Origin: Candidatus Calescibacterium sp.
Lineage (GTDB): Bacteria > DRYD01
DNA length: 64,000 bases
Direction of reading: 5' to 3'
Assembly (NCBI GenBank): GCA_025057615.1
Contig: JANXBF010000003.1
Coordinates: 6,828 to 70,827, forward strand
Part shown: positions 1 through 64,000 of the stretch, piece by piece
Layout: every line of letters begins with the position of its first letter
Numbering within the stretch: position 1 is the first letter of the stretch
Notes under the pieces: model-generated
What the model was told of the DNA's origin: nothing
Seen by the model: only the letters and a program-made list of their open reading frames with translations
Databases searched by the model: none
Made by a program: the position numbers and the translations under genes

Positions 1-695
1 AAAAGCAACAGTTTGAAAGGAAGCGAAACTACCATAGGCGACATCATGAACATACCCATAGCCATAAGAACAGAACCAACAATCATATCAATAACAAGGA
101 AAGGTAAATATATAAGAAACCCTATAATAAACGCTGCTTTCAATTCAGACAGCAAATAAGCAGGAATCAAAACCTGTAAAGGAATATCCTCAGGCTTATC
201 AGGCTTCTTTATCTTTGAATATTGTATAAAAAACATAAGATCATCAGGCCTGGTGTGCTTAAACATAAATCTCTTGTAAATATCCGAAGACTTCTGAATA
301 AATTGTTCCTGAGTTATCTTTCTTTTCAAATATGGCTGTAAAGCCTCATTATTTATCTCAGTCAAAACAGGATTAAGTATATACAACGTAACAAAAAATG
401 AAAAAGCAATGATTACCTGGTTTGGAGGAGTCTGCTGAGTTCCCATAGCAGACCTCAACATAGAAAAAACAATAACCACCCTAATATAAGGGGTCATCAT
501 TATCAAAATATAAGGAGCCAATGACAAAACAGTTACTAAACCTATAGCTTTCAAAGGAGCAGCTAAAGCATCCGTAGTCTTTGTATCTTTCAACTCAATA
601 GAAACATTTGGCAAATTTATTTTTGGAGTTTCAGCACCCCAAGAAAAAACAAAAAATAAAAAACTAAAAAAAATACCTAAAAAAATAACCTTCAT
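1..695 (-). CDS. fliP: Flagellar export-gate protein FliP (C-terminus runs off the window edge)
   Basis: This gene is absent from the ORF track because it is truncated by the window edge. My reverse-strand translation from the ATG at 693-695 gives MKVIFLGIFFSFLFFVFSWGAET...LAPYILIMMTPYIRVVIVFSMLRSAMGTQQTPPNQV...IPAYLLSELKAAFIIGFLIYLPFLVIDMIVGSVLMAMGMFMMSP. That is a signal peptide followed by the conserved FliP core. It sits downstream of fliO in the canonical order. Confidence 0.85.
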   Translation of the reverse strand, partial: MKVIFLGIFFSFLFFVFSWGAETPKINLPNVSIELKDTKTTDALAAPLKAIGLVTVLSLAPYILIMMTPYIRVVIVFSMLRSAMGTQQTPPNQVIIAFSFFVTLYILNPVLTEINNEALQPYLKRKITQEQFIQKSSDIYKRFMFKHTRPDDLMFFIQYSKIKKPDKPEDIPLQVLIPAYLLSELKAAFIIGFLIYLPFLVIDMIVGSVLMAMGMFMMSPMVVSLPFKLLL

Positions 696-708
696 AATAT
701 TCCCCTCC

Positions 709-975
709 CTAATCCTTCTTTGAAAATTCGGAATATTCAAATTCTTTCAATAAAACTATATTATTATCAGCAACACCAATCATATATACTTTATTAGCAA
801 CCTTTACAAAGATTATACCCTTATTTGGTGCCAAATAAATCCTGTCTATAATTTGAGATATCTTCATAGTATTAGGATACTGAATCCTGTTAACAAACTT
901 CAATAGGAAATACCCCACAGCACCAATAACAAGTGCATAAAATAAAAAAATTACTCCCAATTGAAACAGCTCCAT
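709..975 (-). CDS. fliO: Flagellar biosynthesis protein FliO-like (small, single TM helix)
   Basis: An 88-aa protein with one N-terminal TM helix (GVIFLFYALVIGAVGYFLLKFV). Its size and its position between fliN and fliP are typical of FliO. Confidence 0.6.
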   Translation of the reverse strand: MELFQLGVIFLFYALVIGAVGYFLLKFVNRIQYPNTMKISQIIDRIYLAPNKGIIFVKVANKVYMIGVADNNIVLLKEFEYSEFSKKD

Positions 976-978
976 AAA

Positions 979-1284
979 TTATCTCAATATCTCAGTTATC
1001 CTTATACCGTAATTTTCATTAACAGCTATAACTTCACCTTTAGCTATTATTTTCCCATTAACCAAGATATCCACAGGCTCTCCAGCAAGCTTGTCCAACT
1101 CTACAACAGCACCCACTGCTAACTTCAAAACATCCTTCACCAACATTTTTGCCCTACCTATCTCAACAGTAACAGTTAATGGAATATCCTGCAACAATTC
1201 CAAATTGGATTCTGAACTCGACTGAATTGGAGTCTTCTCCAACTGAGGTAAATTGAAAGGCTTAACAACATCCTTATCATTCAT
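979..1284 (-). CDS. fliN: Flagellar motor switch protein FliN
   Basis: The conserved SpoA/FliN C-terminal domain is present (LLQDIPLTVTVEIGRAKMLVKDVLKLAVGAVVELDKLAGEPVDILVNGKIIAKGEVIAVNENYGIRITEI). The ORF track starts at a TTG (1302). I prefer the ATG at 1282-1284 (MNDKD...), which is preceded by a GGGGGTG Shine-Dalgarno-like run. Confidence 0.85.
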   Translation of the reverse strand: MNDKDVVKPFNLPQLEKTPIQSSSESNLELLQDIPLTVTVEIGRAKMLVKDVLKLAVGAVVELDKLAGEPVDILVNGKIIAKGEVIAVNENYGIRITEILR

Positions 1285-1315
1285 AAAAACACCCCCAACC
1301 AATTAAAATATGTTT

Positions 1316-2308
1316 TCAATATTCTTCCGACTCTTCTTCTGTTAATATTTTAGTTATTTTCACACCAACCTTGTTACCCACTAAACCTATAGTTCCCAAA
1401 AATTTGGTTTTTCCCTCTATTTTTATTTTTGCCTCTTCATCAATCCTGTTATCTAAGGCTATTATATCACCAACTTCAATATTAAGTAGATCTCCAAACA
1501 AAACTTCAGTTTTCCCTAACTCAACAACTAACTCAACCTTACTAAAACTTATGTTCTTCTCACTCAATATCTTTGATTGATCCTTCAATATTTTATTTAA
1601 AATATCGGGATTAACAGAAGTAGATAAAACACTTTTTTGCTGTGGCACCAACTCTCTCAAATAGTTAAAAGGAATAATGAAATTAGCTACAGATTCCACC
1701 ATCTCAACACGGATGCTAAAGTTTATCTTTGCAACAGTCGCAGTATATGGTATAACAAGAGCTAAAGCAGACTCAGACGAAACTTTCTCTAATTTAATGA
1801 ACCCCAACTTCTTATTCTCCTGACTGGACAGCGTATTTAACATCTTATTGTAATTTTTTATTAATTCATCAACAAAAAAAGTAGAAAACAAATGCAACTC
1901 AAGTTTAGTGAATTCCCTGATTTTAGAAGACAACTCTCCTTTACCCCCAAGCAACAGATTTAAAAAAATGAAAACTATATAAGGGTCCAAAATAACAATG
2001 CACTTTGGATGAACCGTCAAACTGTCCTCAATATCAAACCTCACTATCAAACTCGGGTTGGGTATATAATCAATGAACTCAGAAAACTGTAAAACTTCAA
2101 CATTAGACAACTCAATAACCATTTTTTTCTGAATTACTTCAGATAAACAAATAGATAACTGTTCAAAATAGTCCTTAAAAAAACCATGTATGAACTTACT
2201 TTCAAAAGCAGTGAACTGAGGCTTGGTTATGGCAAAAGCAGGATGCTCCTGAGAACTAGAACTATAAGAACCTTTACGTATATACTTTTCAAAAGGATTT
2301 GGCTTCAT
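1316..2308 (-). CDS. fliM: Flagellar motor switch protein FliM (N-terminus atypical)
   Basis: A 330-aa protein with the FliM middle-domain signature (LLGGKGELSSKIREFTKLELHLFSTFF) and a C-terminal FliN-like domain (VELGKTEVLFGDLLNIEVGDIIALD). It lies immediately upstream of fliN. Confidence 0.8.
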   Translation of the reverse strand: MKPNPFEKYIRKGSYSSSSQEHPAFAITKPQFTAFESKFIHGFFKDYFEQLSICLSEVIQKKMVIELSNVEVLQFSEFIDYIPNPSLIVRFDIEDSLTVHPKCIVILDPYIVFIFLNLLLGGKGELSSKIREFTKLELHLFSTFFVDELIKNYNKMLNTLSSQENKKLGFIKLEKVSSESALALVIPYTATVAKINFSIRVEMVESVANFIIPFNYLRELVPQQKSVLSTSVNPDILNKILKDQSKILSEKNISFSKVELVVELGKTEVLFGDLLNIEVGDIIALDNRIDEEAKIKIEGKTKFLGTIGLVGNKVGVKITKILTEEESEEY

Positions 2309-2330
2309 ATTCCTTAATTTATATTTTCTT

Positions 2331-2359
2331 TACATATACCTCACTACCTTTAATTTCAA
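2331..2359 (-). promoter_or_regulatory. Candidate sigma-70-type promoter for the fliM operon (TTGAAA-17 nt-TATGTA in gene orientation)
   Basis: The reverse complement reads TTGAAA (2354-2359), a 17-nt spacer, then TATGTA (2331-2336), about 25 nt upstream of the fliM ATG. This is a pattern match only. Confidence 0.25.
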
Positions 2360-2380
2360 TTAACCCTCTTTATAAAAAAT

Positions 2381-2396
2381 TTTACATTTTTTTAAA
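2381..2396 (+). promoter_or_regulatory. Degenerate copy of the direct-repeat box (TTTACA-TTTT-TTTAAA) upstream of the 2481 gene
   Basis: It has the same orientation relative to the downstream gene as the strong copies at 6450, 42875 and 51963. The second hexamer is degenerate. Confidence 0.3.
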
Positions 2397-2432
2397 AATT
2401 TTTTCCAAAATAAAAAAATTTTTTTCCAAAAT
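2394..2432. repeat. Imperfect tandem duplication: AAAAATTTTTTCCAAAAT / AAAAAAATTTTTTTCCAAAAT
   Basis: Two adjacent units (2394-2411 and 2412-2432) differ only in A/T-tract length. They lie in the divergent fliM / 2481 promoter region. Confidence 0.7.
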
Positions 2433-2480
2433 CAAAAATAAATACCAATAAAATAATATTCTAATAAGGAGGATAAATCA

Positions 2481-3179
2481 ATGAATACAAACATAATAAA
2501 TACAAACATTAAAAACACATTTAAAATAGATTTCTCAAAAATAGACAACTCCCTTGAACAAGCACTTCTACCTTTCAACGATAGCTTTATAATGTCAAAA
2601 ATAAACGATAAAATAAAAGAACAAGGCTACGCAAAAATAGAAGGCATATTTGCTAACCTACCAATAAAACTCTTCTTCAAACCAATGAGTTCTAACACCA
2701 TAATAGTCCAAGGAAATATAGGAAACAATCAAATAAATACCAAAGTTATGATAATGGAATCAAATAGCGACCCAAATCTCAAAAAACAACTGTTTCTTAA
2801 AAACATAACAGAAAGTGGTATGGTTAACTCCGTTTACAACGAAACATTTGACCAATGGGGCTTCCAAAATCAATCATCAATTATCTTACCAAGTGCAAAA
2901 ATGACAAAACTGGACCTAAGAGAAATAATGAAAAGCAACTTATATTCTCAATTAACTGTGACCTATAACCCAGAAACAGGAGAAAGCCTATACAAAGTTA
3001 AACAAAATTGCACCTGTACAAAAGAATTAGTAAGAGCAACATACGTATCCAAATCATCAGAAAATCCAGAATTGCAAGTAGATACCAAATTATCAATGGA
3101 TGTAACAACCGACTTACATACAGAAGGTAAAATAAAACAAGATGAAAACGAATGGATAATAAACTATAAAATAACATAA
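2481..3179 (+). CDS. Hypothetical protein, 232 aa, no recognisable family, no signal peptide
   Basis: A long ORF preceded by a strong RBS (TAAGGAGGATAAATCAATG). The sequence (MNTNIINTNIKNTFKIDFSK...) matches no family I recognise. Confidence 0.7.
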   Translation: MNTNIINTNIKNTFKIDFSKIDNSLEQALLPFNDSFIMSKINDKIKEQGYAKIEGIFANLPIKLFFKPMSSNTIIVQGNIGNNQINTKVMIMESNSDPNLKKQLFLKNITESGMVNSVYNETFDQWGFQNQSSIILPSAKMTKLDLREIMKSNLYSQLTVTYNPETGESLYKVKQNCTCTKELVRATYVSKSSENPELQVDTKLSMDVTTDLHTEGKIKQDENEWIINYKIT

Positions 3180-3196
3180 CAAAAAACTATTAAAAA

Positions 3197-3847
3197 TTAA
3201 TAAAAATATTTACTAAGAAAACTTAACATTTTTCTGGGTATCCGTTTGTGATTTCCCAAAATTAATAAGAAGTAGTTTATCTTTGCTATTTCCTCGACAC
3301 AAAAAGTCAAATCAACACATCTCTTAAAATCGTACGAAAAAACAACAAGTCCATGATTACGTAAAATAACAACGCCCTCCTTAACATTACCTAAAATCTT
3401 CTTAATATTCTTAACAACCTCAAAAGCTAAAATCTCAGTTCCAGGAGTAACATACTTTACATAAACTATCTGCCTTATCTTAACGTAATACTCTGGCAAT
3501 AAATCAAGTTTTATCTTTCTATTAGTACAACTGAAAATAACACAATACATTGGATGAGTATGCACGACAAAATTAACATCTTCAAAATTCTTATACAATT
3601 CTAAATGCAAATTTATCTCACTCGTTTGCTTAAAACCACCTAACAACTCATTTTCAAAATTAACAACTGAAATCATATCTCTTACTAAATTCCTTTTTCT
3701 TACAGATGTTGGAGTACAGTAAACTAAATCCCCAATTCTTATACTTATATTGCCAGAAGTTGAAGGGAAAAATCTATCCCCCAATTCATCTATAGCAAAT
3801 TTTATTTTCTTCCAGGCTTCATCCAAATCTTCTTGAAAAAACATCAA
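3197..3847 (-). CDS. Class II aldolase/adducin-family protein (FucA/AraD/MtnB-like)
   Basis: Contains the motifs STSGNISIR and NFVVHTHPMYC, and its ~216-aa length is typical of class II aldolases. Confidence 0.8.
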   Translation of the reverse strand: MMFFQEDLDEAWKKIKFAIDELGDRFFPSTSGNISIRIGDLVYCTPTSVRKRNLVRDMISVVNFENELLGGFKQTSEINLHLELYKNFEDVNFVVHTHPMYCVIFSCTNRKIKLDLLPEYYVKIRQIVYVKYVTPGTEILAFEVVKNIKKILGNVKEGVVILRNHGLVVFSYDFKRCVDLTFCVEEIAKINYFLLILGNHKRIPRKMLSFLSKYFY

Positions 3848-3855
3848 TAAATATC

Positions 3856-5547
3856 TTAATCTTTCTTAAGTTTATATTTAGAATAATCTTTCATATAAGA
3901 CAACTTCTCAATGGAAGGCTTTTCTATATTAGAATATACTAAATTTAGATTCTTATCAAAAACGAGCAATACTCCACCATAAACAGGGAAATCTTTTCCA
4001 TCAATATCTAAACCAATGGGATAAGTATATACACCCTCTATGCTTATCCCACCATCAAAATTGGGAACAACACTGATCCTCATCTTTTCAATAATCGAAA
4101 ACTCTGAAGAATAATTTTTTAATAAATCAATAACAGCTTTTTCAATATCCTTACTGTTCTCATAATTGGCAAGCTTTTCTTTCAAAATTGAAACATCAAC
4201 ATTCTTTGATTTTTCAATTTCAAGCTTTATATCATCCAAAGAAGAATTAAGTAACTTACTACTGTTAGCAGCCTTAATAAGATAATTAGAAATATTAGAA
4301 TTGTTGTATAGAATATCGGCAACTATGAGAGATTTATAAAATTCTGGCATTGTCGTAGTAGCCAAAGGAGAAATTTTAGTTCCCATTACAAAAACCTTAA
4401 AGAATTCTTTAGCAGCTTTTTTGATATCACCAACATCTTTAACATATTCAGAAAAAGCTTTATAAAAGGTGGTACTTAAAGATAAAGAATATTTATGTTC
4501 CTCTTTTTCAGAAACGGTAAGCTGATTATATGGTTTATATTCAACTAAAGAAGTCATTTCACGTAAAGGAGTGTTAACACTGATTTTTTGAAAATCTGTG
4601 AATGGATCTTCATTAAGAATTTGTTGTTCTATCTTAAACTGAGTATAAAATGCTGTCCCAAAACTCTCTGCAATAGAAGAAATAGCATTAGGTTTATCAA
4701 TTTCATCAATACTAACGTTTATGTTTTCGTCCATCGCTGCAAAGAGAAAGGAGTTTATATCACTAAAAGCTTCATGAACCGCAGAAGTCTCCAGATGAAA
4801 AACACTGTCTATATAAAATGGTCTCAGTCTATCCAAAATAGCGTGCCCAACCTCATGAATAACAACATCACTATCCTTTGAAGCATTGAAAACTTTATTA
4901 TCTTTATATGAAACAAAAGTTCCCAAAGAAAGAAAATTACTCACAGGATTATAAGAAGCATTCTCCATAAAACCCTTAAATGTATTCTTTCCAAACAAGT
5001 CTATGTTTATACTACCAAAGAAGTTTTCCTGAGCATTCTTAGACCACTCTACAACATTTTTTTCAACATTATAAGCAGTAGATATCGCATAGTAAAGTAT
5101 AGTTCCTGGCTTAATATTAGATAAATTTGAACTAAAATTAGACACTTCCTCCTTGACCTTATCATATTGTGATAAAATGTTTACAGTATGATCAGTATTT
5201 ATAATAAAAGCTTTTGTGGGAAAAAATTTTAATAACCTCTCTATAAATTGATTTTGTTTATTATTTATAGAATCAATTCTGTAATCTCCATTACCATTTT
5301 TTTGATCAACAAAAATTAATTCTTTTATTTTTTGAGTTACTGCCTCTTTATTCTGGTCAAGCAAAAACTCTCTAATTTCTAACTTAGAAGGTAAAACACC
5401 TTGATAATACTTATCATCAGATTGAGGATGATAATTTACAACAGGATTTTTATACTCCGCTATTTTACTTGATGTTTGATAAATAATACTGGGAACATAA
5501 TTTTTAATCAACTTCTGCAAACTTTGTAAGTCAAACATTTCTTTCAC
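3856..5547 (-). CDS. Thermolysin-like (gluzincin) zinc metallopeptidase, no signal peptide
   Basis: The motif HEVGHAILD is followed 28 residues after the first His by AVHEAFSD. This is the HExxH ... xEAxSD arrangement characteristic of M4-type gluzincins. The N-terminus (MKEMFDLQSLQKLIKNY) is hydrophilic. Confidence 0.7.
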   Translation of the reverse strand: MKEMFDLQSLQKLIKNYVPSIIYQTSSKIAEYKNPVVNYHPQSDDKYYQGVLPSKLEIREFLLDQNKEAVTQKIKELIFVDQKNGNGDYRIDSINNKQNQFIERLLKFFPTKAFIINTDHTVNILSQYDKVKEEVSNFSSNLSNIKPGTILYYAISTAYNVEKNVVEWSKNAQENFFGSINIDLFGKNTFKGFMENASYNPVSNFLSLGTFVSYKDNKVFNASKDSDVVIHEVGHAILDRLRPFYIDSVFHLETSAVHEAFSDINSFLFAAMDENINVSIDEIDKPNAISSIAESFGTAFYTQFKIEQQILNEDPFTDFQKISVNTPLREMTSLVEYKPYNQLTVSEKEEHKYSLSLSTTFYKAFSEYVKDVGDIKKAAKEFFKVFVMGTKISPLATTTMPEFYKSLIVADILYNNSNISNYLIKAANSSKLLNSSLDDIKLEIEKSKNVDVSILKEKLANYENSKDIEKAVIDLLKNYSSEFSIIEKMRISVVPNFDGGISIEGVYTYPIGLDIDGKDFPVYGGVLLVFDKNLNLVYSNIEKPSIEKLSYMKDYSKYKLKKD

Positions 5548-6386
5548 TCCTTTCTATTTTTAAATTCCGCAAATGGCTTTAAAAACCCCCCAAGAACAAT
5601 GCTTATAGGACGATGATCAGAAGCCAAAACAACCTCCGGCTTCTCTTTTTCATCAACAACATCATAAGTCCCCTGTATAACCAAATTCTTAACACTATCA
5701 GAAATTCTTATATAGTCAACTATACTCGGACCATGGCTAGCATAAACATCACTCATAGACATAGGCTGATAGTAGTGAGTCGGAACATCAATATCTTTTG
5801 ATAATTTATCAACATTTCTAACATCAATAAACCCATTTTTTTCAAAGATCTGGCTAACCTCAGAAAAAGGTAAATCATTATAATCACCCAATATAACTGT
5901 AGGGATTTTACTTTTATTTACCAACTCTATAGTTCTCCTGGCTTCCTTTTTTCTCTGTTCCTGAGACTCTGGATTCATCTTGGCTTTGAAATGTACAGAA
6001 ACAAATTTCATATCAAATCCGGGCATAATTTCAACAATAGCTTCAACAGGAGGCCTATAAAACACATCCTCTTTCTCATTTATTGTATAACTCTTTATCG
6101 GAAATTTTTTATCAACAAGCAATGCACAGGCTATACCTCTGCCATCACTTTTACCAACTATAACATTGTACCTATCTTTTAAACCAGCCAAAACTAACAC
6201 TTCCCTAACTATATTAGTATTTTCCACTTCCTGCAAAGCAACAATATCACTGTCAAGACTCTTCAGAACCTCTGCCAAAGCCTTCTTAGAAGCTTCTGAC
6301 TTAGGAGGTCCATCATCCTTAAGAGGATCATCAAACCTGTCAAACAAATTCTCAACATTATAAGTGGTAACCTTTATATTTATCAT
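5544..6386 (-). CDS. Endonuclease/exonuclease/phosphatase (EEP) family protein, no signal peptide
   Basis: The N-terminus TTYNVENLFDRFD, together with ALQEV, GDYND and SDHRPI, matches the EEP catalytic motifs. Its stop overlaps the metallopeptidase start by 4 nt (5544-5547). Confidence 0.8.
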   Translation of the reverse strand: MINIKVTTYNVENLFDRFDDPLKDDGPPKSEASKKALAEVLKSLDSDIVALQEVENTNIVREVLVLAGLKDRYNVIVGKSDGRGIACALLVDKKFPIKSYTINEKEDVFYRPPVEAIVEIMPGFDMKFVSVHFKAKMNPESQEQRKKEARRTIELVNKSKIPTVILGDYNDLPFSEVSQIFEKNGFIDVRNVDKLSKDIDVPTHYYQPMSMSDVYASHGPSIVDYIRISDSVKNLVIQGTYDVVDEKEKPEVVLASDHRPISIVLGGFLKPFAEFKNRKE

Positions 6387-6449
6387 AACCTTTCTCCTTT
6401 ACCTTTTTACGAAGTATTATCAATTTTTTTGCAATACCCATAAAACAAT

Positions 6450-6476
6450 TGTAAAAAAAATGTTAAAAAGTGTTTA
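6450..6476 (-). promoter_or_regulatory. Direct-repeat box, three hexamers: TAAACA-N4-TTAACA-TTTTT-TTTACA (gene orientation)
   Basis: The + strand reads TGTAAAAAAAATGTTAAAAAGTGTTTA. The box lies 64 nt upstream of the EEP gene start (6386). Its 14-mer core is identical to those at 42875 and 51963. Confidence 0.5.
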
Positions 6477-6484
6477 AGTTTTTT

Positions 6485-7759
6485 CTACAAAATTCTTCGA
6501 AAATTTTTCAAAACAAAAACAATTCTATCAACTATACCAGTTCCTCCCAAAAAACTACCAAATATAAAAATCCCCATTTTCTCCAACTCCCTCAAATAAT
6601 ATTTATCAGAAAGATAAAAATCCAAATACCTGGAATCATAGTCAAGAATAGAATTATCCCAAAAAACACTGTAATAATCAATAATACTGTTTTCAAAGTC
6701 ATAATTTAAAAAACCGAAAAATTTACTTAACTCATTGAAAACTGCAGAATAATCACTGGTTTTTGAAAAAACTCGTAGTACCTCTATTTCACTTTCCTCA
6801 TACCATTTCTTAGAAAAAAAAGTTATAGATTTAACGAAATCATTACTCCTGAATATTACTCCATTTGATTTTAAAGAAACAATCTTGTTTAAAATAAAAA
6901 TATGAATCATGGAAGAGTGATAATTCAAAGCACTCAAATCTTGACACAATAACTCAATGTTCTTATCATAGAAAGACATCTCTTTTAAAAGAGGAAGCAT
7001 TCTACTAGCCTCCCCAGTAAATACAACTTTCTTACACTTATAACTATCATTTATGAAAAAACAATTTCCATCAAAAATTATCTTATGAATTTTTTCTTTA
7101 ACTATCCTTTTATTTTGTGACAACTTGTTTACAATTGAACTCAATCCCAATGGACTAGTAAACATAGTCACAGGTCTATAAAACATCTCATTTTCAAATT
7201 TTCTTACAAAAGGGTAAACAAATTTTAATATCAATCTTTTGGAATCAATACCAAAAACTGATTCAAAAATGGGGAATATAACCCTCTCAGAAAAAATTCT
7301 ACCAAATCTCTTGAGAGAGTAATCATAAAGTGTGCAATTTTGATAGAAATCTTTTTCAAAAATAAACTTGTTAAATAAAAATTTTATTAAAAAACCGACC
7401 TTCTCTGAAAATGTCATAAAATCACCATATATGAAATCACTAATATTAGAAGGAATAAAATATATCTCCTTACCATCTGCAATATAGATCTTATTTCTTT
7501 TCATAATCTTTTTTTGTTCGAAAATATCAGGAAAATACCCCTCAATAAAATTCAACTTATCCCTATCAAAAACAATAGATTCCGGCCCAAGTTCAATAAA
7601 ATATTCCCTGTCCTTATATTTATAACACATAGTCCGAATTTTACCACCTATTTCATCTTCCTCAAAAATAAGTGTTTCACGATTTGGTATAAGGCTGGCT
7701 AAAACAAGACCGGTTATACCAGCACCTATTATGACGATATCTACTTCTTTATAACCCAA
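6485..7759 (-). CDS. FAD-dependent oxidoreductase (protoporphyrinogen/amine-oxidase-like fold)
   Basis: An N-terminal Rossmann dinucleotide motif (VDIVIIGAGITGLVLA ... EEDEIGGK) and a ~424-aa length. The specific substrate is not callable. Confidence 0.6.
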   Translation of the reverse strand: MGYKEVDIVIIGAGITGLVLASLIPNRETLIFEEDEIGGKIRTMCYKYKDREYFIELGPESIVFDRDKLNFIEGYFPDIFEQKKIMKRNKIYIADGKEIYFIPSNISDFIYGDFMTFSEKVGFLIKFLFNKFIFEKDFYQNCTLYDYSLKRFGRIFSERVIFPIFESVFGIDSKRLILKFVYPFVRKFENEMFYRPVTMFTSPLGLSSIVNKLSQNKRIVKEKIHKIIFDGNCFFINDSYKCKKVVFTGEASRMLPLLKEMSFYDKNIELLCQDLSALNYHSSMIHIFILNKIVSLKSNGVIFRSNDFVKSITFFSKKWYEESEIEVLRVFSKTSDYSAVFNELSKFFGFLNYDFENSIIDYYSVFWDNSILDYDSRYLDFYLSDKYYLRELEKMGIFIFGSFLGGTGIVDRIVFVLKNFRRIL

Positions 7760-8616
7760 AGTACAGCACTCCTTGAAGGTTTGTTTCTGCTTATTTCATC
7801 TTTTGAAGGTTTGATCTTCTTAAAAGTCAATCCACTTGTTTTGATGAAATCCTTTATTATTTTTCCCTCAAGAGAATGGTAAGATATAATAAGCAATAAA
7901 AAATTTTGTTTATAATTTTTAAAAAAATTGAGAAGATCGGTTAACTCCTCCAACTCCCTATTCACAAATATCCTCAAAGCCAAATATACCTTCTGAAGAA
8001 TATCTTTTAAAAATTTGAAACTAACAACCTTAGATATTGACTTATTTAAATCATATGTGGTTCTTATTTCATTTCTTTCTCTATCAACAACTATAACACT
8101 AACAATCTTATTAACCAATTTCTTATTTTCAAAAACACGATAAAAAATATCGTATAACTCTTGAAAATTAAATGTATTTATAATATCAAAAGCGGTAACT
8201 GATTGATTTTTATCATACCTCATATCCAAAAACGTATCTCTATTAAAGCTAAAACCAGATTGATTCTTTATCTGGTAATAAGATATACCCAAATCAGCCA
8301 AAACTACCAGCATCTTCCCATTTAATTCCAAATTCTCAAAAAACCTTGAAAATGATATATTCAATACCTTTACATTTTCCCTATCTTTCAAAAGGCTTCC
8401 AATTCTTTTCAACGCTATTTCTATACTTTCTTTGTCTCTATCGAGTAAGAAAATAGAGGAATTTTTACTCAAACAAGGGATAATCTCTGAACTATGTCCC
8501 CCAAGTCCCAAAGTACAATCAACAAAAACAATTTCATCCAAACTTTCTAGTTCATCCCTTATAACTTCAACTATCTCTCTAACTAAAACCGGAAAGTGAT
8601 ATTCAACACTATCCAT
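7741..8616 (-). CDS. rsmH: 16S rRNA (cytosine1402-N4)-methyltransferase RsmH/MraW
   Basis: The protein reads HFPVLVREIVEVI..., VDCTLGLGGHS, DLGISYYQ and ISYHSLEGKIIKDF, which is the RsmH signature order. Confidence 0.85.
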   Translation of the reverse strand: MDSVEYHFPVLVREIVEVIRDELESLDEIVFVDCTLGLGGHSSEIIPCLSKNSSIFLLDRDKESIEIALKRIGSLLKDRENVKVLNISFSRFFENLELNGKMLVVLADLGISYYQIKNQSGFSFNRDTFLDMRYDKNQSVTAFDIINTFNFQELYDIFYRVFENKKLVNKIVSVIVVDRERNEIRTTYDLNKSISKVVSFKFLKDILQKVYLALRIFVNRELEELTDLLNFFKNYKQNFLLLIISYHSLEGKIIKDFIKTSGLTFKKIKPSKDEISRNKPSRSAVLWVIKK

Positions 8617-8625
8617 TCTTTCTAA

Positions 8626-9801
8626 TTACTCATAAATAACATTGATTTTCTTATTTGTCATAGGCAATTGTTTAACATACTGTACTTCCACTTTCAACAT
8701 ATTTTCTTCTATACCCTCTTTGAGTTGCCAATTAACTAATTTTAGCTTCTCTATAATTTCTGATTCGCTCATCTTTTTACACTCATCATTATTTTCTATT
8801 AGTATCGTTACCAAACTCTTACTCCTATTTATCTTCAATGAAATTTGAAATGGGTAAAGAGCTTTGGCAAAATCTTGATAATAAAAATCATAACTCGCCA
8901 ATCTTATCCAATCATCAAATCTGCCCATAAGCTCTATGGTCGGTCTACCACATGAACACTTAGGATCTACCCACTTCGCCAAATCACCAGTCCTATACCT
9001 TATAATCGGACATAAATATCTGTCAAGGTTGGTAACCACCACTTCTCCAATCTTCTCCTTCTCATTCAAAACAATTCCATTCTCTATATCTATTATCTCA
9101 ACAAACTGATGTTCAGTGAATATATGATGTTGATTAAAATCCAACATATCACATTGATAAGCTATAATATCAGCATCCACACTGGCATAACCACCAGATT
9201 TTATAATCTTGCAACCAATACTCATAAGAAACTTTATTTGATTTTCCAGAAAGCTCTCACCACCATAGTATACCTTGTTTAAAAAATTAGTCTTTTCAGA
9301 AACAACCTGAATTATCTGAGTAGGAATCCCAACAACACAATTAGGTCTAAAATACCCAAGATAATTTTTTATTAGTTCAATTGATGTTGTTCCAGAAATT
9401 GGTAATATAGTACATCTCAATTTTTCAAGAGCTCGGTTAACAGAAATAAATGAAGCCCACATGTTACCAGCCATAAAAAGATTCGCAACAACATCACTTT
9501 CCACTATACCATCATAGCACTTCGATAAATAAAAAGAAACCAATTCAAACTCATCAAAAGTATAAGCAACATACTTTGGCTTACCAGTAGTACCACCAGT
9601 ACTAAAAATATAACCAATCTTCAAATTCTTACTAACCAAACTCTTTGTTCCTGACAAACCAAACTCGTATATATCCTTACGAGTTAAAAATGGAATCTCA
9701 GAGTAATCACCTGATTTCACACAAACCTTCTTCAAAATTTTTGAATAAAAATCATTATTCTCTATGAGAAAATCAACCAACCTCCAAAACTTTTCATTCA
9801 T
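8626..9801 (-). CDS. Adenylate-forming enzyme, phenylacetate-CoA ligase / CapK / F390-synthetase-like
   Basis: Contains the AMP-binding P-loop STGGTTGKPKYV, YRTGDLA, and CSCGRPTIELMGRFDD, which is typical of the PaaK/CapK subgroup. Confidence 0.7.
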   Translation of the reverse strand: MNEKFWRLVDFLIENNDFYSKILKKVCVKSGDYSEIPFLTRKDIYEFGLSGTKSLVSKNLKIGYIFSTGGTTGKPKYVAYTFDEFELVSFYLSKCYDGIVESDVVANLFMAGNMWASFISVNRALEKLRCTILPISGTTSIELIKNYLGYFRPNCVVGIPTQIIQVVSEKTNFLNKVYYGGESFLENQIKFLMSIGCKIIKSGGYASVDADIIAYQCDMLDFNQHHIFTEHQFVEIIDIENGIVLNEKEKIGEVVVTNLDRYLCPIIRYRTGDLAKWVDPKCSCGRPTIELMGRFDDWIRLASYDFYYQDFAKALYPFQISLKINRSKSLVTILIENNDECKKMSESEIIEKLKLVNWQLKEGIEENMLKVEVQYVKQLPMTNKKINVIYE

Positions 9802-9804
9802 ATC

Positions 9805-10470
9805 TCAGTGGTAAAGCTTATGAACAACATTAATCTTATATATTCCAGTTATAAAAATTGAAACAAAAAAAATAACAAAAACTAAGAAAAAAGCCACATA
9901 ATAATAAAAACCTCTATTCAACATAAATAACACATTCAGTACCAATTTAACTATCTTATAAACATAAAATATAATAGCAAAAGCTGTTAAATACAACAAA
10001 TAAGGAATAGATACAAAAGTGACAGTAAATAGAAGGGAGCAATAAAGTTCCAACATAAATGTCTTATAAAAATACTCATTCTTATTAAAATTATAAGAGA
10101 TATTAGATGGTTTGAAAAGAAAAAACTCCACATACTGAAAAACTATCCCCAAAAAGAAACCCAAATAGAAACCAGTAAAATACCTAATTAAATTATTTGT
10201 TTCTCTCCATCCCGCATAAGAACTAACACCGTCAAGACCAAAAACCAACAAATGCACAAAAAACAATATGACAATTGGAATAATAGGCAACCTAAACAAA
10301 CTTTTATTATAAAAATATAAAGTATAGGAAAGAAGAAAACCTAAGTAAGTACCCGTATCTCTTGAACATACGAAAAATTGATAACCATCAAAGCTCTGGA
10401 AACTTCTTTCCGTTATCTGATGACAAAAAGGAGAAAATAGAGTAAAAAAGAAATCATAAACTTTTTCCAT
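9805..10470 (-). CDS. DUF2085-like polytopic membrane protein
   Basis: The N-terminal CHQITERSF ... CSRDTGTYLG pattern, followed by several TM helices, resembles DUF2085. Confidence 0.55.
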   Translation of the reverse strand: MEKVYDFFFTLFSPFCHQITERSFQSFDGYQFFVCSRDTGTYLGFLLSYTLYFYNKSLFRLPIIPIVILFFVHLLVFGLDGVSSYAGWRETNNLIRYFTGFYLGFFLGIVFQYVEFFLFKPSNISYNFNKNEYFYKTFMLELYCSLLFTVTFVSIPYLLYLTAFAIIFYVYKIVKLVLNVLFMLNRGFYYYVAFFLVFVIFFVSIFITGIYKINVVHKLYH

Positions 10471-10522
10471 ACCTCATAGATTGATTTCTATGGTTCCCAA
10501 AAGCAACCTTCATACAAATTAT

Positions 10523-10557
10523 TTAACAATAGAGAAAAAGTTTTTACATTTTTTACA
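10523..10557 (+). promoter_or_regulatory. Direct-repeat box variant: TTAACA-N14-TTTACA-TTT-TTTACA
   Basis: It lies 59 nt upstream of the ATG at 10616, in the same orientation relative to the gene as the other copies. The spacer is shorter (T3). Confidence 0.4.
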
Positions 10558-10615
10558 AAAAGATAGTTTTTCACAAAATTCAAATACTTAATAATAAATC
10601 AAGGAGGTGATTTAA

Positions 10616-11236
10616 ATGTCAGAAATAAGTTCAGTAGGTTCTGGAGCATCAAATGTAAGCCATGCCTCAAGTAGCGCTCCGACACAAGCAAGCAGCACGT
10701 CAACACAAGAAACTTCTGGAGCCAGTGAAAGTAGAAATCAAACAGAAACAAGAGAAAACAATGAAAATCTAAAAGATAAAGATAAAACAGAAAAAAATGA
10801 TGACAAGAAAAAACTTCAAGAAGAAATAGAAAAATTGAAAAAAGAATTAGAAGAACTAAAAAAACAACTTCAAAATCAACCTAGAAGCAGCGGAGGAAGC
10901 TGTTCTAGACCAAGTCAGCAACCACAACAAGCACAAAATAACCCCAATCAAAATCAAAATGACCCAAATCAATTAATAATCCAAGATATATTAATGGTTC
11001 TACAAGCCCTCCAAAACGGTGGCCAAGGGCTACAACAAGCAGTCCAAAAACTACAACAGGATTACATGATGATTAAATCCATGAAATTACCTCTAAAACC
11101 AGAAGTAGAACAAATGGCCCTACAAATACTCCAGCAATATGGAGGACAAGCAGGTATAGCTCATGGAATAAACCAAACACAAGCTATTAACCCATTAGGT
11201 CAATCATTAGGAGCAAACATAGGCAGAGCTTTTTAA
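10616..11236 (+). CDS. Low-complexity hypothetical protein: S/T-rich N-terminus, charged coiled coil, Q/N-rich C-terminal half
   Basis: The RBS is strong (AAGGAGGTGATTTAAATG). The sequence runs MSEISSVGSGASNVSHASSSAPTQASSTSTQETSGASE, then KKKLQEEIEKLKKELEELKKQLQ, then a Q/N-rich segment. There is no signal peptide or TM segment. Confidence 0.7.
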   Translation: MSEISSVGSGASNVSHASSSAPTQASSTSTQETSGASESRNQTETRENNENLKDKDKTEKNDDKKKLQEEIEKLKKELEELKKQLQNQPRSSGGSCSRPSQQPQQAQNNPNQNQNDPNQLIIQDILMVLQALQNGGQGLQQAVQKLQQDYMMIKSMKLPLKPEVEQMALQILQQYGGQAGIAHGINQTQAINPLGQSLGANIGRAF

Positions 11237-11282
11237 TATCAAAAAATCAACATCTAGAAAGTTTGAGATTATGGCAACTACA

Positions 11283-11303
11283 GGGGGGTATTTGACCCCC
11301 CCC
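11283..11303. terminator. Bidirectional hairpin terminator (GGGGGG-TATTTGA-CCCCCC(CC)) between convergent genes
   Basis: A perfect G6/C6 stem lies between the convergent genes ending at 11236 and 11303. It overlaps the stop codon of the minus-strand gene. Confidence 0.6.
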
Positions 11304-12253
11304 TATATTATTTTTTCTAATTTGTCCAGCTTGTTTAAATCTGAATACCTCAAAACCAAAGACTTTGAATAGTTAGAGAAAGGCCACCATCTTACTACCC
11401 TGTATTCAAAACCCTTGTCAGGAAAAAAAGAAACAACGTAAGGAACATTCAAAAAAGCAGCTAAATGAACAGGACCAGTATCAAAACCAACAAATAAAAA
11501 ACTATCAAAACATAAATCTATATAATCATTTATATTGTCTATAAATATTTTTTCTGTTTTAGCCCAAAAACTATCCCAATATTTTTTTTCATAGGGACCA
11601 AAAGTAACAACCAAATCACCTTTGGATTTTAAATAATCAACCAATCTATAATAATCACTAAAAGTAGCACCAAGTTGTAAAGACTTATAAGTAAAATGTA
11701 AAACCACTTTTCTCCTTTGCAAAACATCCCTCTTCCTACAATAAACCTCATAATTATATAATTCCAGGATTTTTTTATCATCTAATGATAAGTAGTTTAT
11801 ATCAAGATTCAAATGACTAAGGGAATGCAAAACAAAATTGAAAGTATTGAGTATATCATGACCCTTAAAAATTTCTTCAAAATCAATAAAAAAATATTTT
11901 TTCCCCAAAACCAATTTCAGAATTTTAAAAACCAACTTAGAGGAATAAGAAGAAATGAATTTGTAACCCGAGTTTACTTTCAAAATAGCTTTCAAGTGCT
12001 CGAATGACCTAACTTTTCCCCAAGGCCCCAAAAATAAAGCAACATCAAAATAATTACCACCTAATTGATGAATATTTTTTACATTAACAGTAGATAATCT
12101 CTCTTCCCTTATCAGATAGCTTGCCAACTTATCATGATTTGTAACCCAAATTATTTTTTCGATATCTTTAACATAATTCAAAAGAAAAGCCACAGTGGGT
12201 ATTGTAAACAATGTATCACCAAGACCATCATCCCTGTAAAATAGTATTTTCAT
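11303..12253 (-). CDS. Glycosyltransferase family 9 (LPS heptosyltransferase-like)
   Basis: The N-terminus MKILFYRDDGLGDTLFTIPT and the C-terminal GFDTGPVHLAA are typical of GT9. Confidence 0.65.
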   Translation of the reverse strand: MKILFYRDDGLGDTLFTIPTVAFLLNYVKDIEKIIWVTNHDKLASYLIREERLSTVNVKNIHQLGGNYFDVALFLGPWGKVRSFEHLKAILKVNSGYKFISSYSSKLVFKILKLVLGKKYFFIDFEEIFKGHDILNTFNFVLHSLSHLNLDINYLSLDDKKILELYNYEVYCRKRDVLQRRKVVLHFTYKSLQLGATFSDYYRLVDYLKSKGDLVVTFGPYEKKYWDSFWAKTEKIFIDNINDYIDLCFDSFLFVGFDTGPVHLAAFLNVPYVVSFFPDKGFEYRVVRWWPFSNYSKSLVLRYSDLNKLDKLEKII

Positions 12254-13274
12254 TTCTTCTAAGTTTTTCTAACTCTTTTAATTCTTCTGTCATCATTATT
12301 TCAATCAATTTATCAAATTTGACTTTTGGCTCCCATCCCAAAACATTCTTAGCTTTAGAGTAGTCACCAACAAGGAAATCAACTTCAGAAGGTCTATAGT
12401 ATTGCTTATCTGTAACCACCCTGATATTACCATTTTTATCCAACGCTATAAATCTTCCATCTTTTTCTTCCCACCTTAAATACATATCAATAAAAGAAAA
12501 AGCTTTTTCAATCAATTCCTTAACACTATGTGATTCCCCAGTAGCTAAAACAAAATCTTCAGGAACATTGTGATTCATCATGAGATACATTCCATAAACA
12601 TACTCAGGGGCATATCCCCAATCACGCTTAGCTTCTATATTACCTATTTCCAATTTTTCTAATAACCCCAGCTTTATCTTCGAAACACTATTAACAACTT
12701 TTTTTGTCACAAATTCAATAGACCTCAACGGAGATTCATGATTAAACAAAATACCACACACATTAAACATATCATAAGCTTCCCTATAATTCACAGTTAT
12801 CCAGTGTGCAAACAATTTAGAAACACCATAAGGACTACGAGGATAAAAAGGCGTGGTCTCTTTTTGAGGTATCTCTATAACTTTACCAAACAATTCAGAA
12901 GTTGAAGCCTGATAAAACTTGGTATCCTTAGAAAACATCCTGATGGCCTCCAGAATTCTTAAAACACCCAAAGAATTAACATTTGAAGTAAGAATTGGTT
13001 GCTTAAAGGAAGCATGAACAAAACTCTGAGCGGCAAGATTATAAATCTGATCAAATCTGTGTTCTCTTATAACTTCAGCAACATTACTATCTTCAAGTAA
13101 ATCCATATATATTATTTTCACTTTATCCTTTATTTTGAGTTTTTCAAGTCTCCAATATGAAGCATCGGAGCTTCTTCTATCTGCTCCGTAAACTTCATAC
13201 CCTTCTTCCAAAAGAAGCTTTGCCAAATAAGCACCATCCTGCCCTCTGATTCCTGTAATCAAAACCTTTTTCAT
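12228..13274 (-). CDS. gmd: GDP-mannose 4,6-dehydratase
   Basis: MKKVLITGIRGQDGAYLAKLLLEEGYEVYG, YGVSKLFAHW and NHESPLRS form the canonical Gmd SDR signature. Confidence 0.9.
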   Translation of the reverse strand: MKKVLITGIRGQDGAYLAKLLLEEGYEVYGADRRSSDASYWRLEKLKIKDKVKIIYMDLLEDSNVAEVIREHRFDQIYNLAAQSFVHASFKQPILTSNVNSLGVLRILEAIRMFSKDTKFYQASTSELFGKVIEIPQKETTPFYPRSPYGVSKLFAHWITVNYREAYDMFNVCGILFNHESPLRSIEFVTKKVVNSVSKIKLGLLEKLEIGNIEAKRDWGYAPEYVYGMYLMMNHNVPEDFVLATGESHSVKELIEKAFSFIDMYLRWEEKDGRFIALDKNGNIRVVTDKQYYRPSEVDFLVGDYSKAKNVLGWEPKVKFDKLIEIMMTEELKELEKLRRNENTILQG

Positions 13275-13282
13275 GACCCCTC

Positions 13283-14212
13283 CTAAACAGCTATTTTATC
13301 CTTAATAGATTTGACATATTCAAAAGCTCTAATAGCAGCAATAGCGCCGTCAGAAGCAGAAGTAACTAACTGTTTCTCACTTCCACTCCTTACATCTCCT
13401 GCCGCAAAAATTCCATCCGTCCTGGTTCTCATATGCTCATCCGTTTTTATAAATCCATACTCATCCAAATCAACAAGATCCTTATAAATACCAGTCTTTG
13501 TTTCAAATCCAATAAAAATGAAAATTCCATCCACAAATAATTTAGATATTTCTCCAGTTTTTACATTTCTAATAACCAGATGATCAACACTATTGTTACC
13601 TTTAATTTCTTCAACAATAGTATTCCAAATTATTTCAACATTAGGTAATCCCAAGACTTTATCTTGAAGATACTTAAATCCCCTAAATTGGTCTCTTCTG
13701 TGTATTAAGTAAACTTTCTTGGCGATATTAGCCAAATATGGAGTTTCCTGTAAAGCACTGTTTCCTCCGCCGACAACTGCCAGAACCTTTCCTTTAAAAA
13801 ATGGCCCATCACAAAGAGCACAGTAAGAAACCCCCCTACCCGCAAATTCCTGCTCACCAGGAACATTCAGCTTCTTATGTGTCATCCCCGCTGTTATTAT
13901 TAAACTCAAAGACTTATAAACCCCATTCGATGTAGTTATATTTATTAATACACCATCGGTTTTTATCTGCTCAACCTCCTCAAGAGTATTTATCTTTGCC
14001 CCAGCAATTTGTGCTTGCTTGGTCATAATATCTGCTATCTGAGGCCCAGATACGCTTATATATCCCGGATAATTCTCTATTTCATTCGTCAAAAGCAGTT
14101 GTCCACCAGGTAATTGCTTCTCAAATACAATAACACTAAGGCCCAACCTAGCAGCATACATAGCAGCAGTCAGTCCTGCTGCTCCAGCACCAACTATAGC
14201 ACAATCGTACAT
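13283..14212 (-). CDS. trxB: Thioredoxin-disulfide reductase
   Basis: Contains an FAD motif (IVGAGAAGLTAA), the redox-active CALCDG motif and the NADPH motif VVGGGNSA. Confidence 0.9.
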   Translation of the reverse strand: MYDCAIVGAGAAGLTAAMYAARLGLSVIVFEKQLPGGQLLLTNEIENYPGYISVSGPQIADIMTKQAQIAGAKINTLEEVEQIKTDGVLINITTSNGVYKSLSLIITAGMTHKKLNVPGEQEFAGRGVSYCALCDGPFFKGKVLAVVGGGNSALQETPYLANIAKKVYLIHRRDQFRGFKYLQDKVLGLPNVEIIWNTIVEEIKGNNSVDHLVIRNVKTGEISKLFVDGIFIFIGFETKTGIYKDLVDLDEYGFIKTDEHMRTRTDGIFAAGDVRSGSEKQLVTSASDGAIAAIRAFEYVKSIKDKIAV

Positions 14213-14239
14213 ACTTGCTCACCCCTTCCATCATTAAAA

Positions 14240-17200
14240 CTAAATCAACTTAATAAAAACAAGAGTTATATCATCCGGAGGATTAGATAAAGGACTAGAA
14301 CTGAATTTCATAACCTCAATATAAACTCTGTCAGTCAACTCCTTAACATCCTGAGTAACTGAAGAAACATTCTTAATTAAATCCAAAAGTCTACTTCTAC
14401 CAAAACTCTCTGAATTCTCATTCTTTATATCAATCACCCCATCGGTATACAAAAACAAAATATCTCCTGAATCCAACTCATAATCAGATATTTTATACTC
14501 ATAGTATTCGTCTATACATAGTGGGATATCCTTCGTTGAAAGAATATCTATATGGCCATTTTTCTTAATAACAAACAAAGGTTCATGGCCAGCTGTCAAA
14601 TATTGACAATAGACTTTATCCTTTCGACGGTATATATTTATCGCAATCATTGTTATAAATGTATTATCAGAGACTGTAACAGAAAGTATTTTATTAAGCT
14701 CATTTACAGCAATCTCAAAATTATCCAATGAATGAAATAAAGACTTAGCGGCAAATTTGGCCTGTGCAGTATATATAGCAGATTTAGCACCTTTACCAGA
14801 AACATCAGCAACTATAACAATCAGGTTATCCTTTTTATCTATAAGCTCAACCCAATCAGCAGTTATCTCTCTTGAAGCAACATGCTTATAATTGAAGTCT
14901 ATCCCCTTCTTATGTAAATTTCTCCTATCTATCCGTGTGATAAGAGACTGCCTTATTATGTTGGACACTTCAACCTGTTCCTGCATTATCATAGAATTTT
15001 TCAAAGGAGTAGCCAAAGCATAAGGAATATTAGTTAATATCCAGATTAACGTATCATTAATATTATCTCGGGTAAAACCCATTATTATATACCCCAAAAC
15101 CTCCCTCAAATAAACAATTGGAATAACAAATACCTGTTTAACATCATAAAAAATTTTTGAAATCTCACTCCATATCTTCTTATAGTTCTTATCACTAAGT
15201 ACGTTTTTCTGATTTATATTAACTACGTTAGTACCAATAAAACCCAGAGTTTTTATAAGTAAACTGTAATCTATGTTCAATTCTTTCGGTTTAGTGTATA
15301 TGAACTCAAAACTATGATATTTTTTTACAGTAAAAAGAAAGATTTCAGGTTTGAGTAATTCCTCCAAAAATTCACGGGCATTCATAACAACATTATAAGG
15401 ATCCAAAACTGATGTAACAATCCTCAGAAAATTATACAGTATATCCGTAGCTTTGAGTCTTTCTTCTAAAAAAGAATAAATAGAAGCATTCTCAAAAAAT
15501 ATACTAAAATGATTCGCTAAACTGTAAAGTAAATCAATATACTCCTGTTCAAACCTATTTGACAAGCTAAAAACAAGAAGAACAGGCTGTAAATCAGAAA
15601 CTTCTATCTTAATAGGTAAAATTAATAAGCTCTTCAAGTTTGACTTCTTTACAAAATCATAAATATTAATGTTATCAAAAAAAAGCTCAAGATTATTAAT
15701 AAGAATGGGTTTGAAAACACCTCTACTAGTCAATTCAACACTTTCCTTTACCTTATTAATAATCAAACTTGGAAGATTATTAATTACAGTTAAAACCAAG
15801 CTTTTATAATGCTCCAAAGTCTTAACCAATTGAATATTACCATTTCTATAGTAACCAAAAACAGGTAAAGAATAACTAACAAGATTATTAATCTCTTTCA
15901 CAATATTACCTATGAGAACATTTATATCCCTTATGGAAGAGTAATCAAAAATTACCCTGTTTATTATTTTGCTTTCATTAGATTTTGATAACAATTTCTC
16001 ATATGCAGCGACTCTGGAAAAAACATAAGAAAATAAAACAGATAAATGATTAGACAGAATATCCAAAATAGTCTGATAGTTAACCCAAAACTGATATCTA
16101 ACATTAAATATTATGAGAGCACTAATATTATTTCTGTCCAAAATAGGTATTATTACGTAAGGACGCTGGAAAATTAGATCAAAGAATCTCACCAGATCAC
16201 TTTTTTGATCATCTTCTCTAAAAACAATCAAAGACTTATATGAAGCAAACTTCTGATACAAATCATCAGATATAATTGTCAAAGACAATTCTGAAGCCTC
16301 AACAAAATTCAGAAGCTTCGAATTCGTAATCTTAACATAAGAAGGTTTAAAAATCTCACCCTTTGTCTTCTGAAATATCACAAAATCACAACCCGAAAAC
16401 ATATCGTTAACAATACCAAAAAGCATCTGATATAACTCTTCAAACGAATTAACCTCGGATAGCTTAGCAGATCCAATAAACAGTTTTTCCAAAAAAGTGT
16501 TCTTTATAGCCAGTTGCTCAAAAAGGTTTCTCGTTTCCAAAGCTGTAGCTATATTGCTCGTAACAGTAGATACAAAATCTAAATCTATACTGGACAATTC
16601 AGTCTCTTTAGAAAACAAAAGTATAAAAATACCAGTTCCTATAACAGGAATAGAAAACCTTTTTACAAACGCACTTTTTAGATGCCTTAAATAAACATTC
16701 TCTATCTTTATTATCTCACCCTCAGTATAAAATAAATCAAATTTCTTTTCAATAGTATTTTTAAGCTCAGGAATAATAAAATTCAATTCCTGTTCTATTA
16801 ATTTATTGGAAGTAGTATATACAACTTTGTTTCTAAAAAATATCAAACAAGCACTACAAAGAACCAATTCCTGCGTTATCTGACAAATTATCTTCAATAT
16901 AACATCCTCCGATAAAGAAGACAACATAGCTTTTGAAATATCATAAAAAGCTCTCCTGTATGCATTGAACTTAACCCCAATATACTTCAATTCCGAAATA
17001 GAATTATACAACTCCTTAAAAGAAAGAAATATAAAAATAACATATTTTAAATTCTGAATAATAATAGAAGCCAACTCTCTACTGCACTTAACATTCATAA
17101 CAATATAGCCAATAATTTCTTCTTTCAAACCAATCGGAAAAATCAGCTTATCATTTGAATCAACCAATTCCTGAGAAAAGTATATCTCATCCGCTAAACC

Positions 17201-17344
17201 ACAACTTTTGACTATTTCAAAACATTGATCTAAAAATTCGTTTAAACTGATCCTCTGAATATTCTCTGTTTCAACAAGCCGCTCTAATAAATCATCCAAG
17301 CCCTTTATAATTTTCTCAATACATATTAATTCCATAAATACCAT
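14240..17344 (-). CDS. Large cytoplasmic sensor phosphatase: ~750-aa N-terminal GAF-like repeat region plus C-terminal PP2C/SpoIIE domain
   Basis: The C-terminal ~220 aa (ADWVELI...VIVADVSGKGAKSAIYTAQ...YLTAGHEP...LYTDGV...DDITLVFIKL) match SpoIIE/RsbU-type PP2C. The N-terminal region is called GAF-like only by its repeated ~150-aa periodicity. Confidence 0.7.
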   Translation of the reverse strand: MVFMELICIEKIIKGLDDLLERLVETENIQRISLNEFLDQCFEIVKSCGLADEIYFSQELVDSNDKLIFPIGLKEEIIGYIVMNVKCSRELASIIIQNLKYVIFIFLSFKELYNSISELKYIGVKFNAYRRAFYDISKAMLSSLSEDVILKIICQITQELVLCSACLIFFRNKVVYTTSNKLIEQELNFIIPELKNTIEKKFDLFYTEGEIIKIENVYLRHLKSAFVKRFSIPVIGTGIFILLFSKETELSSIDLDFVSTVTSNIATALETRNLFEQLAIKNTFLEKLFIGSAKLSEVNSFEELYQMLFGIVNDMFSGCDFVIFQKTKGEIFKPSYVKITNSKLLNFVEASELSLTIISDDLYQKFASYKSLIVFREDDQKSDLVRFFDLIFQRPYVIIPILDRNNISALIIFNVRYQFWVNYQTILDILSNHLSVLFSYVFSRVAAYEKLLSKSNESKIINRVIFDYSSIRDINVLIGNIVKEINNLVSYSLPVFGYYRNGNIQLVKTLEHYKSLVLTVINNLPSLIINKVKESVELTSRGVFKPILINNLELFFDNINIYDFVKKSNLKSLLILPIKIEVSDLQPVLLVFSLSNRFEQEYIDLLYSLANHFSIFFENASIYSFLEERLKATDILYNFLRIVTSVLDPYNVVMNAREFLEELLKPEIFLFTVKKYHSFEFIYTKPKELNIDYSLLIKTLGFIGTNVVNINQKNVLSDKNYKKIWSEISKIFYDVKQVFVIPIVYLREVLGYIIMGFTRDNINDTLIWILTNIPYALATPLKNSMIMQEQVEVSNIIRQSLITRIDRRNLHKKGIDFNYKHVASREITADWVELIDKKDNLIVIVADVSGKGAKSAIYTAQAKFAAKSLFHSLDNFEIAVNELNKILSVTVSDNTFITMIAINIYRRKDKVYCQYLTAGHEPLFVIKKNGHIDILSTKDIPLCIDEYYEYKISDYELDSGDILFLYTDGVIDIKNENSESFGRSRLLDLIKNVSSVTQDVKELTDRVYIEVMKFSSSPLSNPPDDITLVFIKLI

Positions 17345-17428
17345 CCCAAAACGTAAAAAAGCACAAACTTATTATTAGTATTTGATGTCAATATATTCCT
17401 CCATTAAAATTAAATTTATGTAAACCTA

Positions 17429-18205
17429 TCATACCTGACAGGTTGAACAATAGTAGGTTATCCTATCTTGAATCTTTATAGTTTTAACTTTTGATGAACA
17501 GAGAGGACAGAACTTCTTTCCATATATCCTGTGATAATTTTGATACTCACCTTTGTTACCAAAAGCATCAATATAATCACTGATAGTTGAACCCCTTTTG
17601 TTAACAGCCAAATCAATAATATCTTTAAGACTATTATACAGTCTGTAGTACTCTTGAACAGTAATATTCTTTGTACTCCTGGTAGGCAGAATTCTGGAAT
17701 CAAACAGAGCTTCGCAAGCATATATGTTACCTATACCAGCAATAACCTTCTGATCCATTAAAACAACTTTTATATTTTTATTATGTTTTGACATAATTTT
17801 TACAAAATCAACAGGCTTAACACTCCTAAAATCAGGGCCATACTTATCAAATGGATACTCATTATATAATATCATCTTTTCAAACATTCTTTTAGCACCA
17901 AAAACAACAACATTATCATCAAAGTAAAACTCAGCAATAGAATGTTCAAACAACTCTCTACGTGGATTGACAACAAGGTATCCCGTCAAAGCCAAATGGA
18001 AAACAACCCAATAATTGGGAAACATAAAATATACCATCTTGCCATAATTATTTACCTCAATACACTCCAATCCAATTATATCCTTAATTAAATCTCCATT
18101 CTTTACAATGCTATTCCTTTTTATTATTAACTTTCTAAGGACAGAACCATTAATATAAGTAGATAGTTGACTGGAAATAGTAGTAGCTTCAGGAAGTTCG
18201 GGCAT
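17429..18205 (-). CDS. mutM: Formamidopyrimidine-DNA glycosylase
   Basis: The catalytic N-terminus MPELPE, the H2TH region (IAGIGNIYACEALF) and a C-terminal zinc finger (CPLC...CSTCQ) are all present. Confidence 0.85.
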   Translation of the reverse strand: MPELPEATTISSQLSTYINGSVLRKLIIKRNSIVKNGDLIKDIIGLECIEVNNYGKMVYFMFPNYWVVFHLALTGYLVVNPRRELFEHSIAEFYFDDNVVVFGAKRMFEKMILYNEYPFDKYGPDFRSVKPVDFVKIMSKHNKNIKVVLMDQKVIAGIGNIYACEALFDSRILPTRSTKNITVQEYYRLYNSLKDIIDLAVNKRGSTISDYIDAFGNKGEYQNYHRIYGKKFCPLCSSKVKTIKIQDRITYYCSTCQV

Positions 18206-19146
18206 TATATCTCAACACTCCTTATAAACAGAACATTTATCATCATTTTTATAAGAATAAAGAACAATGCCAATCCTGCAAATAAAGAAGATATGTCCTG
18301 ATTCTTCTTAACTTTTCCAACCTTCTCAGCTAAATTACTATAAATTTTTTCAAGAGAAGATGTAGAACTACCCCAGTAATACTCACCACCAGTAATTCTA
18401 GCAATCTCTCTAAGAGAAGCTTCATCTATCCTAACAGGATAAGGAATACCAGGTATGTAAGTACCAGCAGCAGTTCCCATACCAATACAGTAAATAGGAA
18501 TCTTTTTATCTCTTGCTTTTTGAGCAGCCTGAATAGGATCTATCCCATAATTGTTCTCACCATCAGTGAGCAAAACTATAACTTTATGTGGCATATTAGA
18601 ACCCTCCAGAACAGCCAAAGTGGTCATTATAGCATCACCTATCGCAGTTCCACCATAATTGGCATCAACCTTAGCTAATGCCAATAATAAATCCTCCTTA
18701 GAAGAAGTTAAACTCTGATTAACAAAAACATTATTATTAAAAGTAACCAAGCAAGCCTCAAAATTACCCCTTAACTTGTTTATAAAAACCTTAGCCACAT
18801 CCTTTGCTACAACTATCCTAGAAGGAAAAAAATCAGTAGCCATCATACTACCAGATATATCAACAATAATACCCACAGCATAACCACTGACTGGCAAACT
18901 AACAGGATATTGAGGTCTACCCAGAGCCAAAAATAAAACCAAAATAATTAAAAAATCCAAAAAATAAAGTGCTAACCTACTCCACCCCAACTTGCCAACA
19001 TTGATAAGATCAATCATCTTTGCCTCAGCAAAAATAAAAACACTCCTCTTCCTTGAAAAATAATGAATAAGGAATAAGGTCAAAATTATAGGAAAAATTA
19101 AAAATCCAATAACAAAAATCTGTGGAAAAGCAAAGCTTATCTCCAT
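18205..19146 (-). CDS. VWA-domain membrane protein (BatA-like)
   Basis: An N-terminal TM region is followed by a VWA MIDAS motif (DISGSM ... TDGENN) and a C-terminal TM helix. Confidence 0.75.
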   Translation of the reverse strand: MEISFAFPQIFVIGFLIFPIILTLFLIHYFSRKRSVFIFAEAKMIDLINVGKLGWSRLALYFLDFLIILVLFLALGRPQYPVSLPVSGYAVGIIVDISGSMMATDFFPSRIVVAKDVAKVFINKLRGNFEACLVTFNNNVFVNQSLTSSKEDLLLALAKVDANYGGTAIGDAIMTTLAVLEGSNMPHKVIVLLTDGENNYGIDPIQAAQKARDKKIPIYCIGMGTAAGTYIPGIPYPVRIDEASLREIARITGGEYYWGSSTSSLEKIYSNLAEKVGKVKKNQDISSLFAGLALFFILIKMMINVLFIRSVEI

Positions 19147-21072
19147 TTAGATCCTTTCCTTTAAGTTTTTTATATTGATAAATTCAGAAAACTCATCACT
19201 AATCTCTTCATCAACTTTAATAAGTCCATTTTCATATGCTCTAATAAAAGCATCAACAACAGTAGGATCAAACTGTGTTCCCCTGTTCCTTTTTATCTCT
19301 TCAACAGCTTCCTCTATAGGCATAGCTCTCCTATAAATTCTGTCACTGGTCATTGCATCAAAAGCATCGGCCAAAGCAACAATCCTGGCATAAAGATGTA
19401 TCTCTTCTCCCTTCAAGCCTCTTGGATATCCCTTACCGTCCCATCTCTCCTGATGCTGCTTAACTATTTCAGCAACTTCCTGAAGAAACTTGACATTTTT
19501 CAATATCTCTTCACCGGCTTCAGGATGCCGCTTTATAACCTCATACTCTTCAGGAGTGAGCTTTGCAGGCTTATTCAGGATACTATCAGGTATCTCTATC
19601 TTACCTACATCATGAAAAAGCAAAGCCAGTTTTAAAACATCATCCCCTAGCAAAGAGTTATCTAACTCGGAAGCTATTGCTAAGCCATATTTTAGAACCC
19701 TTTCCATATGACCCTTGTTATACTTATCTCTTGCTTCAAAAGCTTTAGCCAAAGATTTTATAGTATTAATATAACTCTCCTCCAATTTTTGAGAATAAAT
19801 ATTTAGATTCTGATAAAGCTGAGCTTTTTCTATGGCGGTAGCAGCAACAGTTGCTAAATTATATAACATCTGCATATCGTTTTCAGAAAAAGGATAAAAA
19901 CTGTTTTTAGATACACTCAAAACTCCAATAACTTTGTCTTCACCAACCTTTAAAGGAACAACCATAGAACTTTTGTAATTCCTCTCAAAATCAAATTTAT
20001 TCTCAACTTTATCGATATCATTAATTATAAGAGGCTTTCCATTTTTAACCACAGAACCTGCTATACCCTGACCAATTTTCTGTCTAATATTCATGACATT
20101 CTCAGGCAAGCCTATAGAAGACTTTATATATAATTCATCGTTATCAACCAGCATAAGAGTAGAAACATCGGCTTTAAAAACATTTTTTGCCTTCCTAATA
20201 ATCAAATATATCAACTCATCAACACTTGTAGTTGCACCGAAAAGAACACTAACATTATGCAAAGCTCTTATCTCTTCAACATTTCTTTGTAACTTATAAT
20301 ACAAAATAAGTTTATCGTTTATATAATCAATTACTTTGATAATTCTGTTAACCATTTGAGGCCTGATTAAGTCAGAAAATACCCCACCCAATCTTAAATA
20401 CAACATAGCAAAAGAAGAAACCATTTCATTATTATAAATGGAAAAGAATAAAATATCCTCAGACCCACCTTTATTAATAACAAGCATCCTATTAACAGAG
20501 TGATTAACCTTATAGAGCATTATCTGCTTTCTAAACAACTCTTTTACATTCCTGGGACAGCTATTCGGAACAGTCTTTATTAACTCATTGAAAGGGTTAA
20601 GAGAAAGAAAATAAATATCATCCAATACCAAAAACTCTGACAATCTCTCAACAAATAAAAGAGGTATATCCAAAAACTTTATATCCTGCAAACTCAAATA
20701 TATTTTATCAAAAACAAAAGATAAAAATTTCTCAATAGAGTCGTATATACTGAAATTCTCTATACTAATAAGCTCATAAAATAAATCTATTTCTTTCTTT
20801 TTAACTACATCCTTAAGATTATCAAAATACTTGTAAACTTTTGTTAAATCCATTTTATGATTTAAAAATATAATAACATACAAAAATTTTAAGTTGCTTT
20901 TTATTATTTTTTTAATATCTCCAAAGTTCAAGTCATCTGTAAGAAAGATAATACCACTTTTCAATTTACAATCGTTAAGCTTTGAAACGCCACAACTATG
21001 AAATTTACCAATTAGACTCTTTATATTAGCATGGTTTCTCAAATATTTCAAACTATATAGTATTTGTATCAT
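19147..21072 (-). CDS. GAF-domain HD-GYP phosphodiesterase with ~270-aa uncharacterised N-terminal region
   Basis: Contains HDVGKIEIP ... HQERWDGKGYPRGL (HD-GYP) preceded by a GAF-like segment (ADVSTLMLVDNDELYIKSSIG...). No TM helices are seen. Confidence 0.85.
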   Translation of the reverse strand: MIQILYSLKYLRNHANIKSLIGKFHSCGVSKLNDCKLKSGIIFLTDDLNFGDIKKIIKSNLKFLYVIIFLNHKMDLTKVYKYFDNLKDVVKKKEIDLFYELISIENFSIYDSIEKFLSFVFDKIYLSLQDIKFLDIPLLFVERLSEFLVLDDIYFLSLNPFNELIKTVPNSCPRNVKELFRKQIMLYKVNHSVNRMLVINKGGSEDILFFSIYNNEMVSSFAMLYLRLGGVFSDLIRPQMVNRIIKVIDYINDKLILYYKLQRNVEEIRALHNVSVLFGATTSVDELIYLIIRKAKNVFKADVSTLMLVDNDELYIKSSIGLPENVMNIRQKIGQGIAGSVVKNGKPLIINDIDKVENKFDFERNYKSSMVVPLKVGEDKVIGVLSVSKNSFYPFSENDMQMLYNLATVAATAIEKAQLYQNLNIYSQKLEESYINTIKSLAKAFEARDKYNKGHMERVLKYGLAIASELDNSLLGDDVLKLALLFHDVGKIEIPDSILNKPAKLTPEEYEVIKRHPEAGEEILKNVKFLQEVAEIVKQHQERWDGKGYPRGLKGEEIHLYARIVALADAFDAMTSDRIYRRAMPIEEAVEEIKRNRGTQFDPTVVDAFIRAYENGLIKVDEEISDEFSEFINIKNLKERI

Positions 21073-21769
21073 AACTTTCCCTTTCTAATATAACACTAAT
21101 TTTTTCATTTTTAGTATCATCAACCAACATACCATTTTGAACATATACAACCCTTTTATTAAACTTATTTACTATATCTATATTATGAGTGGACATTATA
21201 ACAGTTGTACCCATTTTATTTATCTCATGAATGATTTCCATTATTTTTTGAGTAGATCTAAAATCAAGATTTCCAGTTGGCTCATCGGCTATAAATATGG
21301 ACGGATTATTGACAATTGCACGCGCTATGGCAACCTGTTGTTGCTCACCGCCGGACAACTCGTCGGGATAAAAATTCCTCTTGTCCGTTAAACCAACCAA
21401 TTTCAAAACACCAAAAACCCTCTTTATTATATCCTTCATAGGAACAAGAGTAACTTCCAAAGGATAGGATATATTATGCCACACTGTTTTGTAATTGAGG
21501 AGTTTAAAATCCTGAAAAACTATTCCCAATCTGCGCCGATAATATGGAACTTGATGATGACTCAACAAAGATAAATCCTGATTTTCAAAAAATATTTTAC
21601 CAACAGTGGGGGTGATCTCCCTATATATCAGTTTAAGGATCGTTGTCTTACCAGCTCCAACAGGACCAACCAAAAAAACAAACTCTCCCTTTTCTATAAA
21701 AAGGTTAATATTAGTTAAAGCCCTATAACCCTTAGGATATATATAAGAAACATTTTTGAACTCCAACAT
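21053..21769 (-). CDS. ftsE: Cell-division ABC ATPase FtsE-like
   Basis: Carries Walker A GPVGAGKTT, RRRLGIVFQDFKLL, the signature LSGGEQQQVAIARA and Walker B IFIADEPTGNLD. The spacing is FtsE-like. No FtsX-like permease follows. Confidence 0.75.
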   Translation of the reverse strand: MLEFKNVSYIYPKGYRALTNINLFIEKGEFVFLVGPVGAGKTTILKLIYREITPTVGKIFFENQDLSLLSHHQVPYYRRRLGIVFQDFKLLNYKTVWHNISYPLEVTLVPMKDIIKRVFGVLKLVGLTDKRNFYPDELSGGEQQQVAIARAIVNNPSIFIADEPTGNLDFRSTQKIMEIIHEINKMGTTVIMSTHNIDIVNKFNKRVVYVQNGMLVDDTKNEKISVILERESYDTNTI

Positions 21770-21821
21770 ACCTTCCTATTTATATTTTATAAAAATATAT
21801 AACAAATACCTACTTTATATA

Positions 21822-23030
21822 CTAAACCTTGAAAGCATCTATACTGGAATATATTATCGCAAGAGCTATTAATTTTAAATAGGAATACTCCATAGAAAAA
21901 ATCCTCTCATTTATATGACTAATCATAGCTTTTACTAACTGACTATCCAGAATAGCAAAAAGAGCCTGTTCTATAACAACCCTATCATTATCAATCAGAA
22001 ACTCCAAAAGGAGTAATTTTAGATTCTTATCTACTCTAGAATTGGATAGAAAATTTATCAGCTCCACTTTCAAAAGATTAGATAAATCATTCTCAAAAAG
22101 CTTTATAACAAGCTGATGATAATTAAAATTCAAATTTTTCAGAGCACTAATAGCAAGTTTTCTAACCTCATCTGATCGAACATAATATTTATAAACTAGA
22201 TCATCTTCTATTATTTTGTATATATTCGATTGATCCTCATTATTAATAGACTTAATTTCCCACAAATTATGAGCAACAATATTATAAAGGTTTTTTCTAT
22301 ATAAATCCATAGGCTTCTTATTCCTATGAACATCATTTATAGCTTTTAGTAAAATAGAATTTGCTAATATCACATACTTAGTTATACCCTTTTTATACAG
22401 AGAATTTATAGCACTTAGAACAATAATATCATCGTGTTCATTCATCACTATTTCTTCCAATTTCCTATTTATCTCATCAGATGATAATATGGAAAAAGCT
22501 TTGATTATCCTATTTTTTATGTTCCTATTTTTTTCAATATCGTACATTTCTAATAACTTGGAAACATTTTTGTAATAATTTATCCATGATAAAGCAATAA
22601 TTGCGTTCTCTCTGACATCATCAACATCATCATCCAAAGCTTTAAATATCAACCCATAATTTTCTGGCCTGTCAATACTACCCAAAGCCAAAATAGAAGA
22701 AGACTTAACCATCTTGTTATCACTGTAGTAAAGCTCAACAACTTTATCCAAGCTCTGTTCATCTTTGAATTGAGCAATAGCTAAAAGTGAAAGAGATCTA
22801 ATTATGGGATCTTCATCGTTGAGTAAAGCTCTAACATAACCAATCAAATTCTTCAGCCTCAACCTGCGAATAATCTTACAAGAAACCCGTTTGAGATCCT
22901 TATTATCAGAAAGCATCGCTCTTGCAAGCAACTCTTCAAAATCAGACTTGCTAAAGCTACCACTTACACTGTACCGATTTATGAAATTATCTATCAAAAC
23001 TTCCAATTTAGAAGACTTTATATTCTCCAT
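21822..23030 (-). CDS. HEAT/PBS-lyase-like repeat protein
   Basis: Helical units of ~30 aa recur, with DPIIRSLSLLAIAQ, DVRENAIIALS and similar segments. No catalytic motif is present. Confidence 0.5.
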   Translation of the reverse strand: MENIKSSKLEVLIDNFINRYSVSGSFSKSDFEELLARAMLSDNKDLKRVSCKIIRRLRLKNLIGYVRALLNDEDPIIRSLSLLAIAQFKDEQSLDKVVELYYSDNKMVKSSSILALGSIDRPENYGLIFKALDDDVDDVRENAIIALSWINYYKNVSKLLEMYDIEKNRNIKNRIIKAFSILSSDEINRKLEEIVMNEHDDIIVLSAINSLYKKGITKYVILANSILLKAINDVHRNKKPMDLYRKNLYNIVAHNLWEIKSINNEDQSNIYKIIEDDLVYKYYVRSDEVRKLAISALKNLNFNYHQLVIKLFENDLSNLLKVELINFLSNSRVDKNLKLLLLEFLIDNDRVVIEQALFAILDSQLVKAMISHINERIFSMEYSYLKLIALAIIYSSIDAFKV

Positions 23031-23066
23031 TCAATTTATTATTCTATTAAAATCCCCACATCCCTG

Positions 23067-23750
23067 TTAATGCAAAGTCTTTTCTTTTATAAAATTTCTT
23101 ATCTTATCTAAAGCTGACCTGTGAATCTGATTAACACGTTGCTTAGATAAACCCATTTCGCTTGAAATAACAGCAAGTTTTTTATTTTCAAAATATATTT
23201 TTCTCAATACGTTTTGTTCATTAACGTTAAGAACGTTATCTATAGCCTGTAAAATCAAAAGGAAAACTTCATTCAACTCAATATTTTCCTCTAATACATT
23301 ATCACTATCCTTAAGGACATTACTCAGTGACAAACCCTTATCATAGGACTGACTAATAGAAGACATATTCCTATAAGACAAACTAATTATCAATCCCAAA
23401 ACTTCATTTCCCTTACTTTCAGAAATTTTTTTGAATATCTTCAATTGATCCCTAATAGAAACATTCATATACTTTGAAAATTCCTGCTTTATATACCAAT
23501 TCATCACTTTGCTCAAAAACTTGATAAACGGAACATTTTTGGTGTAATCAAAAGCCTCTATGGCTTTTAGAAGAGAAAAAGAAGCAATCCCAAAAACCTC
23601 ATCCCTATCCAAATTTATAAAATCACAATACTTTCTGTAAATCCTCAAACCTATGGAATAAGAATAGTTAATATATTTTTCTATCAGAGCATCGCGGGCC
23701 TCTAGATTATAGTTTTCCTTGTAATCTATCCAAAGCTCTAAATCATCCAT
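23067..23750 (-). CDS. Group-3 sigma-70 family sigma factor (FliA/WhiG sigma-28-like)
   Basis: Region 2 (ARDALIEKYINYSYSIGLRIYRK...VFGIASFSLLKAIEAFD) and the region 4.2 HTH (LSKQRVNQIHRSALDKIR) are present. The 227-aa length fits FliA-type sigmas. Confidence 0.65.
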   Translation of the reverse strand: MDDLELWIDYKENYNLEARDALIEKYINYSYSIGLRIYRKYCDFINLDRDEVFGIASFSLLKAIEAFDYTKNVPFIKFLSKVMNWYIKQEFSKYMNVSIRDQLKIFKKISESKGNEVLGLIISLSYRNMSSISQSYDKGLSLSNVLKDSDNVLEENIELNEVFLLILQAIDNVLNVNEQNVLRKIYFENKKLAVISSEMGLSKQRVNQIHRSALDKIRNFIKEKTLH

Positions 23751-24833
23751 TCACAACACCATTCTCATCAATTCATCAAACTTGGAATCAGAATAAATAC
23801 TTTTTCGCAACTTATCATCGCCCCAAAGTATATCTATAGGCATTTTTTCATACTCATACTCATACGGAGGATCAATAAATTTAAAATCATCAGGATACAA
23901 ATCAACTATACTTTTTAAAACTATTAAAAAAGTCTTTAAACTTTTGAACCTCTTTTTTTCAACTATAATCATTTTTAAACCATTACATATTTCTTCTTTA
24001 TATTTATCAAAAGTTGGTTTGAAACGGTGGTAAATAAACTCCACCCCATCAACAAAATATTTCCTTTTATAATACTCCACTCTTTTTTTTAGTTTTTCCT
24101 CATTTATAAATGGTGCTCCAAAAACTTCAAAAGGGTATGTCGTACCTCTACCTTCACTTATGTTTGTAGCTTCAAACAATGCAAAACCTGGATAAAAATA
24201 TACAGTTTCCATAGAGGGAATATTAGGCGAAGTTGGTATCCATCTTAATCCAAGCCCGTTCCAGTCCTCAAACCTATCAAATTCACCATCAACAATACGA
24301 ACATTTCCACAACCATCCAATATATCACCTATGGTCATACCATGTCTGTTGTAAATACTTTTCATACCAACAAAAGAGAAAAATTCGTTTTTCAGTATCA
24401 CTCCCTCTTTCATACTACCCAAAGGATTCGGCCTATCAAAAACAACGACATCTATACCCGTTTGACAAATAAGCATTGCAGTCCAAACATAAGTATAATA
24501 CCTTGCACCAATATCTTGAATGTCAACAAAAACAACATCCAAATCTTCCAACCTCTCCCTACCAAAAAAACAGCTTCCATCATATAAACTAATACACTCA
24601 ATATTAAAAATTTCATCATAATAATTCTTAAAAGATATCATATTGGCTTGAGTTATAGGGAATAGACCATGTTGAGGAGCCAGCACCTTTACAACATTGT
24701 ATCCTAACGATCTGAGATAATCAAGAGTGAAAACAAACCCAGGTTGAACAAAACTGGCCTGATTTATTAATAAACCAACTCTGCTATTCCTATACTTAGA
24801 AAAAAGTTTAGGAGCTTTTAATATACCAAACAT
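23751..24833 (-). CDS. DUF1343 family protein (NamZ-like exo-beta-N-acetylmuramidase family)
   Basis: The conserved blocks LINQASF, APQHGLF, VFVDIQDIGARYYTYVWT, FDRPNPLG and NRHGMTIGD match DUF1343. Confidence 0.75.
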   Translation of the reverse strand: MFGILKAPKLFSKYRNSRVGLLINQASFVQPGFVFTLDYLRSLGYNVVKVLAPQHGLFPITQANMISFKNYYDEIFNIECISLYDGSCFFGRERLEDLDVVFVDIQDIGARYYTYVWTAMLICQTGIDVVVFDRPNPLGSMKEGVILKNEFFSFVGMKSIYNRHGMTIGDILDGCGNVRIVDGEFDRFEDWNGLGLRWIPTSPNIPSMETVYFYPGFALFEATNISEGRGTTYPFEVFGAPFINEEKLKKRVEYYKRKYFVDGVEFIYHRFKPTFDKYKEEICNGLKMIIVEKKRFKSLKTFLIVLKSIVDLYPDDFKFIDPPYEYEYEKMPIDILWGDDKLRKSIYSDSKFDELMRMVL

Positions 24834-24835
24834 TT

Positions 24836-26224
24836 CTACTTTTTTAATTTAAGTAACTCAATCCAATTTCCTGCTACAGCCCAAAAAATATAATACAATA
24901 CTATCCAAATCTCAGCAGGATAAAACTCTACATAAAAAGGCTTAACAGAAATTACAAAATTAACAACTAACAAAAAATAATCAAAAAAAATCTTTAATAT
25001 AAAACCCAAAGGAATAAACAGAATATACAAAAAAGTACAAAAAAATATAAAAGGAACAAAAAAGGCAATCACTAAATTGCTGAAAATACCATTTAAATAA
25101 AAAATGCCGAAATGTTTCAAGAATATGGGAAAAATAAAAACCATAACTGAAAAATTAACAGCGACATTATCAACTAAAAAAGCCGGAAACTTATTAAGAA
25201 AATCCTTAACAATACCACCAATAAACAATACTCCCAAAAAGGAAAGAAAACTGAGCTTGAAACTCAATCCAATAGTAGAGTAAAAATCAATAACCAAAAA
25301 AAATAACCAAATAAAACAAACAGAAACGACACTGTAAAACAACCTATTCTTCAAATCATAAATTATAAAAAAGTTAGCAAAAACAGCAAAAATAAAAGCC
25401 CTCAAAAGCGGAGTATCAAAACCCACAACCAAACAATATAAAAAAGTCAAAAGTAAAGAACATATAAATGAAAACAACTTTGGATTCAAAAATCCCAAAA
25501 CTCTCAACAAAAAATAAAAAAAATAAAAAAAGAAATTCATACATAACAAGATATTTGATCCCGAAGCCACAAAAAAATGATATACACCGGCTTCTATAAG
25601 TTGTTTTCTTTCGTAAAAACTGTAATCCTCAAAACCAAAAACCACACCCTTCACAAACTTTGAAGAATCACCTAAATTATCCATAATACCCATTATATAT
25701 AACCTGATACTCTGAAGAAAACCAGCATTATCAACTTCAACAATATCCATAGAATAAACTCTATAAATTATACGATTTGAAAGAAAAAAAGAATTCTTAT
25801 CAACATCATTTATTTTAGCCATTTTTACAAAAGCAATAACTTTTGAACCCTCAATAACATCAAAGTTATCAACATTATCAACATGAGATCTACTTACTAC
25901 AACTCTAAGAGTATCCTTTTGTTCTAATAACACATAGTTAGCTCTTATCTTCAAAACTTTAAATTCAAAAATACCCTCAATAAAATTACTCTGCTCATCC
26001 AAATAATCTAAAAATTTCTGATTTTTTAAATTAACATATTTAGATATAAAAAAAGAAACAAATAAAAACAAAAGAGATAAAATAAAATTCTTCAAAAAAT
26101 CTCCCCAATACCTATATTTGTATTTTATCAGAAAAATAAAGAGAAATATAAAACACAGATAATATAAATCTGGAAAATAACATAAAAAAATACAACAAAA
26201 AGCAAAAAAAAGAAAATGGTTCAT
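24836..26224 (-). CDS. comEC: ComEC/Rec2-like DNA internalisation channel (no C-terminal beta-lactamase domain)
   Basis: A polytopic membrane protein with an N-terminal OB-like soluble insert and the competence-domain motif AGVYHFFVASGSNILL. Confidence 0.7.
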   Translation of the reverse strand: MNHFLFFAFCCIFLCYFPDLYYLCFIFLFIFLIKYKYRYWGDFLKNFILSLLFLFVSFFISKYVNLKNQKFLDYLDEQSNFIEGIFEFKVLKIRANYVLLEQKDTLRVVVSRSHVDNVDNFDVIEGSKVIAFVKMAKINDVDKNSFFLSNRIIYRVYSMDIVEVDNAGFLQSIRLYIMGIMDNLGDSSKFVKGVVFGFEDYSFYERKQLIEAGVYHFFVASGSNILLCMNFFFYFFYFLLRVLGFLNPKLFSFICSLLLTFLYCLVVGFDTPLLRAFIFAVFANFFIIYDLKNRLFYSVVSVCFIWLFFLVIDFYSTIGLSFKLSFLSFLGVLFIGGIVKDFLNKFPAFLVDNVAVNFSVMVFIFPIFLKHFGIFYLNGIFSNLVIAFFVPFIFFCTFLYILFIPLGFILKIFFDYFLLVVNFVISVKPFYVEFYPAEIWIVLYYIFWAVAGNWIELLKLKK

Positions 26225-26553
26225 AAGGTTATATTTTCAATATGATTAATTGAGAATTTATCAAGTTCCTTAGAAACAAAAATTGCATCAATCCTTATGG
26301 ATCTGAATTTCAATTCATGTTTCTGTAAAAAAATGTCCAGAGTTTTAGTTATGCTCTCTATTTTATGATAATTTATCCTTTCAGAAGGAAAACTTCCTCC
26401 TTTAACTTCCACAATAACAAGACAATCGTCTTTATAGGCAATGATATCTATTTCTCCGAAACGTGAAATAAAATTGGTAGCAATTATTTTATATTTTTTG
26501 CTTTTAAGGTAATCCAGAGCCAGTTTTTCATAAAATTGACCTTTTTTGTTCAC
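26221..26553 (-). CDS. YraN-family (UPF0102) endonuclease-like protein
   Basis: 110 aa. The pattern GEIDIIA ... VIVEVK is the PD-(D/E)xK-like YraN signature. Confidence 0.75.
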   Translation of the reverse strand: MNKKGQFYEKLALDYLKSKKYKIIATNFISRFGEIDIIAYKDDCLVIVEVKGGSFPSERINYHKIESITKTLDIFLQKHELKFRSIRIDAIFVSKELDKFSINHIENITL

Positions 26554-26569
26554 TCAAGAGGAAGGAGAG

Positions 26570-26641
26570 AGCGGTAGACGGGACTCGAACCCGCGACCCC
26601 TACCTTGGCAAGGTAGTGCTCTACCACTGAGCTACTACCGC
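26570..26641 (-). tRNA. tRNA-Gly (anticodon GCC)
   Basis: The reverse complement reads GCGGTAGTAGCTCAGTGGTAGAGCACTACCTTGCCAAGGTAGGGGTCGCGGGTTCGAGTCCCGTCTACCGCT. It has a 7-bp acceptor stem, a GCTC/GAGC D-stem, a CTACC/GGTAG anticodon stem with loop TTGCCAA, and a T-arm with TTCGAGT. CCA is not encoded. Confidence 0.9.
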
Positions 26642-26821
26642 ATGCTTCTCTATATTTCTTCTTTAATCTCCCAAAAAATCCTTTCAATTTATCGATATAA
26701 AAATTTAAAAATCACCAAGACTTTCTTTTAAAATCAAGGAAAGGTTTTATCTTAAATCGAACTAATATTATGGGTATCAAAAAAACTATTCAAATTTAAA
26801 ATAAGGAAGTAAAATGATAGG

Positions 26822-27193
26822 GAGCTAAATAAGAATCTCTTTTCAAATGAAAAAAATAATCCGTATAATATTACCATTGGCACATTAACCGGCTCAATAA
26901 AAGGAATATTATGGAATAAAGATCTATTTCAAGAAGGTAAAATAGCAACTATAGGAGAAACATTAGATGGACAATCAACAAAAATCTACATATGGGAAAA
27001 AGAAGAAATGCCAGAAGCTTATCAAAAATTACAAGAAGTAGTTAATAAATATCAAAAAATAAGCCCAGAAGAATATAAATCCATGGTAACAAAGCATAAA
27101 ATTATAACAAGTCTTACCGGAGCCGTAATTGGAGGAATAATAGGAGGTATATTAACTTCTGTGGTAAACAAACTATTAAGCGAAACAAAATAG
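26822..27193 (+). pseudogene. Possible decayed gene whose 3' part (27008..27193, 61 aa) may still encode a tail-anchored glycine-zipper peptide
   Basis: The reading frame of the 61-aa ORF stays open back to 26822 without any ATG, GTG or TTG. ATGs at 26815 and 26847 lie in the other two frames and terminate after 4 and 13 codons. The C-terminus LTGAVIGGIIGGILTSVV is a glycine-zipper TM helix. Confidence 0.3.
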
Positions 27194-27201
27194 TATTCAA
27201 C

Positions 27202-28161
27202 TTAGTCTTTTGAAATATAAAACAAAAGTTCAGAAACATTAAGAAGAGACCTATCCAAATTGCCAACCAGAGGATTGAACTCTACAATATCAAAACCAAT
27301 AACATGATAATTATTCTTTACATACTCAATAATAGTGTATATCTCCTTTAAACTAAACCCAAATGAATTTGGAGAATTAACAGAATCAACATAATTAACA
27401 TCTATAGAATCCAAATCAATGCTAATATAAACAGGTAAATTTTTATCTAGTTCAATTCTTAAAAACTCAATAGCCTTTCCTATATCTAAAAGTATATCAA
27501 TATTGTTCAAATATTTAACGTTATACTTTTGAGCTTGTAGGTAAAGATAGTAAGGATTAGCCAAATCCTTTATACCAAGTATAATAACATTTAGTTTGTC
27601 TTTATACTTTTCCTTTAGTTCACGCAAATAGGTTCCACCTGACAATCCTTGACTTACCTCCCTTAAATCGAAATGACTATCAAAAACCAAAAGATTAACC
27701 TTTCCAAACTTGCACAGGTACTGTTCAATTATTGGAAATGAAATACTATGGTCACCACCTATGTAAAAAGGTAAGTTTTTATTTTCAAATGATAGAATTC
27801 TAGATATCGCCATGGAAATATTTCTGAAAGTTTTCTTCTTGTCACCTATAACGGTTCTTACGTATGGCATAATAACCACCAAATTTCTATAGTGATGATT
27901 AAAGCTAAGAGATAAGAATTTATCGATAATTCTTTGAGGTGAGAATCTGGCACCCGGTCTACCCGCCGTGCTCCCATCCCAAGGAATAGGGACCAAAACA
28001 TTTAAACCTGTAGGTTCAGAACCAACAATATCTCTATATTTTTCAGACAATCCCTCCAATGATAACAAATCATAGTTTTCTTTTCTCAAAACTATATCTT
28101 TCAGTTTAAAATTAAGGGGGTCTCTTAGAAATACAGGCTCACTTTCAAAATAATCTATCAT
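27202..28161 (-). CDS. Arginase/agmatinase/formiminoglutamase-family ureohydrolase
   Basis: The Mn-binding motifs GGDHSISFP, DSHFDLR and SIDLDSID are present. Substrate is not assignable. Confidence 0.8.
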   Translation of the reverse strand: MIDYFESEPVFLRDPLNFKLKDIVLRKENYDLLSLEGLSEKYRDIVGSEPTGLNVLVPIPWDGSTAGRPGARFSPQRIIDKFLSLSFNHHYRNLVVIMPYVRTVIGDKKKTFRNISMAISRILSFENKNLPFYIGGDHSISFPIIEQYLCKFGKVNLLVFDSHFDLREVSQGLSGGTYLRELKEKYKDKLNVIILGIKDLANPYYLYLQAQKYNVKYLNNIDILLDIGKAIEFLRIELDKNLPVYISIDLDSIDVNYVDSVNSPNSFGFSLKEIYTIIEYVKNNYHVIGFDIVEFNPLVGNLDRSLLNVSELLFYISKD

Positions 28162-29264
28162 CTTATATACTCATACATTAGATTATATACCTCAGTGTTA
28201 TCAATAATTGGTTTGGGTTTTATAAAACCTTTGTAGAACCCCACAATATGCTCTGCAGTATGATAATCAGAGCTATAGTTGACCTTAAACTCTGGAGAAA
28301 ATCTGTTGGCTTTCTTATCAATCAGAGTTAATCCACCACAGTCGTGATCAGAAACAACTAAGACAAGAGTATTGGGATTCAGATTTTGATAAGATATGAC
28401 AACGTCCAATAATTTATCAAGGTCTTCCATTTCATCCAACTGTTCCATTAATTTATTTTCATGCCCATACCAATCTATCTGGCTAGCCTCCACCATAAGG
28501 AAAAAACCTTTTCTATTCTTTGAAAGTCTGGAAAGCACATATTTTGTTTTGGAAGCCAAGTCTATTTTTCTTTCCTTATACTTAGGAGGATGTTTTTTAG
28601 CGGTAAATGCGATTAATTTTTCAAAGTCTTCATTGGACCTAACCATCTTGTCCAATTTTTCTTCACCATATATCACTTTGTATCCTTTTCTTTCAAGTTC
28701 TCTAATGTAAGGTTGGAAAATTCCGAATCCACCGCCAATGGCAATGTCTATATTTGAATATATAAGCTGTCTTGCTATAGCATCATCATCAGATCTAGAT
28801 TTCGAGAAAGAATAGAATGCTGCGGGAGTGGCATGAGTCAATGTACACTCAACAACTATACCTGTGGACTTCCCATGATTCTTAGCTATATCCATAATAG
28901 TAGGTATTCTACTTCCATTTTTCATGACCCCAACTTGATAATTCTGAACTCTTATACCTGTAGCAAAAGCAGTTGCACCTGCAGCACTATCAGTAATAAC
29001 GTAATCTTCACTCCTAGTCCTTACCAAAAAAGAACCATCAAATTTTGAAAAATTACTATATCCATGATTTTTATATTCACTTTTATAATAATCATAAGCA
29101 GTTATTATGGGAAGTCCCATACCATCACCTATGACAAGTATTATACTTTTTGAATTATCAGAACTATTGAAAATTGATTTAGCGACAACAATAACAAATG
29201 AAAAAATTGAAAACATCAAAACAATGAAAAAAGGCAAGTTTTTTGTAATTGATATGTTTTTCAT
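28158..29264 (-). CDS. Alkaline phosphatase (PhoA family) with N-terminal signal/anchor
   Basis: VIGDGMG, the active-site TDSAAGATAFATG, and WYGHEN ... VSDHDCGG are present. The N-terminus is hydrophobic (FFIVLMFSIFSFVIVVA). Confidence 0.85.
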   Translation of the reverse strand: MKNISITKNLPFFIVLMFSIFSFVIVVAKSIFNSSDNSKSIILVIGDGMGLPIITAYDYYKSEYKNHGYSNFSKFDGSFLVRTRSEDYVITDSAAGATAFATGIRVQNYQVGVMKNGSRIPTIMDIAKNHGKSTGIVVECTLTHATPAAFYSFSKSRSDDDAIARQLIYSNIDIAIGGGFGIFQPYIRELERKGYKVIYGEEKLDKMVRSNEDFEKLIAFTAKKHPPKYKERKIDLASKTKYVLSRLSKNRKGFFLMVEASQIDWYGHENKLMEQLDEMEDLDKLLDVVISYQNLNPNTLVLVVSDHDCGGLTLIDKKANRFSPEFKVNYSSDYHTAEHIVGFYKGFIKPKPIIDNTEVYNLMYEYIR

Positions 29265-29959
29265 TTTTGCTCACCTCCCAAACTCAAATTTAAATTACTC
29301 TTCAAACTTGCTAAATAGCAAATAATTATAATATCTGTAACATACCAAAAAAACATGGTTAACAAAGACATAGTAAGACAGCAAACAATAAAAAATGGTG
29401 CCAAAAACAATAAAAAGCAAATAAAATATATTAAGGATATAATCAAAGAAACCGAAATATTTTGAACAAAAAGTTGGTATGAAAATCTAAGAACTCTTGA
29501 AATATCAAAACCACATAAATCGAATGCTACTATGGAAAAGTAATAAATTGATACATAAGCCCAAAAAAGAGGTAACCAAACAAATAAAAAGTACAAACCA
29601 CTCAGTATCAAATATAACATGGCATCACTAATAAATGTGTTTAAAAACAAATCAATTAGAAAATCTGAAACAACCCATGGCACAACTATTGGCAGCAAAG
29701 CTATTAACCTAACAATAAATATTTTTATACCCTCAAGAAAAAAAAGTTTTATATCAAAAGGAATATAGAAATCTTCATTACCAATTGAATAATATTCATA
29801 AACCTTTTTATAGATATTGTAGATAAGATAAGTGGGTATACTCAAAACAGTAAAGAAAGAAAGAAGTATAAAAAGAGGATTTGTCACCAAAGAAGAAACA
29901 GCAATACTACTCAAGTTCTTATTAATAACTTCCCAAGAAACAGAAACCCAAGTTTTCAT
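29261..29959 (-). CDS. Polytopic membrane protein, unknown family
   Basis: 232 aa with about 6 hydrophobic segments. A 4-nt overlap links it to the alkaline phosphatase gene. Confidence 0.55.
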   Translation of the reverse strand: MKTWVSVSWEVINKNLSSIAVSSLVTNPLFILLSFFTVLSIPTYLIYNIYKKVYEYYSIGNEDFYIPFDIKLFFLEGIKIFIVRLIALLPIVVPWVVSDFLIDLFLNTFISDAMLYLILSGLYFLFVWLPLFWAYVSIYYFSIVAFDLCGFDISRVLRFSYQLFVQNISVSLIISLIYFICFLLFLAPFFIVCCLTMSLLTMFFWYVTDIIIICYLASLKSNLNLSLGGEQK

Positions 29960-30063
29960 AAATCTTTTAATTACTTTTCTTTACAATAAAAATAAAACCT
30001 TTCTAAAATAATCTGAAATTTAAATTAAAGGGAACCAAATTTGGTTATAAAATAATATATAGT

Positions 30064-31287
30064 GTGAGAGTTTTCTTGATCGTTCTTGATGGTGCAGGAA
30101 TAGGAGCAAGTAAAGATTGCTATAATTTTAATGATCCTCCTACTGTAAATACAATATTCAATTCTTTAAAAAAATCAAGAGAAGATGGGTTAATCGTCAA
30201 CTTATCCAACCTATCAAAACTGGGATTACATAAAATTTTAAAGATTAAAAACCCTCAAATCAGTTATGAAGAATTAGAAAAAGTGGGATTTAACACAGAT
30301 AGTCAGGTAATATCTTCATACGGTATAATGGAAGAGAAATCCTCAGGTAAAGACACAATAACAGGACATTGGGAAATATCAGGGTTAGTGTTAGAAAAAG
30401 GGTTTGATACATTCGAATTTTTTCCACAAGAATTAATCGAAGCTCTTGAAAAACAAATAAACAGAAAGACAATAGGAAATAAAGCTGCATCAGGAACAGA
30501 AATAATAAAAGAATTAGGTGAAGAACATATAAAAACCGGAAAACCTATAATATATACATCTGCAGATAGTGTCTTCCAAATAGCAGCCCACATTGAAGTC
30601 ATAAATATTGATGAATTATATAATATTTGTGAAGTGGCATATAACTTGATTAATGAAAAAGGCTATAGGATAGCAAGAGTAATAGCAAGACCATTTGCAG
30701 GAAAAAATGGGAATTTCTATAGACTAAATGATAAAAGGAAAGATTTTTCAGTTCCTCCACCTTCAACAACAATATTAGATGTTCTTTACAGTAGTAAATT
30801 AGAGGTTATAACAGTTGGTAAAATTTCTGACATATTTGCAAATAGATCAATAACTAAATCTTACAAAGTTTCAGGAAATGTTGATATATTTAATAAAGTG
30901 GTTGAGCTATCCAGAACAGATTTTGAAGGATTAATATTCGCAAATTTAGTCGACTTTGATACAGTTTACGGACATAGGCAGGATTACAAAGGATGGACCA
31001 AAGCATTAGAAGAATTTGATAAAATCGTATTCAGACTCATAGAAAATTTGAAAAAAGATGATATTTTAATAATAACAGCAGACCATGGTAATGACCCAAC
31101 CGATCAATCAACAGACCACACAAGAGAAGATGTTCCATTAATAATAATAGGAATAAAAGAAGATAACTTCTTGGGAATAAAAAAAAGCTTCAGATATGTG
31201 AGTTTCATTATCCAGGAATTTTTCAAGGATAAACTTATACAAAGGATAAAAATTGAAGAATTTGAAGGAGAAAAAATATGGAATTAG
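30064..31287 (+). CDS. deoB: Phosphopentomutase
   Basis: GTG start. The blocks VLDGAGIG, TGHWE, YTSADSVFQIAAHIE, DFDTVYGHR and ITADHGNDPT are the DeoB signature. Confidence 0.9.
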   Translation: MRVFLIVLDGAGIGASKDCYNFNDPPTVNTIFNSLKKSREDGLIVNLSNLSKLGLHKILKIKNPQISYEELEKVGFNTDSQVISSYGIMEEKSSGKDTITGHWEISGLVLEKGFDTFEFFPQELIEALEKQINRKTIGNKAASGTEIIKELGEEHIKTGKPIIYTSADSVFQIAAHIEVINIDELYNICEVAYNLINEKGYRIARVIARPFAGKNGNFYRLNDKRKDFSVPPPSTTILDVLYSSKLEVITVGKISDIFANRSITKSYKVSGNVDIFNKVVELSRTDFEGLIFANLVDFDTVYGHRQDYKGWTKALEEFDKIVFRLIENLKKDDILIITADHGNDPTDQSTDHTREDVPLIIIGIKEDNFLGIKKSFRYVSFIIQEFFKDKLIQRIKIEEFEGEKIWN

Positions 31288-32687
31288 AGTATTACATGTC
31301 AAGCCTATCCCCTACTAGGATAGTAGAATTACTTGATAAATACATTATAGGGCAAGAAGAAGCAAAAAAATCCATTGCTATAGCCATAAGGAACAGATAC
31401 AGAAGGATGAAAATAAAAGAAGAATACAGAGATGAAGTAATACCAAAGAACATTTTGATGATAGGTCCAACAGGAGTGGGAAAAACAGAAATAGCAAGAA
31501 GAGTAGCCAAGATCATAGGAGCACCATTTGTAAAAGTAGAAGCAACAAAATACACAGAAGTGGGATATGTTGGAAGAGATGTTGAAAGCATGATAAGAGA
31601 TCTAATCGAGGTATCATTTAGAAATGTTCAGGCTGAAAAAATAAAAAATGTTGAAAAAAAAGCACATGAAGAAGCAATAAAAAGGATAACAGAAATAATT
31701 AAGCCATATCCAACTCCAAGCAGCCCAAATAATCCCTTATTTTCCATATTCAATATACCTCAAAATACAAATATTCCAGAAGAAGTAAAAAAAGACATAG
31801 ATAATCAAAGGTTAGAAATTTTTGATAAAATAAAGAAAGGGTTACTCGATGACGAATACGTGGAAATAGATGTAGAGTCAAAACCCATAGTGGAAACTTA
31901 TTTTATCCCAGGAACAAACGTAACATTTGATCAATATGGGATAGATATGAATGAGCTATTCTCTTCATTATATCCCAAAAAGACCAAAAAAAAGAAAGTA
32001 AAGATCAAAGAAGCCATAGATATACTGAAAATAGAGGAAGCTAAAAAGTTGGTGGATTACGAAGAAGTCAAAAAAGAAGCAATATGGAGAGCAGAAAATT
32101 TAGGAATAATCTTCATTGATGAAATAGATAAAATAGCATCCAAAGGAGATAGTAGAGGTCCAGATGTATCGAGAGAAGGTGTACAAAGAGATCTCTTACC
32201 AATAATAGAAGGAACAGTAGTAATGACAAAATATGGAGCTGTAAAAACAGATCACATTCTATTCATAGCAGCAGGTGCATTTCACATATCAAAACCAACC
32301 GATCTAATTCCTGAACTACAAGGAAGGTTTCCCATAAGAGTGAAATTAAAAAATCTTAACAAAGAGGATTTCTACAAAATACTCAAACACTCAGAAAACA
32401 GCCTAGTAAAACAATATAAGCTACTATTAGAAGTAGAAAACATATTCTTAGATTTCAATGATGATTCAATATTAGCAATATCGGAAATAGCCGAGAATTT
32501 AAACAATTCTACTGAAAATATAGGTGCAAGAAGACTACATGCAATTATAGAAAAAGTCCTGGAAGAGCCTTCTTATGACATTGAAAAATATAAAAATAAA
32601 AAAATAATTATCGATAGAAACTTCGTATTTGAAAAATTGAAAGATTTAATAGAAATAGAGGATAAAAGTAGCATTTATATAATATGA
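31278..32687 (+). CDS. hslU: ATP-dependent protease ATPase subunit HslU
   Basis: Reads PTRIVELLDKYIIGQEEAKKSIAIAIRNRYRR, with Walker A GPTGVGKTEIARR, IIFIDEIDKI and LQGRFPIRV. An I-domain insert is present. The RBS GAAGGAG lies upstream of 31278. Confidence 0.9.
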   Translation: MELEYYMSSLSPTRIVELLDKYIIGQEEAKKSIAIAIRNRYRRMKIKEEYRDEVIPKNILMIGPTGVGKTEIARRVAKIIGAPFVKVEATKYTEVGYVGRDVESMIRDLIEVSFRNVQAEKIKNVEKKAHEEAIKRITEIIKPYPTPSSPNNPLFSIFNIPQNTNIPEEVKKDIDNQRLEIFDKIKKGLLDDEYVEIDVESKPIVETYFIPGTNVTFDQYGIDMNELFSSLYPKKTKKKKVKIKEAIDILKIEEAKKLVDYEEVKKEAIWRAENLGIIFIDEIDKIASKGDSRGPDVSREGVQRDLLPIIEGTVVMTKYGAVKTDHILFIAAGAFHISKPTDLIPELQGRFPIRVKLKNLNKEDFYKILKHSENSLVKQYKLLLEVENIFLDFNDDSILAISEIAENLNNSTENIGARRLHAIIEKVLEEPSYDIEKYKNKKIIIDRNFVFEKLKDLIEIEDKSSIYII

Positions 32688-32700
32688 TAAAAGTGGATAT

Positions 32701-34227
32701 ATGATTGAAATTTCAAATAAAAAAGTTATAGTATTTGATACCAATGTTAAACACAGTAGCAAATGTAAATGCAAAGTTTGTAGGACATACAGAACTCTTC
32801 CCAAAGCCAAGCTTTTGTTACCATTGGAAATCAAAAAGTATTTTCCTATTCTTATAATAAATCCCTTTATTTCTTTCATTTTCATCAGTAAACTATTTGA
32901 TGTTATAAATTCAAAATATTTGGATGTATCATTTGATACATCAAACATAACAATTGATAGTCAGATTATGGAATTATTAAATTCCAACTTTTCAAATAAC
33001 TTCATAAATTGTATCAATTTTATTATAAATAAAGATATTTTCAACACAGTTGGATTCTTCGAAGAAAGTCTGGATAAATTTAACGATTTTGAAATGTTCT
33101 ATCTATCAGGTTTAATAAATTTTTATCTACAGAATCTTGATAAATCTTTTGATAGTCTATCAAATGCATTTGAAATACTGTTTAAGAAATCTCTAGAAGA
33201 ACCAATAAACAACCTGGATGTTGAATATGTACATTTGTTCTTCTTGTTTGATCTGATGGTTGTTTCTCTATATTTCAAAAAATACGATATCTTTGGAAAA
33301 ATTTTTGAATATCTAATTAGATTAAACAATGATTTTAGTTTATATTCATTCATGTTGTATATTTTTTTGTTTTTCTATATTTACGATAGCTATGTTTTAT
33401 TAGAAAATATAGCAACAATAAAAGAAAATATAGAGGTTATTAACAGATCAATAGATGAGTTTTGGAATCCAAATGTAATAAGAGCTTACATACTATACAT
33501 CATGTTAAGTATATCCATTTACAGACCAGAAGTATATAACATATTAAAAAATGAATTAAATATTATTGTTCAAAATATTAACCCGGCTACTTCTAATATT
33601 GAAGATCACATAAACATAATAAAAAACTGTGTAGAATTAGACAAGGACAACATTTTATATAAGCTAGCTCTACACAGTATTGATAAGAACATATATAAAG
33701 ATTTCATTTCTTCATTGGAATTTTTACCATTGAACAAAACAATCTCAAATTTTGTGGATTATGTAAAATTTTCCGATATAGTAGTTTCTAAATTAATTCT
33801 CCAAGATATAGGATTTAATATCAATTTTGTTAAGTTGAGAGAATTAGTGGAATCAGAGCCGAATAATCCATTCTTTTGGTTTATAAACGGCCTATATAAT
33901 TTTGTAAATATGGATTTTGATGTCGCAAATAACTATTTTAGAGGGGCTGTAGCTACAGATAACTCATTTACTGAAGCAAGAATATTCTTCGCCACAACCC
34001 TATTCTTAACTGGTGATATAGAAAAATCTTTAAAGATTCTCGAAAATTCATTAAACACATATACAGCCTATTTATTTGATATAATATTAATTAATATGTC
34101 GGTTATATACAAAATAACGAATAAAGAAGAATTTATTCAAAACATATACAATGAGTTATCAAATTTAGAGAGTGTTGAAATATTACAAGATATTCTTAAG
34201 GAGGTAGAAAATGAGAAACTGGACTGA
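32701..34227 (+). CDS. Hypothetical protein with N-terminal Cys cluster (CKCKVC), one hydrophobic segment and TPR-like C-terminal helices
   Basis: A 508-aa ORF. The C-terminal region (FFWFINGLYNFVNMDFDVANNYFRGAVATDNSFTEARIFFATTLFLTGDIEKSLKILE) looks TPR-like. The family is otherwise unknown. Confidence 0.5.
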   Translation: MIEISNKKVIVFDTNVKHSSKCKCKVCRTYRTLPKAKLLLPLEIKKYFPILIINPFISFIFISKLFDVINSKYLDVSFDTSNITIDSQIMELLNSNFSNNFINCINFIINKDIFNTVGFFEESLDKFNDFEMFYLSGLINFYLQNLDKSFDSLSNAFEILFKKSLEEPINNLDVEYVHLFFLFDLMVVSLYFKKYDIFGKIFEYLIRLNNDFSLYSFMLYIFLFFYIYDSYVLLENIATIKENIEVINRSIDEFWNPNVIRAYILYIMLSISIYRPEVYNILKNELNIIVQNINPATSNIEDHINIIKNCVELDKDNILYKLALHSIDKNIYKDFISSLEFLPLNKTISNFVDYVKFSDIVVSKLILQDIGFNINFVKLRELVESEPNNPFFWFINGLYNFVNMDFDVANNYFRGAVATDNSFTEARIFFATTLFLTGDIEKSLKILENSLNTYTAYLFDIILINMSVIYKITNKEEFIQNIYNELSNLESVEILQDILKEVENEKLD

Positions 34228-35527
34228 GATAGAAATGTGGAAAGATGTAACACAAGAACAGTTCGAAGATTTTCATTGGCAAACACAAAATAGAATTACT
34301 AACCTAGAGAAGTTAAAAAAAGTTATCAATTTAACAGAAAGTGAAGAGAAAGCTATCAAAGAAGGAGTTGGTGAAATATTCACATTAGGAATAACACCAT
34401 ATTATGCTTTATTAATGGATCCGGATGATCCCAATGACCCCATAAGACTACAAGCTGTGCCATCATATCACGAACTAGAGGAGAGCACATTCGATCTGGA
34501 AGACCCACTTGCTGAAGATGTTGATATGCCAGTTCCCGGAATAGTCCATAGATATCCTGACAGAGTTTTATTTTTAGTGACAGATAGATGTTCTGTATAC
34601 TGCAGACATTGCACAAGAAGTAGGATGGTTAGCTACAGACCAACTCCATGGAGTCAAATTGAAATGGGAATAGAATATATAAGGAAAACGAAAGAAATAA
34701 GGGATATAGTTGTATCTGGAGGCGACTCTCTTTCTCTAAGCGATGAAAAAATAGAAAAAGTATTACAAGCTTTGAGAAGTATACCTCATGTTGAAATAAT
34801 AAGATTAGGTTCAAGAATGCCGGTGACAAATCCAATGAGAATAACAGAGAAATTGGTTTCAATAATAAAAAAGTATCATCCTGTGTTTTTAAATACCCAC
34901 TTCAACCATCCTAAAGAGATAACTAAATATTCAGAGAGAGCTTTAAATATGTTAGCTGATGCGGGTGTGGTTCTTGGTAATCAGACAGTGTTGTTGAGAG
35001 GAGTAAATGACTGCCCCTTTATAATGAAAAAATTGTTTCAATTGTTATTAAAAAACAGGTGTAGGCCATATTATATTTATCAATGTGATTTGACAGAAGG
35101 TTTAGAACATTTCAGAACAAGAGTAGCCAAGGGAATAGAAATAATGGAGTTCCTCAGAGGGCATACTTCTGGATTAGCAAATCCATATTTTGTTGTTGAT
35201 GCTCCTGGTGGTGGCGGTAAAATACCAGTAATGCCAAATTATTTAATTTCAATGTCTTCTGACAGAGTAGTTTTGAGAAATTATGAAGGTAAAATATTTA
35301 TGTATCCCGAACCCAAACATGCTGATTCTCCTCATAATCCAGAGACATGTGTATATTGCCAAGAAATGAAAGACCAATTAGATGGAATAGCAAAACTTCT
35401 ATGGGAAGGTAATAGATCAAAAGTAAATTTAGATCCTGAAAGTAAACGAGATATAAGAAGAAAAAATAAGCAAATAATAAACGAAGAATTAACAGAATTA
35501 ATGAAACAGAGAACAAGTTGCTCATAG
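34211..35527 (+). CDS. kamA: Lysine 2,3-aminomutase family radical-SAM enzyme
   Basis: The radical-SAM cluster CSVYCRHCTR, the PLP region and GGGGK, plus the KamA-type N-terminus (WKDVTQEQFEDFHWQTQNRI), are present. Confidence 0.85.
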   Translation: MRNWTEIEMWKDVTQEQFEDFHWQTQNRITNLEKLKKVINLTESEEKAIKEGVGEIFTLGITPYYALLMDPDDPNDPIRLQAVPSYHELEESTFDLEDPLAEDVDMPVPGIVHRYPDRVLFLVTDRCSVYCRHCTRSRMVSYRPTPWSQIEMGIEYIRKTKEIRDIVVSGGDSLSLSDEKIEKVLQALRSIPHVEIIRLGSRMPVTNPMRITEKLVSIIKKYHPVFLNTHFNHPKEITKYSERALNMLADAGVVLGNQTVLLRGVNDCPFIMKKLFQLLLKNRCRPYYIYQCDLTEGLEHFRTRVAKGIEIMEFLRGHTSGLANPYFVVDAPGGGGKIPVMPNYLISMSSDRVVLRNYEGKIFMYPEPKHADSPHNPETCVYCQEMKDQLDGIAKLLWEGNRSKVNLDPESKRDIRRKNKQIINEELTELMKQRTSCS

Positions 35528-35540
35528 GGTGAGGAATAAA

Positions 35541-35696
35541 ATGAGTAAAGAGAAAATAGGAAAGTCCCTAATATTGGCAGGATTTATAATAATAGTAATA
35601 GGAACAGTAATATATTTATTCCAAGAGGAAGAAGAAGTAAAAAATATTAAAGAACTAATAAAAGAAGCTGACAGAATTATAAAAGAAAATACATAA
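35541..35696 (+). CDS. Small (51 aa) single-pass membrane protein, unannotated in the ORF track
   Basis: An ATG at 35541 is preceded by GGGTGAGGA. The translation is MSKEKIGKSLILAGFIIIVIGTVIYLFQEEEEVKNIKELIKEADRIIKENT. It fills the gap between kamA and the next gene exactly. Confidence 0.45.
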   Translation: MSKEKIGKSLILAGFIIIVIGTVIYLFQEEEEVKNIKELIKEADRIIKENT

Positions 35697-38213
35697 ATGA
35701 ATTATTTCCCTTTAGTAGTTTTACTTACCTTAGGGGTAGTTTTTTGGTTTTTAGACAGCGTTTGGAATCTATTTGGTAAACAATTTCTGAGCAACTTTTT
35801 TTTTGCAGGTGGTCTACATCCGGGAGAACAATACATTTATATAATTGTTTTGTCATTAACAAACATCATTGCAATATTTTTAAGTTTTCTAAGAAAGGAT
35901 ATTTGGAAGAATGGATTTCATTTCAGTAAAGGATTATTTCTTTATTTTCTATTTATTGTAATTATCTCAATATCCACTCTGTTTTTTTCTGTAGATAAGT
36001 TTGAGAGTTACAGAGAATTTTGGATCTACCTCCTAATGTTCAGTTTATCAATCTATATTTATAATTTCGTTTTTAATCAAAAAGACAAAGAGGAATTTCT
36101 TTATAATTATTGCTTGATACTTCTAACTATTTTTATAGTTAGTATTTTAATAGCTGTTATAGTAAATTTAGGATTACCAACGGGTTCACCTTGGATGTCA
36201 TTATTTTATCAAAAAAATGCCTATGGAGGGTTTATTCTTTTATTTTTGCCCATAACCTTTTCACTTTTCCTTTTCTCAATGGTGTACAAAGAATATTATA
36301 AATCCATAATATTTTTTACCGCTTTTATATTTGGGATATTTACCCTTATTTTCAGTGGTTCAAAAGCTGCATTTTTATCATTTTTAATCTGTTTACCTCT
36401 GTATTTTGCTTTTCTTAAGATTTTCAAATTGATAAATCCTTTAAATATTATGGATAAAAAAATAAAGAGATTATTTATTATTGCAGCCTTTTTTTCTGTT
36501 ATTTTACTATTTTTACAACTCGTTTTAGATTCTAAATTTACATTTGCTTTAATAAATTCTTTAAAAACTTTAATTTTTGGTTTAACCAACACAGTGATAG
36601 CAAGGGTTGATTTTTGGGAAGCAAGTTTGAAAATAGCGAAAGATTTCCCATTCGGATGTGGGTTATATAACTTCTCTAAGGTTTATCCTCTATATCAGGC
36701 ATCCTTCTATTTTTATTCTAAGGATCCACATAATTACTATTTAAAACTCATCTCAGAAATTGGATATATAGGATTCATTTTCTTCATAACAATGATAGTA
36801 TATTTTATTTATAAGTCTTCTATAATTTATAGCAAAGTATATTCTTTTTTAGTAAATCAATACAATCAACGAAAAATTTTTTCAAACTCAGATGAAATGG
36901 ATAATAACTTATCAAAATTAGGAATATATATTCTATCTTCAGGAATAAGTATTGGTTTAATACAAGGTTTATTACATATAGCCTTTGATGTTGATTTCAA
37001 GTTTGCTTATATTTTAGTCATATTTACAACGAATTTTTTTGTAAATATGGCAATTATAGATTCACTTGAAAGTAATTTAGCTGATAATAACAAAAATTTG
37101 AAATCCTTCTATTTAAGGCTTTTATGGGCTATAATATTTATACCACTCTCATTATTAGGCTTACATTACGGTATAAAGGAATCAATTGCATACAAGATTG
37201 ACAAAGAAGTTGAAAAAACAGGAGATTATAAACAATACATAAGAGTAATAAACAATTCTTTATCTTCTTCTTCAAAATATGTGACACTTGCTGAATTATA
37301 CAGAGTTAGTTACAATTTTGAAGAAGCCATAAAATATAATAAAAAAGCAATAGAATTATGTAAATACAATATGAATGCTTATCTGTCTTTATCTTTTCTA
37401 TATAATGACAAAATAGAATCGCTCCTTTCAATTAATACAGAGGATACAGTAGTAAAAGATAAAGTAAAGAGAAATATTTCATTATTATCCCAAGATCTTA
37501 AAAAAACAGTAGTTGAAGCTTTTAAATATGATAATAAAAATTACCCGGATTTCTATTTACTTCTTGCCCAAAGTTATGAATACAAAAACAGCAAAAATTA
37601 TAAAAATCTATATAAAAATATCTTCAAAGTGGTTTACCCTCCTTCAGAATATATCAACCTAATGGACATAAGACACACAACATTCGGTGACATTATTTCA
37701 CAAGCATATATCAAATATTTAATAGATGATTTTATAAAATGTCAAAAAGATAAAGGGGTTCAATATTGCGAAAAAGTAACAGAGTATCTTTATGAACCGC
37801 TGATTAAGTATAACATTAAAACAAATATAGAAGATTTTTACTTATTAGGGGCCATATCTTTCTACATAACAGGGAAAAAACTTTACAATATTGATCATCA
37901 TAAGTCCATAGAAAACTTCAAAAAGGCCAAGGAAGTATTAGAAAAGATATATACTCAAGATTTTGTTAATCTATATTATTATACAGCCTGTTATATGTAT
38001 TTAGGAAATTATACAACTTCCTTAGGATTGGCTAAAATAATTTTTTCTTTTCCAATGGTTGAAAAACTTTCAAATGAGCAAAAAGAGAAACTTAAGCTAG
38101 CTAAAATAAATAACTACGCAATTCTTTCTTACATATACACTAAGCAAAACTATATAAAATTAGCAGAAGAGTATGCAAAATTATATACCAAATACTCAGA
38201 AACAAAAAAATAA
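35697..38213 (+). CDS. O-antigen ligase/polymerase-like (Wzy_C) polytopic membrane protein with C-terminal TPR-like domain
   Basis: About 12 TM segments carry the Wzy_C-type loop motif (KDPHNYYLKLISEIGYIGFIFF). The C-terminal ~330 aa are helical-repeat-like. Confidence 0.7.
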   Translation: MNYFPLVVLLTLGVVFWFLDSVWNLFGKQFLSNFFFAGGLHPGEQYIYIIVLSLTNIIAIFLSFLRKDIWKNGFHFSKGLFLYFLFIVIISISTLFFSVDKFESYREFWIYLLMFSLSIYIYNFVFNQKDKEEFLYNYCLILLTIFIVSILIAVIVNLGLPTGSPWMSLFYQKNAYGGFILLFLPITFSLFLFSMVYKEYYKSIIFFTAFIFGIFTLIFSGSKAAFLSFLICLPLYFAFLKIFKLINPLNIMDKKIKRLFIIAAFFSVILLFLQLVLDSKFTFALINSLKTLIFGLTNTVIARVDFWEASLKIAKDFPFGCGLYNFSKVYPLYQASFYFYSKDPHNYYLKLISEIGYIGFIFFITMIVYFIYKSSIIYSKVYSFLVNQYNQRKIFSNSDEMDNNLSKLGIYILSSGISIGLIQGLLHIAFDVDFKFAYILVIFTTNFFVNMAIIDSLESNLADNNKNLKSFYLRLLWAIIFIPLSLLGLHYGIKESIAYKIDKEVEKTGDYKQYIRVINNSLSSSSKYVTLAELYRVSYNFEEAIKYNKKAIELCKYNMNAYLSLSFLYNDKIESLLSINTEDTVVKDKVKRNISLLSQDLKKTVVEAFKYDNKNYPDFYLLLAQSYEYKNSKNYKNLYKNIFKVVYPPSEYINLMDIRHTTFGDIISQAYIKYLIDDFIKCQKDKGVQYCEKVTEYLYEPLIKYNIKTNIEDFYLLGAISFYITGKKLYNIDHHKSIENFKKAKEVLEKIYTQDFVNLYYYTACYMYLGNYTTSLGLAKIIFSFPMVEKLSNEQKEKLKLAKINNYAILSYIYTKQNYIKLAEEYAKLYTKYSETKK

Positions 38214-39411
38214 TTTCTTTGAGTTATTATATACTAACGGTAATTTACGCATAGGTAAACTAAGAAATAGTATAGGGCAAGAATTGTTGACACCGGCTTT
38301 CATTCCTGTAGCAACCAATGCTTCAATAAGAGCACTTGACAGTATAAAAGTTAAGGAATTAGGTATCAATGGTATATTTGTTAATACATATCACATGCAT
38401 CTAACACCTGGAGAAGATATAGTTGAGGAACTTGGCGGACTACATAAGTTCATGAATTATGATGGATTAATATTTACCGACAGTGGAGGTTTCCAAGCAT
38501 TCAGTCTAGGACAAGCAATTACAGATGGAGTTGGAAAAATAGTTAGCATCTTTTCAAAAGAAGGTAGAAAAAAGCAAACAAAACAAGAAAAGCTAGCCGA
38601 AGTAACCGATGAATATATAGTCTTTAAAAGTCATATAGATGGTAGAATATTAAAATTAACCCCTGAGAATTCAATACTTATACAACATAAATTGGGATCT
38701 GATATATTAATGGTTCTTGATGAGTGCACTTCTCCGCTGGCATCTTACGAATATACTAAATTATCCATGGAAAGGTCTTTAAAATGGGCTTTGAGATGCT
38801 TAGATTTTTTTAAACAGCACAATAAGGGAAACCAATACCTTTATGGAATAATCCAAGGAGGGTACCATTATGATCTGAGGATAAAATCGGCAGAATTTAT
38901 ATGTTCCTTGGATTTTGATGGGATAGCAATAGGAGGTTCACTAGGAACTTCTAAAGACAATATAGCAGAAATTCTTTCTTGGATTATAGGATACATACCT
39001 CAGGAAAAACCCAGACACTTGCTTGGAATAGGTAGCATCCCAGAAATATTCACAGCGATAGAGAATGGTATTGATACTTTTGATTGTGTTATACCAACAA
39101 GGTATGCAAGAACAGGAACTGTTTTTGTAAATGAACCACCTAACTTCATAAGAGACATAACGGCTAAATATTATAAAAATCTGGAATCAAGGAAGTATGA
39201 TTTTCCTATAGAACAAGATTGTGATTGCTATACATGTAAAAATTACACTGTCGCCTACTTAAACCATTTATTCTACGTTGGTGAAATTTCTGTTATGACT
39301 CTTCTTACAATACACAATCTTAATTTCTATAACAAACTTTTAAACAGAATAAGGCAAGCAATATTAGAAAACAAATACTTTGAATTCAAAAAACATTTCT
39401 TTCAAAAGTGA
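38173..39411 (+). CDS. tgt: Queuine tRNA-ribosyltransferase
   Basis: TPAFIPVATNASIRAL, TDSGGFQ, LDECT, GGSLG and the zinc site CDCYTCKNYTVAYLNHL are present. Confidence 0.9.
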   Translation: MQNYIPNTQKQKNNFFELLYTNGNLRIGKLRNSIGQELLTPAFIPVATNASIRALDSIKVKELGINGIFVNTYHMHLTPGEDIVEELGGLHKFMNYDGLIFTDSGGFQAFSLGQAITDGVGKIVSIFSKEGRKKQTKQEKLAEVTDEYIVFKSHIDGRILKLTPENSILIQHKLGSDILMVLDECTSPLASYEYTKLSMERSLKWALRCLDFFKQHNKGNQYLYGIIQGGYHYDLRIKSAEFICSLDFDGIAIGGSLGTSKDNIAEILSWIIGYIPQEKPRHLLGIGSIPEIFTAIENGIDTFDCVIPTRYARTGTVFVNEPPNFIRDITAKYYKNLESRKYDFPIEQDCDCYTCKNYTVAYLNHLFYVGEISVMTLLTIHNLNFYNKLLNRIRQAILENKYFEFKKHFFQK

Positions 39412-40031
39412 GAACACTTTGTATAACAAATCTATTATCAAATTTATCATTTTCAGTTGTGCAAAATAATGAAATAATAGTTGATTTATTTTTAGCAACT
39501 CAGAATCAAATATCCAACCTATCCTACGTCCTAGAATTTATAAACAATCAGATTAAATTGGAAGAAATAGATAGGGTGTTTGTAACAAACGGTCCAGGCT
39601 ATTTTACAACAGTAAGAATATCATGTATAGTAGCACAAACTATATCATTTTTGCTTAAAAAAGAACTAACTTTCACGGATAACTTTAAAGCATTGAAAAA
39701 CATCAATAAATTCCTATTTGAGGAAACCAATGTTATACCAGTAGTAAAAATAGCTTCCCATAGATATAGATTTAAAATTAATAATCCAAACAATGATTCA
39801 GATAATTATTATTCAGAAGCATCAGAAATTAGAGAACTGATAAATATCTATAACAAAGAACGCAAAAAAATTATTTTTAATGATTTTAGCATAAAAGAGC
39901 TAGAAATTTTGGAAAATGAGAAGGTAGAATTTAGAGATTTATCGAAAATATTTAGAGCAGGACTGGTTTACTTGTCATCAATCCAAAACCTGTCAATATC
40001 CAATGACTATAACATAAGAATAAATTACTAG
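39408..40031 (+). CDS. tsaB: tRNA t6A biosynthesis protein TsaB-like (divergent)
   Basis: GTG start. The central NGPGYFTTVRI corresponds to the TsaB GPGSFTGLRI motif. The length is ~207 aa. Confidence 0.55.
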   Translation: MRTLCITNLLSNLSFSVVQNNEIIVDLFLATQNQISNLSYVLEFINNQIKLEEIDRVFVTNGPGYFTTVRISCIVAQTISFLLKKELTFTDNFKALKNINKFLFEETNVIPVVKIASHRYRFKINNPNNDSDNYYSEASEIRELINIYNKERKKIIFNDFSIKELEILENEKVEFRDLSKIFRAGLVYLSSIQNLSISNDYNIRINY

Positions 40032-40035
40032 GTAT

Positions 40036-40521
40036 ATGGAAAGATTCGGTTTGGGATTTGATAGTCACAAATACAAAAAAGGAAACGGACTGAAATTAGG
40101 CGGAGTGTTTATACCCTGTAAATACTCATTCAAAGCACATTCGGATGGAGATATAATAATCCATGCGTTAATAGACTCTATTTTAGGAGCACTACCAGAT
40201 GTATTTGAATATGGAAATATTGGAACTATTTTTCCAGACAGTGACCCCAAATACAAAGAGGCCAATTCCATCTCACTTCTTAACCAAATCCTTGACAAAA
40301 TTCATCCATGGAAAATCGAAAGTTGTGACATAGTATTAATAATAGAAGAACCCAAAATAGGCAAAAACATAATTAGTATAATAGAAAATCTAAAAAACAT
40401 ACTAAAAACAGAAATAGTAAATGTAAAACCCAAAACGGCAGAAGGATTGGGATTAATAGGAAATAAAAAAGGAGCGGCGGCCTTCTGTATAATAAAACTT
40501 AAATATGATAGTAAGAAATAG
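40036..40521 (+). CDS. ispF: 2-C-methyl-D-erythritol 2,4-cyclodiphosphate synthase
   Basis: GFDSHKY ... AHSDGDIIIHAL ... FPDSDPKYK form the canonical IspF metal and substrate motifs. Confidence 0.9.
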   Translation: MERFGLGFDSHKYKKGNGLKLGGVFIPCKYSFKAHSDGDIIIHALIDSILGALPDVFEYGNIGTIFPDSDPKYKEANSISLLNQILDKIHPWKIESCDIVLIIEEPKIGKNIISIIENLKNILKTEIVNVKPKTAEGLGLIGNKKGAAAFCIIKLKYDSKK

Positions 40522-41332
40522 TCAACAGCTAGAAAAAATAAGAATGGCAGGAGCGATTAATTCTTTCACTCTCCTTTTACTTCAAAAAATCACATTAGAA
40601 AATTTTGATAAAATTAATGCAAAAATATTGGATGAATTAAGTTTTCAGATAATAACCACTCTAGGAGGAAAACCATCTTTCAAAAACTATAAACCACCAT
40701 TTTCAAATAATCATTATCCATATAGTATAACAGTTTCAATAAATGAAGAAATTGTACATGGATTACCAACAGAAAACAAAAAGTTCAAAATTGGAGACGT
40801 GGTTAGCATAGACTCAGGAACTAACTTTGAAGGTCTACACGTGGATAGTGCAATATCCTTTACAATAGGTGAGAAAAATAAAAAAATAGTGGAAGTTTGT
40901 GAAAAATCTCTATACATAGCAATAGAAAAAGTAAAACATGGAACTTACATAAAAGAAATGAGTAGAGAAATAGAAAATTTCGTTAAAAAAAATGGGTTTA
41001 ATGTGGTAAGACAATTAACTGGGCATGGAGTAGGCAAAACCATACACGATGATCCTGAGATACCCAATTTTTATATCCCCGAATACTCCAAAAGATTTTA
41101 CAATGGTATGTTGGTAGCTATAGAGCCAATGATAAGTGAAGGTTCACCAGATATAGAATTGCTAGAAGATCAATGGACAATAGTAACAAAGGACAGATCC
41201 ATATCTGCACATTTTGAACACACCATATTAGTTAAACACAGTGAATCAGAAATAGTAACAAGAATATCTGATGAAACATTTGATACTTTTTATAAAAAGG
41301 TCAAGCACTTGGTAAATTCTTATATAAAATAA
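40505..41332 (+). CDS. map: Methionine aminopeptidase type I
   Basis: Contains the metal-ligand blocks VHG, DVVSIDSG, GHGVG, AIEPM and FEHT. Confidence 0.9.
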   Translation: MIVRNSQQLEKIRMAGAINSFTLLLLQKITLENFDKINAKILDELSFQIITTLGGKPSFKNYKPPFSNNHYPYSITVSINEEIVHGLPTENKKFKIGDVVSIDSGTNFEGLHVDSAISFTIGEKNKKIVEVCEKSLYIAIEKVKHGTYIKEMSREIENFVKKNGFNVVRQLTGHGVGKTIHDDPEIPNFYIPEYSKRFYNGMLVAIEPMISEGSPDIELLEDQWTIVTKDRSISAHFEHTILVKHSESEIVTRISDETFDTFYKKVKHLVNSYIK

Positions 41333-41346
41333 ACAAAATAAAAAGA

Positions 41347-41362
41347 GGCTCATGAGAGAGCC
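41347..41362. terminator. Weak bidirectional hairpin (GGCTC-ATGAGA-GAGCC) between convergent map and subtilisin genes
   Basis: A 5-bp stem is flanked by an A-run on the left and a T-rich run on the right. Confidence 0.35.
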
Positions 41363-41399
41363 CCTTTCTGTCATTAATAAAACTTGTTACTGGTTTGAA

Positions 41400-42815
41400 T
41401 TAGGAAATAATAGTTTCTGGAGGTTCTGGATTGGGATTTGGATTAGGTTCTGGTGATGGTGAAGGAGGTGATGGTGGAAGCATACTCAAAGCTTCCTTTA
41501 CAGCTTCGTATACATTAACCAAACCTGATCCTTGATCAAATTGGTCATATGGTTTATTATCAGTTGGGTCGGTTTTCGTGAGTTTTATTGCATGCTTCAT
41601 AAGTAATTCTTTAACTTGCTGTTGCGTAAGGTTTGGATTTGCATTCAATATTAGCAGCATAGCACCTGCAACACCTGGTGTAGCCATTGAAGTTCCAGAT
41701 ATTGCTATATATTTTCCGTCAGCAGTTACAGGTATCCTACCTTGCTTTGCAAGTTTGTCCAATTCACTGCCTGGTGTATTAGCTGCCCAAATCTGGACGC
41801 CGGGCATTGATACATCGGGTTTAAGCTTAGAAGTTTCATCTGGAGCATTCTTAACTGGTCCTCTTGAAGAAAACCTGGCTATATCATCATCAGCCAAATC
41901 CTCAGTTTTTTTGTCTTGATATGCAGCAACAGTAACTGCATTTGGAGCTATAGCTGGTGTACCAACCGTATTCTGTGTAGGTCCACTATTACCAGCAGCT
42001 ATAGCAAAATAAACCCCGTCTTGTATAGCTTTCTCAACGGCCAAGGCCAGAGGATCTTGATTCCATGGCTTAAAAGCATAGCCACCTAAGCTCATATTAG
42101 CAACGACTTTTTTACCTTCTTGTTTTGCCTTTTCTACCACTTTGTTTATTCCTCGGATAATATCAGATGTGTAACCTGACCCTCCGTCGCTGAGGACTTT
42201 AATACCCCATATTTCAGCTGCTGGTGCTAAACCAGTAAACCTTCCATCGCCAGCAGCTATACCAGCAACGTGTGTTCCATGGCCGTGGCCATCATGAGGT
42301 TTGGTATGTCCTGAAGAAGTGGCATCAAAATGATAAGTTAACCTGGAACCCCAGTCATCGTGATTAGCAACACCAGTGTCTATAACAGCAAGTACCAATC
42401 CTTGACCCTTATAACCCATTTCATGTACTTTATCTGCACCAGTAATTTGTAATGTTACGTTTTTTTCTGGTAAACTCTGAACTTCTTGTGAGGTTTTGAC
42501 TCCAACTTTTTGCTTCATTTTTTGAAGTTCTCTTGTTTGTTTTAACTCTTCGGGCTCAACCAATCCCACTTTCTCATCCTTGAATACATTCACTCCTTCT
42601 GGCAAAGACTTGTATATGTTTGGTAAAGAATTCTTCTTTACTTCTGCAAGAACAAAGCCATTTCCCAAGTCCTCGACAACCCTTCCTGCCTTTAAGGTCT
42701 TCAAAATCTTTTCTATTTTGGCTTTATCCCCTGTAAAGATCACTCTTTCTAGTTCTTCTCTTTGTGTCTTACGATGCACATTCTCGTGTCCCCTCAACGG
42801 GTTTATGTTATTCAT
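41400..42815 (-). CDS. Subtilisin-family (S8) serine protease with N-terminal propeptide-like region, Pro-rich C-terminal tail, no signal peptide
   Basis: The catalytic triad blocks VIDTGV, HGHGTHVAGIAAG and SGTSMATPGVAG are present. The N-terminus MNNINPLRGHENVHRKTQ is hydrophilic. The C-terminus is PPSPPSPSPEPNPNPNPEPPETIIS. Confidence 0.9.
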   Translation of the reverse strand: MNNINPLRGHENVHRKTQREELERVIFTGDKAKIEKILKTLKAGRVVEDLGNGFVLAEVKKNSLPNIYKSLPEGVNVFKDEKVGLVEPEELKQTRELQKMKQKVGVKTSQEVQSLPEKNVTLQITGADKVHEMGYKGQGLVLAVIDTGVANHDDWGSRLTYHFDATSSGHTKPHDGHGHGTHVAGIAAGDGRFTGLAPAAEIWGIKVLSDGGSGYTSDIIRGINKVVEKAKQEGKKVVANMSLGGYAFKPWNQDPLALAVEKAIQDGVYFAIAAGNSGPTQNTVGTPAIAPNAVTVAAYQDKKTEDLADDDIARFSSRGPVKNAPDETSKLKPDVSMPGVQIWAANTPGSELDKLAKQGRIPVTADGKYIAISGTSMATPGVAGAMLLILNANPNLTQQQVKELLMKHAIKLTKTDPTDNKPYDQFDQGSGLVNVYEAVKEALSMLPPSPPSPSPEPNPNPNPEPPETIIS

Positions 42816-42874
42816 TGTTTCTCACCTCCTTCCTAAAATGCTTAAATTTTTTCATCAAAAATGAGGACACCATT

Positions 42875-42891
42875 TGTAAAAAAAATGTTAA
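42875..42891 (-). promoter_or_regulatory. Direct-repeat box TTAACA-TTTTT-TTTACA (gene orientation)
   Basis: The + strand reads TGTAAAAAAAATGTTAA, 60 nt upstream of the subtilisin start (42815). The 14-mer core is identical to those at 6450 and 51963. Confidence 0.5.
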
Positions 42892-44111
42892 TTTCTAATC
42901 TTTAATTTTTTTTCATAGAAATCTAATAATAATTCAAAAGCTTCAAAAAAAGAAAGTGCAATCCTATCTTTATACATAGGAAGATTATTGTCTGAGTATC
43001 TACTCCTAAGAGGATGTTTAAAGTATATTGCCAAATGTTCCTGAATACCATAATTTCCCAATTTCAGTGACATATCCATGTGTTTTATTAGATCTAGTAC
43101 CAATGGTGCAGCTAAAATTGAATCTCTTCCAATCCAATTTATTTTGAAACTCATTGGTAATCCCAAGAATCCTTCGAAATCTACGTTATCCCAAGCCTCT
43201 TTATTGTCGTATCTTGGTTTGTAAAAGCTTATATCAACAACATGTTCAAAATCAGAATATCCAAGAATTGGCTCAAGAACGCTTAGTTTATCCTCCATCT
43301 TTAAGTGCCTATGTTCTGGCCTTGATAAAATTTTACCATCATTGTTACCAAGTATATTGGTACTATACCAACCAATCAACTTGAAATTCCTAATTTTTAG
43401 CATAGGAGCAATCAGGGTTTTCATAAGAGTCTGACCAGTATTACCGTCCATACCTGCCAGTGGAACCCTATATTTTATAGATAAATCTTCAATAAAGTCC
43501 AATTGCAATGTAACATTGGGAGTAAAATCTATAAAAGGACAACCTTCCATAATAGCAGCAACAGCATAGGCAACAGAAGAAGGCAAATAATTCCCATCTA
43601 TTATTTTTAAATCATCAAAAGACACAGAGTTTATCTGAGAAAAAGGTTTCAAATTTTTCAAAGGCAAAGCCAAGTATACAACAAAAACTCTTTCAATTCT
43701 ATTATCGCTCTTAAATCTTTTTATGTCATCTCTTATTAGGTTTACTGCTTCCATGAAATTGGGAAGTTCCCACATTTTTACCGAGTAATCACTACTGATA
43801 GCCTCATCAGAATCCCACAAATTAACATATCCCTTCATGGGAAACATATTACTCAATGTTTTTTCGGAATCCCTATAAAATTCAAAAGGTATTATTCTAT
43901 GGTAGTTTGCCATATTAAATGAGTTTTCTAAGAACACGTCCCAGCCACCAAAAACCATCTCTCTTTCACTTAGAAATTCAACGTTTTTGAAATATTCTGT
44001 AGATATTATGCTCCCTAGATTCTGTTTATCACTTTTTGATTTGGCCCCCGTTATTACAGTATTCGCAACAGTTCCATTAAAACCAACAAACATCACACCA
44101 ACCATAATCAT
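42888..44111 (-). CDS. myo-Inositol-1-phosphate synthase family protein
   Basis: The blocks LAGMDGNTGQTLMKTLIAPML, STNILGNNDGKIL, YKPRYDNKEAWD and RDSILAAPLVLDL match the bacterial/archaeal MIPS (COG1260-type) layout. Confidence 0.8.
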   Translation of the reverse strand: MIMVGVMFVGFNGTVANTVITGAKSKSDKQNLGSIISTEYFKNVEFLSEREMVFGGWDVFLENSFNMANYHRIIPFEFYRDSEKTLSNMFPMKGYVNLWDSDEAISSDYSVKMWELPNFMEAVNLIRDDIKRFKSDNRIERVFVVYLALPLKNLKPFSQINSVSFDDLKIIDGNYLPSSVAYAVAAIMEGCPFIDFTPNVTLQLDFIEDLSIKYRVPLAGMDGNTGQTLMKTLIAPMLKIRNFKLIGWYSTNILGNNDGKILSRPEHRHLKMEDKLSVLEPILGYSDFEHVVDISFYKPRYDNKEAWDNVDFEGFLGLPMSFKINWIGRDSILAAPLVLDLIKHMDMSLKLGNYGIQEHLAIYFKHPLRSRYSDNNLPMYKDRIALSFFEAFELLLDFYEKKLKIRN

Positions 44112-44125
44112 TCTCCCTTCCTTAT

Positions 44126-45040
44126 TTATCCATTATTTATCATCAAACTAATTCCTATCAGAAAAAGAGAAATATACCCTATATTCACTTGATTTCTCAT
44201 AATAGGAATATGATTCTCTAAATCCTTATAATTCAAACTATTCCAAAAATTTTTTGCCATCAAAGGAATAGTTAACAAAGAGAGAAGAGAAAAAATATTC
44301 AGAAAACCTTGGAAAAATAGAAAAACTATTATAGAGTAAAAAATTGACATCATAAACAAATAAATGTAGCTAGCCTTTTCTCTTCCAAACCTAACTATCC
44401 AGTTTTTTACCTGAACCCTCTTATCATTTTCATAATCTGGGAACTCATTTATCAAAAGAACAGTGGATTTCCATAGACCTGGAAGAAAAAAAAGCAAAAA
44501 AGTATTCACATCGAGAATATACCTATCAGTTTCGAACATACATATATATGTCCCAAGAGATATTAAAGAGAAACCGATTATCATAGCCAATTCTCCCAAG
44601 CCAACCGTCTTCAAAACTGGGGTATAAAGTAAAATCATCAGCACACCAATAAATCCAATGATTAACAGAATTTTATGTTGAAAACTCAGGTATATACCAA
44701 TAAGGCATCCAACCAGAAAAAGAATTATCGCAAATGTTCCCATTTCAAACGGGGATATCAAACCCCTAACCAAATATCCTCCCCCTCCACTATATTCAGA
44801 AACACTTTCCAAAGTATCATTACCTCTCAGATAGTCAAATACTTCATTAAAAGCATTAACAGAAAGATGTAGAAAGAGAGCACCAACAAGAGTCAAAAAA
44901 GCATTCAAAAAATTGAAATATCCATTGTTATAGGCCAAACTAACACCTATCAACCAACAGGGAATAGACATCAGTATTATATGAGGTCTCAAAGCTATAA
45001 AATAGTCTTTTACCCTATTAATACGAAAATTGAAAACCAT
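44126..45040 (-). CDS. UbiA-superfamily prenyltransferase, MenA-like motifs
   Basis: About 8 TM helices. The first Asp-rich motif NEVFDYLRGND follows the N(D/E)xxDxxxGxD pattern, and the second is NEFPDYENDKRVQVKNW. Confidence 0.7.
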   Translation of the reverse strand: MVFNFRINRVKDYFIALRPHIILMSIPCWLIGVSLAYNNGYFNFLNAFLTLVGALFLHLSVNAFNEVFDYLRGNDTLESVSEYSGGGGYLVRGLISPFEMGTFAIILFLVGCLIGIYLSFQHKILLIIGFIGVLMILLYTPVLKTVGLGELAMIIGFSLISLGTYICMFETDRYILDVNTFLLFFLPGLWKSTVLLINEFPDYENDKRVQVKNWIVRFGREKASYIYLFMMSIFYSIIVFLFFQGFLNIFSLLSLLTIPLMAKNFWNSLNYKDLENHIPIMRNQVNIGYISLFLIGISLMINNG

Positions 45041-45145
45041 ACTACATTATTATTATTCTTACTACAACAGTGTCTACCTTTGTTGAGAAAATAGATCTTA
45101 ATTTCAAATTTACTTCAAATAAAAAACAAATTTATTCTAATTATT

Positions 45146-45724
45146 CTAAGTTATTTTTGTGAAGTATTTTTCAAACAATGTGGCTTTTGATACACTATCT
45201 TTTGTTTCTTTATTTCTTAATTTTTCCAGCAATTTTAGAGCAAATTCAAATGTTGTGGCAGGTCCCTGAGAAGTAAGCAAATTTTTATCGTCAACAACAG
45301 AAGAATCCACAAAATTTGGTATTTCATCACTCAAAGTTGGATAGCAAGTTGCTTTGTAATCTATCAACCTATGATGATGATTAACAACAGTTGGCCCGGC
45401 ACATATAGCTGCAACAACCTTATTATTCAACATGAAATGTTCTATTATTTTTTTGATAACAGGTGAATTTTTAAGATTATGAGCATTATTTGAACCACCA
45501 GGTATAAAAAGTGCATCATAATTATTGACTAAACTTTCAAAACTCTGATCATCTAAGACTTTGTCAGCCACAATTTTAACCATCCTAGAACACTCAACTA
45601 TTTGTTCATTTAGAGAAACAATATCAACATCTACCCCTCCCCTTCTAAGAATATCAACAGTAATAACAAGTTCCATTTCTTCGACACCATTACTAATCAA
45701 AGTCAAAACCTTTGGCTTCTTCAT
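45146..45724 (-). CDS. DJ-1/PfpI/ThiJ family protein
   Basis: Has the nucleophile elbow AAICAGP. The 192-aa length and the N-terminus KVLTLISNGVEEMEL are typical of the family. Confidence 0.8.
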   Translation of the reverse strand: MKKPKVLTLISNGVEEMELVITVDILRRGGVDVDIVSLNEQIVECSRMVKIVADKVLDDQSFESLVNNYDALFIPGGSNNAHNLKNSPVIKKIIEHFMLNNKVVAAICAGPTVVNHHHRLIDYKATCYPTLSDEIPNFVDSSVVDDKNLLTSQGPATTFEFALKLLEKLRNKETKDSVSKATLFEKYFTKIT

Positions 45725-45735
45725 ATTTCTCCTCC

Positions 45736-47175
45736 TTATGAATTTTTTATAAATACCCTTAATTTATTTACGATTAGCTCTGATACAGTGTTGGGTTTGG
45801 CCTTACCTTTTAGTTCTTTCATTGCTTGTCCAACAAGGAAACCAAGTGCCTTATCTTTACCTTGTAAGTAATCATCAACAGCTTGAGAGTTCTTAGAAAT
45901 TATTTCATCCACAACCTTTTCTATCAAAGATGTATCTTCTTGTATGAGTAAATCCTTACTTTTCAAAAATTCCAAAAGATCAATCTCTTCATGTAAGATA
46001 CTGATCAGGTATCTTTTTGAGTTTAGAATATCTATAGTTTTGCTTTCAGCCAGTCTGATGTATTCAATTATATTATTGATTTGTATTCTTTCCCAATTTA
46101 TCTGATTGTTATTATATAGATAAGCAAAATCCGTCTTAAGGAATTTAACAATTGAACGAGGCTCCAAATTGGAATGAATAATTACATTAAATAAATCATT
46201 AATTTTTGGATTTTCAAGTAAAAACATTATTTCATCATTATTCAGATTAAAAGCGAGGTATTCCTGATAGTACTGAGATGGGGTTTTAGGTATTTTTATT
46301 GAGTCAATATAATCTTGACTTAAATTTAGTGGAAGCAAATCTGGTTCTGGAAAATATCTGTAGTCGTGTGCTTCCTCTTTAGTTCTCATTGAGTATGTGG
46401 TTTGTGTCTTTTCATCCCATCCTCTGGTTTCCTGGATAACTTCTTTACCACTTTTAAGAATATTTGATTGTCTTTCTATTTCGTAATTTAGAGCACGAAT
46501 CAAAAATCTAAAAGAATTTATATTTTTTATTTCCACCTTGGTTCCCAACTTATCAGAGTCCTTAGGTTTGAGAGAAATGTTAGCATCACATCTCAAACTA
46601 CCCTCTTCCATTTTGACATCACTTATATTCAGATAAAGAGCTGTTAGCCTAAGTAGCTCAAGAAATTCAGCAGCTTCTTCAACAGAATATATAACAGGTT
46701 CGGTAACAATTTCAACAAGAGGGACTCCAGCACGGTTGTAATTCAAAAGCGTATATTTTGCCTCTCTAAGATTATCACCGCCAATATGTATAGATTTCCC
46801 TGTATCCTCTTCCAAATGTATTCTTCTCAAGTATACATACTTATTTAGGTTTGGCAAAAAAAGTCCTCCCTTTGTTGCAAGAGGTAAATCGTATTGCGAT
46901 ATCTGGTAATTTTTAGGCATATCGGGATAGAAATAGTGTTTCCTGTCAAATTTACTTGATAGGCTTATTTGACAATCCAGAGCTTTAGAAAGTTTTATAA
47001 AATACTCTATGGCCTGTTGATTTATTACCGGTAATGATCCAGGTAGACCCAGACAAACTGGACAAACATTCTTATTTGGTTCATGAGTAAACTCATTTTT
47101 ACAACCGCAGAAAAGCTTTTTTTCAGTTGAAAGTTCTATGTGAACCTCCAAACCTATCACAACATCATATTCCAT
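45736..47175 (-). CDS. gatB: Asp/Glu-tRNA amidotransferase subunit B
   Basis: The N-terminus MEYDVVIGLEVHIELSTEKKLFCGC ... CPVCLGLPGSLPV, NRAGVPLVEIVTEP, and the C-terminal GatB/YqeY domain are present. Confidence 0.95.
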   Translation of the reverse strand: MEYDVVIGLEVHIELSTEKKLFCGCKNEFTHEPNKNVCPVCLGLPGSLPVINQQAIEYFIKLSKALDCQISLSSKFDRKHYFYPDMPKNYQISQYDLPLATKGGLFLPNLNKYVYLRRIHLEEDTGKSIHIGGDNLREAKYTLLNYNRAGVPLVEIVTEPVIYSVEEAAEFLELLRLTALYLNISDVKMEEGSLRCDANISLKPKDSDKLGTKVEIKNINSFRFLIRALNYEIERQSNILKSGKEVIQETRGWDEKTQTTYSMRTKEEAHDYRYFPEPDLLPLNLSQDYIDSIKIPKTPSQYYQEYLAFNLNNDEIMFLLENPKINDLFNVIIHSNLEPRSIVKFLKTDFAYLYNNNQINWERIQINNIIEYIRLAESKTIDILNSKRYLISILHEEIDLLEFLKSKDLLIQEDTSLIEKVVDEIISKNSQAVDDYLQGKDKALGFLVGQAMKELKGKAKPNTVSELIVNKLRVFIKNS

Positions 47176-47190
47176 AAAATATCACTCCTG

Positions 47191-47218
47191 TTTGTATAAT
47201 TTCTTTTGTATAATTTCT
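47191..47218. repeat. Perfect tandem duplication of a 14-mer (TTTGTATAATTTCT x2) immediately upstream of the gatB RBS
   Basis: 47191-47204 and 47205-47218 are identical. In gene orientation the repeat reads AGAAATTATACAAA x2 followed by CAGGAGTG and the ATG. Confidence 0.8.
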
Positions 47219-47246
47219 CATAAAAAATTAAGTCCTTTGAATAAAT

Positions 47247-47651
47247 TCATTCAACATATTTGTAGATTATCCTGTATTTTTGTATTTGTCCCGAGTATTG
47301 AACATAGATTTTAGTTTGGTATTTATATGGATTAGTAGATACAACAATTGAATTGGATGAATCAAGATAAGCTTTACCTACTTCCTTAGCATTAGCAGGA
47401 ACATTCTCATAAGGGACACTCCGGACAACTAAATCCCCAGCAGTTTGATTGGTATATAATTTTACAATAAAAGAATCTCCCAGATACATACCCTGCCAAA
47501 AAATATAAAACCTATCAAAATTAGAAAATCTACTCAAAGTGTTAGCAAAAGCCAAAAAAGTAAAGATAATAAAAAGACTAATAAATATCACTGTTGCCAT
47601 GTTAACCATACCTCTGGACATACCCATTTTATTTTTATATTCCATATACAA
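47247..47651 (-). CDS. Hypothetical N-terminally anchored protein (~130 aa)
   Basis: The track start is a TTG. An ATG at 47643-47645 with an upstream AAGGGA is the more likely start. It has one TM helix (ATVIFISLFIIFTFLAFA) followed by a beta-rich domain. Confidence 0.5.
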   Translation of the reverse strand: MYMEYKNKMGMSRGMVNMATVIFISLFIIFTFLAFANTLSRFSNFDRFYIFWQGMYLGDSFIVKLYTNQTAGDLVVRSVPYENVPANAKEVGKAYLDSSNSIVVSTNPYKYQTKIYVQYSGQIQKYRIIYKYVE

Positions 47652-47659
47652 AAATCCCT

Positions 47660-48700
47660 TTATTCAATTATAAATACCGAGTAGTTAAAATCGGTATAGA
47701 CCTTACCTTCTATTTCAAGATTTGTAATTATTTCAACTGTTTTAGGAAGAGGAATATTTAGAATATTTGATATTTTTTCAATTTTTATCCCCGGCTGATT
47801 CTTTATTATTTCCAAGACCTGATAATCTGAATCATAATTTTCTTTATATGCTACAACATTGTTAGAAACAAAAGGTAAGAAATTCAACACTTCTGATGGT
47901 TTGGTTATCATTATTCCTCCGGAATTTATTAGCTCCTTGGAACCTTCAAACTCTTCAGAATTTTGCAAGTAGGGAACTATGAGAGTCTTTCCCATCTCCA
48001 AAGCATAATTACCTGTTATAAGGCTACCACTATTTTTAGAAGCCTGTATAACAATAATTACTTCAGAAACACAAGAAATTAGCCTGTTTCTATAGGGGAA
48101 AAAATATTTATTTGGACGTTGTTTTGGCAAATATTCAGAAAAAACAAGACCATCAGCTGCTATCTTCTGCTGCAAAGACCTATTCATATAAGGGTAGTAA
48201 TAATCAATCCCGTTTCCAAGAATAGCAACCGATTTCATTTTGTTTAACAAAGCTTCCCTTAAACAAATGGTATCAACACCAGCAGCCAAACCACTAACGA
48301 TAACAACATTTCCCAAACTGGATAAAATTTTAATAACATCATTCGTAAATTTGGATGTTACAGTAAGTGGTTTCCTTGACCCAACAATAGAAATCCTGAA
48401 AATCCCCTTGTCCAACAGACCCCAATTACCATTATAAAAGATGATCCCAGCATTATTCTCATAAAGAAAATCTGGAAAGTCTCTATCAAAAAAAAATTTT
48501 ATTCTCCCTTTGTAACTCTCCAAATTGAAATCAAAATTATACCTCTTAATTATTTCATCTTCATTTATTTCCAACTTTTGGAATAATAAATCTATTGTTT
48601 TTTCAAGGTTGTCTTTAAAATTTTTTTCAATCAAATTTCTCAATTTAAAAAAATTATAACCAAAATAAAGATATAACAATAACAATTTCTTTTCAATCAT
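47660..48700 (-). CDS. dprA: DNA-processing protein DprA
   Basis: A Rossmann-like DprA core (IVGSRKPL...VIVSGLAAGVDTICLREAL...SGSLITGNYALEMGKTLIVPY) and a C-terminal winged-helix-like domain are present. I trimmed the start to the ATG at 48698-48700, which abuts the upstream stop at 48702. The track ORF extends to 48781. Confidence 0.8.
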   Translation of the reverse strand: MIEKKLLLLYLYFGYNFFKLRNLIEKNFKDNLEKTIDLLFQKLEINEDEIIKRYNFDFNLESYKGRIKFFFDRDFPDFLYENNAGIIFYNGNWGLLDKGIFRISIVGSRKPLTVTSKFTNDVIKILSSLGNVVIVSGLAAGVDTICLREALLNKMKSVAILGNGIDYYYPYMNRSLQQKIAADGLVFSEYLPKQRPNKYFFPYRNRLISCVSEVIIVIQASKNSGSLITGNYALEMGKTLIVPYLQNSEEFEGSKELINSGGIMITKPSEVLNFLPFVSNNVVAYKENYDSDYQVLEIIKNQPGIKIEKISNILNIPLPKTVEIITNLEIEGKVYTDFNYSVFIIE

Positions 48701-48701
48701 G

Positions 48702-49748
48702 TCAGGATCCAATAAAAAACCTAACCAAAAACGGTAATTTCTTTTGCTTAATTTTTTCAAAAAACAAAGATATAAAACCAAATAAAATTAGCGTCGTAAC
48801 ATAACTAAACATAAGATCCACATAGGGATTATTGGTATGAAAAACCCACCTATCAATTGATACGTTACTCCAAAAATACTCCACAAGAAACAAATGGAAA
48901 AGATAGAAAAAAAGAGAAGACTTACCAATCAACTCCAAATACCTACCAAATAACCCTAAATTACTGAAAACATTTTTATCATTGAAAATATTAACAAAAA
49001 TTAGAGAAAAGCATAGAAAAATAAATGATAAAACCCAAAGTATGAAAACATAATCAGGAGGATAAAACAACTCACCATAACCATCCCTTATATACTTTTG
49101 ACTATGGACAAGCACATAGCTAAAAATAACAAATAAAATTAACCAATAAACATAAAAATTAACAATCCATTTCCTATGATTTTCATTAAAAAAAACAAAA
49201 CCTAATACAAATATACCAGCCCATGGAAAAACTGGAAAATATCCATCAATAAGAAACTGTCTAACACAAATATTAAAGAACAATTCAAGAGACACAACAC
49301 TACCAACAGGATATTCAACAGGAATTTGATTATATCCAAAATAAAATTGCAAAATGATCGTAATAATAAATACAATAAACATAAGGCCAATTCCCAAAAC
49401 ATTCCATAAACGATACAGGAAAATGAATATCATAGTACAGAAACCAATTAAATATAGGACATCAAAAGACAAAAAAGGATATATTCTATATCCAATTAAG
49501 TCCAATAAAGATGCCACCAAGACGAGTATTAACCCCCTAACAAAAAAGTACTGCCAACCATAATCCTTTTCAATTTTATTTCTATACATTAGAAACCCTG
49601 TAATTGATACAAAAAGAGGAGCAGCAAAAGTATATACCAACCTCAAGAAAATAGGAGGTTGATCAATAAAATAAGGAGAATAATTTGCAATAATCATCAC
49701 AAATATAGCAAATCCTCTAAGTATATCTATTTCTCTTAGTCTATTCAT
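48702..49748 (-). CDS. DUF1624 / acyltransferase-3-like polytopic membrane protein
   Basis: The N-terminus RLREIDILRGFAIFVMIIAN is typical of the heparan-alpha-glucosaminide N-acetyltransferase-like DUF1624 family. About 9 TM helices. Confidence 0.6.
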   Translation of the reverse strand: MNRLREIDILRGFAIFVMIIANYSPYFIDQPPIFLRLVYTFAAPLFVSITGFLMYRNKIEKDYGWQYFFVRGLILVLVASLLDLIGYRIYPFLSFDVLYLIGFCTMIFIFLYRLWNVLGIGLMFIVFIITIILQFYFGYNQIPVEYPVGSVVSLELFFNICVRQFLIDGYFPVFPWAGIFVLGFVFFNENHRKWIVNFYVYWLILFVIFSYVLVHSQKYIRDGYGELFYPPDYVFILWVLSFIFLCFSLIFVNIFNDKNVFSNLGLFGRYLELIGKSSLFFYLFHLFLVEYFWSNVSIDRWVFHTNNPYVDLMFSYVTTLILFGFISLFFEKIKQKKLPFLVRFFIGS

Positions 49749-49815
49749 TAAAAATATTAATCAAGATTAAAAATAAACTAAAGATTCTATACTATTTTTT
49801 ATTCATTTATAAAAT

Positions 49816-50010
49816 TTACTTTTTATCATTGGGTACAAATTTATCTTCTATAGGAAAAGGAGAAAATGGCATTTTATGGGGGGCATTGAGAATAGTATTT
49901 ATATTTTTGATCTGTTTTTGGGATTGTGTTTTTTCATTTTTTTCTTTTTCTGGTTTTTGTTCTATTGGAGCTGGAGAAAACGGTCTATCTTTTTTATTTT
50001 TGATGTCCAT
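49816..50010 (-). CDS. Small hydrophilic protein (64 aa) with duplicated PFSP(A/F)PIE(Q/D)K motif
   Basis: The RBS is strong (GGAAGGAGGTATGAGAAATG). The motif RPFSPAPIEQK lies at residues 9-19 and MPFSPFPIEDK at residues 47-57. Confidence 0.5.
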   Translation of the reverse strand: MDIKNKKDRPFSPAPIEQKPEKEKNEKTQSQKQIKNINTILNAPHKMPFSPFPIEDKFVPNDKK

Positions 50011-50024
50011 TTCTCATACCTCCT

Positions 50025-50054
50025 TCCTATAATACTCTTTCCTATAATACTCTT
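50025..50054. repeat. Perfect tandem duplication of a 15-mer (TCCTATAATACTCTT x2) immediately upstream of the 64-aa ORF RBS
   Basis: 50025-50039 and 50040-50054 are identical. In gene orientation the repeat reads AAGAGTATTATAGGA x2 and runs directly into AGGAGG. Confidence 0.8.
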
Positions 50055-50081
50055 TTAATAACACTTTATTTATAATGTTCA

Positions 50082-51890
50082 CTATGTAGTTGAAGCTTGC
50101 AATTGTTCTTTATCATTTTTGAATAAATTGTTAAATTTTTCAATAATTCTATTTTTTATGTTCCCGAGTTTCTCAGCAACTCTCTCTTTAAAATTTTCAG
50201 TTCCAACCATAGAGTATATCTGGAATATCAACTTGGCTATTTCTATACCAATAGATACAACGCCAAACAATCTTCCCAATCCAAGTGCAGCCAAAGCCAA
50301 TGATACACCTCCAACAATGTTAAGTAAACCTTGTATTCCTATTCCCAGATTATTTCTTTCGTCAGCCATTTGCATCATTTTAGCCCCCTGTATGATATCC
50401 CTTGTAGATCCAATGAGCCCAAAAATAGAGGTAAGCCCTCCATATCCTCCGCCGAATATTGTGCTCCAACCCATCCAGAATTTTCCTAGACTACCAAGCC
50501 CATTAACAAAGTCTCCGCCGGCAGTCCCTATAGCATAACTATTTTTCAAAGTATTCTCATCATTTTTATTCTCATTTTTTGAGATCTTATTTTTAGCAGT
50601 GAATAATTTTTCAAGCCCCATGAATAGCAATGAAGCAACAGAAAATCCTACCACACCCAAAGGTCCAAAGAGCGGACCCAAAAAACTTAATAACATAGAA
50701 AATCCGCTGAGGAACCTAAATAACCCAACTTTGAAGTTTTCTGGTTTATTATCCACTGCAGAATTCTTGAGAATACTTGCTCCTTCAAGCGATTTTATAG
50801 TTCCCCCTACTATAGATGCTATACTACCCAAACCACCAGGCTGCTTAGTAAGTATATTATTAATCAATGAAGTAAAAGATAAAACATCGGCAGAACCTTT
50901 GATAAAATTTTCAGTTGATTTACCTGTGGAGTCCATTATTTTTTCAACACCTGAATTTTTATAAGGTGTATTTTTTTGGAATTCATCGATTTCTTTTTCA
51001 TTTTTATTTTTAGAAAACCAACTCTTTACGGTATTAAAGACCTTGGATACCACTCCTAAGGAAGCTCCAACAGCTCCACCTATGACACCACCAATCAATC
51101 CATAAATTTCCTTGGCAAATCCTTTAACAGCGTTGAAAACCTTCACTCCAATAGGTAATGAAGCCAATAAACCCAATCCAATCGAAGGGACAAATCCAAC
51201 TGTCCCAAGAGATAATGACATGATTAACAGAGCCAAAGGAGCCATCATCACAGCACTAACAGCAAGAGCTAATGGAACATTCGCCCAGTTTCCTGCCTTC
51301 TTGTTTGATTCCTTGCTCCATTCAACACCCAAATTGAACCCATTCCTAATATACTCCATAAAGCTTTCACTATTTTTGAGTTTTTCAAGGGAAATTTTGA
51401 GTTCTTCCACTCTGGTTGGATCTTCCTTTTGGAGCATCTGGTAGGTGGTTTGTCCACCCGCGACTGCACCAGCAATTGCAGAACTGTACTGAGTTCCAAC
51501 TAATCCAAGTGCCAATATTGATTGAAGAATTTGGAGCACTGGCTCAGATATATTTACAGCAACTCCCCCAGAAAACAACAACTGAATCAGGAAAGAAATT
51601 GGAACAAGAGCAAAATTGAAAGTGAAATAAGCCAAAGCTCCAGCTAAAGCAGCACCAAGAACTGATAAACCAACAGCTTTAGCATCCAATTTTTTTACAT
51701 CAAATTCACTTATTTTTTCTTTGATCTTTTCAAAGCTCTCTTTAAGATCAGAATGCATTCTAGTGAAAAAGTCCCCAACTTCTTTGCTTTCATCCAAAAA
51801 ATTTACGCCAATAAAATTTTTTAAATAACCCTCACTAAAATTAACTTCATCAAAAGATTTCTGGTGAGCTTTATTTAAGATTATATTCAT
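50082..51890 (-). CDS. Large glycine-zipper-rich membrane protein (602 aa), unknown family
   Basis: RBS is AGAGGTG. A hydrophilic, coiled-coil-like N-terminus (~70 aa) is followed by at least five long Gly/Ala/Leu-rich hydrophobic blocks. Examples are AVGLSVLGAALAGALAYF, IYGLIGGVIGGAVGASLGVV, LSFLGPLFGPLGVVGFSVASLLF and LLNIVGGVSLALAALGLGRLFGVV. The blocks are separated by K/N/E-rich loops. Confidence 0.75.
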   Translation of the reverse strand: MNIILNKAHQKSFDEVNFSEGYLKNFIGVNFLDESKEVGDFFTRMHSDLKESFEKIKEKISEFDVKKLDAKAVGLSVLGAALAGALAYFTFNFALVPISFLIQLLFSGGVAVNISEPVLQILQSILALGLVGTQYSSAIAGAVAGGQTTYQMLQKEDPTRVEELKISLEKLKNSESFMEYIRNGFNLGVEWSKESNKKAGNWANVPLALAVSAVMMAPLALLIMSLSLGTVGFVPSIGLGLLASLPIGVKVFNAVKGFAKEIYGLIGGVIGGAVGASLGVVSKVFNTVKSWFSKNKNEKEIDEFQKNTPYKNSGVEKIMDSTGKSTENFIKGSADVLSFTSLINNILTKQPGGLGSIASIVGGTIKSLEGASILKNSAVDNKPENFKVGLFRFLSGFSMLLSFLGPLFGPLGVVGFSVASLLFMGLEKLFTAKNKISKNENKNDENTLKNSYAIGTAGGDFVNGLGSLGKFWMGWSTIFGGGYGGLTSIFGLIGSTRDIIQGAKMMQMADERNNLGIGIQGLLNIVGGVSLALAALGLGRLFGVVSIGIEIAKLIFQIYSMVGTENFKERVAEKLGNIKNRIIEKFNNLFKNDKEQLQASTT

Positions 51891-51962
51891 ACTATTTACA
51901 CCTCTTTTTTATATGTCTTTCATATTTAATAAAAATTATTTTTACATCACTAAAGTTAAATT

Positions 51963-51979
51963 TGTAAAAAAAATGTAAA
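51963..51979 (-). promoter_or_regulatory. Direct-repeat box TTTACA-TTTTT-TTTACA (gene orientation)
   Basis: The + strand reads TGTAAAAAAAATGTAAA, 73 nt upstream of the 602-aa gene start (51890). The 14-mer core is identical to those at 6450 and 42875. Confidence 0.5.
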
Positions 51980-52023
51980 AAAAATTAAAGGTAAAATATT
52001 TCTAGCTATAGAAATAGTAAAAT

Positions 52024-52278
52024 ATGGAATGTAAAATAGTTACTCCCTATTTCTCAAAAACAGTGAATGTAAAAGAGATATCCATAGACAGCACTAATGG
52101 TGTTCTTTTAATATATCCACAACATACTGACATGATATCCTCTATAAAGAAAGATTCTCTTTTGAATATAAAATCAACTGAAGGTAGCTTAAAATATAAG
52201 TGTAATCAAGGAGTTATAAAAATTCAGTCCAACAAAGCATTGATTTTAATAGATACAGATGAAAAGGATAATATGTGA
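52024..52278 (+). CDS. ATP synthase epsilon (AtpC) N-terminal beta-sandwich-like protein, truncated and orphan
   Basis: 84 aa. The sequence KIVTPYFSKTVNVKEISIDSTNGVLLIYPQHTDMISSIKKDSLLNIK...GVIKIQSNKALILIDTDE aligns by eye with the AtpC pattern IVTP...G.lGILPgH.p....L..G.l......gGf.ev..n.vtiLad.ae. There is no C-terminal helical hairpin. Confidence 0.5.
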   Translation: MECKIVTPYFSKTVNVKEISIDSTNGVLLIYPQHTDMISSIKKDSLLNIKSTEGSLKYKCNQGVIKIQSNKALILIDTDEKDNM

Positions 52279-53587
52279 AGGTCCAAACCGTTTGAGTGGG
52301 GAATTCTTTCCCCAAGGTTCAAAAAACGGTGCTTTACCATTGTTGGCATCCTGCATAATTTTTGATACCATAATAAAGATAAATAACGTTCCTGATATAG
52401 AAGATATAAACACAATGTTATCAATCCTTATATGTATAGGCTGTAAATGTCAGTATGTAAATAACAGTATTATCATAGATAGTAGACAGATAAATAACTA
52501 TGAGATAGGTTGGGAATTGGCTTCCAAAATGAGAGCTTCTTTTGATTTATTGGGAAGCTTAGTATACAGATTTGGAAAAGCGGTAATACCTTTTCCTGGA
52601 GGATGCTTAATAGGAAACAGAAAAGTGGACATGCATCTCTGGGTAACCAAACAACTCGGGTTCGAAGTAAAAATAGACTCTGGAAATGTTATAGTAAGTG
52701 ATTTCAATCCTAAACACGCAAATGAAGAGATATCTTTTTGGATACCCAGTGTTGGAGTTACCAAAAATGCCACATTCTTGGGTCTATTTGTATCAAAGGA
52801 AACCAAGAAAAAAATAGTGTTTCACAACATTGCAATTGAGCCAGAGATAACTAACTTATGGGATTTCTTAATAAAAAACGGACTAAATCTGTCATATGAT
52901 ATAAATAAAAGGGTATTACAAATATTTCCATCCAATCCACAATTTGATTCTCTAATAAATGTTGATAACATATATGATAGAATAGAAGCTGGAACATTTG
53001 CAATAGCAACATGCACAACAAAAGGTAGTATCCTAATAAAAGACAATGATGACCCAAATTACTCACTAAAAATTATGCTTTCCAAATTGTGGGAATTACT
53101 CAGTTTAATAGGAACAGAAATAAAATTTGATAAAGAGTACATAGAGCTGAAATCTCATAAACCTCTGAGTTCATTTGAAATTTCAACAGATGTTTACCCA
53201 AACTTTCCAACGGATCTCCAACCGCAAATGGTATCACTTGCAACATCAATAGAAGGTATGTCAGTTGTTAAAGAAAATCTTTTTGATGATAGATTCGTAT
53301 ATGTTGGCGAGTTATTAAGGTTAGGAGCAGATATAAATGTTGTAAACAATAAGTTTGCAATAATCAACGGAGGTAAAATATTGAAAGGAGCTCCACTGAA
53401 AGCAACTGATATAAGAGGAGGTGCCGCTATACTAATAGCAGCTCTAATAGCTCAAGGAACATCCATAATAACAAATACATTTCAAATATACAGAGGATAT
53501 GAAAAAATTGTTGAAAAATTATCAAAATTAGGAGCAAACATATACGAAGAAGCTGAAAAAGTATTAGAGGCAACCAACATATATTAA
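52259..53587 (+). CDS. murA: UDP-N-acetylglucosamine 1-carboxyvinyltransferase
   Basis: GPNRLSGEFFPQGSKNGALPLLA, the catalytic-Cys loop PGGCLIGNRKVDMH, and DIRGGAAILIAAL are present. Confidence 0.9.
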   Translation: MKRIICEGPNRLSGEFFPQGSKNGALPLLASCIIFDTIIKINNVPDIEDINTMLSILICIGCKCQYVNNSIIIDSRQINNYEIGWELASKMRASFDLLGSLVYRFGKAVIPFPGGCLIGNRKVDMHLWVTKQLGFEVKIDSGNVIVSDFNPKHANEEISFWIPSVGVTKNATFLGLFVSKETKKKIVFHNIAIEPEITNLWDFLIKNGLNLSYDINKRVLQIFPSNPQFDSLINVDNIYDRIEAGTFAIATCTTKGSILIKDNDDPNYSLKIMLSKLWELLSLIGTEIKFDKEYIELKSHKPLSSFEISTDVYPNFPTDLQPQMVSLATSIEGMSVVKENLFDDRFVYVGELLRLGADINVVNNKFAIINGGKILKGAPLKATDIRGGAAILIAALIAQGTSIITNTFQIYRGYEKIVEKLSKLGANIYEEAEKVLEATNIY

Positions 53588-53594
53588 AAATTCA

Positions 53595-54614
53595 ATGTAT
53601 AACAAAAAATCTAACGGAATATTTTCATCACTACATCAAAGAATAGGTATAGATTTAGGAACAAATAGCGTTTTAGTATATGTTAAAGGTAAAGGTATAG
53701 TTTTAAAGGAACCTTCAGTAGTGGCAATAGATAAAAAGAAAGGTAATGTTGTATTAGCAGTCGGTGAAGAAGCAAAAGAAATGATTGGTAGAACCCCATC
53801 ACATATAGTTGCAGAAAGACCAATAAGAGACGGAGTAATAGCAAGTTATGAAGCTGCAGAAGCCATGATTAAATTCTATGTAAATAAAGTTAAGAAGAAT
53901 TCGCTAATAGGATACGTTTTCAAACCCATAGTAGCAGTATGTATTCCAGCTGAATACAACAGTGTAGAAGAGAGAGTAATAAAAGAGGCAGTTATGGCAG
54001 CAGGAGCAAGAGATGTTTATATTATAGAAGAACCCATGGCAGCAGCAATAGGAGCAAACTTGAAAGTCAATAGTGCAAAAGGAAATATGATTGTAGATAT
54101 AGGTGGAGGGACAACCGATGTAGCAGTTATATCCCTCGGAGGAATTGTAGTTAAAAAAACAATAAAAGTTGCTGGGGATAAAATGGATGAAGCTATATCA
54201 AAATACATAAGAAAAAATTTCAACCTTCTGATAGGAGAACAAACAGCCGAAAGAATTAAAATATCGCTTGGAACAGTTATCCCACCGGAAGAAGATAAAA
54301 AGATGGAAGTAAAGGGTAGAGATTTATTTACAGGGCTTCCTAAAAGTATATTAATAACAAGTAGAGATACTATAGAAGCTCTTTGGGAACCAGTTAGTGA
54401 AATAGTTGATACTGTAAAGTCAGTTTTGGAAATGACTCCCCCTGAACTTGCTTCTGATATAATAGAAGAGGGTATAACATTAACAGGAGGGGGAGCTCTT
54501 TTAAAAGGATTGGATACAGTTATTTCAAAATCTACCGGAATAAAAGTCAATATTCCAGATGACCCTATAGCTTGTGTAGCAATAGGAACGGGTAGATTCG
54601 CTGAAAGTCTATAA
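53595..54614 (+). CDS. mreB: Rod-shape-determining actin homologue MreB
   Basis: IGIDLGTNSVLVYVKGKGIVLKEPSVVA, EEPMAAAIGA, VDIGGGTTDVAVISLGG and LTGGGALLKGLD are present. Confidence 0.95.
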   Translation: MYNKKSNGIFSSLHQRIGIDLGTNSVLVYVKGKGIVLKEPSVVAIDKKKGNVVLAVGEEAKEMIGRTPSHIVAERPIRDGVIASYEAAEAMIKFYVNKVKKNSLIGYVFKPIVAVCIPAEYNSVEERVIKEAVMAAGARDVYIIEEPMAAAIGANLKVNSAKGNMIVDIGGGTTDVAVISLGGIVVKKTIKVAGDKMDEAISKYIRKNFNLLIGEQTAERIKISLGTVIPPEEDKKMEVKGRDLFTGLPKSILITSRDTIEALWEPVSEIVDTVKSVLEMTPPELASDIIEEGITLTGGGALLKGLDTVISKSTGIKVNIPDDPIACVAIGTGRFAESL

Positions 54615-56341
54615 TGAACATTTCCATCATAATTCTTGATTTCATATTGATTCTTTTTTCACTTTTTTTGTCTACCTTTCTGAGATTTGAATTCAGTATA
54701 CCCCCAAATTTTATATCACAAAAAATTCTATTTTTCGTGATTTATAGTATTCTTATGGTATCAACTTTCTCCGCCTTTGGAGAATATGAAGAAAAATGGG
54801 AATATTCTTCTCTAAAAGAATATACAAAAACAATATTAACATTTTTAAGTGTCAACATTTTTTTAGGACTATTTTTTTATTTTAGTGAAGGTTTTTTCAT
54901 TCCAAGAACAATATTTCTGATTTCAATACCTTTTTCAATATTATTCATTATTTCAATAAGGATCCTATATAGAGGCCTGAAAGAATACAGTACAAAAGAA
55001 GATAAAACTACAAAGTCTGTCATTGTATGTAGAGAGAAAAATTTAGTAACCATATACAATAATTTACAAAACCACAATATAGTGGCAATTTTTTTTGAAG
55101 AAAGAGTACCCAAAGGAAGACTTTTCAAAGGTATACCAATATACTACGATATTTCGTATTTAAAGAATATCCCGGCAAATGAAATTTTCGTAGATAAGGA
55201 AGTAAGTCAAGATTTATATCTTAAAATAATAGACAATAAGCCCCCAGGGTCTATAATAAGAAAAATAGAATTCTTACCCTCTCTATTCATAGAAAATTTT
55301 CGTGTGGAAGATGTAATAAACAGAGAAAAGAGATTAATAAACATAGAAGTAGATCCAGAAAAGATCTATCTTATAACAGGAGCAGGAGGAAGCATAGGTA
55401 AATATATAACCAAAGAATTAATCAATTCAGGAGCAAAATACCTTAAGCTCCTCGATTACAGTGAAGAGAATCTACATAACCTGATGCTGGAATTAATACC
55501 ATTTGAAAAATTACATAAAGAATTCATATTATTTGATATTAAGGATCCTTTACTATCAAGATTTATAAAAGATGTAGATGTGATATTTCATTGTGCAGCT
55601 AACAAACATGTTCCAATAGTAGAAGAAAACAGGTATATTGCATATAAAACTAATATAATAGGATTAATAAATACAATAGAGAACTTGAAGAGTAGAAGTA
55701 GAGAATTTGTTTTCATATCAACTGATAAAGCAGTAAATCCCACCAATTTCATGGGTTTGACTAAAAGAATAGGAGAAATGATTACTTTAAGCTACAAAGA
55801 TGAATATTTAAAAACAATAGTTGTAAGATTTGGTAACGTTTTTGGAACATCTGGAAGTTTAATACCCAGTGTAATAAAACAAATAAATATGTATAACAAA
55901 GTTTTTCTAACACACAGAGAAGTAAAGAGATTTTTCATGATGCCAGATGAAGCAGCCAAACTAATAATAAGTTCTCTATCGATAGAAAGTGGAAAAATAG
56001 CAGTGCTTGATATGGGAGAACAAATAAAAATTCAAGAAATAATAGACAAAATAGTCAAAATATTAACACCTATGAAAAAAATAGAAGTTGAAATAATAGG
56101 TTTAAAAAAAGGAGAAAAAATGGAAGAAGAATTATTTTTTGAATTTGAAAAAATAACAGAAAAAAAGGACTACATCTTCATCGTTGAACCAAATATAGAA
56201 ACAAAAAAAGAAGAAATATTATCCTTTATAGAAAAAATAGAAACAGAAATAAAAAATCTAAAAAATATTAATCCACAAAATATTGATGAATACTTAGTGG
56301 AAAATCTCAAGAATTTAGTCTTACAAGTAAAAAAAATATGA
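54614..56341 (+). CDS. Membrane-anchored polysaccharide-biosynthesis NDP-sugar 4,6-dehydratase (CapD/PglF/WbpM-like)
   Basis: N-terminal TM helices are followed by an SDR domain with ITGAGGSIGKYI, FISTDKAVNPTNFMGLTKR and RFGNVFGTSGS. Confidence 0.8.
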   Translation: MNISIIILDFILILFSLFLSTFLRFEFSIPPNFISQKILFFVIYSILMVSTFSAFGEYEEKWEYSSLKEYTKTILTFLSVNIFLGLFFYFSEGFFIPRTIFLISIPFSILFIISIRILYRGLKEYSTKEDKTTKSVIVCREKNLVTIYNNLQNHNIVAIFFEERVPKGRLFKGIPIYYDISYLKNIPANEIFVDKEVSQDLYLKIIDNKPPGSIIRKIEFLPSLFIENFRVEDVINREKRLINIEVDPEKIYLITGAGGSIGKYITKELINSGAKYLKLLDYSEENLHNLMLELIPFEKLHKEFILFDIKDPLLSRFIKDVDVIFHCAANKHVPIVEENRYIAYKTNIIGLINTIENLKSRSREFVFISTDKAVNPTNFMGLTKRIGEMITLSYKDEYLKTIVVRFGNVFGTSGSLIPSVIKQINMYNKVFLTHREVKRFFMMPDEAAKLIISSLSIESGKIAVLDMGEQIKIQEIIDKIVKILTPMKKIEVEIIGLKKGEKMEEELFFEFEKITEKKDYIFIVEPNIETKKEEILSFIEKIETEIKNLKNINPQNIDEYLVENLKNLVLQVKKI

Positions 56342-57747
56342 GTATATTAGAAGATAATTCGACAATAATAGCTATATCGAGTGGCCTAAAAAATGCTGCT
56401 ATAGGAATCATAAGAATTTCAGGAGATAATGCCATAAGATTATTAAGTCAAGTTTTTATACCCAACAATCCAAAGGTAAACATTATCAACTCCAAGGGAT
56501 ATAGGGTTTATTACGGTAAGCTTCAAAAAGGAGAAGAAATCATAGATGAAGTTATTGTAACGATTTTTAGAAAACCGATGAGCTATACGGGAGAAGAAGT
56601 GGTGGAAATAAGTTGCCATGGTAACTTAATATTGATGCAAAAGATAGTAGAAATGTTTATAAGTATGGGTTGCAGGTTAGCAAAACCAGGTGAGTTCACC
56701 CTAAGAGCAATATTAAATAAAAAAATAGATCTTCCTAAGGCCATTGCAGTAAGAGACATAATAGAATCATCAACTGAACAAATGCTAAGATTATCTCTAA
56801 AAAATCTAACAGGCTCATTTTCAAAAAGAATAAATCTAATAAAGGATAGACTAATATATTGGATACCATGGATAGAAGCTTTAATAGATTTCCCAGAGGA
56901 AGATATACCAGACATAAATTTAGAGGACTTGAAAACCGAAATACTGAGTATTATCCGAGAAATAGAGAATATTATTTCCAATTATGAAATAAGTAAGATG
57001 TATCGAGAGGGTATTGATACAGTCATCGTCGGAAAACCAAATGTTGGAAAATCTACACTTTTCAACTATCTCTATGGACAAGAAAGAGTAATAATAAGTG
57101 ATATACCAGGAACAACAAGAGATATAATAACAGAGTATATAAATTTCAATGGAGTTGTCCTCAAAATACACGATACGGCAGGATTTAGAAAAACAGCAGA
57201 TAAAATAGAAAAAATTGGAATAGAAAAAGCAAAAGAAGCTATGGAAAAAGCACAATTAGTATTCTTAGTCATAGAATATCAATCATTTGATGATAATGAT
57301 AAAGAAGTCATATATAGCATCAAAAATGACAAAAAATTAATGATCATCATCAATAAAATAGATAAAGAAAAAAATTTTGAAAAAATTAGAGAATTTGAAA
57401 AAGAAATATTAGAATTTGTTATAAAAATATTTCCCCAAAATAATTTTGAAATTTTATCATGCTCTGTAAAACAAAATATTAACTTAGATGAATTAAAAAA
57501 CAAACTACCCAAAATAATAGGACTCTTAAAAAGTGAGGAAATAATCCTAATAGACAATTTTCAATATGAAATCTTGAAAAAGATACTATTTTCTTTAAAT
57601 AAGTGTATACAGGACTTTAATCTACCTGTTGAAATTATAGCAATAAATCTCAGAGAAGCACTAAACAGTATAACAGAACTAACTGGAGAAAATATATCAG
57701 ATGTTGTAATAGATAACATGCTATCAAGATTCTGTATAGGTAAGTGA
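56338..57747 (+). CDS. mnmE: tRNA modification GTPase MnmE/TrmE
   Basis: IAAISSG...IGIIRISG, G1 GKPNVGKSTLFN, DIPGTTRD, DTAGFR, NKIDK and the C-terminal CIGK are present. Confidence 0.9.
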   Translation: MSILEDNSTIIAISSGLKNAAIGIIRISGDNAIRLLSQVFIPNNPKVNIINSKGYRVYYGKLQKGEEIIDEVIVTIFRKPMSYTGEEVVEISCHGNLILMQKIVEMFISMGCRLAKPGEFTLRAILNKKIDLPKAIAVRDIIESSTEQMLRLSLKNLTGSFSKRINLIKDRLIYWIPWIEALIDFPEEDIPDINLEDLKTEILSIIREIENIISNYEISKMYREGIDTVIVGKPNVGKSTLFNYLYGQERVIISDIPGTTRDIITEYINFNGVVLKIHDTAGFRKTADKIEKIGIEKAKEAMEKAQLVFLVIEYQSFDDNDKEVIYSIKNDKKLMIIINKIDKEKNFEKIREFEKEILEFVIKIFPQNNFEILSCSVKQNINLDELKNKLPKIIGLLKSEEIILIDNFQYEILKKILFSLNKCIQDFNLPVEIIAINLREALNSITELTGENISDVVIDNMLSRFCIGK

Positions 57748-57883
57748 AAAAATTTATCATTATTCTAAAAAAATTTTTGTAACCAAAATAAAAAGGTAAA
57801 ATAAAAAAAAAATATAATTATAAAAAAGAATAATTGAAATAAATACAAAATTGTAATGAGTTTAATACAAGGAGGTAATAGGA

Positions 57884-58636
57884 ATGCTAAAAATAAGAGA
57901 TCTAAAGGCAAAAGTCAAATCATTAGATAAACAGATCTTAAATGGAGTAGATTTTGAAGTAAAAAAAGGTGAAATACACTGTATAATGGGTAAAAATGGG
58001 AGTGGTAAATCCACTTTGGGTCACATAATAATGGGTAATCCAGATTATGAAATAACAGATGGACAAATTTATTTTGAAAATGAACTAATAAATGATCTAC
58101 CAACTAACGAAAGAGCTACAAAAGGAATATATTTGGCTTTTCAGAATCCGATAGAAATACCAGGTGTTACATTGGCAAACTTTTTCAGATATACAACCAA
58201 AAAATTCTACTCCGAAGATATACCATATCCAAAAATCAGAAAACAAATAGTAGAGTTACTTGGAAAGTTTGGTATACCTGAAGATACAATGAGAAGATAT
58301 TTAAACGAAGGTTTTTCAGGTGGAGAAAGAAAAAGAATAGAAGCAATGCAAGTATTAGTTTATAAACCTAAGTTAGCCATATTGGATGAAATAGATTCAG
58401 GATTAGATATAGACGGTTTGAAAAACGTTGTTAAATATATAAACGAATACGTTGAACAAAATCCAGATACTTCCATAATATTCATAACTCACTATTCCAG
58501 ATTATTGCAGTATCTATCCCCCAACATGGTTCACGTAATGATTAATGGCAAAATAGTTTTATCTGGGGATATGTCTTTAGCCAAAGAAATAGATGAGAAA
58601 GGTTATTCGTGGTTAGAAGACAGTATTAAAACTTAA
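57884..58636 (+). CDS. sufC: Fe-S cluster assembly ATPase SufC
   Basis: The sequence [10 protein letters not shown], Walker [24 protein letters not shown] and [12 protein letters not shown] are present. Confidence 0.95.
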
Positions 58637-58653
58637 TAAAGGGGGGGGTAATC

Positions 58654-60075
58654 GTGATGGAAGACAGATCTGTTCTTGAACTCAGAGAAATGGCTGAAAA
58701 CTATAAATACGACTTCAAAGATCCATATCTATATAAAGAAGTTTTCGAAAAAGGATTAGATGAAGAAAAAGTCATAAAAATAAGTAAGATCAAAGGTGAA
58801 CCAGAGTGGATGACAGAATTCAGAGTTAATGCTTACAGAATATTTATCAGTAAGCCAATGCCAACATGGGGTAATACAGAAATACTCAATAAAATCAATT
58901 TCGATGATATACATTACTACGTAAGACCCGAAGAAGATCATAAAACCTCTTGGGATGAAGTTCCAGAATATATTAAGAAAACTTTTGATAGATTAGGTAT
59001 CCCTGAAGCAGAAAGAAAATTCTTAGCAGGAGTAACAGCACAATACGAATCCGAAGTTGTTTATCATTCCATAAGAGAAGATTTAGCAAAACAAGGTGTA
59101 ATTTTCACCGACATGGATACGGGATTAAAAGAGTATCCAGAGATTGTTAGGAAATATTTTGGAACAGTGGTTCCACCGGAGGATAATAAATTTGCTGCTC
59201 TTAACAGTGCTGTGTGGTCAGGGGGATCTTTCGTTTATGTTCCACCAAATGTTAAAGTATCTATCCCTTTACAAGCCTATTTTAGAATAAACGCTAAAAA
59301 TATGGGACAATTCGAAAGAACATTAATTATAGCAGAAGAAGGATCAGAGGTAACCTATATAGAGGGATGCACAGCACCAGTATACTCATCACACTCTTTA
59401 CATTCAGCAGTAGTTGAAATAATAGCTTTACCAAATTCAAAAGTCCAGTATATCACCATACAAAACTGGTCCAGAGATGTATATAACTTAGTTACAAAAA
59501 GGTCAGTAGCTTATGAAAATGCGAAAGTTGGATGGATTGATGCAAACATAGGAAGCTTACTAACAATGAAGTATCCCTCTATTTACCTTTTGGGTGAGGG
59601 AGCAAGAGGTGAAATAATATCAGTTGCATTCGCAAAGACTGGGCAACATCAGGACGCAGGCTCTAAAATAGTACTCGCAGCTCCAAATACATCAGCAACA
59701 GTGACATCAAAATCAATATCAGTTGGTAGTGGTAGAGCAAGCTACAGAGGACTTGTTAAAGTTTATAAAGAAGCAAAGAATTCTAAAGTAAATGTCCAAT
59801 GTGATGCTTTATTGCTTGATCCAGAAAGTAGAACAGATACATACCCAGTAATAGAAGTTCACCAACCAAATGCAGCAATAACACATGAAGCAACAGTAAG
59901 TAAGATAAGTGAACAACAGCTATACTATCTAATGTCAAGAGGTTTGTCACCAGAAGAAGCTAAAACACTAATAATTCATGGATTCATTGAAAACTTCGTT
60001 AAGGAATTACCAATGGAATATGCAGTAGAAATGAACAGATTAATAGCGCTAGAAATGGAAGGAAGCGTAGGATAA
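58654..60075 (+). CDS. sufB: Fe-S cluster assembly scaffold SufB
   Basis: The canonical blocks [39 protein letters not shown] and HGFIENF are present. GTG/ATG start at 58654/58657. Confidence 0.95.
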
Positions 60076-60090
60076 ATGAGGTGATACAAA

Positions 60091-61149
60091 ATGTTGGTAA
60101 GAGAATTATATGAAAAATTACCCGAACCTTTGAAAACAGAACATACATGGAGATACAGTGAGTACTCATTCTTCGTTAAAGATAAAGAACCAAAAACAAT
60201 TGTTCAAATCAATCAAAACACAAAATTCGAAAGCGATAAAATTGAAATTACAAAAGGAGATCTATTTGAACCACTAACCCTGAAGTATCCAGAAAAAATA
60301 ACACTACATAACTTAATACACCACAAAGAAAAGTTTTCATTGGATATATCAAAAAGTGGATTCTATTCCTTTGAACAAAAGCTATTGGGAGAATATAACA
60401 TACTAAGAACACAAATAAGAATAGCTAATAACATAGAAACAGATCTTATAATAAGTCTATCAGATGAATTAAAAAATTCAACAAATAATAATGTAATAGA
60501 AATAGAAGCTCAAGAAAATAGTAAAGTCAGAATATTTTTTGATAACCATTTTTTAAATTCTTACATCCATAACTTCATTTACTTAGATATGAAAGATAAC
60601 ACAGATGTAAGATTGTTGTTTTCAACATTCAATCCCAAATATGAAAAAACCCATGTAAAAGCCTTGATTAACGGGGTAAGCTCCAACTTTATTGTATTTA
60701 TATTAGCTAAATTAAGTAACAACGATCATGTTGATTACAGAACAGAAAATGTCCATTTGAAATCCAATTCCAAAAGCCTAAGCGTCTACAGATCAATAGT
60801 TAATGACCAAGCAAGAAGTATATACACCGGAATGTTAAGAATAGAAAAAGAAGCCAAGTATTGTAACGCTTACCAAAACAGTAGAAACATATTACTATCT
60901 GAAAAAGCAAGAGTTGAAACAATACCAGAATTAGAAATCCTCAATCAAGAGGTTGCTTGTACTCACGGTGCCGTAGTATCCTCACTAGATGAAGAATCAA
61001 TATACTACTTCATGTCAAGAGGAGTAAGCAGAGAAGAAGCAATAAAACTTTTAACCGACGGGTTTTTATTAGACAAATTGGAAGATAATTTTGGAGAAAA
61101 ATTGTATAGTATCATATACAGAAAAGTAACAGGAGAAGAACACATCTAG
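60091..61149 (+). CDS. sufD: Fe-S cluster assembly protein SufD
   Basis: The C-terminal beta-helix region carries IPELEILNQEVACTHGAVVSSLDEESIYYFMSRGVSREEA. It follows sufB. Confidence 0.85.
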   Translation: MLVRELYEKLPEPLKTEHTWRYSEYSFFVKDKEPKTIVQINQNTKFESDKIEITKGDLFEPLTLKYPEKITLHNLIHHKEKFSLDISKSGFYSFEQKLLGEYNILRTQIRIANNIETDLIISLSDELKNSTNNNVIEIEAQENSKVRIFFDNHFLNSYIHNFIYLDMKDNTDVRLLFSTFNPKYEKTHVKALINGVSSNFIVFILAKLSNNDHVDYRTENVHLKSNSKSLSVYRSIVNDQARSIYTGMLRIEKEAKYCNAYQNSRNILLSEKARVETIPELEILNQEVACTHGAVVSSLDEESIYYFMSRGVSREEAIKLLTDGFLLDKLEDNFGEKLYSIIYRKVTGEEHI

Positions 61150-61154
61150 AGGGA

Positions 61155-61487
61155 GTGAGCATAATGATAAATAACCAATGGATAGAAGCAGGAACTATTG
61201 AAAACTTTAAAGAAAATAATAAGAAAGTAATAAGAATTAACGATGAATTGGAAGTTATGGTTATAAAGATCAAAGATTCTTTTTTTGCAATAGAAAACAA
61301 ATGTAGCCACGATGAGAAACCTCTTTCAGATGGAAAAATAATAGATGGGGAAATTATAGAATGTAAATACCATGGTGCAAGATTTAACTTGCAAAACGGT
61401 AAAGCTTTAAAGATGCCCGCAGTAACCCCAATTAATATATTCAAAACTAAAATAGAAAATGGCAAAATATACATACAAATAGACTGA
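61155..61487 (+). CDS. Rieske [2Fe-2S] ferredoxin-like protein
   Basis: Contains the Rieske ligand boxes CSHDEKPL and CKYHGARF. The likely real start is the ATG at 61164, downstream of GAGGGAG. Confidence 0.8.
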   Translation: MSIMINNQWIEAGTIENFKENNKKVIRINDELEVMVIKIKDSFFAIENKCSHDEKPLSDGKIIDGEIIECKYHGARFNLQNGKALKMPAVTPINIFKTKIENGKIYIQID

Positions 61488-61510
61488 AATGTAAACCCAA
61501 CAAGATAAGC

Positions 61511-61969
61511 ATGTTTTTAATCATAACAAAAGCCCTCCTTCTATTTTTTTTGTATATTTTTCATTTGTATCCACTATGTAACCACGTTACTGTGGAAAAT
61601 GACTTTTTATTACATTCCAAAGAAAAAAGAATGGGTATATATTATCATGTTAATCTCAGTAATGAATTAGTTTTCACAATGGGTTACGAAAAAATGAAAT
61701 CAGGAGAAAATGTCATATCCGCTTTATCTTATCCATTTAAAAGTTACAAATTTTATACACTGTACGAAAAAAATTCGGTAGGATTTGCCATCGAAAAATT
61801 TGTTCACGATGAAAATTCAATATACATTGAAATAAATAACTTAAAGGAAAAAGAACTGAACATGTATTATTACCATAAAGTATCTGATAACATTATGCTA
61901 AAAATAGGAGCAGAAAAAATAAACAAAGATAAAATAGATCCAACAATAGGTTTTTTAATTAATTTTTGA
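61511..61969 (+). CDS. Hypothetical exported protein, possibly a small beta-rich outer-membrane or lipoprotein
   Basis: The N-terminus is hydrophobic with LYPLC, the body has alternating beta-like sequence, and the C-terminus is ...GFLINF. The call is weak. Confidence 0.4.
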   Translation: MFLIITKALLLFFLYIFHLYPLCNHVTVENDFLLHSKEKRMGIYYHVNLSNELVFTMGYEKMKSGENVISALSYPFKSYKFYTLYEKNSVGFAIEKFVHDENSIYIEINNLKEKELNMYYYHKVSDNIMLKIGAEKINKDKIDPTIGFLINF

Positions 61970-62721
61970 TGATATTTGAGAATAACATTTTATTTTTATT
62001 AATATTGTATGCTGTTTTGTCGGATTTGGCCACTGGATTAGGAGTTTTACCTTTTTTATTTGTAAAAAAAATTTCATCCAAGTTATTTGGTATATTGGCT
62101 GCTTTGTCAGGAGGTATGATGTTAGGTGCCTCCTTTGTAATAATTGTTGATGAAGGATTTAAAACCAGTGTTATTCTAACTTTAATTGGGTTAATATTAG
62201 GAGCTTGGTTCGTATATTATAGTTCAGAAAAGATTGGAAACAAAGACATAAAGTTTGAGAATATGTCCCAAAGAGATGCAAAGATTGCTTTTCTAACTTT
62301 TATTATTCTATTTGTCCATAGTTTCCCCGAGGGGGTAGCAATAGGAATGGCTTTCAATGGTTCAGAACCCGTAAAACTTGGAACAATAATGTCATTGGCA
62401 ATTGCAATACACAACATTCCTGAAGGTTTAATGATAGCACTCACAATGTATCCAAGAGGAGTTAATTTATTCAAATGCTTCATATACGCGGTTTTATCAA
62501 GCTTACCACAACCAATAGCAGCAATACCAGCTTTCTTTATAGGACACATAATATGGTGGACAATACCTTTAGGTTTTGGGTTCGCAGGGGGAGCAATGAT
62601 ATATCTGACAATAGCAGAAATATTACCAGAATCACTTGAAAAAACAGATAAAAATACAGTATCATTCAGTTTCATAACAGGAATAGTATTAATAACTTTT
62701 TTAACAAAAATATTTAGCTAA
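61966..62721 (+). CDS. zupT: ZIP-family divalent metal (zinc) transporter
   Basis: HSFPEGVAIG and IHNIPEGL are the ZIP signature helices IV and V. About 8 TM segments. Confidence 0.85.
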   Translation: MMIFENNILFLLILYAVLSDLATGLGVLPFLFVKKISSKLFGILAALSGGMMLGASFVIIVDEGFKTSVILTLIGLILGAWFVYYSSEKIGNKDIKFENMSQRDAKIAFLTFIILFVHSFPEGVAIGMAFNGSEPVKLGTIMSLAIAIHNIPEGLMIALTMYPRGVNLFKCFIYAVLSSLPQPIAAIPAFFIGHIIWWTIPLGFGFAGGAMIYLTIAEILPESLEKTDKNTVSFSFITGIVLITFLTKIFS

Positions 62722-62741
62722 TATAGATTGGCTGAAAAATA

Positions 62742-63560
62742 ATGTTTCAAGATATAAAGAACATAATTAAATATAATATATTGGATATATATGGAATAAT
62801 AAACTCTGACTTTATTATTTACTGTTTTATTATATCGCTGATCTTTCTATTGGTACCCCTATTAAATGTCTTTTCAATAGTATTCTTAGTATTTTTTATT
62901 ACTCTTTCATTAAGACAATTTTTAAAACAGATAGCAGTAGAAAAAAGTTATATCGAATTCTTCATAAACCCCGCTGAAAATTTTTCTTCATCCCCCAAAA
63001 TAGAAAATATTTTTAAAAATACAGACAAAAGTGAAATAAAATTAATTTTTATTAATTCACTTTTAAGCATTTTCATTACAAACATATGGATACCAATTAT
63101 ATTGATTCTGATATATTTTTTCTTTATAACTATTAAACTCTCTTTTTTTATGAAAGGTATATTCATTTTTGTTTTAGTCTTGTTAACTTTTTGTTGCGTA
63201 TTAATGCAAATCTTTTCATACTTTATTTTTCCGTTAGTTTTATTAAAAAGTATAGAAGTGGAAAACCATAAAGAATTTATAAAAAATGTTCTTCAAATTT
63301 GGGACGATTTTAAAGACGAGAACACCTTGATTTTTTTTAGAAGTCTATTTTTCGACATCTTTTGGAGAATAGTAATTTTACTTATAATTTTATCTCCTAT
63401 TTTGATTTTTATTTTCCTATTTTACAAGATTCTAATCACAAACATTATCTTTTCAGTGTTTATCGGATGGCTTATGATTTCATTGCTACTTGGACTCTTT
63501 ATAACATTACTTGTTATTGATTTGGTTAAAAATTACTACATATATTTTAATTTCGTATAA
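62742..63560 (+). CDS. Polytopic membrane protein, unknown family
   Basis: 272 aa with about 6 hydrophobic segments and no recognisable motif. Confidence 0.5.
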   Translation: MFQDIKNIIKYNILDIYGIINSDFIIYCFIISLIFLLVPLLNVFSIVFLVFFITLSLRQFLKQIAVEKSYIEFFINPAENFSSSPKIENIFKNTDKSEIKLIFINSLLSIFITNIWIPIILILIYFFFITIKLSFFMKGIFIFVLVLLTFCCVLMQIFSYFIFPLVLLKSIEVENHKEFIKNVLQIWDDFKDENTLIFFRSLFFDIFWRIVILLIILSPILIFIFLFYKILITNIIFSVFIGWLMISLLLGLFITLLVIDLVKNYYIYFNFV

Positions 63561-63581
63561 ATTAATGAAAGGGGGACAAAC

Positions 63582-64000
63582 ATGATAGGATTAGTACTTT
63601 TGGCAGCAGGAAACTCAGAAAGATTCATACAATCCATCAATGAATTTATAAATCAAGAACTCATAAATAAAGACTCTGAATCATTAAGCATTGATAAAAC
63701 AAATCAAATAAATGAGCTCGTAGATCTCATAAATAGAGGAACCCAAATTAACAAAGTTTTCCTCAAAATAGGGAACCTTATGGTATGGGAATACTCAATA
63801 AATGTATTCAGCAAATTTAATAAACAGATAAGTAACATAATTTTCGTTCTAAACCGATCAACATTTGAAATACATAAAGAAATCATAAGTGAAAAAATTC
63901 AAAAATATAACTTCAATAACGTAGAATTCGCTGAGGGAGGAAATAAAAGGCAAGATAGCGTATTCAATGGAATAAAACTATTAGAAAATAAATACATAGA
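63582..64000 (+). CDS. ispD: 2-C-methyl-D-erythritol 4-phosphate cytidylyltransferase (N-terminal part; runs off the window), with an insertion after the P-loop
   Basis: The ATG at 63582 follows GGGGGA. LLAAGNSERF corresponds to the AAGxGxR motif, and EGGNKRQDSVFNGIKLL corresponds to GGxxRxxSVxxGL. Confidence 0.7.
   Translation, partial: MIGLVLLAAGNSERFIQSINEFINQELINKDSESLSIDKTNQINELVDLINRGTQINKVFLKIGNLMVWEYSINVFSKFNKQISNIIFVLNRSTFEIHKEIISEKIQKYNFNNVEFAEGGNKRQDSVFNGIKLLENKYI

Follow-up and report, generated by a model that had tools for sequence, protein, structure and literature searches.

A glycine-zipper protein and its PFxPFPIE-motif partner as a candidate membrane assembly in Candidatus Calescibacterium

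A helical, glycine-zipper-containing hydrophobic region encoded directly upstream of a small gene is a layout known from TelE/TipE (T7SS LXG) and from CdiA-CT/CdiI. Membrane damage by TelE requires its C-terminal glycine zipper (PMC10434224), CDI ionophores have been modelled as membrane-spanning five-helix bundles, and CDI ionophore toxin/immunity pairs are polymorphic, with only ~30% identity within a group (PMC11630599). The gene pair described here, which lies in a 64,000-nucleotide contig stretch (hereafter the window) of Candidatus Calescibacterium sp., an uncultured hot-spring bacterium of the Calescibacterota, has the same layout and differs from these systems in several respects. It lacks an LXG or CdiA delivery domain as well as T7SS or CDI neighbours; the large protein's hydrophobic region is four to five times larger; the large gene occupies a conserved core-genome locus, with ordinary rather than polymorphic divergence; and the partner is disordered and charged, neither folded nor a membrane protein by hydropathy, and not of the DUF5085 type, having no Pfam family. 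No sequence or fold match connected the large protein to TelE or the CDI ionophores. A polymorphic pore-forming toxin of the colicin, CDI or LXG/TelE kind was rejected on the lack of a delivery domain, the variable N-terminal 70 residues containing no domain.

Other described proteins resemble the large protein in part. Reticulon/Yop1, MICOS Mic10, CURT1 and the bilobed chlamydial Inc proteins have hydrophobic hairpins with Gly/Pro turns, amphipathic helices, hydrophilic tails and no catalytic residues, and Mic10 oligomerisation is driven by glycine-rich faces. By this general description the large protein is like the hairpin membrane-shapers in its Gly/Pro-turn hairpins and its lack of catalytic residues, and differs from reticulon, Mic10 and CURT1 in having no Pfam match, several hairpins in one 600-aa chain and a dedicated motif partner; a shaping activity could be proposed purely by analogy. 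The Gly-zipper_Omp (PF13488) and Gly-zipper_YMGG (PF13441) families have a G-x3-G-x3-G run in common with the large-protein family. A few members match Pfam glycine-zipper families weakly over ~15-17 residues around G264-G279 (about 15 bits, cut-offs 25-29), and the window's own 602-aa protein has no such match. Phage tape measure proteins are likewise long, all-alpha and glycine-rich with hydrophobic segments; this identity was rejected, the phrog_58 match being marginal, with no phage gene context, no tblastn match in 50,697 phage records and no BFVD match. A type III translocator with a class II chaperone was also set aside, since the Calescibacterota family has no translocator Pfam match (one Eremiobacterota relative matches SctB2 at E = 0.071 only), the disordered 64-aa partner is not a TPR protein and no T3SS genes lie near. 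An RTX toxin was rejected in the same way: PF02382 reaches about 14 bits (cut-off 26.8) in 8/26 aligned members, of which the ones checked are near-identical and belong to a single clade, and there are no HemolysinCabind repeats or T1SS genes.

The two minus-strand ORFs, the gap of exactly 71 nt between them and the ribosome-binding site before the small ORF were all found as given in the preliminary description (Table 1). In relatives the large gene and its partner overlap by up to 11 nt or stand up to 43 nt apart, in keeping with a single operon. The elevated G+C that had been pointed out for the large gene is also real (0.364 in the gene, 0.307 in the window as a whole). It falls mainly in codon positions 1 and 2 (Gly/Ala codons) and GC3 is native at 0.29; the higher G+C is thus due to amino-acid composition and does not point to foreign DNA.

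Table 1 Features of the gene pair and copies of the conserved box, in window coordinates.
Feature	Position	Strand	Basis or remark
Third box copy, TTAACATTTTTTTTACA	6450..6466	-	64 nt before ATG of 280-aa endonuclease/exonuclease/phosphatase-family gene
Second box copy, TTAACATTTTTTTTACA	42875..42891	-	60 nt before ATG of 471-aa S8 subtilase (41400-42815)
Gene of 64-aa disordered K/E/P-rich partner	49816..50010	-	
Motif copy 2, MPFSPFPIE, residues 47-55	49846..49872	-	Partner comparison
Motif copy 1, RPFSPAPIE, residues 9-17	49960..49986	-	Invariant positions, six partners
Intergenic spacer, 71 nt, no terminator	50011..50081	-	
GGAGG Shine-Dalgarno, 8 nt ahead of 64-aa ORF ATG	50019..50023	-	
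2 x 15-nt tandem duplication within spacer	50024..50053	-	
Gene of 602-aa all-alpha, glycine-rich, hydrophobic protein, founding member of unnamed family	50082..51890	-	Homologue alignment, no family match
Variable hydrophilic C-terminal tail, residues 566-602	50085..50195	-	Mean column identity 0.17
Four-helix module 2, residues 445-565, diverged duplicate of module 1, hairpin turn GLGR	50196..50558	-	hhalign
Four-helix module 1, residues 313-436: two amphipathic helices, then hydrophobic helical hairpin, GPxFGP turn	50583..50954	-	AlphaFold pLDDT 83
Conserved hydrophilic linker, residues 293-312, invariant DEFxxNxPYK ahead of module 1	50955..51014	-	
N-terminal hydrophobic half, residues 71-292	51015..51680	-	Hydropathy and conservation
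Variable hydrophilic N-terminal tail, residues 1-70, one predicted amphipathic helix 36-62	51681..51890	-	Mean column identity 0.25, pLDDT 25-37
Conserved 17-nt box, TTTACATTTTTTTTACA, two TTWACA half-sites 11 bp apart	51963..51979	-	3' end 73 nt before 602-aa ATG

The composition of the large protein is that of a glycine-zipper helical membrane protein, and it is probably membrane-embedded. It contains 77 windows of 19 residues with a Kyte-Doolittle mean above 1.6, against 12 +/- 9 (maximum 47) in composition-preserving shuffles. Four blocks are strongly hydrophobic (about 68-146, 201-285, 386-432 and 514-563) and two more are glycine-rich and only moderately hydrophobic, a count compatible with the "at least five" proposed earlier; the three hydrophobic/zipper strings that had been quoted (GLIGGVIGGAVGASLG, GGLGSIASIVGG and FGGGYGGLTSIFGLIG) are all present. 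The zipper claim itself stands for three-small-residue zippers (small-xxx-small-xxx-small), of which there are 24 versus 12.4 +/- 3.6 in shuffles (P = 0.0035), but not for plain GxxxG, whose enrichment is not significant (12 versus 8.3, P = 0.10). Glycine makes up 29 of the 87 invariant columns of the family but 11.8% of residues overall. Invariance falls on G, L, K, F, P, A and S; D/E/T/Y/W are rarely invariant and H and C never, and this lack of a catalytic signature argues for a structural or conductive rather than an enzymatic role.

Along the chain, residues 1-70 are indeed hydrophilic, as had been described; the model gives them a single amphipathic helix at very low confidence. No signal peptide was found at this N-terminus, a crude hydropathy test giving no hydrophobic h-region. 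The N-terminal half that follows holds the most hydrophobic segments of the protein (residues 72-111, 116-146 and 201-252), with 19-residue windows reaching Kyte-Doolittle means of 2.0-2.4, more than 40 residues without charges and an invariant double glycine zipper (G264-G279); it aligns with a paralogue (P0027) and weakly with another sequence (P0043). The linker contributes the invariants D302, E303, F304, N307, P309, Y310 and K311. Beyond it, the C-terminal half consists of two tandem copies of a ~120-aa four-helix module, which align in hhalign over 83 columns at 27% identity (E = 5e-5). By hydropathy and modelling, the hairpins of the family are hydrophobic helix-turn-helix units with invariant Gly/Pro turns, and several helices have a high hydrophobic moment. 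The C-terminal tail is missing or different in many homologues.

The preliminary description recognised no family for either protein, and our searches agree. For the 602-aa protein, nothing exceeded threshold in Pfam (best DUF1358, 18.2 bits, cut-off 23.4), nothing fell below E = 0.05 in NCBIfam, PHROGs gave only a marginal match (phrog_58, E = 2.8e-4, 20 bits), the best PADLOC match had E = 0.015 and the best match of a profile to PDB sequences, to IF-2, was spurious (E = 0.098). The 64-aa protein had no match at all in these curated families (Pfam-A, NCBIfam, PHROGs, PADLOC), and scanning all 26 family members returned sub-threshold, inconsistent matches only. The full-length AlphaFold model is poor (pLDDT 58), worst in the N-half, and its best Foldseek match in the PDB has E 0.2; the model of the C-half is confident (eight helices, pLDDT 83, pTM 0.81), and its best matches are at E 0.17 with TM <= 0.27 in the PDB and E 0.16 with TM <= 0.30 in BFVD. 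The large protein thus has a fold without a known relative in PDB or BFVD, and the search for a profile or structure match to a known housekeeping membrane family found none in Pfam, PDB or BFVD. An HMM search of 1.84 billion representatives yielded 21 matches, at the bottom of which (E = 9e-4) stood P0044, a protein that we take from its sequence to be tape-measure-like. The 25 homologues with 46-91% identity are all unannotated, the 91% identical one coming from a Candidatus Calescibacterium MAG. The features that delimit the new family (the N-half, DEFxxNxPYK, two modules, the motif gene and a TTWACA-N5-TTTACA box) are all present in the window.

Proteins P0026, P0028-P0042 and P0045-P0049 of Eremiobacterota/Vulcanimicrobiota are distant true homologues of residues ~305-565, likewise uncharacterised. 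They have in common with the 602-aa protein a DEFxxxSPxK lead-in, a GGTxD...GA...NRN helix and a hairpin with a G-x-G-R turn, with the module single or doubled where the 602-aa protein has it doubled. In contrast, they are 185-430 aa long, lack the hydrophobic N-half, are Ala/Gly-rich and come from high-GC genomes, and their modules are only moderately hydrophobic, with Arg inside the "hairpins". No PFxPFPIE partner was present near these relatives in the three loci examined, where flanking genes are on the opposite strand.

The twofold motif reported for the 64-aa ORF was recovered as RPFSPAPIE and MPFSPFPIE in a strongly hydrophilic protein (GRAVY -1.4, 36% charged residues). A crude hydropathy analysis found no hydrophobic segment, so the partner is cytoplasmic by sequence. 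Conservation in the partner is confined to one or two copies of (R/M)PFxP(F/A)PIE, with R9, P10, F11, P13, P15, I16 and E17 invariant across six partners, and only four clusters among 5.8 billion contain the protein. Conserved pairing of the two genes in related genomes, which the preliminary description had named as decisive for its proposal, was borne out: a gene with PFxPFP(I/P)E directly follows the large gene in seven of eight species genomes, the exception (L136) having no partner adjoining it. In one clade this gene is small and its product disordered; in a second clade it encodes a glycine-rich hydrophobic protein of 238-257 aa with a single motif at its end. A RiPP precursor system was rejected, as no RiPP enzyme families occur in the loci examined and the motif is fused to the 238-257 aa protein in the second clade.

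Upstream of the large gene lies a 17-nt box that is a candidate promoter or activator site. It had been described as one of three perfect direct-repeat boxes; three copies do exist, but they differ at one position and so are not strictly perfect. The copy at the 280-aa gene precedes a gene that overlaps the gene of a 563-aa HExxH protein, and the S8 subtilase behind the second copy has no signal peptide and a long N-terminal extension before the catalytic domain, its Pfam match beginning at residue 137. At up to two mismatches the window contains five matches against 0.41 expected, a number reached by 0/100 shuffles. The box also precedes nearly all orthologues of the large gene (0-2 mismatches, 60-93 nt and mostly ~73-75 nt before the ATG) while the flanks diverge, and it occurs in exact or variant form in 8/8 species genomes, L002/L137 carrying the variant TTAACAAAATTTTTACA. 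From this pattern of sequence conservation we conclude that the box is a genuine, phylogenetically conserved and lineage-specific cis element. In related genomes it also precedes proteins whose N-terminus resembles a signal peptide, an epimerase-like protein and small low-complexity peptides; since these genes are unrelated, sharing the box does not tie the pair specifically to hydrolases.

Each of the eight species genomes has one large-gene locus, and in one clade this locus sits in conserved core-gene synteny, with atpC-like/murA/mreB on one side and acyltransferase/dprA/gatB on the other. Identities of the large protein to three orthologues (62/51/62%) are close to those of DprA (62/53/59%) and the acyltransferase (57/52/54%); the large gene diverges at the rate of these neighbours. 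No homologue was found in the plasmid collection or, as noted above, in the phage records.

On this evidence the two genes form a vertically inherited operon restricted to Calescibacterota. Our tentatively favoured reading, to which we would give somewhat less than an even chance, is that they encode a resident, lineage-specific cell-membrane assembly with a motif-docking partner rather than a polymorphic toxin/immunity pair. Judging from hydropathy, the hydrophobic hairpins would carry the large protein into the cytoplasmic membrane during its translation, with the lysine-rich tails and loops remaining cytoplasmic. The invariant small-residue faces may pack helices tightly within and between subunits and so produce an oligomer, and the conserved modules could be the sites at which the cytoplasmic partner docks through its proline/phenylalanine peptides. 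As the partner offers two motifs and the large protein two modules, the partner might clamp one subunit or cross-link neighbours and thereby control assembly; the L009 partner carries a single motif, so a strict 2:2 arrangement is not general. We lean somewhat towards a structural or organising oligomer (a hairpin scaffold) over a solute channel, two options between which the evidence at hand does not discriminate. Several observations count against the assembly reading: the full-length model is poor, L136 has no adjoining partner, the Eremiobacterota relatives stand without one, the build of the modules, amphipathic helices around a hydrophobic hairpin, also matches the look of amphitropic pore-formers, and a few members have sub-threshold matches to the RTX N-terminal domain (about 14 bits), SctB2, glycine-zipper families and a tape-measure PHROG.

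One may postulate instead a resident gated pore or export conduit, in which a zipper oligomer spans the inner membrane as a wide channel that the partner, on the cytoplasmic side, plugs or gates. Co-regulated proteins that lack a signal peptide would leave through it, the cargo being the S8 subtilase, the nuclease/phosphatase-family protein and the 563-aa HExxH protein. GxxxGxxxG faces are over-represented in channel-forming helices, and the enriched and invariant glycine zippers fit such a channel, as does the presence of one box ahead of three operons in the window, for whose products a crude hydropathy test gave no hydrophobic h-region at the N-terminus; an S8 subtilase with a long N-terminal extension yet no signal peptide is also odd. 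The idea of a release route for leaderless hydrolases sharing the box, raised in the preliminary description, is not supported by the wider comparison, however, as the box regulon of related genomes includes signal-peptide-like, epimerase-like and low-complexity products rather than a "leaderless hydrolase" set. The hydrolases are moreover unlinked to the pair in the second clade, no conserved polar pore-lining residues stood out and the operon has no ATPase or other energising component, so we consider the conduit unlikely. Far less probable is its most ambitious form, in which the pair would be the core of a phylum-restricted, Sec-independent release system, with a novel-fold pore gated or assembled by bivalent PFxPFPIE "sticker" peptides and a response-regulator-type direct-repeat box governing a nutrient-scavenging regulon.

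The main proposal of the preliminary description, export of a pore-forming toxin or translocator served by a small partner (chaperone, regulator or immunity protein), draws on the disordered, non-conserved N-terminus without a Sec signal, on modules that in the model resemble colicin-type or translocator pore domains, with amphipathic helices wrapped round a hydrophobic hairpin, and on sub-threshold matches to the RTX N-terminal domain (in the eight near-identical members), SctB2 (E = 0.07) and the tape-measure PHROG. Flagellar genes occur in the lineage (PMC4791363), with FliM encoded in the window, so that a type III export gate exists. Nevertheless, no LXG, CdiA, RTX-repeat, colicin or T3SS-translocator domain reaches threshold, no secretion machinery neighbours the loci examined, and no phage or plasmid homologues occur in the collections searched. 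Conserved synteny, single copy and ordinary divergence are the opposite of what CDI ionophore toxins display, segments with a Kyte-Doolittle mean above 2 would normally be captured into the producer's own membrane, and a disordered, charged partner is neither membrane-embedded nor like a folded chaperone. These points speak against the toxin proposal, which now appears improbable. We would rate about as low an amphitropic or peripheral helical bundle, whose C-terminal modules would be soluble with buried hairpins and bind lipid or membrane reversibly in the manner of apolipoproteins or colicins, the partner stabilising the soluble state. The compact eight-helix model is confident without a membrane, several helices have a high hydrophobic moment and the Eremiobacterota modules could be read this way, but the uncharged N-half would be difficult to keep soluble. 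Least credible of all is a peptide-precursor reading, in which the small ORF, with its two PFxPFPIE cores, would give rise to a secreted or modified peptide, RiPP- or pheromone-like, which the large protein would process or export and the cytoplasmic S8 protease would mature. A core-like motif is repeated in a short, precursor-sized ORF and a signal-peptide-less S8 protease lies behind the same box; against this, no radical SAM, YcaO, lanthipeptide synthetase or prolyl oligopeptidase gene adjoins the pair in any locus, a single motif at the end of a hydrophobic protein, as in the second clade, is not how a precursor is built, and the large protein bears no signature of a transporter or peptidase.

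Candidate phyla commonly encode orphan membrane proteins, and the pair is best regarded as a well-delimited candidate and not yet a discovery, everything beyond its anatomy and conservation being inference. If the picture of a resident membrane assembly is right, the locus would represent a new membrane-protein fold and a new short docking peptide motif, confined to the deep-branching thermophiles of Calescibacterota, with a core module common to Calescibacterota and Eremiobacterota. The glycine-zipper/hairpin proteins that organise or perforate bacterial membranes, a small set, would gain a family, the pair would offer a clean, easily tested sticker-and-spacer partner system, and the conserved box provides a handle on transcriptional regulation in an uncultured phylum.

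The pair consists of a 602-aa glycine-rich hydrophobic protein (the large protein) and a 64-aa partner encoded immediately downstream. The two genes are separated by 71 nt, in which no terminator-like structure was found, and GGAGG lies 8 nt ahead of the partner ATG; an Rfam scan of the locus returned no match. The two reading frames, the hydrophobic blocks and the glycine zippers reported in the preliminary description are correct and exceed chance: the large protein contains 77 19-residue windows with a mean Kyte-Doolittle value above 1.6, compared with 12 ± 9 in shuffled sequences, and 24 small-xxx-small-xxx-small motifs, compared with 12.4 ± 3.6 (P = 0.0035), while glycine makes up 29 of the 87 invariant columns of the family alignment. 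The higher local G+C described there was also recovered (0.364 for the large gene versus 0.307, in a window of ~31 %); the excess sits at codon positions 1 and 2, and therefore reflects Gly/Ala content rather than foreign origin. The partner is very hydrophilic (GRAVY -1.4, 36 % charged, nine Pro) and carries the motif copies RPFSPAPIE and MPFSPFPIE. Directly upstream of its Shine-Dalgarno sequence is a perfect 2 x 15-nt tandem duplication (AGAGTATTATAGGAA; 50024-50053, - strand), which looks recent given that the spacer of the 90 % identical locus L001 (MAG SKW172) is only 43 nt at this site.

Features of the window considered in the analysis
Feature	Position	Strand	Remark
FliM/FliN-type flagellar switch gene	1316-2308	-	
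Operon: 280-aa endonuclease/exonuclease/phosphatase-family gene overlapping 563-aa HExxH-protein gene	3856-6386	-	third box unit
17-nt box	6450-6466	-	
S8 subtilase, 471 aa	41400-42815	-	second box-driven unit
17-nt box	42875-42891	-	
134-aa ORF, one N-terminal hydrophobic segment, no family	47247-47651	-	
Partner gene, 64-aa ORF	49816-50010	-	
Large gene, 602-aa ORF	50082-51890	-	
17-nt box	51963-51979	-	upstream of large gene
84-aa protein, ATP synthase epsilon beta-sandwich N-domain alone	52024-52278	+	overlaps murA start by 20 nt

Orthologues of the large protein fall into two groups. Throughout the Calescibacterium-like clade, the large gene is always followed by one for a charged protein of 60-75 aa, at spacings from an 11-nt overlap to 71 nt; the only conserved residues of these small partners are R-P-F-x-P-(F/A)-P-I-E, a motif usually present twice, flanking a variable K/E/N/Q-rich spacer of 28-45 aa, and present once in one species. 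Loci of the second clade (about 48-50 % identity) have a different synteny, thymidine kinase lying upstream and FeoB or UvrD downstream, and the next gene product is a protein of 238-257 aa with glycine-rich hydrophobic helices and the C-terminal end (E/K)PF(L/F)PFPP(E/K). Homology of the 257-aa partner with the large protein was considered and rejected, as it gave only a weak hairpin-to-hairpin match (probability 23 %). A motif-bearing gene thus follows the large gene in both clades, in line with the conserved pairing that the preliminary description proposed to check, the exception being one of eight genomes, in which no partner was found on the contig (L136). No partner was found in the Eremiobacterota loci examined, where relatives of the large gene are flanked by opposite-strand genes. 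Regular-expression searches of six-frame translations of all collected loci, more than 100 of them unrelated, confined the motif to partner genes, and the small-partner family comprises only four clusters in a collection of 5.8 billion.

The pair sits in a stable neighbourhood. Downstream on the same strand are genes for an acyltransferase-3/HGSNAT-type membrane protein, DprA, a small unknown ORF and GatB, and upstream, in divergent orientation, those for a stand-alone 84-aa ATP-synthase-epsilon-like protein, MurA and MreB. The epsilon-like/murA arrangement is kept in all Calescibacterium-like-clade loci looked up (L002, L007, L009, L011), and the 134-aa ORF is conserved between dprA and gatB in three of these (L002, L007, L009; 121-127 aa, 45-65 % identity). 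In three species the orthologues of the large protein share 62, 51 and 62 % identity with it; the corresponding values for the neighbours are 62, 53 and 59 % (DprA), 57, 52 and 54 % (acyltransferase), 78, 71 and 73 % (MurA) and about 90 % (MreB). Given these ordinary identities and the stable surroundings, the large gene behaves as an ordinary vertically inherited gene. Homologues were absent from the phage and plasmid collections searched, PADLOC gave no defence-system match, and neither a delivery domain in the large protein nor a secretion-system gene nearby was found. A foreign origin was rejected on the codon-position pattern of the G+C excess, the conserved synteny and the lack of plasmid or phage matches. 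The FliM/FliN-type gene indicates that flagellar (type III export) genes are present in the organism; Calescamantes genomes have been reported as Gram-negative-type, heterotrophic and peptidase-rich, with flagellar genes (PMC4791363).

A word-indexed search of 5.8 billion clusters yielded 25 homologues of the large protein at 46-91 % identity, all unannotated and all from hot-spring-type metagenomes or MAGs, the closest (P0001, 91 %) coming from a MAG named Candidatus Calescibacterium. The large gene was found in eight GTDB species-representative genomes, at one locus in each. One homologue (P0018, loci L004-L006) derives from a MAG labelled 'Candidatus Anstonellales archaeon' (DPANN) at NCBI; its contigs bear bacterial-type genes (GGDEF, FeoB, type IV pilin N_methyl domain) and the Calescibacterota box, and the bin is therefore probably contaminated or misassigned. 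When the family profile was run exhaustively, as an HMM search, against 1.84 billion representatives, just 21 proteins came back at E <= 0.001, two of which represent the family itself. P0027 is a 434-aa paralogue lacking the last module (hhalign probability 99.6 %); it is encoded in one genome (DT_Bin_34), where its gene separates the large gene from that of the motif-bearing partner (L007, 7766-9070). P0026 and P0028-P0042, of 185-430 aa, match only residues ~305-565, and the marginal matches were P0043, to the N-terminal half, and P0044, a 913-aa repeat protein that reads as tape-measure-like. A follow-up search with a profile of the P0026/P0028-P0042 group drew labels of Eremiobacterota, Vulcanimicrobiota or 'Armatimonadetes'; a ~120-aa module with DEFxxxSPxK at its head occurs once or twice in these Eremiobacterota-type relatives. 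Scans against Pfam, NCBIfam, PHROGs, PADLOC and a PDB sequence profile, with single sequences and all 26 members, gave only sub-threshold, composition-driven matches (DUF1358, Pam17, Gly-zipper_*, RTX N-terminal domain, OAD_gamma, tape measure) and no assignment, in agreement with the initial impression that the family was unrecognised. Pfam did not reproduce the names 'DUF697 family' and 'MtrG' found in some sources.

In the large protein, hhalign relates module 1 (residues 313-436) to module 2 (445-565; E = 5e-5, 83 columns), which makes the C-terminal half an internal duplication of a module common to two distant phyla; no internal repeats were found in the very hydrophobic N-terminal half (residues 71-292). 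The full-length AlphaFold model is all-helical and weak (pLDDT 58, with the N-terminal 82 residues below 50). Modelled alone, with Eremiobacterota relatives in the alignment, the C-terminal half gave a confident model of eight helices (pLDDT 83, pTM 0.81), in which each module runs from a pair of long amphipathic helices into a hydrophobic helix-turn-helix; the hairpin turn is invariant in both modules (module 1, GPxFGP; module 2, GLGR). Foldseek found no relative in the PDB for the full-length and C-half models (best E = 0.17, TM <= 0.27) or in BFVD for the C-half model (best E = 0.16, TM <= 0.30), and the sequence profile had no match in the PDB. Fold recognition from the full-length model was set aside because the model is poor and Foldseek gave generic polytopic transporters alone (E of at least 0.2). 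Judged from these models against PDB and BFVD, the large protein may provisionally be regarded as lacking a known fold.

Every orthologous locus examined has the box TTWACATTTTTTTTACA, or a version with one or two mismatches, upstream of the large gene (TTAACAAAATTTTTACA in one species); the distance from the 3' end of the box to the ATG is 60-93 nt and mostly 73-75 nt. This includes the second clade, where the box is kept although the synteny and the remaining intergenic sequence are different. Three copies are present in the window, far above chance; one position varies among them, so that the 'three perfect direct-repeat boxes' first described are three in number and not perfect. A scan of the genome collection produced chance matches in many AT-rich genomes, and, among the matches listed, seven fall in seven of the eight genomes carrying the large gene; only these seven were used. 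The two hexamer half-sites of the box, a direct repeat 11 bp apart, resemble OmpR/PhoB-type response-regulator sites, which are able to replace a -35 element. The box was also considered as a sigma-70 promoter, and this was rejected; a -10 element at fixed distance was sought, and consensus-scan sites were no more frequent than in shuffles. An alignment of 26 box sites contained no conserved second element downstream.

Behind the other boxes in the window are a subtilase with a ~135-aa N-terminal extension ahead of the catalytic domain, no hydrophobic stretch like that of a signal peptide, and a Pro-rich tail (PPSPPSPSPEPNPNPNPEPPETIIS), an architecture odd for a protease expected to be secreted, and an operon whose 563-aa product has an HEVGH (HExxH) motif and no Pfam match. 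A crude hydropathy test found no N-terminal hydrophobic signal region in the subtilase, the 280-aa or the 563-aa product. Because a phosphatase/nuclease-family gene is among them, a starvation-type regulon is a reasonable guess. The N-termini of the pair and of the box-driven proteins look alike (MNINP..., MEIRN..., MNNINP...), a likeness that we judged uninterpretable at 30 % G+C. Two degenerate copies, with two mismatches each, occur in the fliM-divergent intergenic region (2318-2334 and 2381-2397, +), the latter 83 nt upstream of a 232-aa ORF (2481-3179) with an Asn/Ile-rich N-terminus (MNTNIINTNIKN...) and no Pfam match. On other contigs of related Calescibacterota MAGs, the box precedes a 73-aa Tyr/Gly/Asp/Pro-rich peptide (L032, 1623-1844), a 143-aa PVYV(S/N)-repeat protein with a signal-peptide-like N-terminus (L040, - strand, box 6801-6817), a 327-aa protein with a similar N-terminus, an epimerase-like protein and others; the 73-aa peptide and the PVYV(S/N) protein may belong to the same regulon as components of the cell surface or matrix.

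With the operon organisation, box, protein anatomy, duplication, conserved motif-bearing partner and vertical inheritance established, the explanation that we tentatively prefer is a resident membrane assembly with a docking partner. The very hydrophobic hairpins would insert the large protein into the producer's cytoplasmic membrane, where its invariant glycine faces could mediate tight helix packing and oligomerisation. As it has no hydrophobic segment, the partner would stay cytoplasmic and dock its PFxPFPIE peptides on the conserved modules, acting as a clamp or bivalent cross-linker; the second-clade partner may be a membrane-anchored, single-motif version. A scaffold is slightly favoured over a channel by the abundance of amphipathic helices, the hairpins with Gly/Pro turns and the lack of conserved polar pore-lining positions, and we consider a gated export pore unlikely.

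The pore, translocator or toxin pair originally proposed invites comparison with TelE, an LXG effector of the T7SS with the immunity protein TipE (PMC10434224), and with CDI ionophores, which are polymorphic and whose immunity proteins are only ~30 % identical within a group (PMC11630599). Unlike TelE, which is delivered by the LXG/T7SS route, the large protein has no delivery domain and no secretion-system genes near it, and in contrast to the polymorphic CDI pairs its gene is inherited vertically in a stable neighbourhood. Because of these differences and the evidence for a resident gene, without phage, plasmid or defence matches, the toxin, translocator and immunity reading ranks low; an exported pore-former seems improbable to us, and an amphitropic bundle equally so. 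A new Sec-independent release pore, co-regulated with the leaderless hydrolases behind the box, is more doubtful still, if of high interest should it prove true, and a peptide precursor system is the least probable of the explanations weighed. Returning to the preferred membrane assembly, glycine-zipper pore-formers and hairpin membrane organisers offer the closest analogies to the large protein, and these are functional only; none of the known families tested for membership accommodates it.

The large-protein family has true relatives only among the Eremiobacterota proteins, which are equally uncharacterised. In the streamer communities of Octopus Spring, which have been covered by metatranscriptomes, Calescibacterium is abundant and aerobic (PMC11696919). 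Candidate phyla commonly contain orphan membrane proteins, which tempers the weight of the finding; by sequence and by the structural libraries PDB and BFVD, the large-protein family, its module and its PFxPFPIE partner are new.

Follow-up and report, generated by a model that had tools for sequence, protein, structure and literature searches.

KdpE of Escherichia coli binds TTTATA-N5-TTTACA, in which the spacer is A/T-rich (PMC3264566). In Bacillus, the PHO box is composed of TT(A/T/C)ACA elements with a periodicity of 11 bp, and boxes of this type are bound by tandem head-to-tail dimers. The promoters that carry it in this genus are without a good -35 element. Another operator of this kind, the WalR box, reads TGT(A/T)A(A/T/C)-N5-TGT(A/T)A(A/T/C). 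To our knowledge, gene regulation has not been described for the Calescibacterota, a thermophilic and deep-branching phylum of uncultured hot-spring bacteria. The DNA analysed here, a stretch of 64,000 nucleotides referred to as the window, belongs to Candidatus Calescibacterium, a host of this phylum, which is inferred to be Gram-negative (PMC4791363). In this window and in related sequence, a box of two direct repeats constitutes a non-random cis-element that marks otherwise unrelated transcription units. The sites in the window are the following:

2381..2397, + strand: box variant TTTACA-TTTTT-TTAAAA, 83 nt before a 232-aa gene
6450..6466, - strand: box TTAACA-TTTTT-TTTACA, 63 nt before the EEP gene, which is the first of its operon
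10523..10557, + strand: atypical arrangement TTAACA-N14-TTTACA-TTT-TTTACA, with a spacer of 3 instead of 5, 58 nt before a 206-aa gene
29969..29985, + strand: 'weak copy', rejected as a box and probably an opposite-strand promoter-like element
42875..42891, - strand: box TTAACA-TTTTT-TTTACA, 59 nt before the start of an S8 subtilase gene
51963..51979, - strand: box TTTACA-TTTTT-TTTACA, 72 nt before the start of a 602-aa gene

The 14-mer TGTAAAAAAAATGT occurs three times on the + strand (6450-6463, 42875-42888 and 51963-51976) against 0.02 expected occurrences, and none of 100 shuffles reached three; the degenerate pattern TTWACA-N5-TTWACA returns the same three sites, with 0.20 expected. These copies and their association with minus-strand genes had been described in an initial annotation of this DNA, which is borne out in both respects, the distances to the start codons at 6386, 42815 and 51890 being 63, 59 and 72 nt, respectively (thus a range of 59-72 nt). 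Read in gene orientation, the three sites give TT(A/T)ACA-TTTTT-TTTACA, a box of 17 bp. Within 426 kb of related sequence there are 22 perfect boxes where 2.3 would be expected by chance, all of them (22/22) with a co-oriented gene downstream whose start codon lies 46-92 nt away, and at all perfect sites the half-sites are two 6-bp direct repeats spaced 11 bp start to start. In the window, matches with one mismatch are at chance level (8 found, 6.9 expected). Extrapolation gives about 50-80 sites per genome. The flanks of the three copies show a pairwise identity of 33-45%, which is about random for their composition, while identity inside the box is 94-100%; the copies are therefore not those of a dispersed repeat, and such a repeat or a mobile element was discarded as the source of the box. 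Information outside the 17 bp is absent from the aligned box sites. As to the immediate surroundings, a distance of 9 nt separates the box at 51963..51979 from the AAAGGTAA element, which belongs to the divergent 84-aa/aroA/mreB operon, and the box at 42875..42891 shares bases with the stop codon of the inositol-1-phosphate synthase gene located upstream.

The genes preceded by these sites, including the three genes of the operon, are:

2481..3179, + strand: member gene for a 232-aa orphan, divergent from fliM
3197..6386, - strand: member operon of three genes (EEP / 563-aa / aldolase)
3197-3847, - strand: class II aldolase gene, third of the member operon
3856-5547, - strand: gene for a 563-aa protein with HEVGH and HEAFSD motifs, second of the member operon
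5544-6386, - strand: gene for an EEP-fold enzyme, first of the member operon
10616..11236, + strand: probable member gene, for a 206-aa low-complexity orphan rich in Ser, Thr and Gln
41400..42815, - strand: member gene for an S8 subtilase of 471 aa without signal peptide
50082..51890, - strand: member gene for a 602-aa glycine-rich, all-helical hydrophobic protein, lineage-specific and without Pfam match

Phylogenetic footprinting detects the box in as many as nine genomes for a single gene family. Both hexamers are retained at orthologues with 41-96% protein identity, in genomes of 21-34% GC, while spacer and flanks diverge. Seven different spacers are found among orthologues (TTTTT, CTTTT, TTTTA, TATTT, AATTT, AAATT and ATTAT), and the conserved positions, TT.ACA, are identical in both half-sites. 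The 602-aa gene carries the box at 9/9 orthologues (eight in loci L001-L008, plus L026) and the subtilase gene at 4/4, among them those in L001, L004 and L008. All distinct operon orthologues of the EEP gene examined (L009-L019) have upstream either the box or the close variant TTAACT-N5-TTWACA, and the EEP and 563-aa gene pair is kept in L009-L011. Because the box has been retained upstream of these genes in relatives, it is likely to mark a real co-regulated gene set, and on the evidence of this sequence comparison the predicted regulon is conserved across Calescibacterota. The initial annotation had proposed a candidate regulon spanning unrelated units and had suggested looking for the box at orthologues in related genomes; the outcome of this comparison supports the proposal.

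The less regular sites of the window fared differently. The site upstream of the gene at 2481 exists, but the spacer of 4 initially assigned to it is better read as a spacer of 5 (TTTACA-TTTTT-TTAAAA), with one mismatch in the proximal hexamer, TTAAAA. This site is genuine, and perfect boxes are present at distant orthologues of the 232-aa gene (L026 and L028); the TTAAAA variant is also found in L010 and L025, and in L027 the orthologue comes after a boxed 72-aa gene. The latter locus also contains tandem arrays of box-like repeats that adjoin a CRISPR array. The arrangement before the 206-aa gene, described earlier as a spacer-3 site at 10543-10557 plus a TTAACA at 10523-10528, is present and is conserved as a whole, being identical upstream of the 176-aa orthologue in L010 (two genomes sampled). 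A third hexamer, TAAACA, had been reported at 6471-6476; it is there in the window, but orthologues do not conserve it. The supposed sixth, weak copy at 29969-29985 was rejected, one-mismatch matches being at chance level. Its TTTACA is the reverse complement of TAAAGA, a -10-like element of an AAAGGT-type promoter of the opposite-strand operon: the minus strand reads AAAGGTTTT-N10-TAAAGA, which is promoter-like and faces the membrane-protein/alkaline-phosphatase operon, and this stretch is thus probably the -10-like element of that promoter. In + orientation, TTTACA-N18-TAAAAT is consistent with an ordinary promoter that serves the gene at 30064.

The box groups about eight gene families, half of them with function unassigned. 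The enzymes of the regulon comprise two kinds of S8 subtilase, a C11 clostripain-like peptidase, a thermolysin-motif peptidase and the EEP nuclease/phosphatase-fold enzyme, and the remaining members are several lineage-specific orphans. On the basis of its HEVGH and HEAFSD motifs, the 563-aa protein is read as a putative thermolysin-type metallopeptidase. Exact look-up of the 602-aa protein returned no record, and its family has no sequence relative in the PDB and a predicted model of low confidence (pLDDT 58); the 232-aa protein is confidently predicted to adopt a beta-rich fold (pLDDT 81), with no significant PDB match. A Sec signal peptide was found in none of the members. A possible role in nutrient scavenging, raised initially, would fit the protease-rich membership. 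Regulator genes are not found beside the boxed genes, whose neighbours encode a thymidine kinase, a biotin-lipoyl protein, an RRM protein and a pseudouridine synthase. A weak MarR-like protein is encoded beside a boxed gene in L009 only.

One account of such an element would be that it is an ordinary housekeeping -35 followed by a T-tract UP element, which recurs because strong promoters look alike. TTTACA is only one base off TTGACA, the genome is A/T-rich, and the box or a variant of it is present in five of the about 15 promoter-bearing intergenic regions of the window. However, the interval of 16-18 bp past the proximal hexamer shows no enrichment of a fixed -10 or TATAAT-like hexamer, and the distal hexamer keeps its ACA, for which an UP element has no need. 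Furthermore, the membership is not functionally random, and housekeeping operons lack the box: across window and loci, none of the suf, aroA/mreB, gatB, fliM, ribosomal-protein and tRNA genes is preceded by it. About 70 of the 88 other upstream regions are without a box-like element, and many carry AAAGGTWA-N11-12-TAnAnn instead. In 100 upstream regions, TT[GTA]ACA hexamers occur nearly all within box promoters. The generic -35 plus T-tract pattern, which the initial annotation had itself put forward as one possible refutation of a regulon, is not what the data show, and we consider this account most improbable. A generic sigma-70 scan (84 found, 81 expected) is uninformative in A/T-rich DNA. 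Taking the proximal hexamer as a -10 (TACAAT) was also discarded, as this leaves it with no -35 partner and the distal hexamer unexplained. The only match of an Rfam scan was a tRNA.

A second possibility is that the box is the promoter of an alternative sigma factor, in which the proximal TTTACA would be the -35, the distal hexamer would provide an extra contact and the -10 would be too A/T-rich or too degenerate to be seen. The strict orientation and the 46-92 nt interval to the start codon suit such a promoter, as does the estimated number of sites, which is within the range of a sigma regulon, and TTTACA is the documented -35 of the TcdR-family sigma factors (PMC4031146). Moreover, the genes of the window include those for a divergent group-3-like sigma factor (23067-23750) and for a SpoIIE/PP2C phosphatase of the partner-switching type (14240-17344), STAS-domain proteins are present in related loci, and G is somewhat frequent 18-19 nt past the proximal hexamer. 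Against this, no fixed distance from the box is occupied by a conserved -10, whatever its sequence. A -35 alone also does not account for the distal hexamer, whose conservation equals that of the proximal one and falls on the same positions. The proximal variants TTAACA and TTAAAA are also tolerated, and the sigma factor of the window, the only one seen in the sampled DNA, obtains its best, though weak, scores with FliA/WhiG and SigB/F/G models rather than as a TcdR-type protein. Neither a conserved downstream word nor a G/C-containing word at a fixed offset follows the box. Two further readings tried by eye were set aside: that of a sigma-28 promoter (TAAA-N15-GCCGATAA), and that of a sigma-B promoter (GTTTAA/GGGTAT), for which a single GGGTAT lies past the EEP box, at the wrong spacing and without conservation. 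On balance, we regard an alternative-sigma promoter as unlikely.

In our preferred explanation, the box serves a single dedicated transcription activator as its operator; this protein would most likely be an OmpR/PhoB-family response regulator of the winged-helix type, and we assign the explanation a probability of roughly one half. As in generic operators of this family, there are two direct repeats of about 6-7 bp placed 10-11 bp apart and an A/T-rich, non-conserved spacer; the OmpR/PhoB-type architecture recognised in the initial annotation, with its two 6-bp repeats, 11-bp period and A/T spacer, therefore stands. In this model, each TTWACA half-site would be occupied by one of two DNA-binding domains in head-to-tail arrangement, both of them on the same face of the helix because the half-sites are 11 bp apart, with the A/T spacer in the intervening minor groove. 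The box would lie just upstream of, or overlap, the -35 of promoters without good core elements, and the bound dimer would recruit RNA polymerase. What the data show is the motif itself, that it is placed and oriented non-randomly, that it is conserved, and which genes belong to it; the class of the binding protein, activation over repression and where the box lies with respect to the transcription start are inferred. Further repeats at +/-11 or 22 bp are not apparent, as the hexamer scores at -22, -11 and +22 from the distal hexamer do not rise above background. Peaks of TG dinucleotides occur 18 and 29 nt past the box, one helical turn apart, which tentatively would suit a helix-face-dependent activation. 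Several observations count against the response-regulator operator: the sampled loci yielded no response-regulator gene; the spacer of 3 at the 206-aa site breaks the 11-bp rule and yet is conserved; a sigma-factor promoter would just as typically show a strict orientation and a confined interval to the start codon; about 50-80 sites per genome is large for a typical single response regulator; and TTTACA doubles as the -35 of TcdR-type sigma factors.

The element could also be bound by some other DNA-binding protein, e.g., a regulator from outside the response-regulator class, a repressor, or a nucleoid-type protein on tandem A/T-rich repeats. A tblastn search with PhoB and OmpR detected no response-regulator gene in the sampled Calescibacterota loci, which are a small and redundant part of these genomes. 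The ribbon-helix-helix and AraC families likewise bind direct repeats, and the spacer-3 site and the tandem arrays of L027 suggest flexible binding modes. Nevertheless, three characterised OmpR/PhoB-family operators agree with the box in the sequence and length of the half-sites, in their spacing and in the composition of the spacer, and the constant gene-facing orientation suggests activation with a fixed geometry and not repression, which makes such a binder rather unlikely.

A more far-reaching reading, which we regard as quite doubtful, is that the box defines a phylum-wide programme for the production of degradative enzymes without Sec signal and lineage-specific proteins that are exported non-classically, in a host with two unusual promoter classes. 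Its products would be the peptidases, the nuclease-fold enzyme, the glycine-rich and possibly membrane-active protein, and small proteins rich in Tyr and Asp or in Gln and Ser. Their exit route could be, e.g., the flagellar-type export apparatus, which is encoded beside one member, and the switch could be one regulator or an alternative sigma factor. The box class and the AAAGGT-type housekeeping class would be the two promoter classes, neither of them resembling the canonical -35/-10 pair. Whichever protein binds it, the box offers an almost invariant and easily scanned marker for Calescibacterota, and it predicts joint expression of orphan proteins with the peptidase set.

Compared with the systems described, the likeness to WalR (YycF) lies in the sequence, since the reverse complement of every perfect box, TGTAAA-N5-TGT(A/T)AA, fits the WalR pattern exactly. 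However, neither the orientation nor the distance of WalR sites is constant, and they serve cell-wall hydrolases of Gram-positive bacteria, whereas the orientation here is fixed and opposite, and the members are peptidases and orphans with no peptidoglycan hydrolase among them. The NamZ muramidase gene of the window (23751-24833) is without a box. With the clostridial promoters of the group-5 sigma factors TcdR, BotR, TetR and UviA, which precede genes of proteins exported without classical regulation, the box shares the -35 TTTACA, which is the proximal hexamer at most sites. The -10 of those promoters (GTTATA or GTTAAT) is set at a fixed distance, and a second hexamer upstream is lacking; the box matches neither feature.

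The box resembles the PHO box of Bacillus subtilis PhoP in its TT(A/T/C)ACA hexamers, 11-bp periodicity and location on the coding strand, so that a genuine PHO box, bound by a PhoP/PhoB orthologue and induced by phosphate starvation, has to be considered. In its favour, the staphylococcal pstS, phnD and pitA promoters carry a near-identical TTAACA-N5-TTTACA in the same orientation, and the EEP-fold member could release phosphate. Bacillus PHO boxes, however, normally consist of four repeats for two dimers, whereas the Calescibacterium box has exactly two, so that a four-repeat PHO-type organisation is not supported. The members are mainly peptidases and orphans and include no pst, phoU, phoD or phn gene; pst genes are absent from the sampled DNA. 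Neither the signal-peptide-bearing alkaline-phosphatase operon of the window nor its homologues in L003 and L006 are faced by a box. The link to phosphate suggested initially thus finds no correspondence in the gene set, and a Bacillus-type PHO box is highly unlikely.

The operator of KdpE shares with the box the direct repeats and the A/T-rich spacer, with a match within one base: the boxes of L004 and L010, TTTACA-CTTTT-TTTACA, differ from TTTATA-N5-TTTACA at one hexamer position. Both are single dimer sites read in the direction of the gene. The KdpE site is located at -72 to -50 and controls one potassium-uptake operon (kdpFABC), whereas the box serves many unrelated units, none of them kdp, and lies nearer to the gene, that of the subtilase being only 48-60 nt from the start codon, Shine-Dalgarno sequence included. 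If an OmpR/PhoB-type regulator does recognise the box, the TTWACA-N5-TTWACA arrangement of half-sites used by these proteins would extend beyond Firmicutes and Proteobacteria.

The whole window holds exactly three copies of the 14-mer TGTAAAAAAAATGT, each on the + strand (at 6450, 42875 and 51963), whereas in dinucleotide-preserving shuffles its mean count is 0.02 and three copies were never reached. Read in gene orientation, the three sites are TT(A/T)ACA-TTTTT-TTTACA, and the perfect pattern TTWACA-N5-TTWACA (hereafter the box, with a distal and a gene-proximal hexamer) matches only these same sites, against 0.20 expected, so that the three exact copies listed in the initial annotation are borne out:

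Site at 6450: box of the EEP gene (5544-6386, -), ending 63 nt before the start codon at 6386
Site at 42875: box of the S8 subtilase gene (41400-42815, -), ending 59 nt before the start codon at 42815
Site at 51963: box of the 602-aa gene (50082-51890, -), ending 72 nt before the start codon at 51890

Of the spacers from 2 to 8 compared between paired TT[ATC]ACA hexamers, only spacer 5 recurred, yielding just these three sites. One-mismatch matches number 8 in the window against 6.9 expected, and imperfect copies are therefore uninformative by themselves without other evidence. The flanks of the three copies (40 nt on each side) share 33-45% identity, which is random at this composition and rules out copies of a mobile repeat.

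The window (~30% G+C) derives from a member of the hot-spring candidate phylum Calescamantes/Calescibacterota. Downstream of the first box lie the genes for the EEP-fold enzyme, a 563-aa protein and a class II aldolase. The 563-aa protein has no match in a Pfam search and carries HEVGH and HEAFSD, which we take to be the motifs of thermolysin-type zinc peptidases. The second box precedes the S8 subtilase and the third the 602-aa glycine-rich hydrophobic protein, which is predicted to be helical (low-confidence model) and has only ~25 relatives, the named ones all from MAGs of Candidatus Calescibacterium. The remainder of the window holds ordinary housekeeping genes together with fliM/fliN/fliO, a SpoIIE-type phosphatase, an alkaline-phosphatase operon and a sigma-70-family protein. 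Directly upstream of the boxed subtilase, a myo-inositol-1-phosphate synthase gene adjoins a UbiA-family prenyltransferase gene (42888-45040, -), an arrangement kept in three related loci (L001, L004 and L008); the pair may be linked to inositol-containing lipids or thermoprotective solutes. The box of the 602-aa gene is separated by 44 nt from the start of a divergent 84-aa ORF (52024-52278, +). This ORF overlaps the aroA start and is a conserved real gene, with 56-92% identity across five loci; its product has the N-terminal beta-sandwich domain of ATP-synthase epsilon, and the gene is solitary, away from any atp operon.

Loci from related Calescibacterota genomes were fetched through relatives of the 602-aa (L001-L008), 563-aa (L009-L019) and 232-aa (L025-L028) proteins, the genomes spanning 21 to 34% G+C and the proteins being 41 to 96% identical to those of the window. 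The box is kept at orthologues while spacers and flanks diverge. It precedes the 602-aa gene at 8/8 orthologues in L001-L008 and also in L026, with both hexamers intact, 63-92 nt before the start, and with different spacers (TTTTT, CTTTT, TTTTA, TATTT, AATTT, AAATT) in flanks that cannot be aligned. Subtilase orthologues in L001, L004 and L008 carry it, as does the EEP gene in every locus examined, in the forms TTAACA-ATTAT-TTAACA, TTTACA-CTTTT-TTTACA and, in the most A/T-rich clade, TTAACT-N5-TT(T/A)ACA. Further boxed genes in the flanks encode a C11 clostripain-family peptidase (L007), a second, different subtilase (L012) and a 71-aa Tyr/Asp/Gly-rich protein (L009, L013 and L027). Perfect spacer-5 boxes number 22 in 426 kb of Calescibacterota sequence, where 2.3 would be expected, and every one of them lies upstream of a gene and in its orientation; crude ORF calling labelled three as CDS and placed one at 10 nt, and database gene calls put all four intergenic, 67 nt before the EEP start. 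The 22 sites are not independent, many being orthologous, and represent about eight independent gene families. Support for the box is stronger than a reader of the window alone had means to know.

Conservation also bears on the additional sites that had been proposed. The site before the 232-aa gene (2481-3179, +), described as a short-spacer version, has the counterparts ATTTTACATTTTTTTAAAAA in L010 and TTAACA-TTTAT-TTAAAA in L025, and in the distant L026 and L028 the perfect box TTAACATTTTTTTTACA precedes the orthologue by 73-74 nt; the L027 orthologue follows the boxed 72-aa gene. These counterparts show the site to be real, as a spacer-5 box with proximal hexamer TTAAAA. The site before the 206-aa gene (10616-11236, +), TTAACA-N14-TTTACA-TTT-TTTACA, recurs in identical arrangement in L010 and is probably functional, judging from the two genomes sampled, though its spacer of 3 breaks the spacing rule. 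The TAAACA upstream of the EEP box, taken for a third repeat, is not kept in orthologues. The 232-aa family has ~20 members, all from this lineage, and no PDB structure significantly matches its confident, beta-rich AlphaFold model (pLDDT 81, pTM 0.80), the best having an E-value of 0.006 and a TM-score of 0.16. In three genomes its boxed gene is divergent from a short flagellar-type export/switch cluster, fliM, fliN, fliO, fliP and fliQ (window 709-2308, -; L010 13140-15737; L025 7237-9831), directly followed by unrelated genes (a GHMP kinase).

Two further observations concern box-like sequences in the relatives. In two closely related A/T-rich genomes, a TsaD/TsaB-family gene is preceded at ~57 nt by a box with one mismatch, TTAACA-ATTTT-TTTAAA (L026 16877-16893, +; L028 16631-16647, +); it would be the sole such site at a housekeeping-type gene and may be due to chance. 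In L027 (11731-12004, -), box-like hexamers, TTAACAATTTTTTAACAATTTAACAATTTTTTAACA and TTTACATTTTTTTAACATATTTTTAATATATTTTTAACA, are repeated in tandem within the stretch without genes that separates the 232-aa gene cluster from a CRISPR array (~12283-14552; repeat GTTTTAGCCTACCTATAAGGAATTGAAAC) accompanied by type III Cmr genes; these hexamers are oriented away from the CRISPR array, with no called gene downstream.

In an information profile of 25 sites, weighted by family, signal is confined to the 17 bp and to an A that follows and T's that precede the box, and both half-sites are conserved at the same positions (TT.ACA). No additional TTWACA-like hexamers occur one or two turns off, and the unit is a single pair of half-sites. 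Gene-facing TT[GTA]ACA hexamers are nearly all in box promoters (100 upstream regions), and the box is missing from ~70 of 88 longer upstream regions, those of the suf, aroA/mreB, fliM, gatB, ribosomal-protein and tRNA genes among them, which rules out a generic -35 or UP element.

Housekeeping promoters often carry instead AAAGGT(A/T)A-N11-12-TA(T/A/G)A(A/G)(A/T):

Window: 51988-52012 (+), 57793-57820 (+), 2327-2350 (-), 29978-30001 (-)
Relatives: L001 9880, L004 9680, L010 5073 and 13097, L009 21002

This motif precedes the atpC-like/aroA/mreB, ABC/suf, fliM, alkaline-phosphatase and DUF2085 units and is kept in orthologous regions; its matches are 31% intergenic against an intergenic share of 8%, the total being in modest excess (55 against 38 expected). 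It ends just 7-38 nt from the start codon, and a Shine-Dalgarno sequence is missing from some of its genes, pointing to leaders that are short or lacking. The weak sixth copy of the initial annotation (29969-29985) is rejected as a box and is probably spurious: on the minus strand it is such a motif, AAAGGTTTT-N10-TAAAGA, facing the membrane-protein/alkaline-phosphatase operon, and on the plus strand TTTACA-N18-TAAAAT resembles an ordinary promoter of the gene at 30064.

Paired identical half-sites at an 11-bp distance, an unconstrained A/T spacer and a constant orientation immediately ahead of weak core promoters form the signature of OmpR/PhoB-type regulators, and the box would be the operator of one bound as a head-to-tail dimer (probability about 0.5); the sampled loci, a small part of any genome, contain no response-regulator genes. 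The main rival, a promoter element of an alternative sigma factor, would fit TTTACA as the -35 element of TcdR-type factors (PMC4031146) and a genome that codes for partner-switching components and one or more divergent sigma factors, but no -10 partner was found and the distal hexamer is as well conserved as the proximal, which makes it rather unlikely; all remaining explanations jointly take what these two leave. In the 25-site profile no feature is conserved at a fixed distance downstream, TATAAT-like hexamers are not enriched 16-18 bp past the proximal hexamer, and no G/C-containing word is common to the sites at a fixed offset. TG dinucleotides, which are infrequent in such A/T-rich DNA, show peaks at 18 and 29 nt past the box, one helical turn apart, a pattern noticed post hoc in seven families; should they represent extended -10 elements, the centre of the box would tentatively lie near -41 or -52. 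The 227-aa sigma-70-family protein (23067-23750, -) scores weakly against FliA/WhiG and SigB/F/G models, Pfam recognising region 4 alone; with a nearby 1034-aa GAF and SpoIIE/PP2C phosphatase (14240-17344, -) and STAS-domain proteins in L026-L028, it resembles a partner-switching system that includes an alternative sigma factor.

The putative OmpR/PhoB-type operator marks the following set:

Two kinds of subtilase
C11 peptidase
Thermolysin-motif protein (563-aa)
EEP enzyme with class II aldolase
602-aa helical glycine-rich protein
232-aa protein modelled as beta-rich
206-aa low-complexity protein
71-aa Tyr/Asp-rich protein

No member has an N-terminal hydrophobic segment (top 12-residue hydropathy in the first 35 residues at most 0.77, against 2.9 for the alkaline phosphatase). 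Nutrient scavenging is a plausible role, given the proposal that Calescamantes live by degrading peptides (PMC4791363). The suggested regulon is upheld in part: it stands as a gene set marked by a direct-repeat operator, but not as a recognisable Pho regulon, and without one of its six sites.

The box is an element of a known type, here in a phylum for which, to our knowledge, no gene regulation has been described. The initial annotation gave the Bacillus subtilis PhoP consensus (TT(A/T/C)ACA, 11-bp periodicity) correctly; a phosphate regulon is nevertheless not recognisable, since a PHO box normally has four repeats and this box two, and the signal-peptide-bearing alkaline phosphatase of the window, like its homologues in L003 and L006, has no box. 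As the members include no kdp, cell-wall hydrolase or phosphate genes, membership of the KdpE, WalR and Pho regulons fails on function. In sequence, the box read as its reverse complement is an exact match to the WalR consensus (PMC5405149), the same paper listing staphylococcal pstS, phnD and pitA sites, e.g., TTAACAGTTTTTTTACA. Among single operators, the E. coli KdpE site comes closest, with TTTATA and TTTACA on either side of an A/T-rich 5 bp, located at -72 to -50 (PMC3264566).
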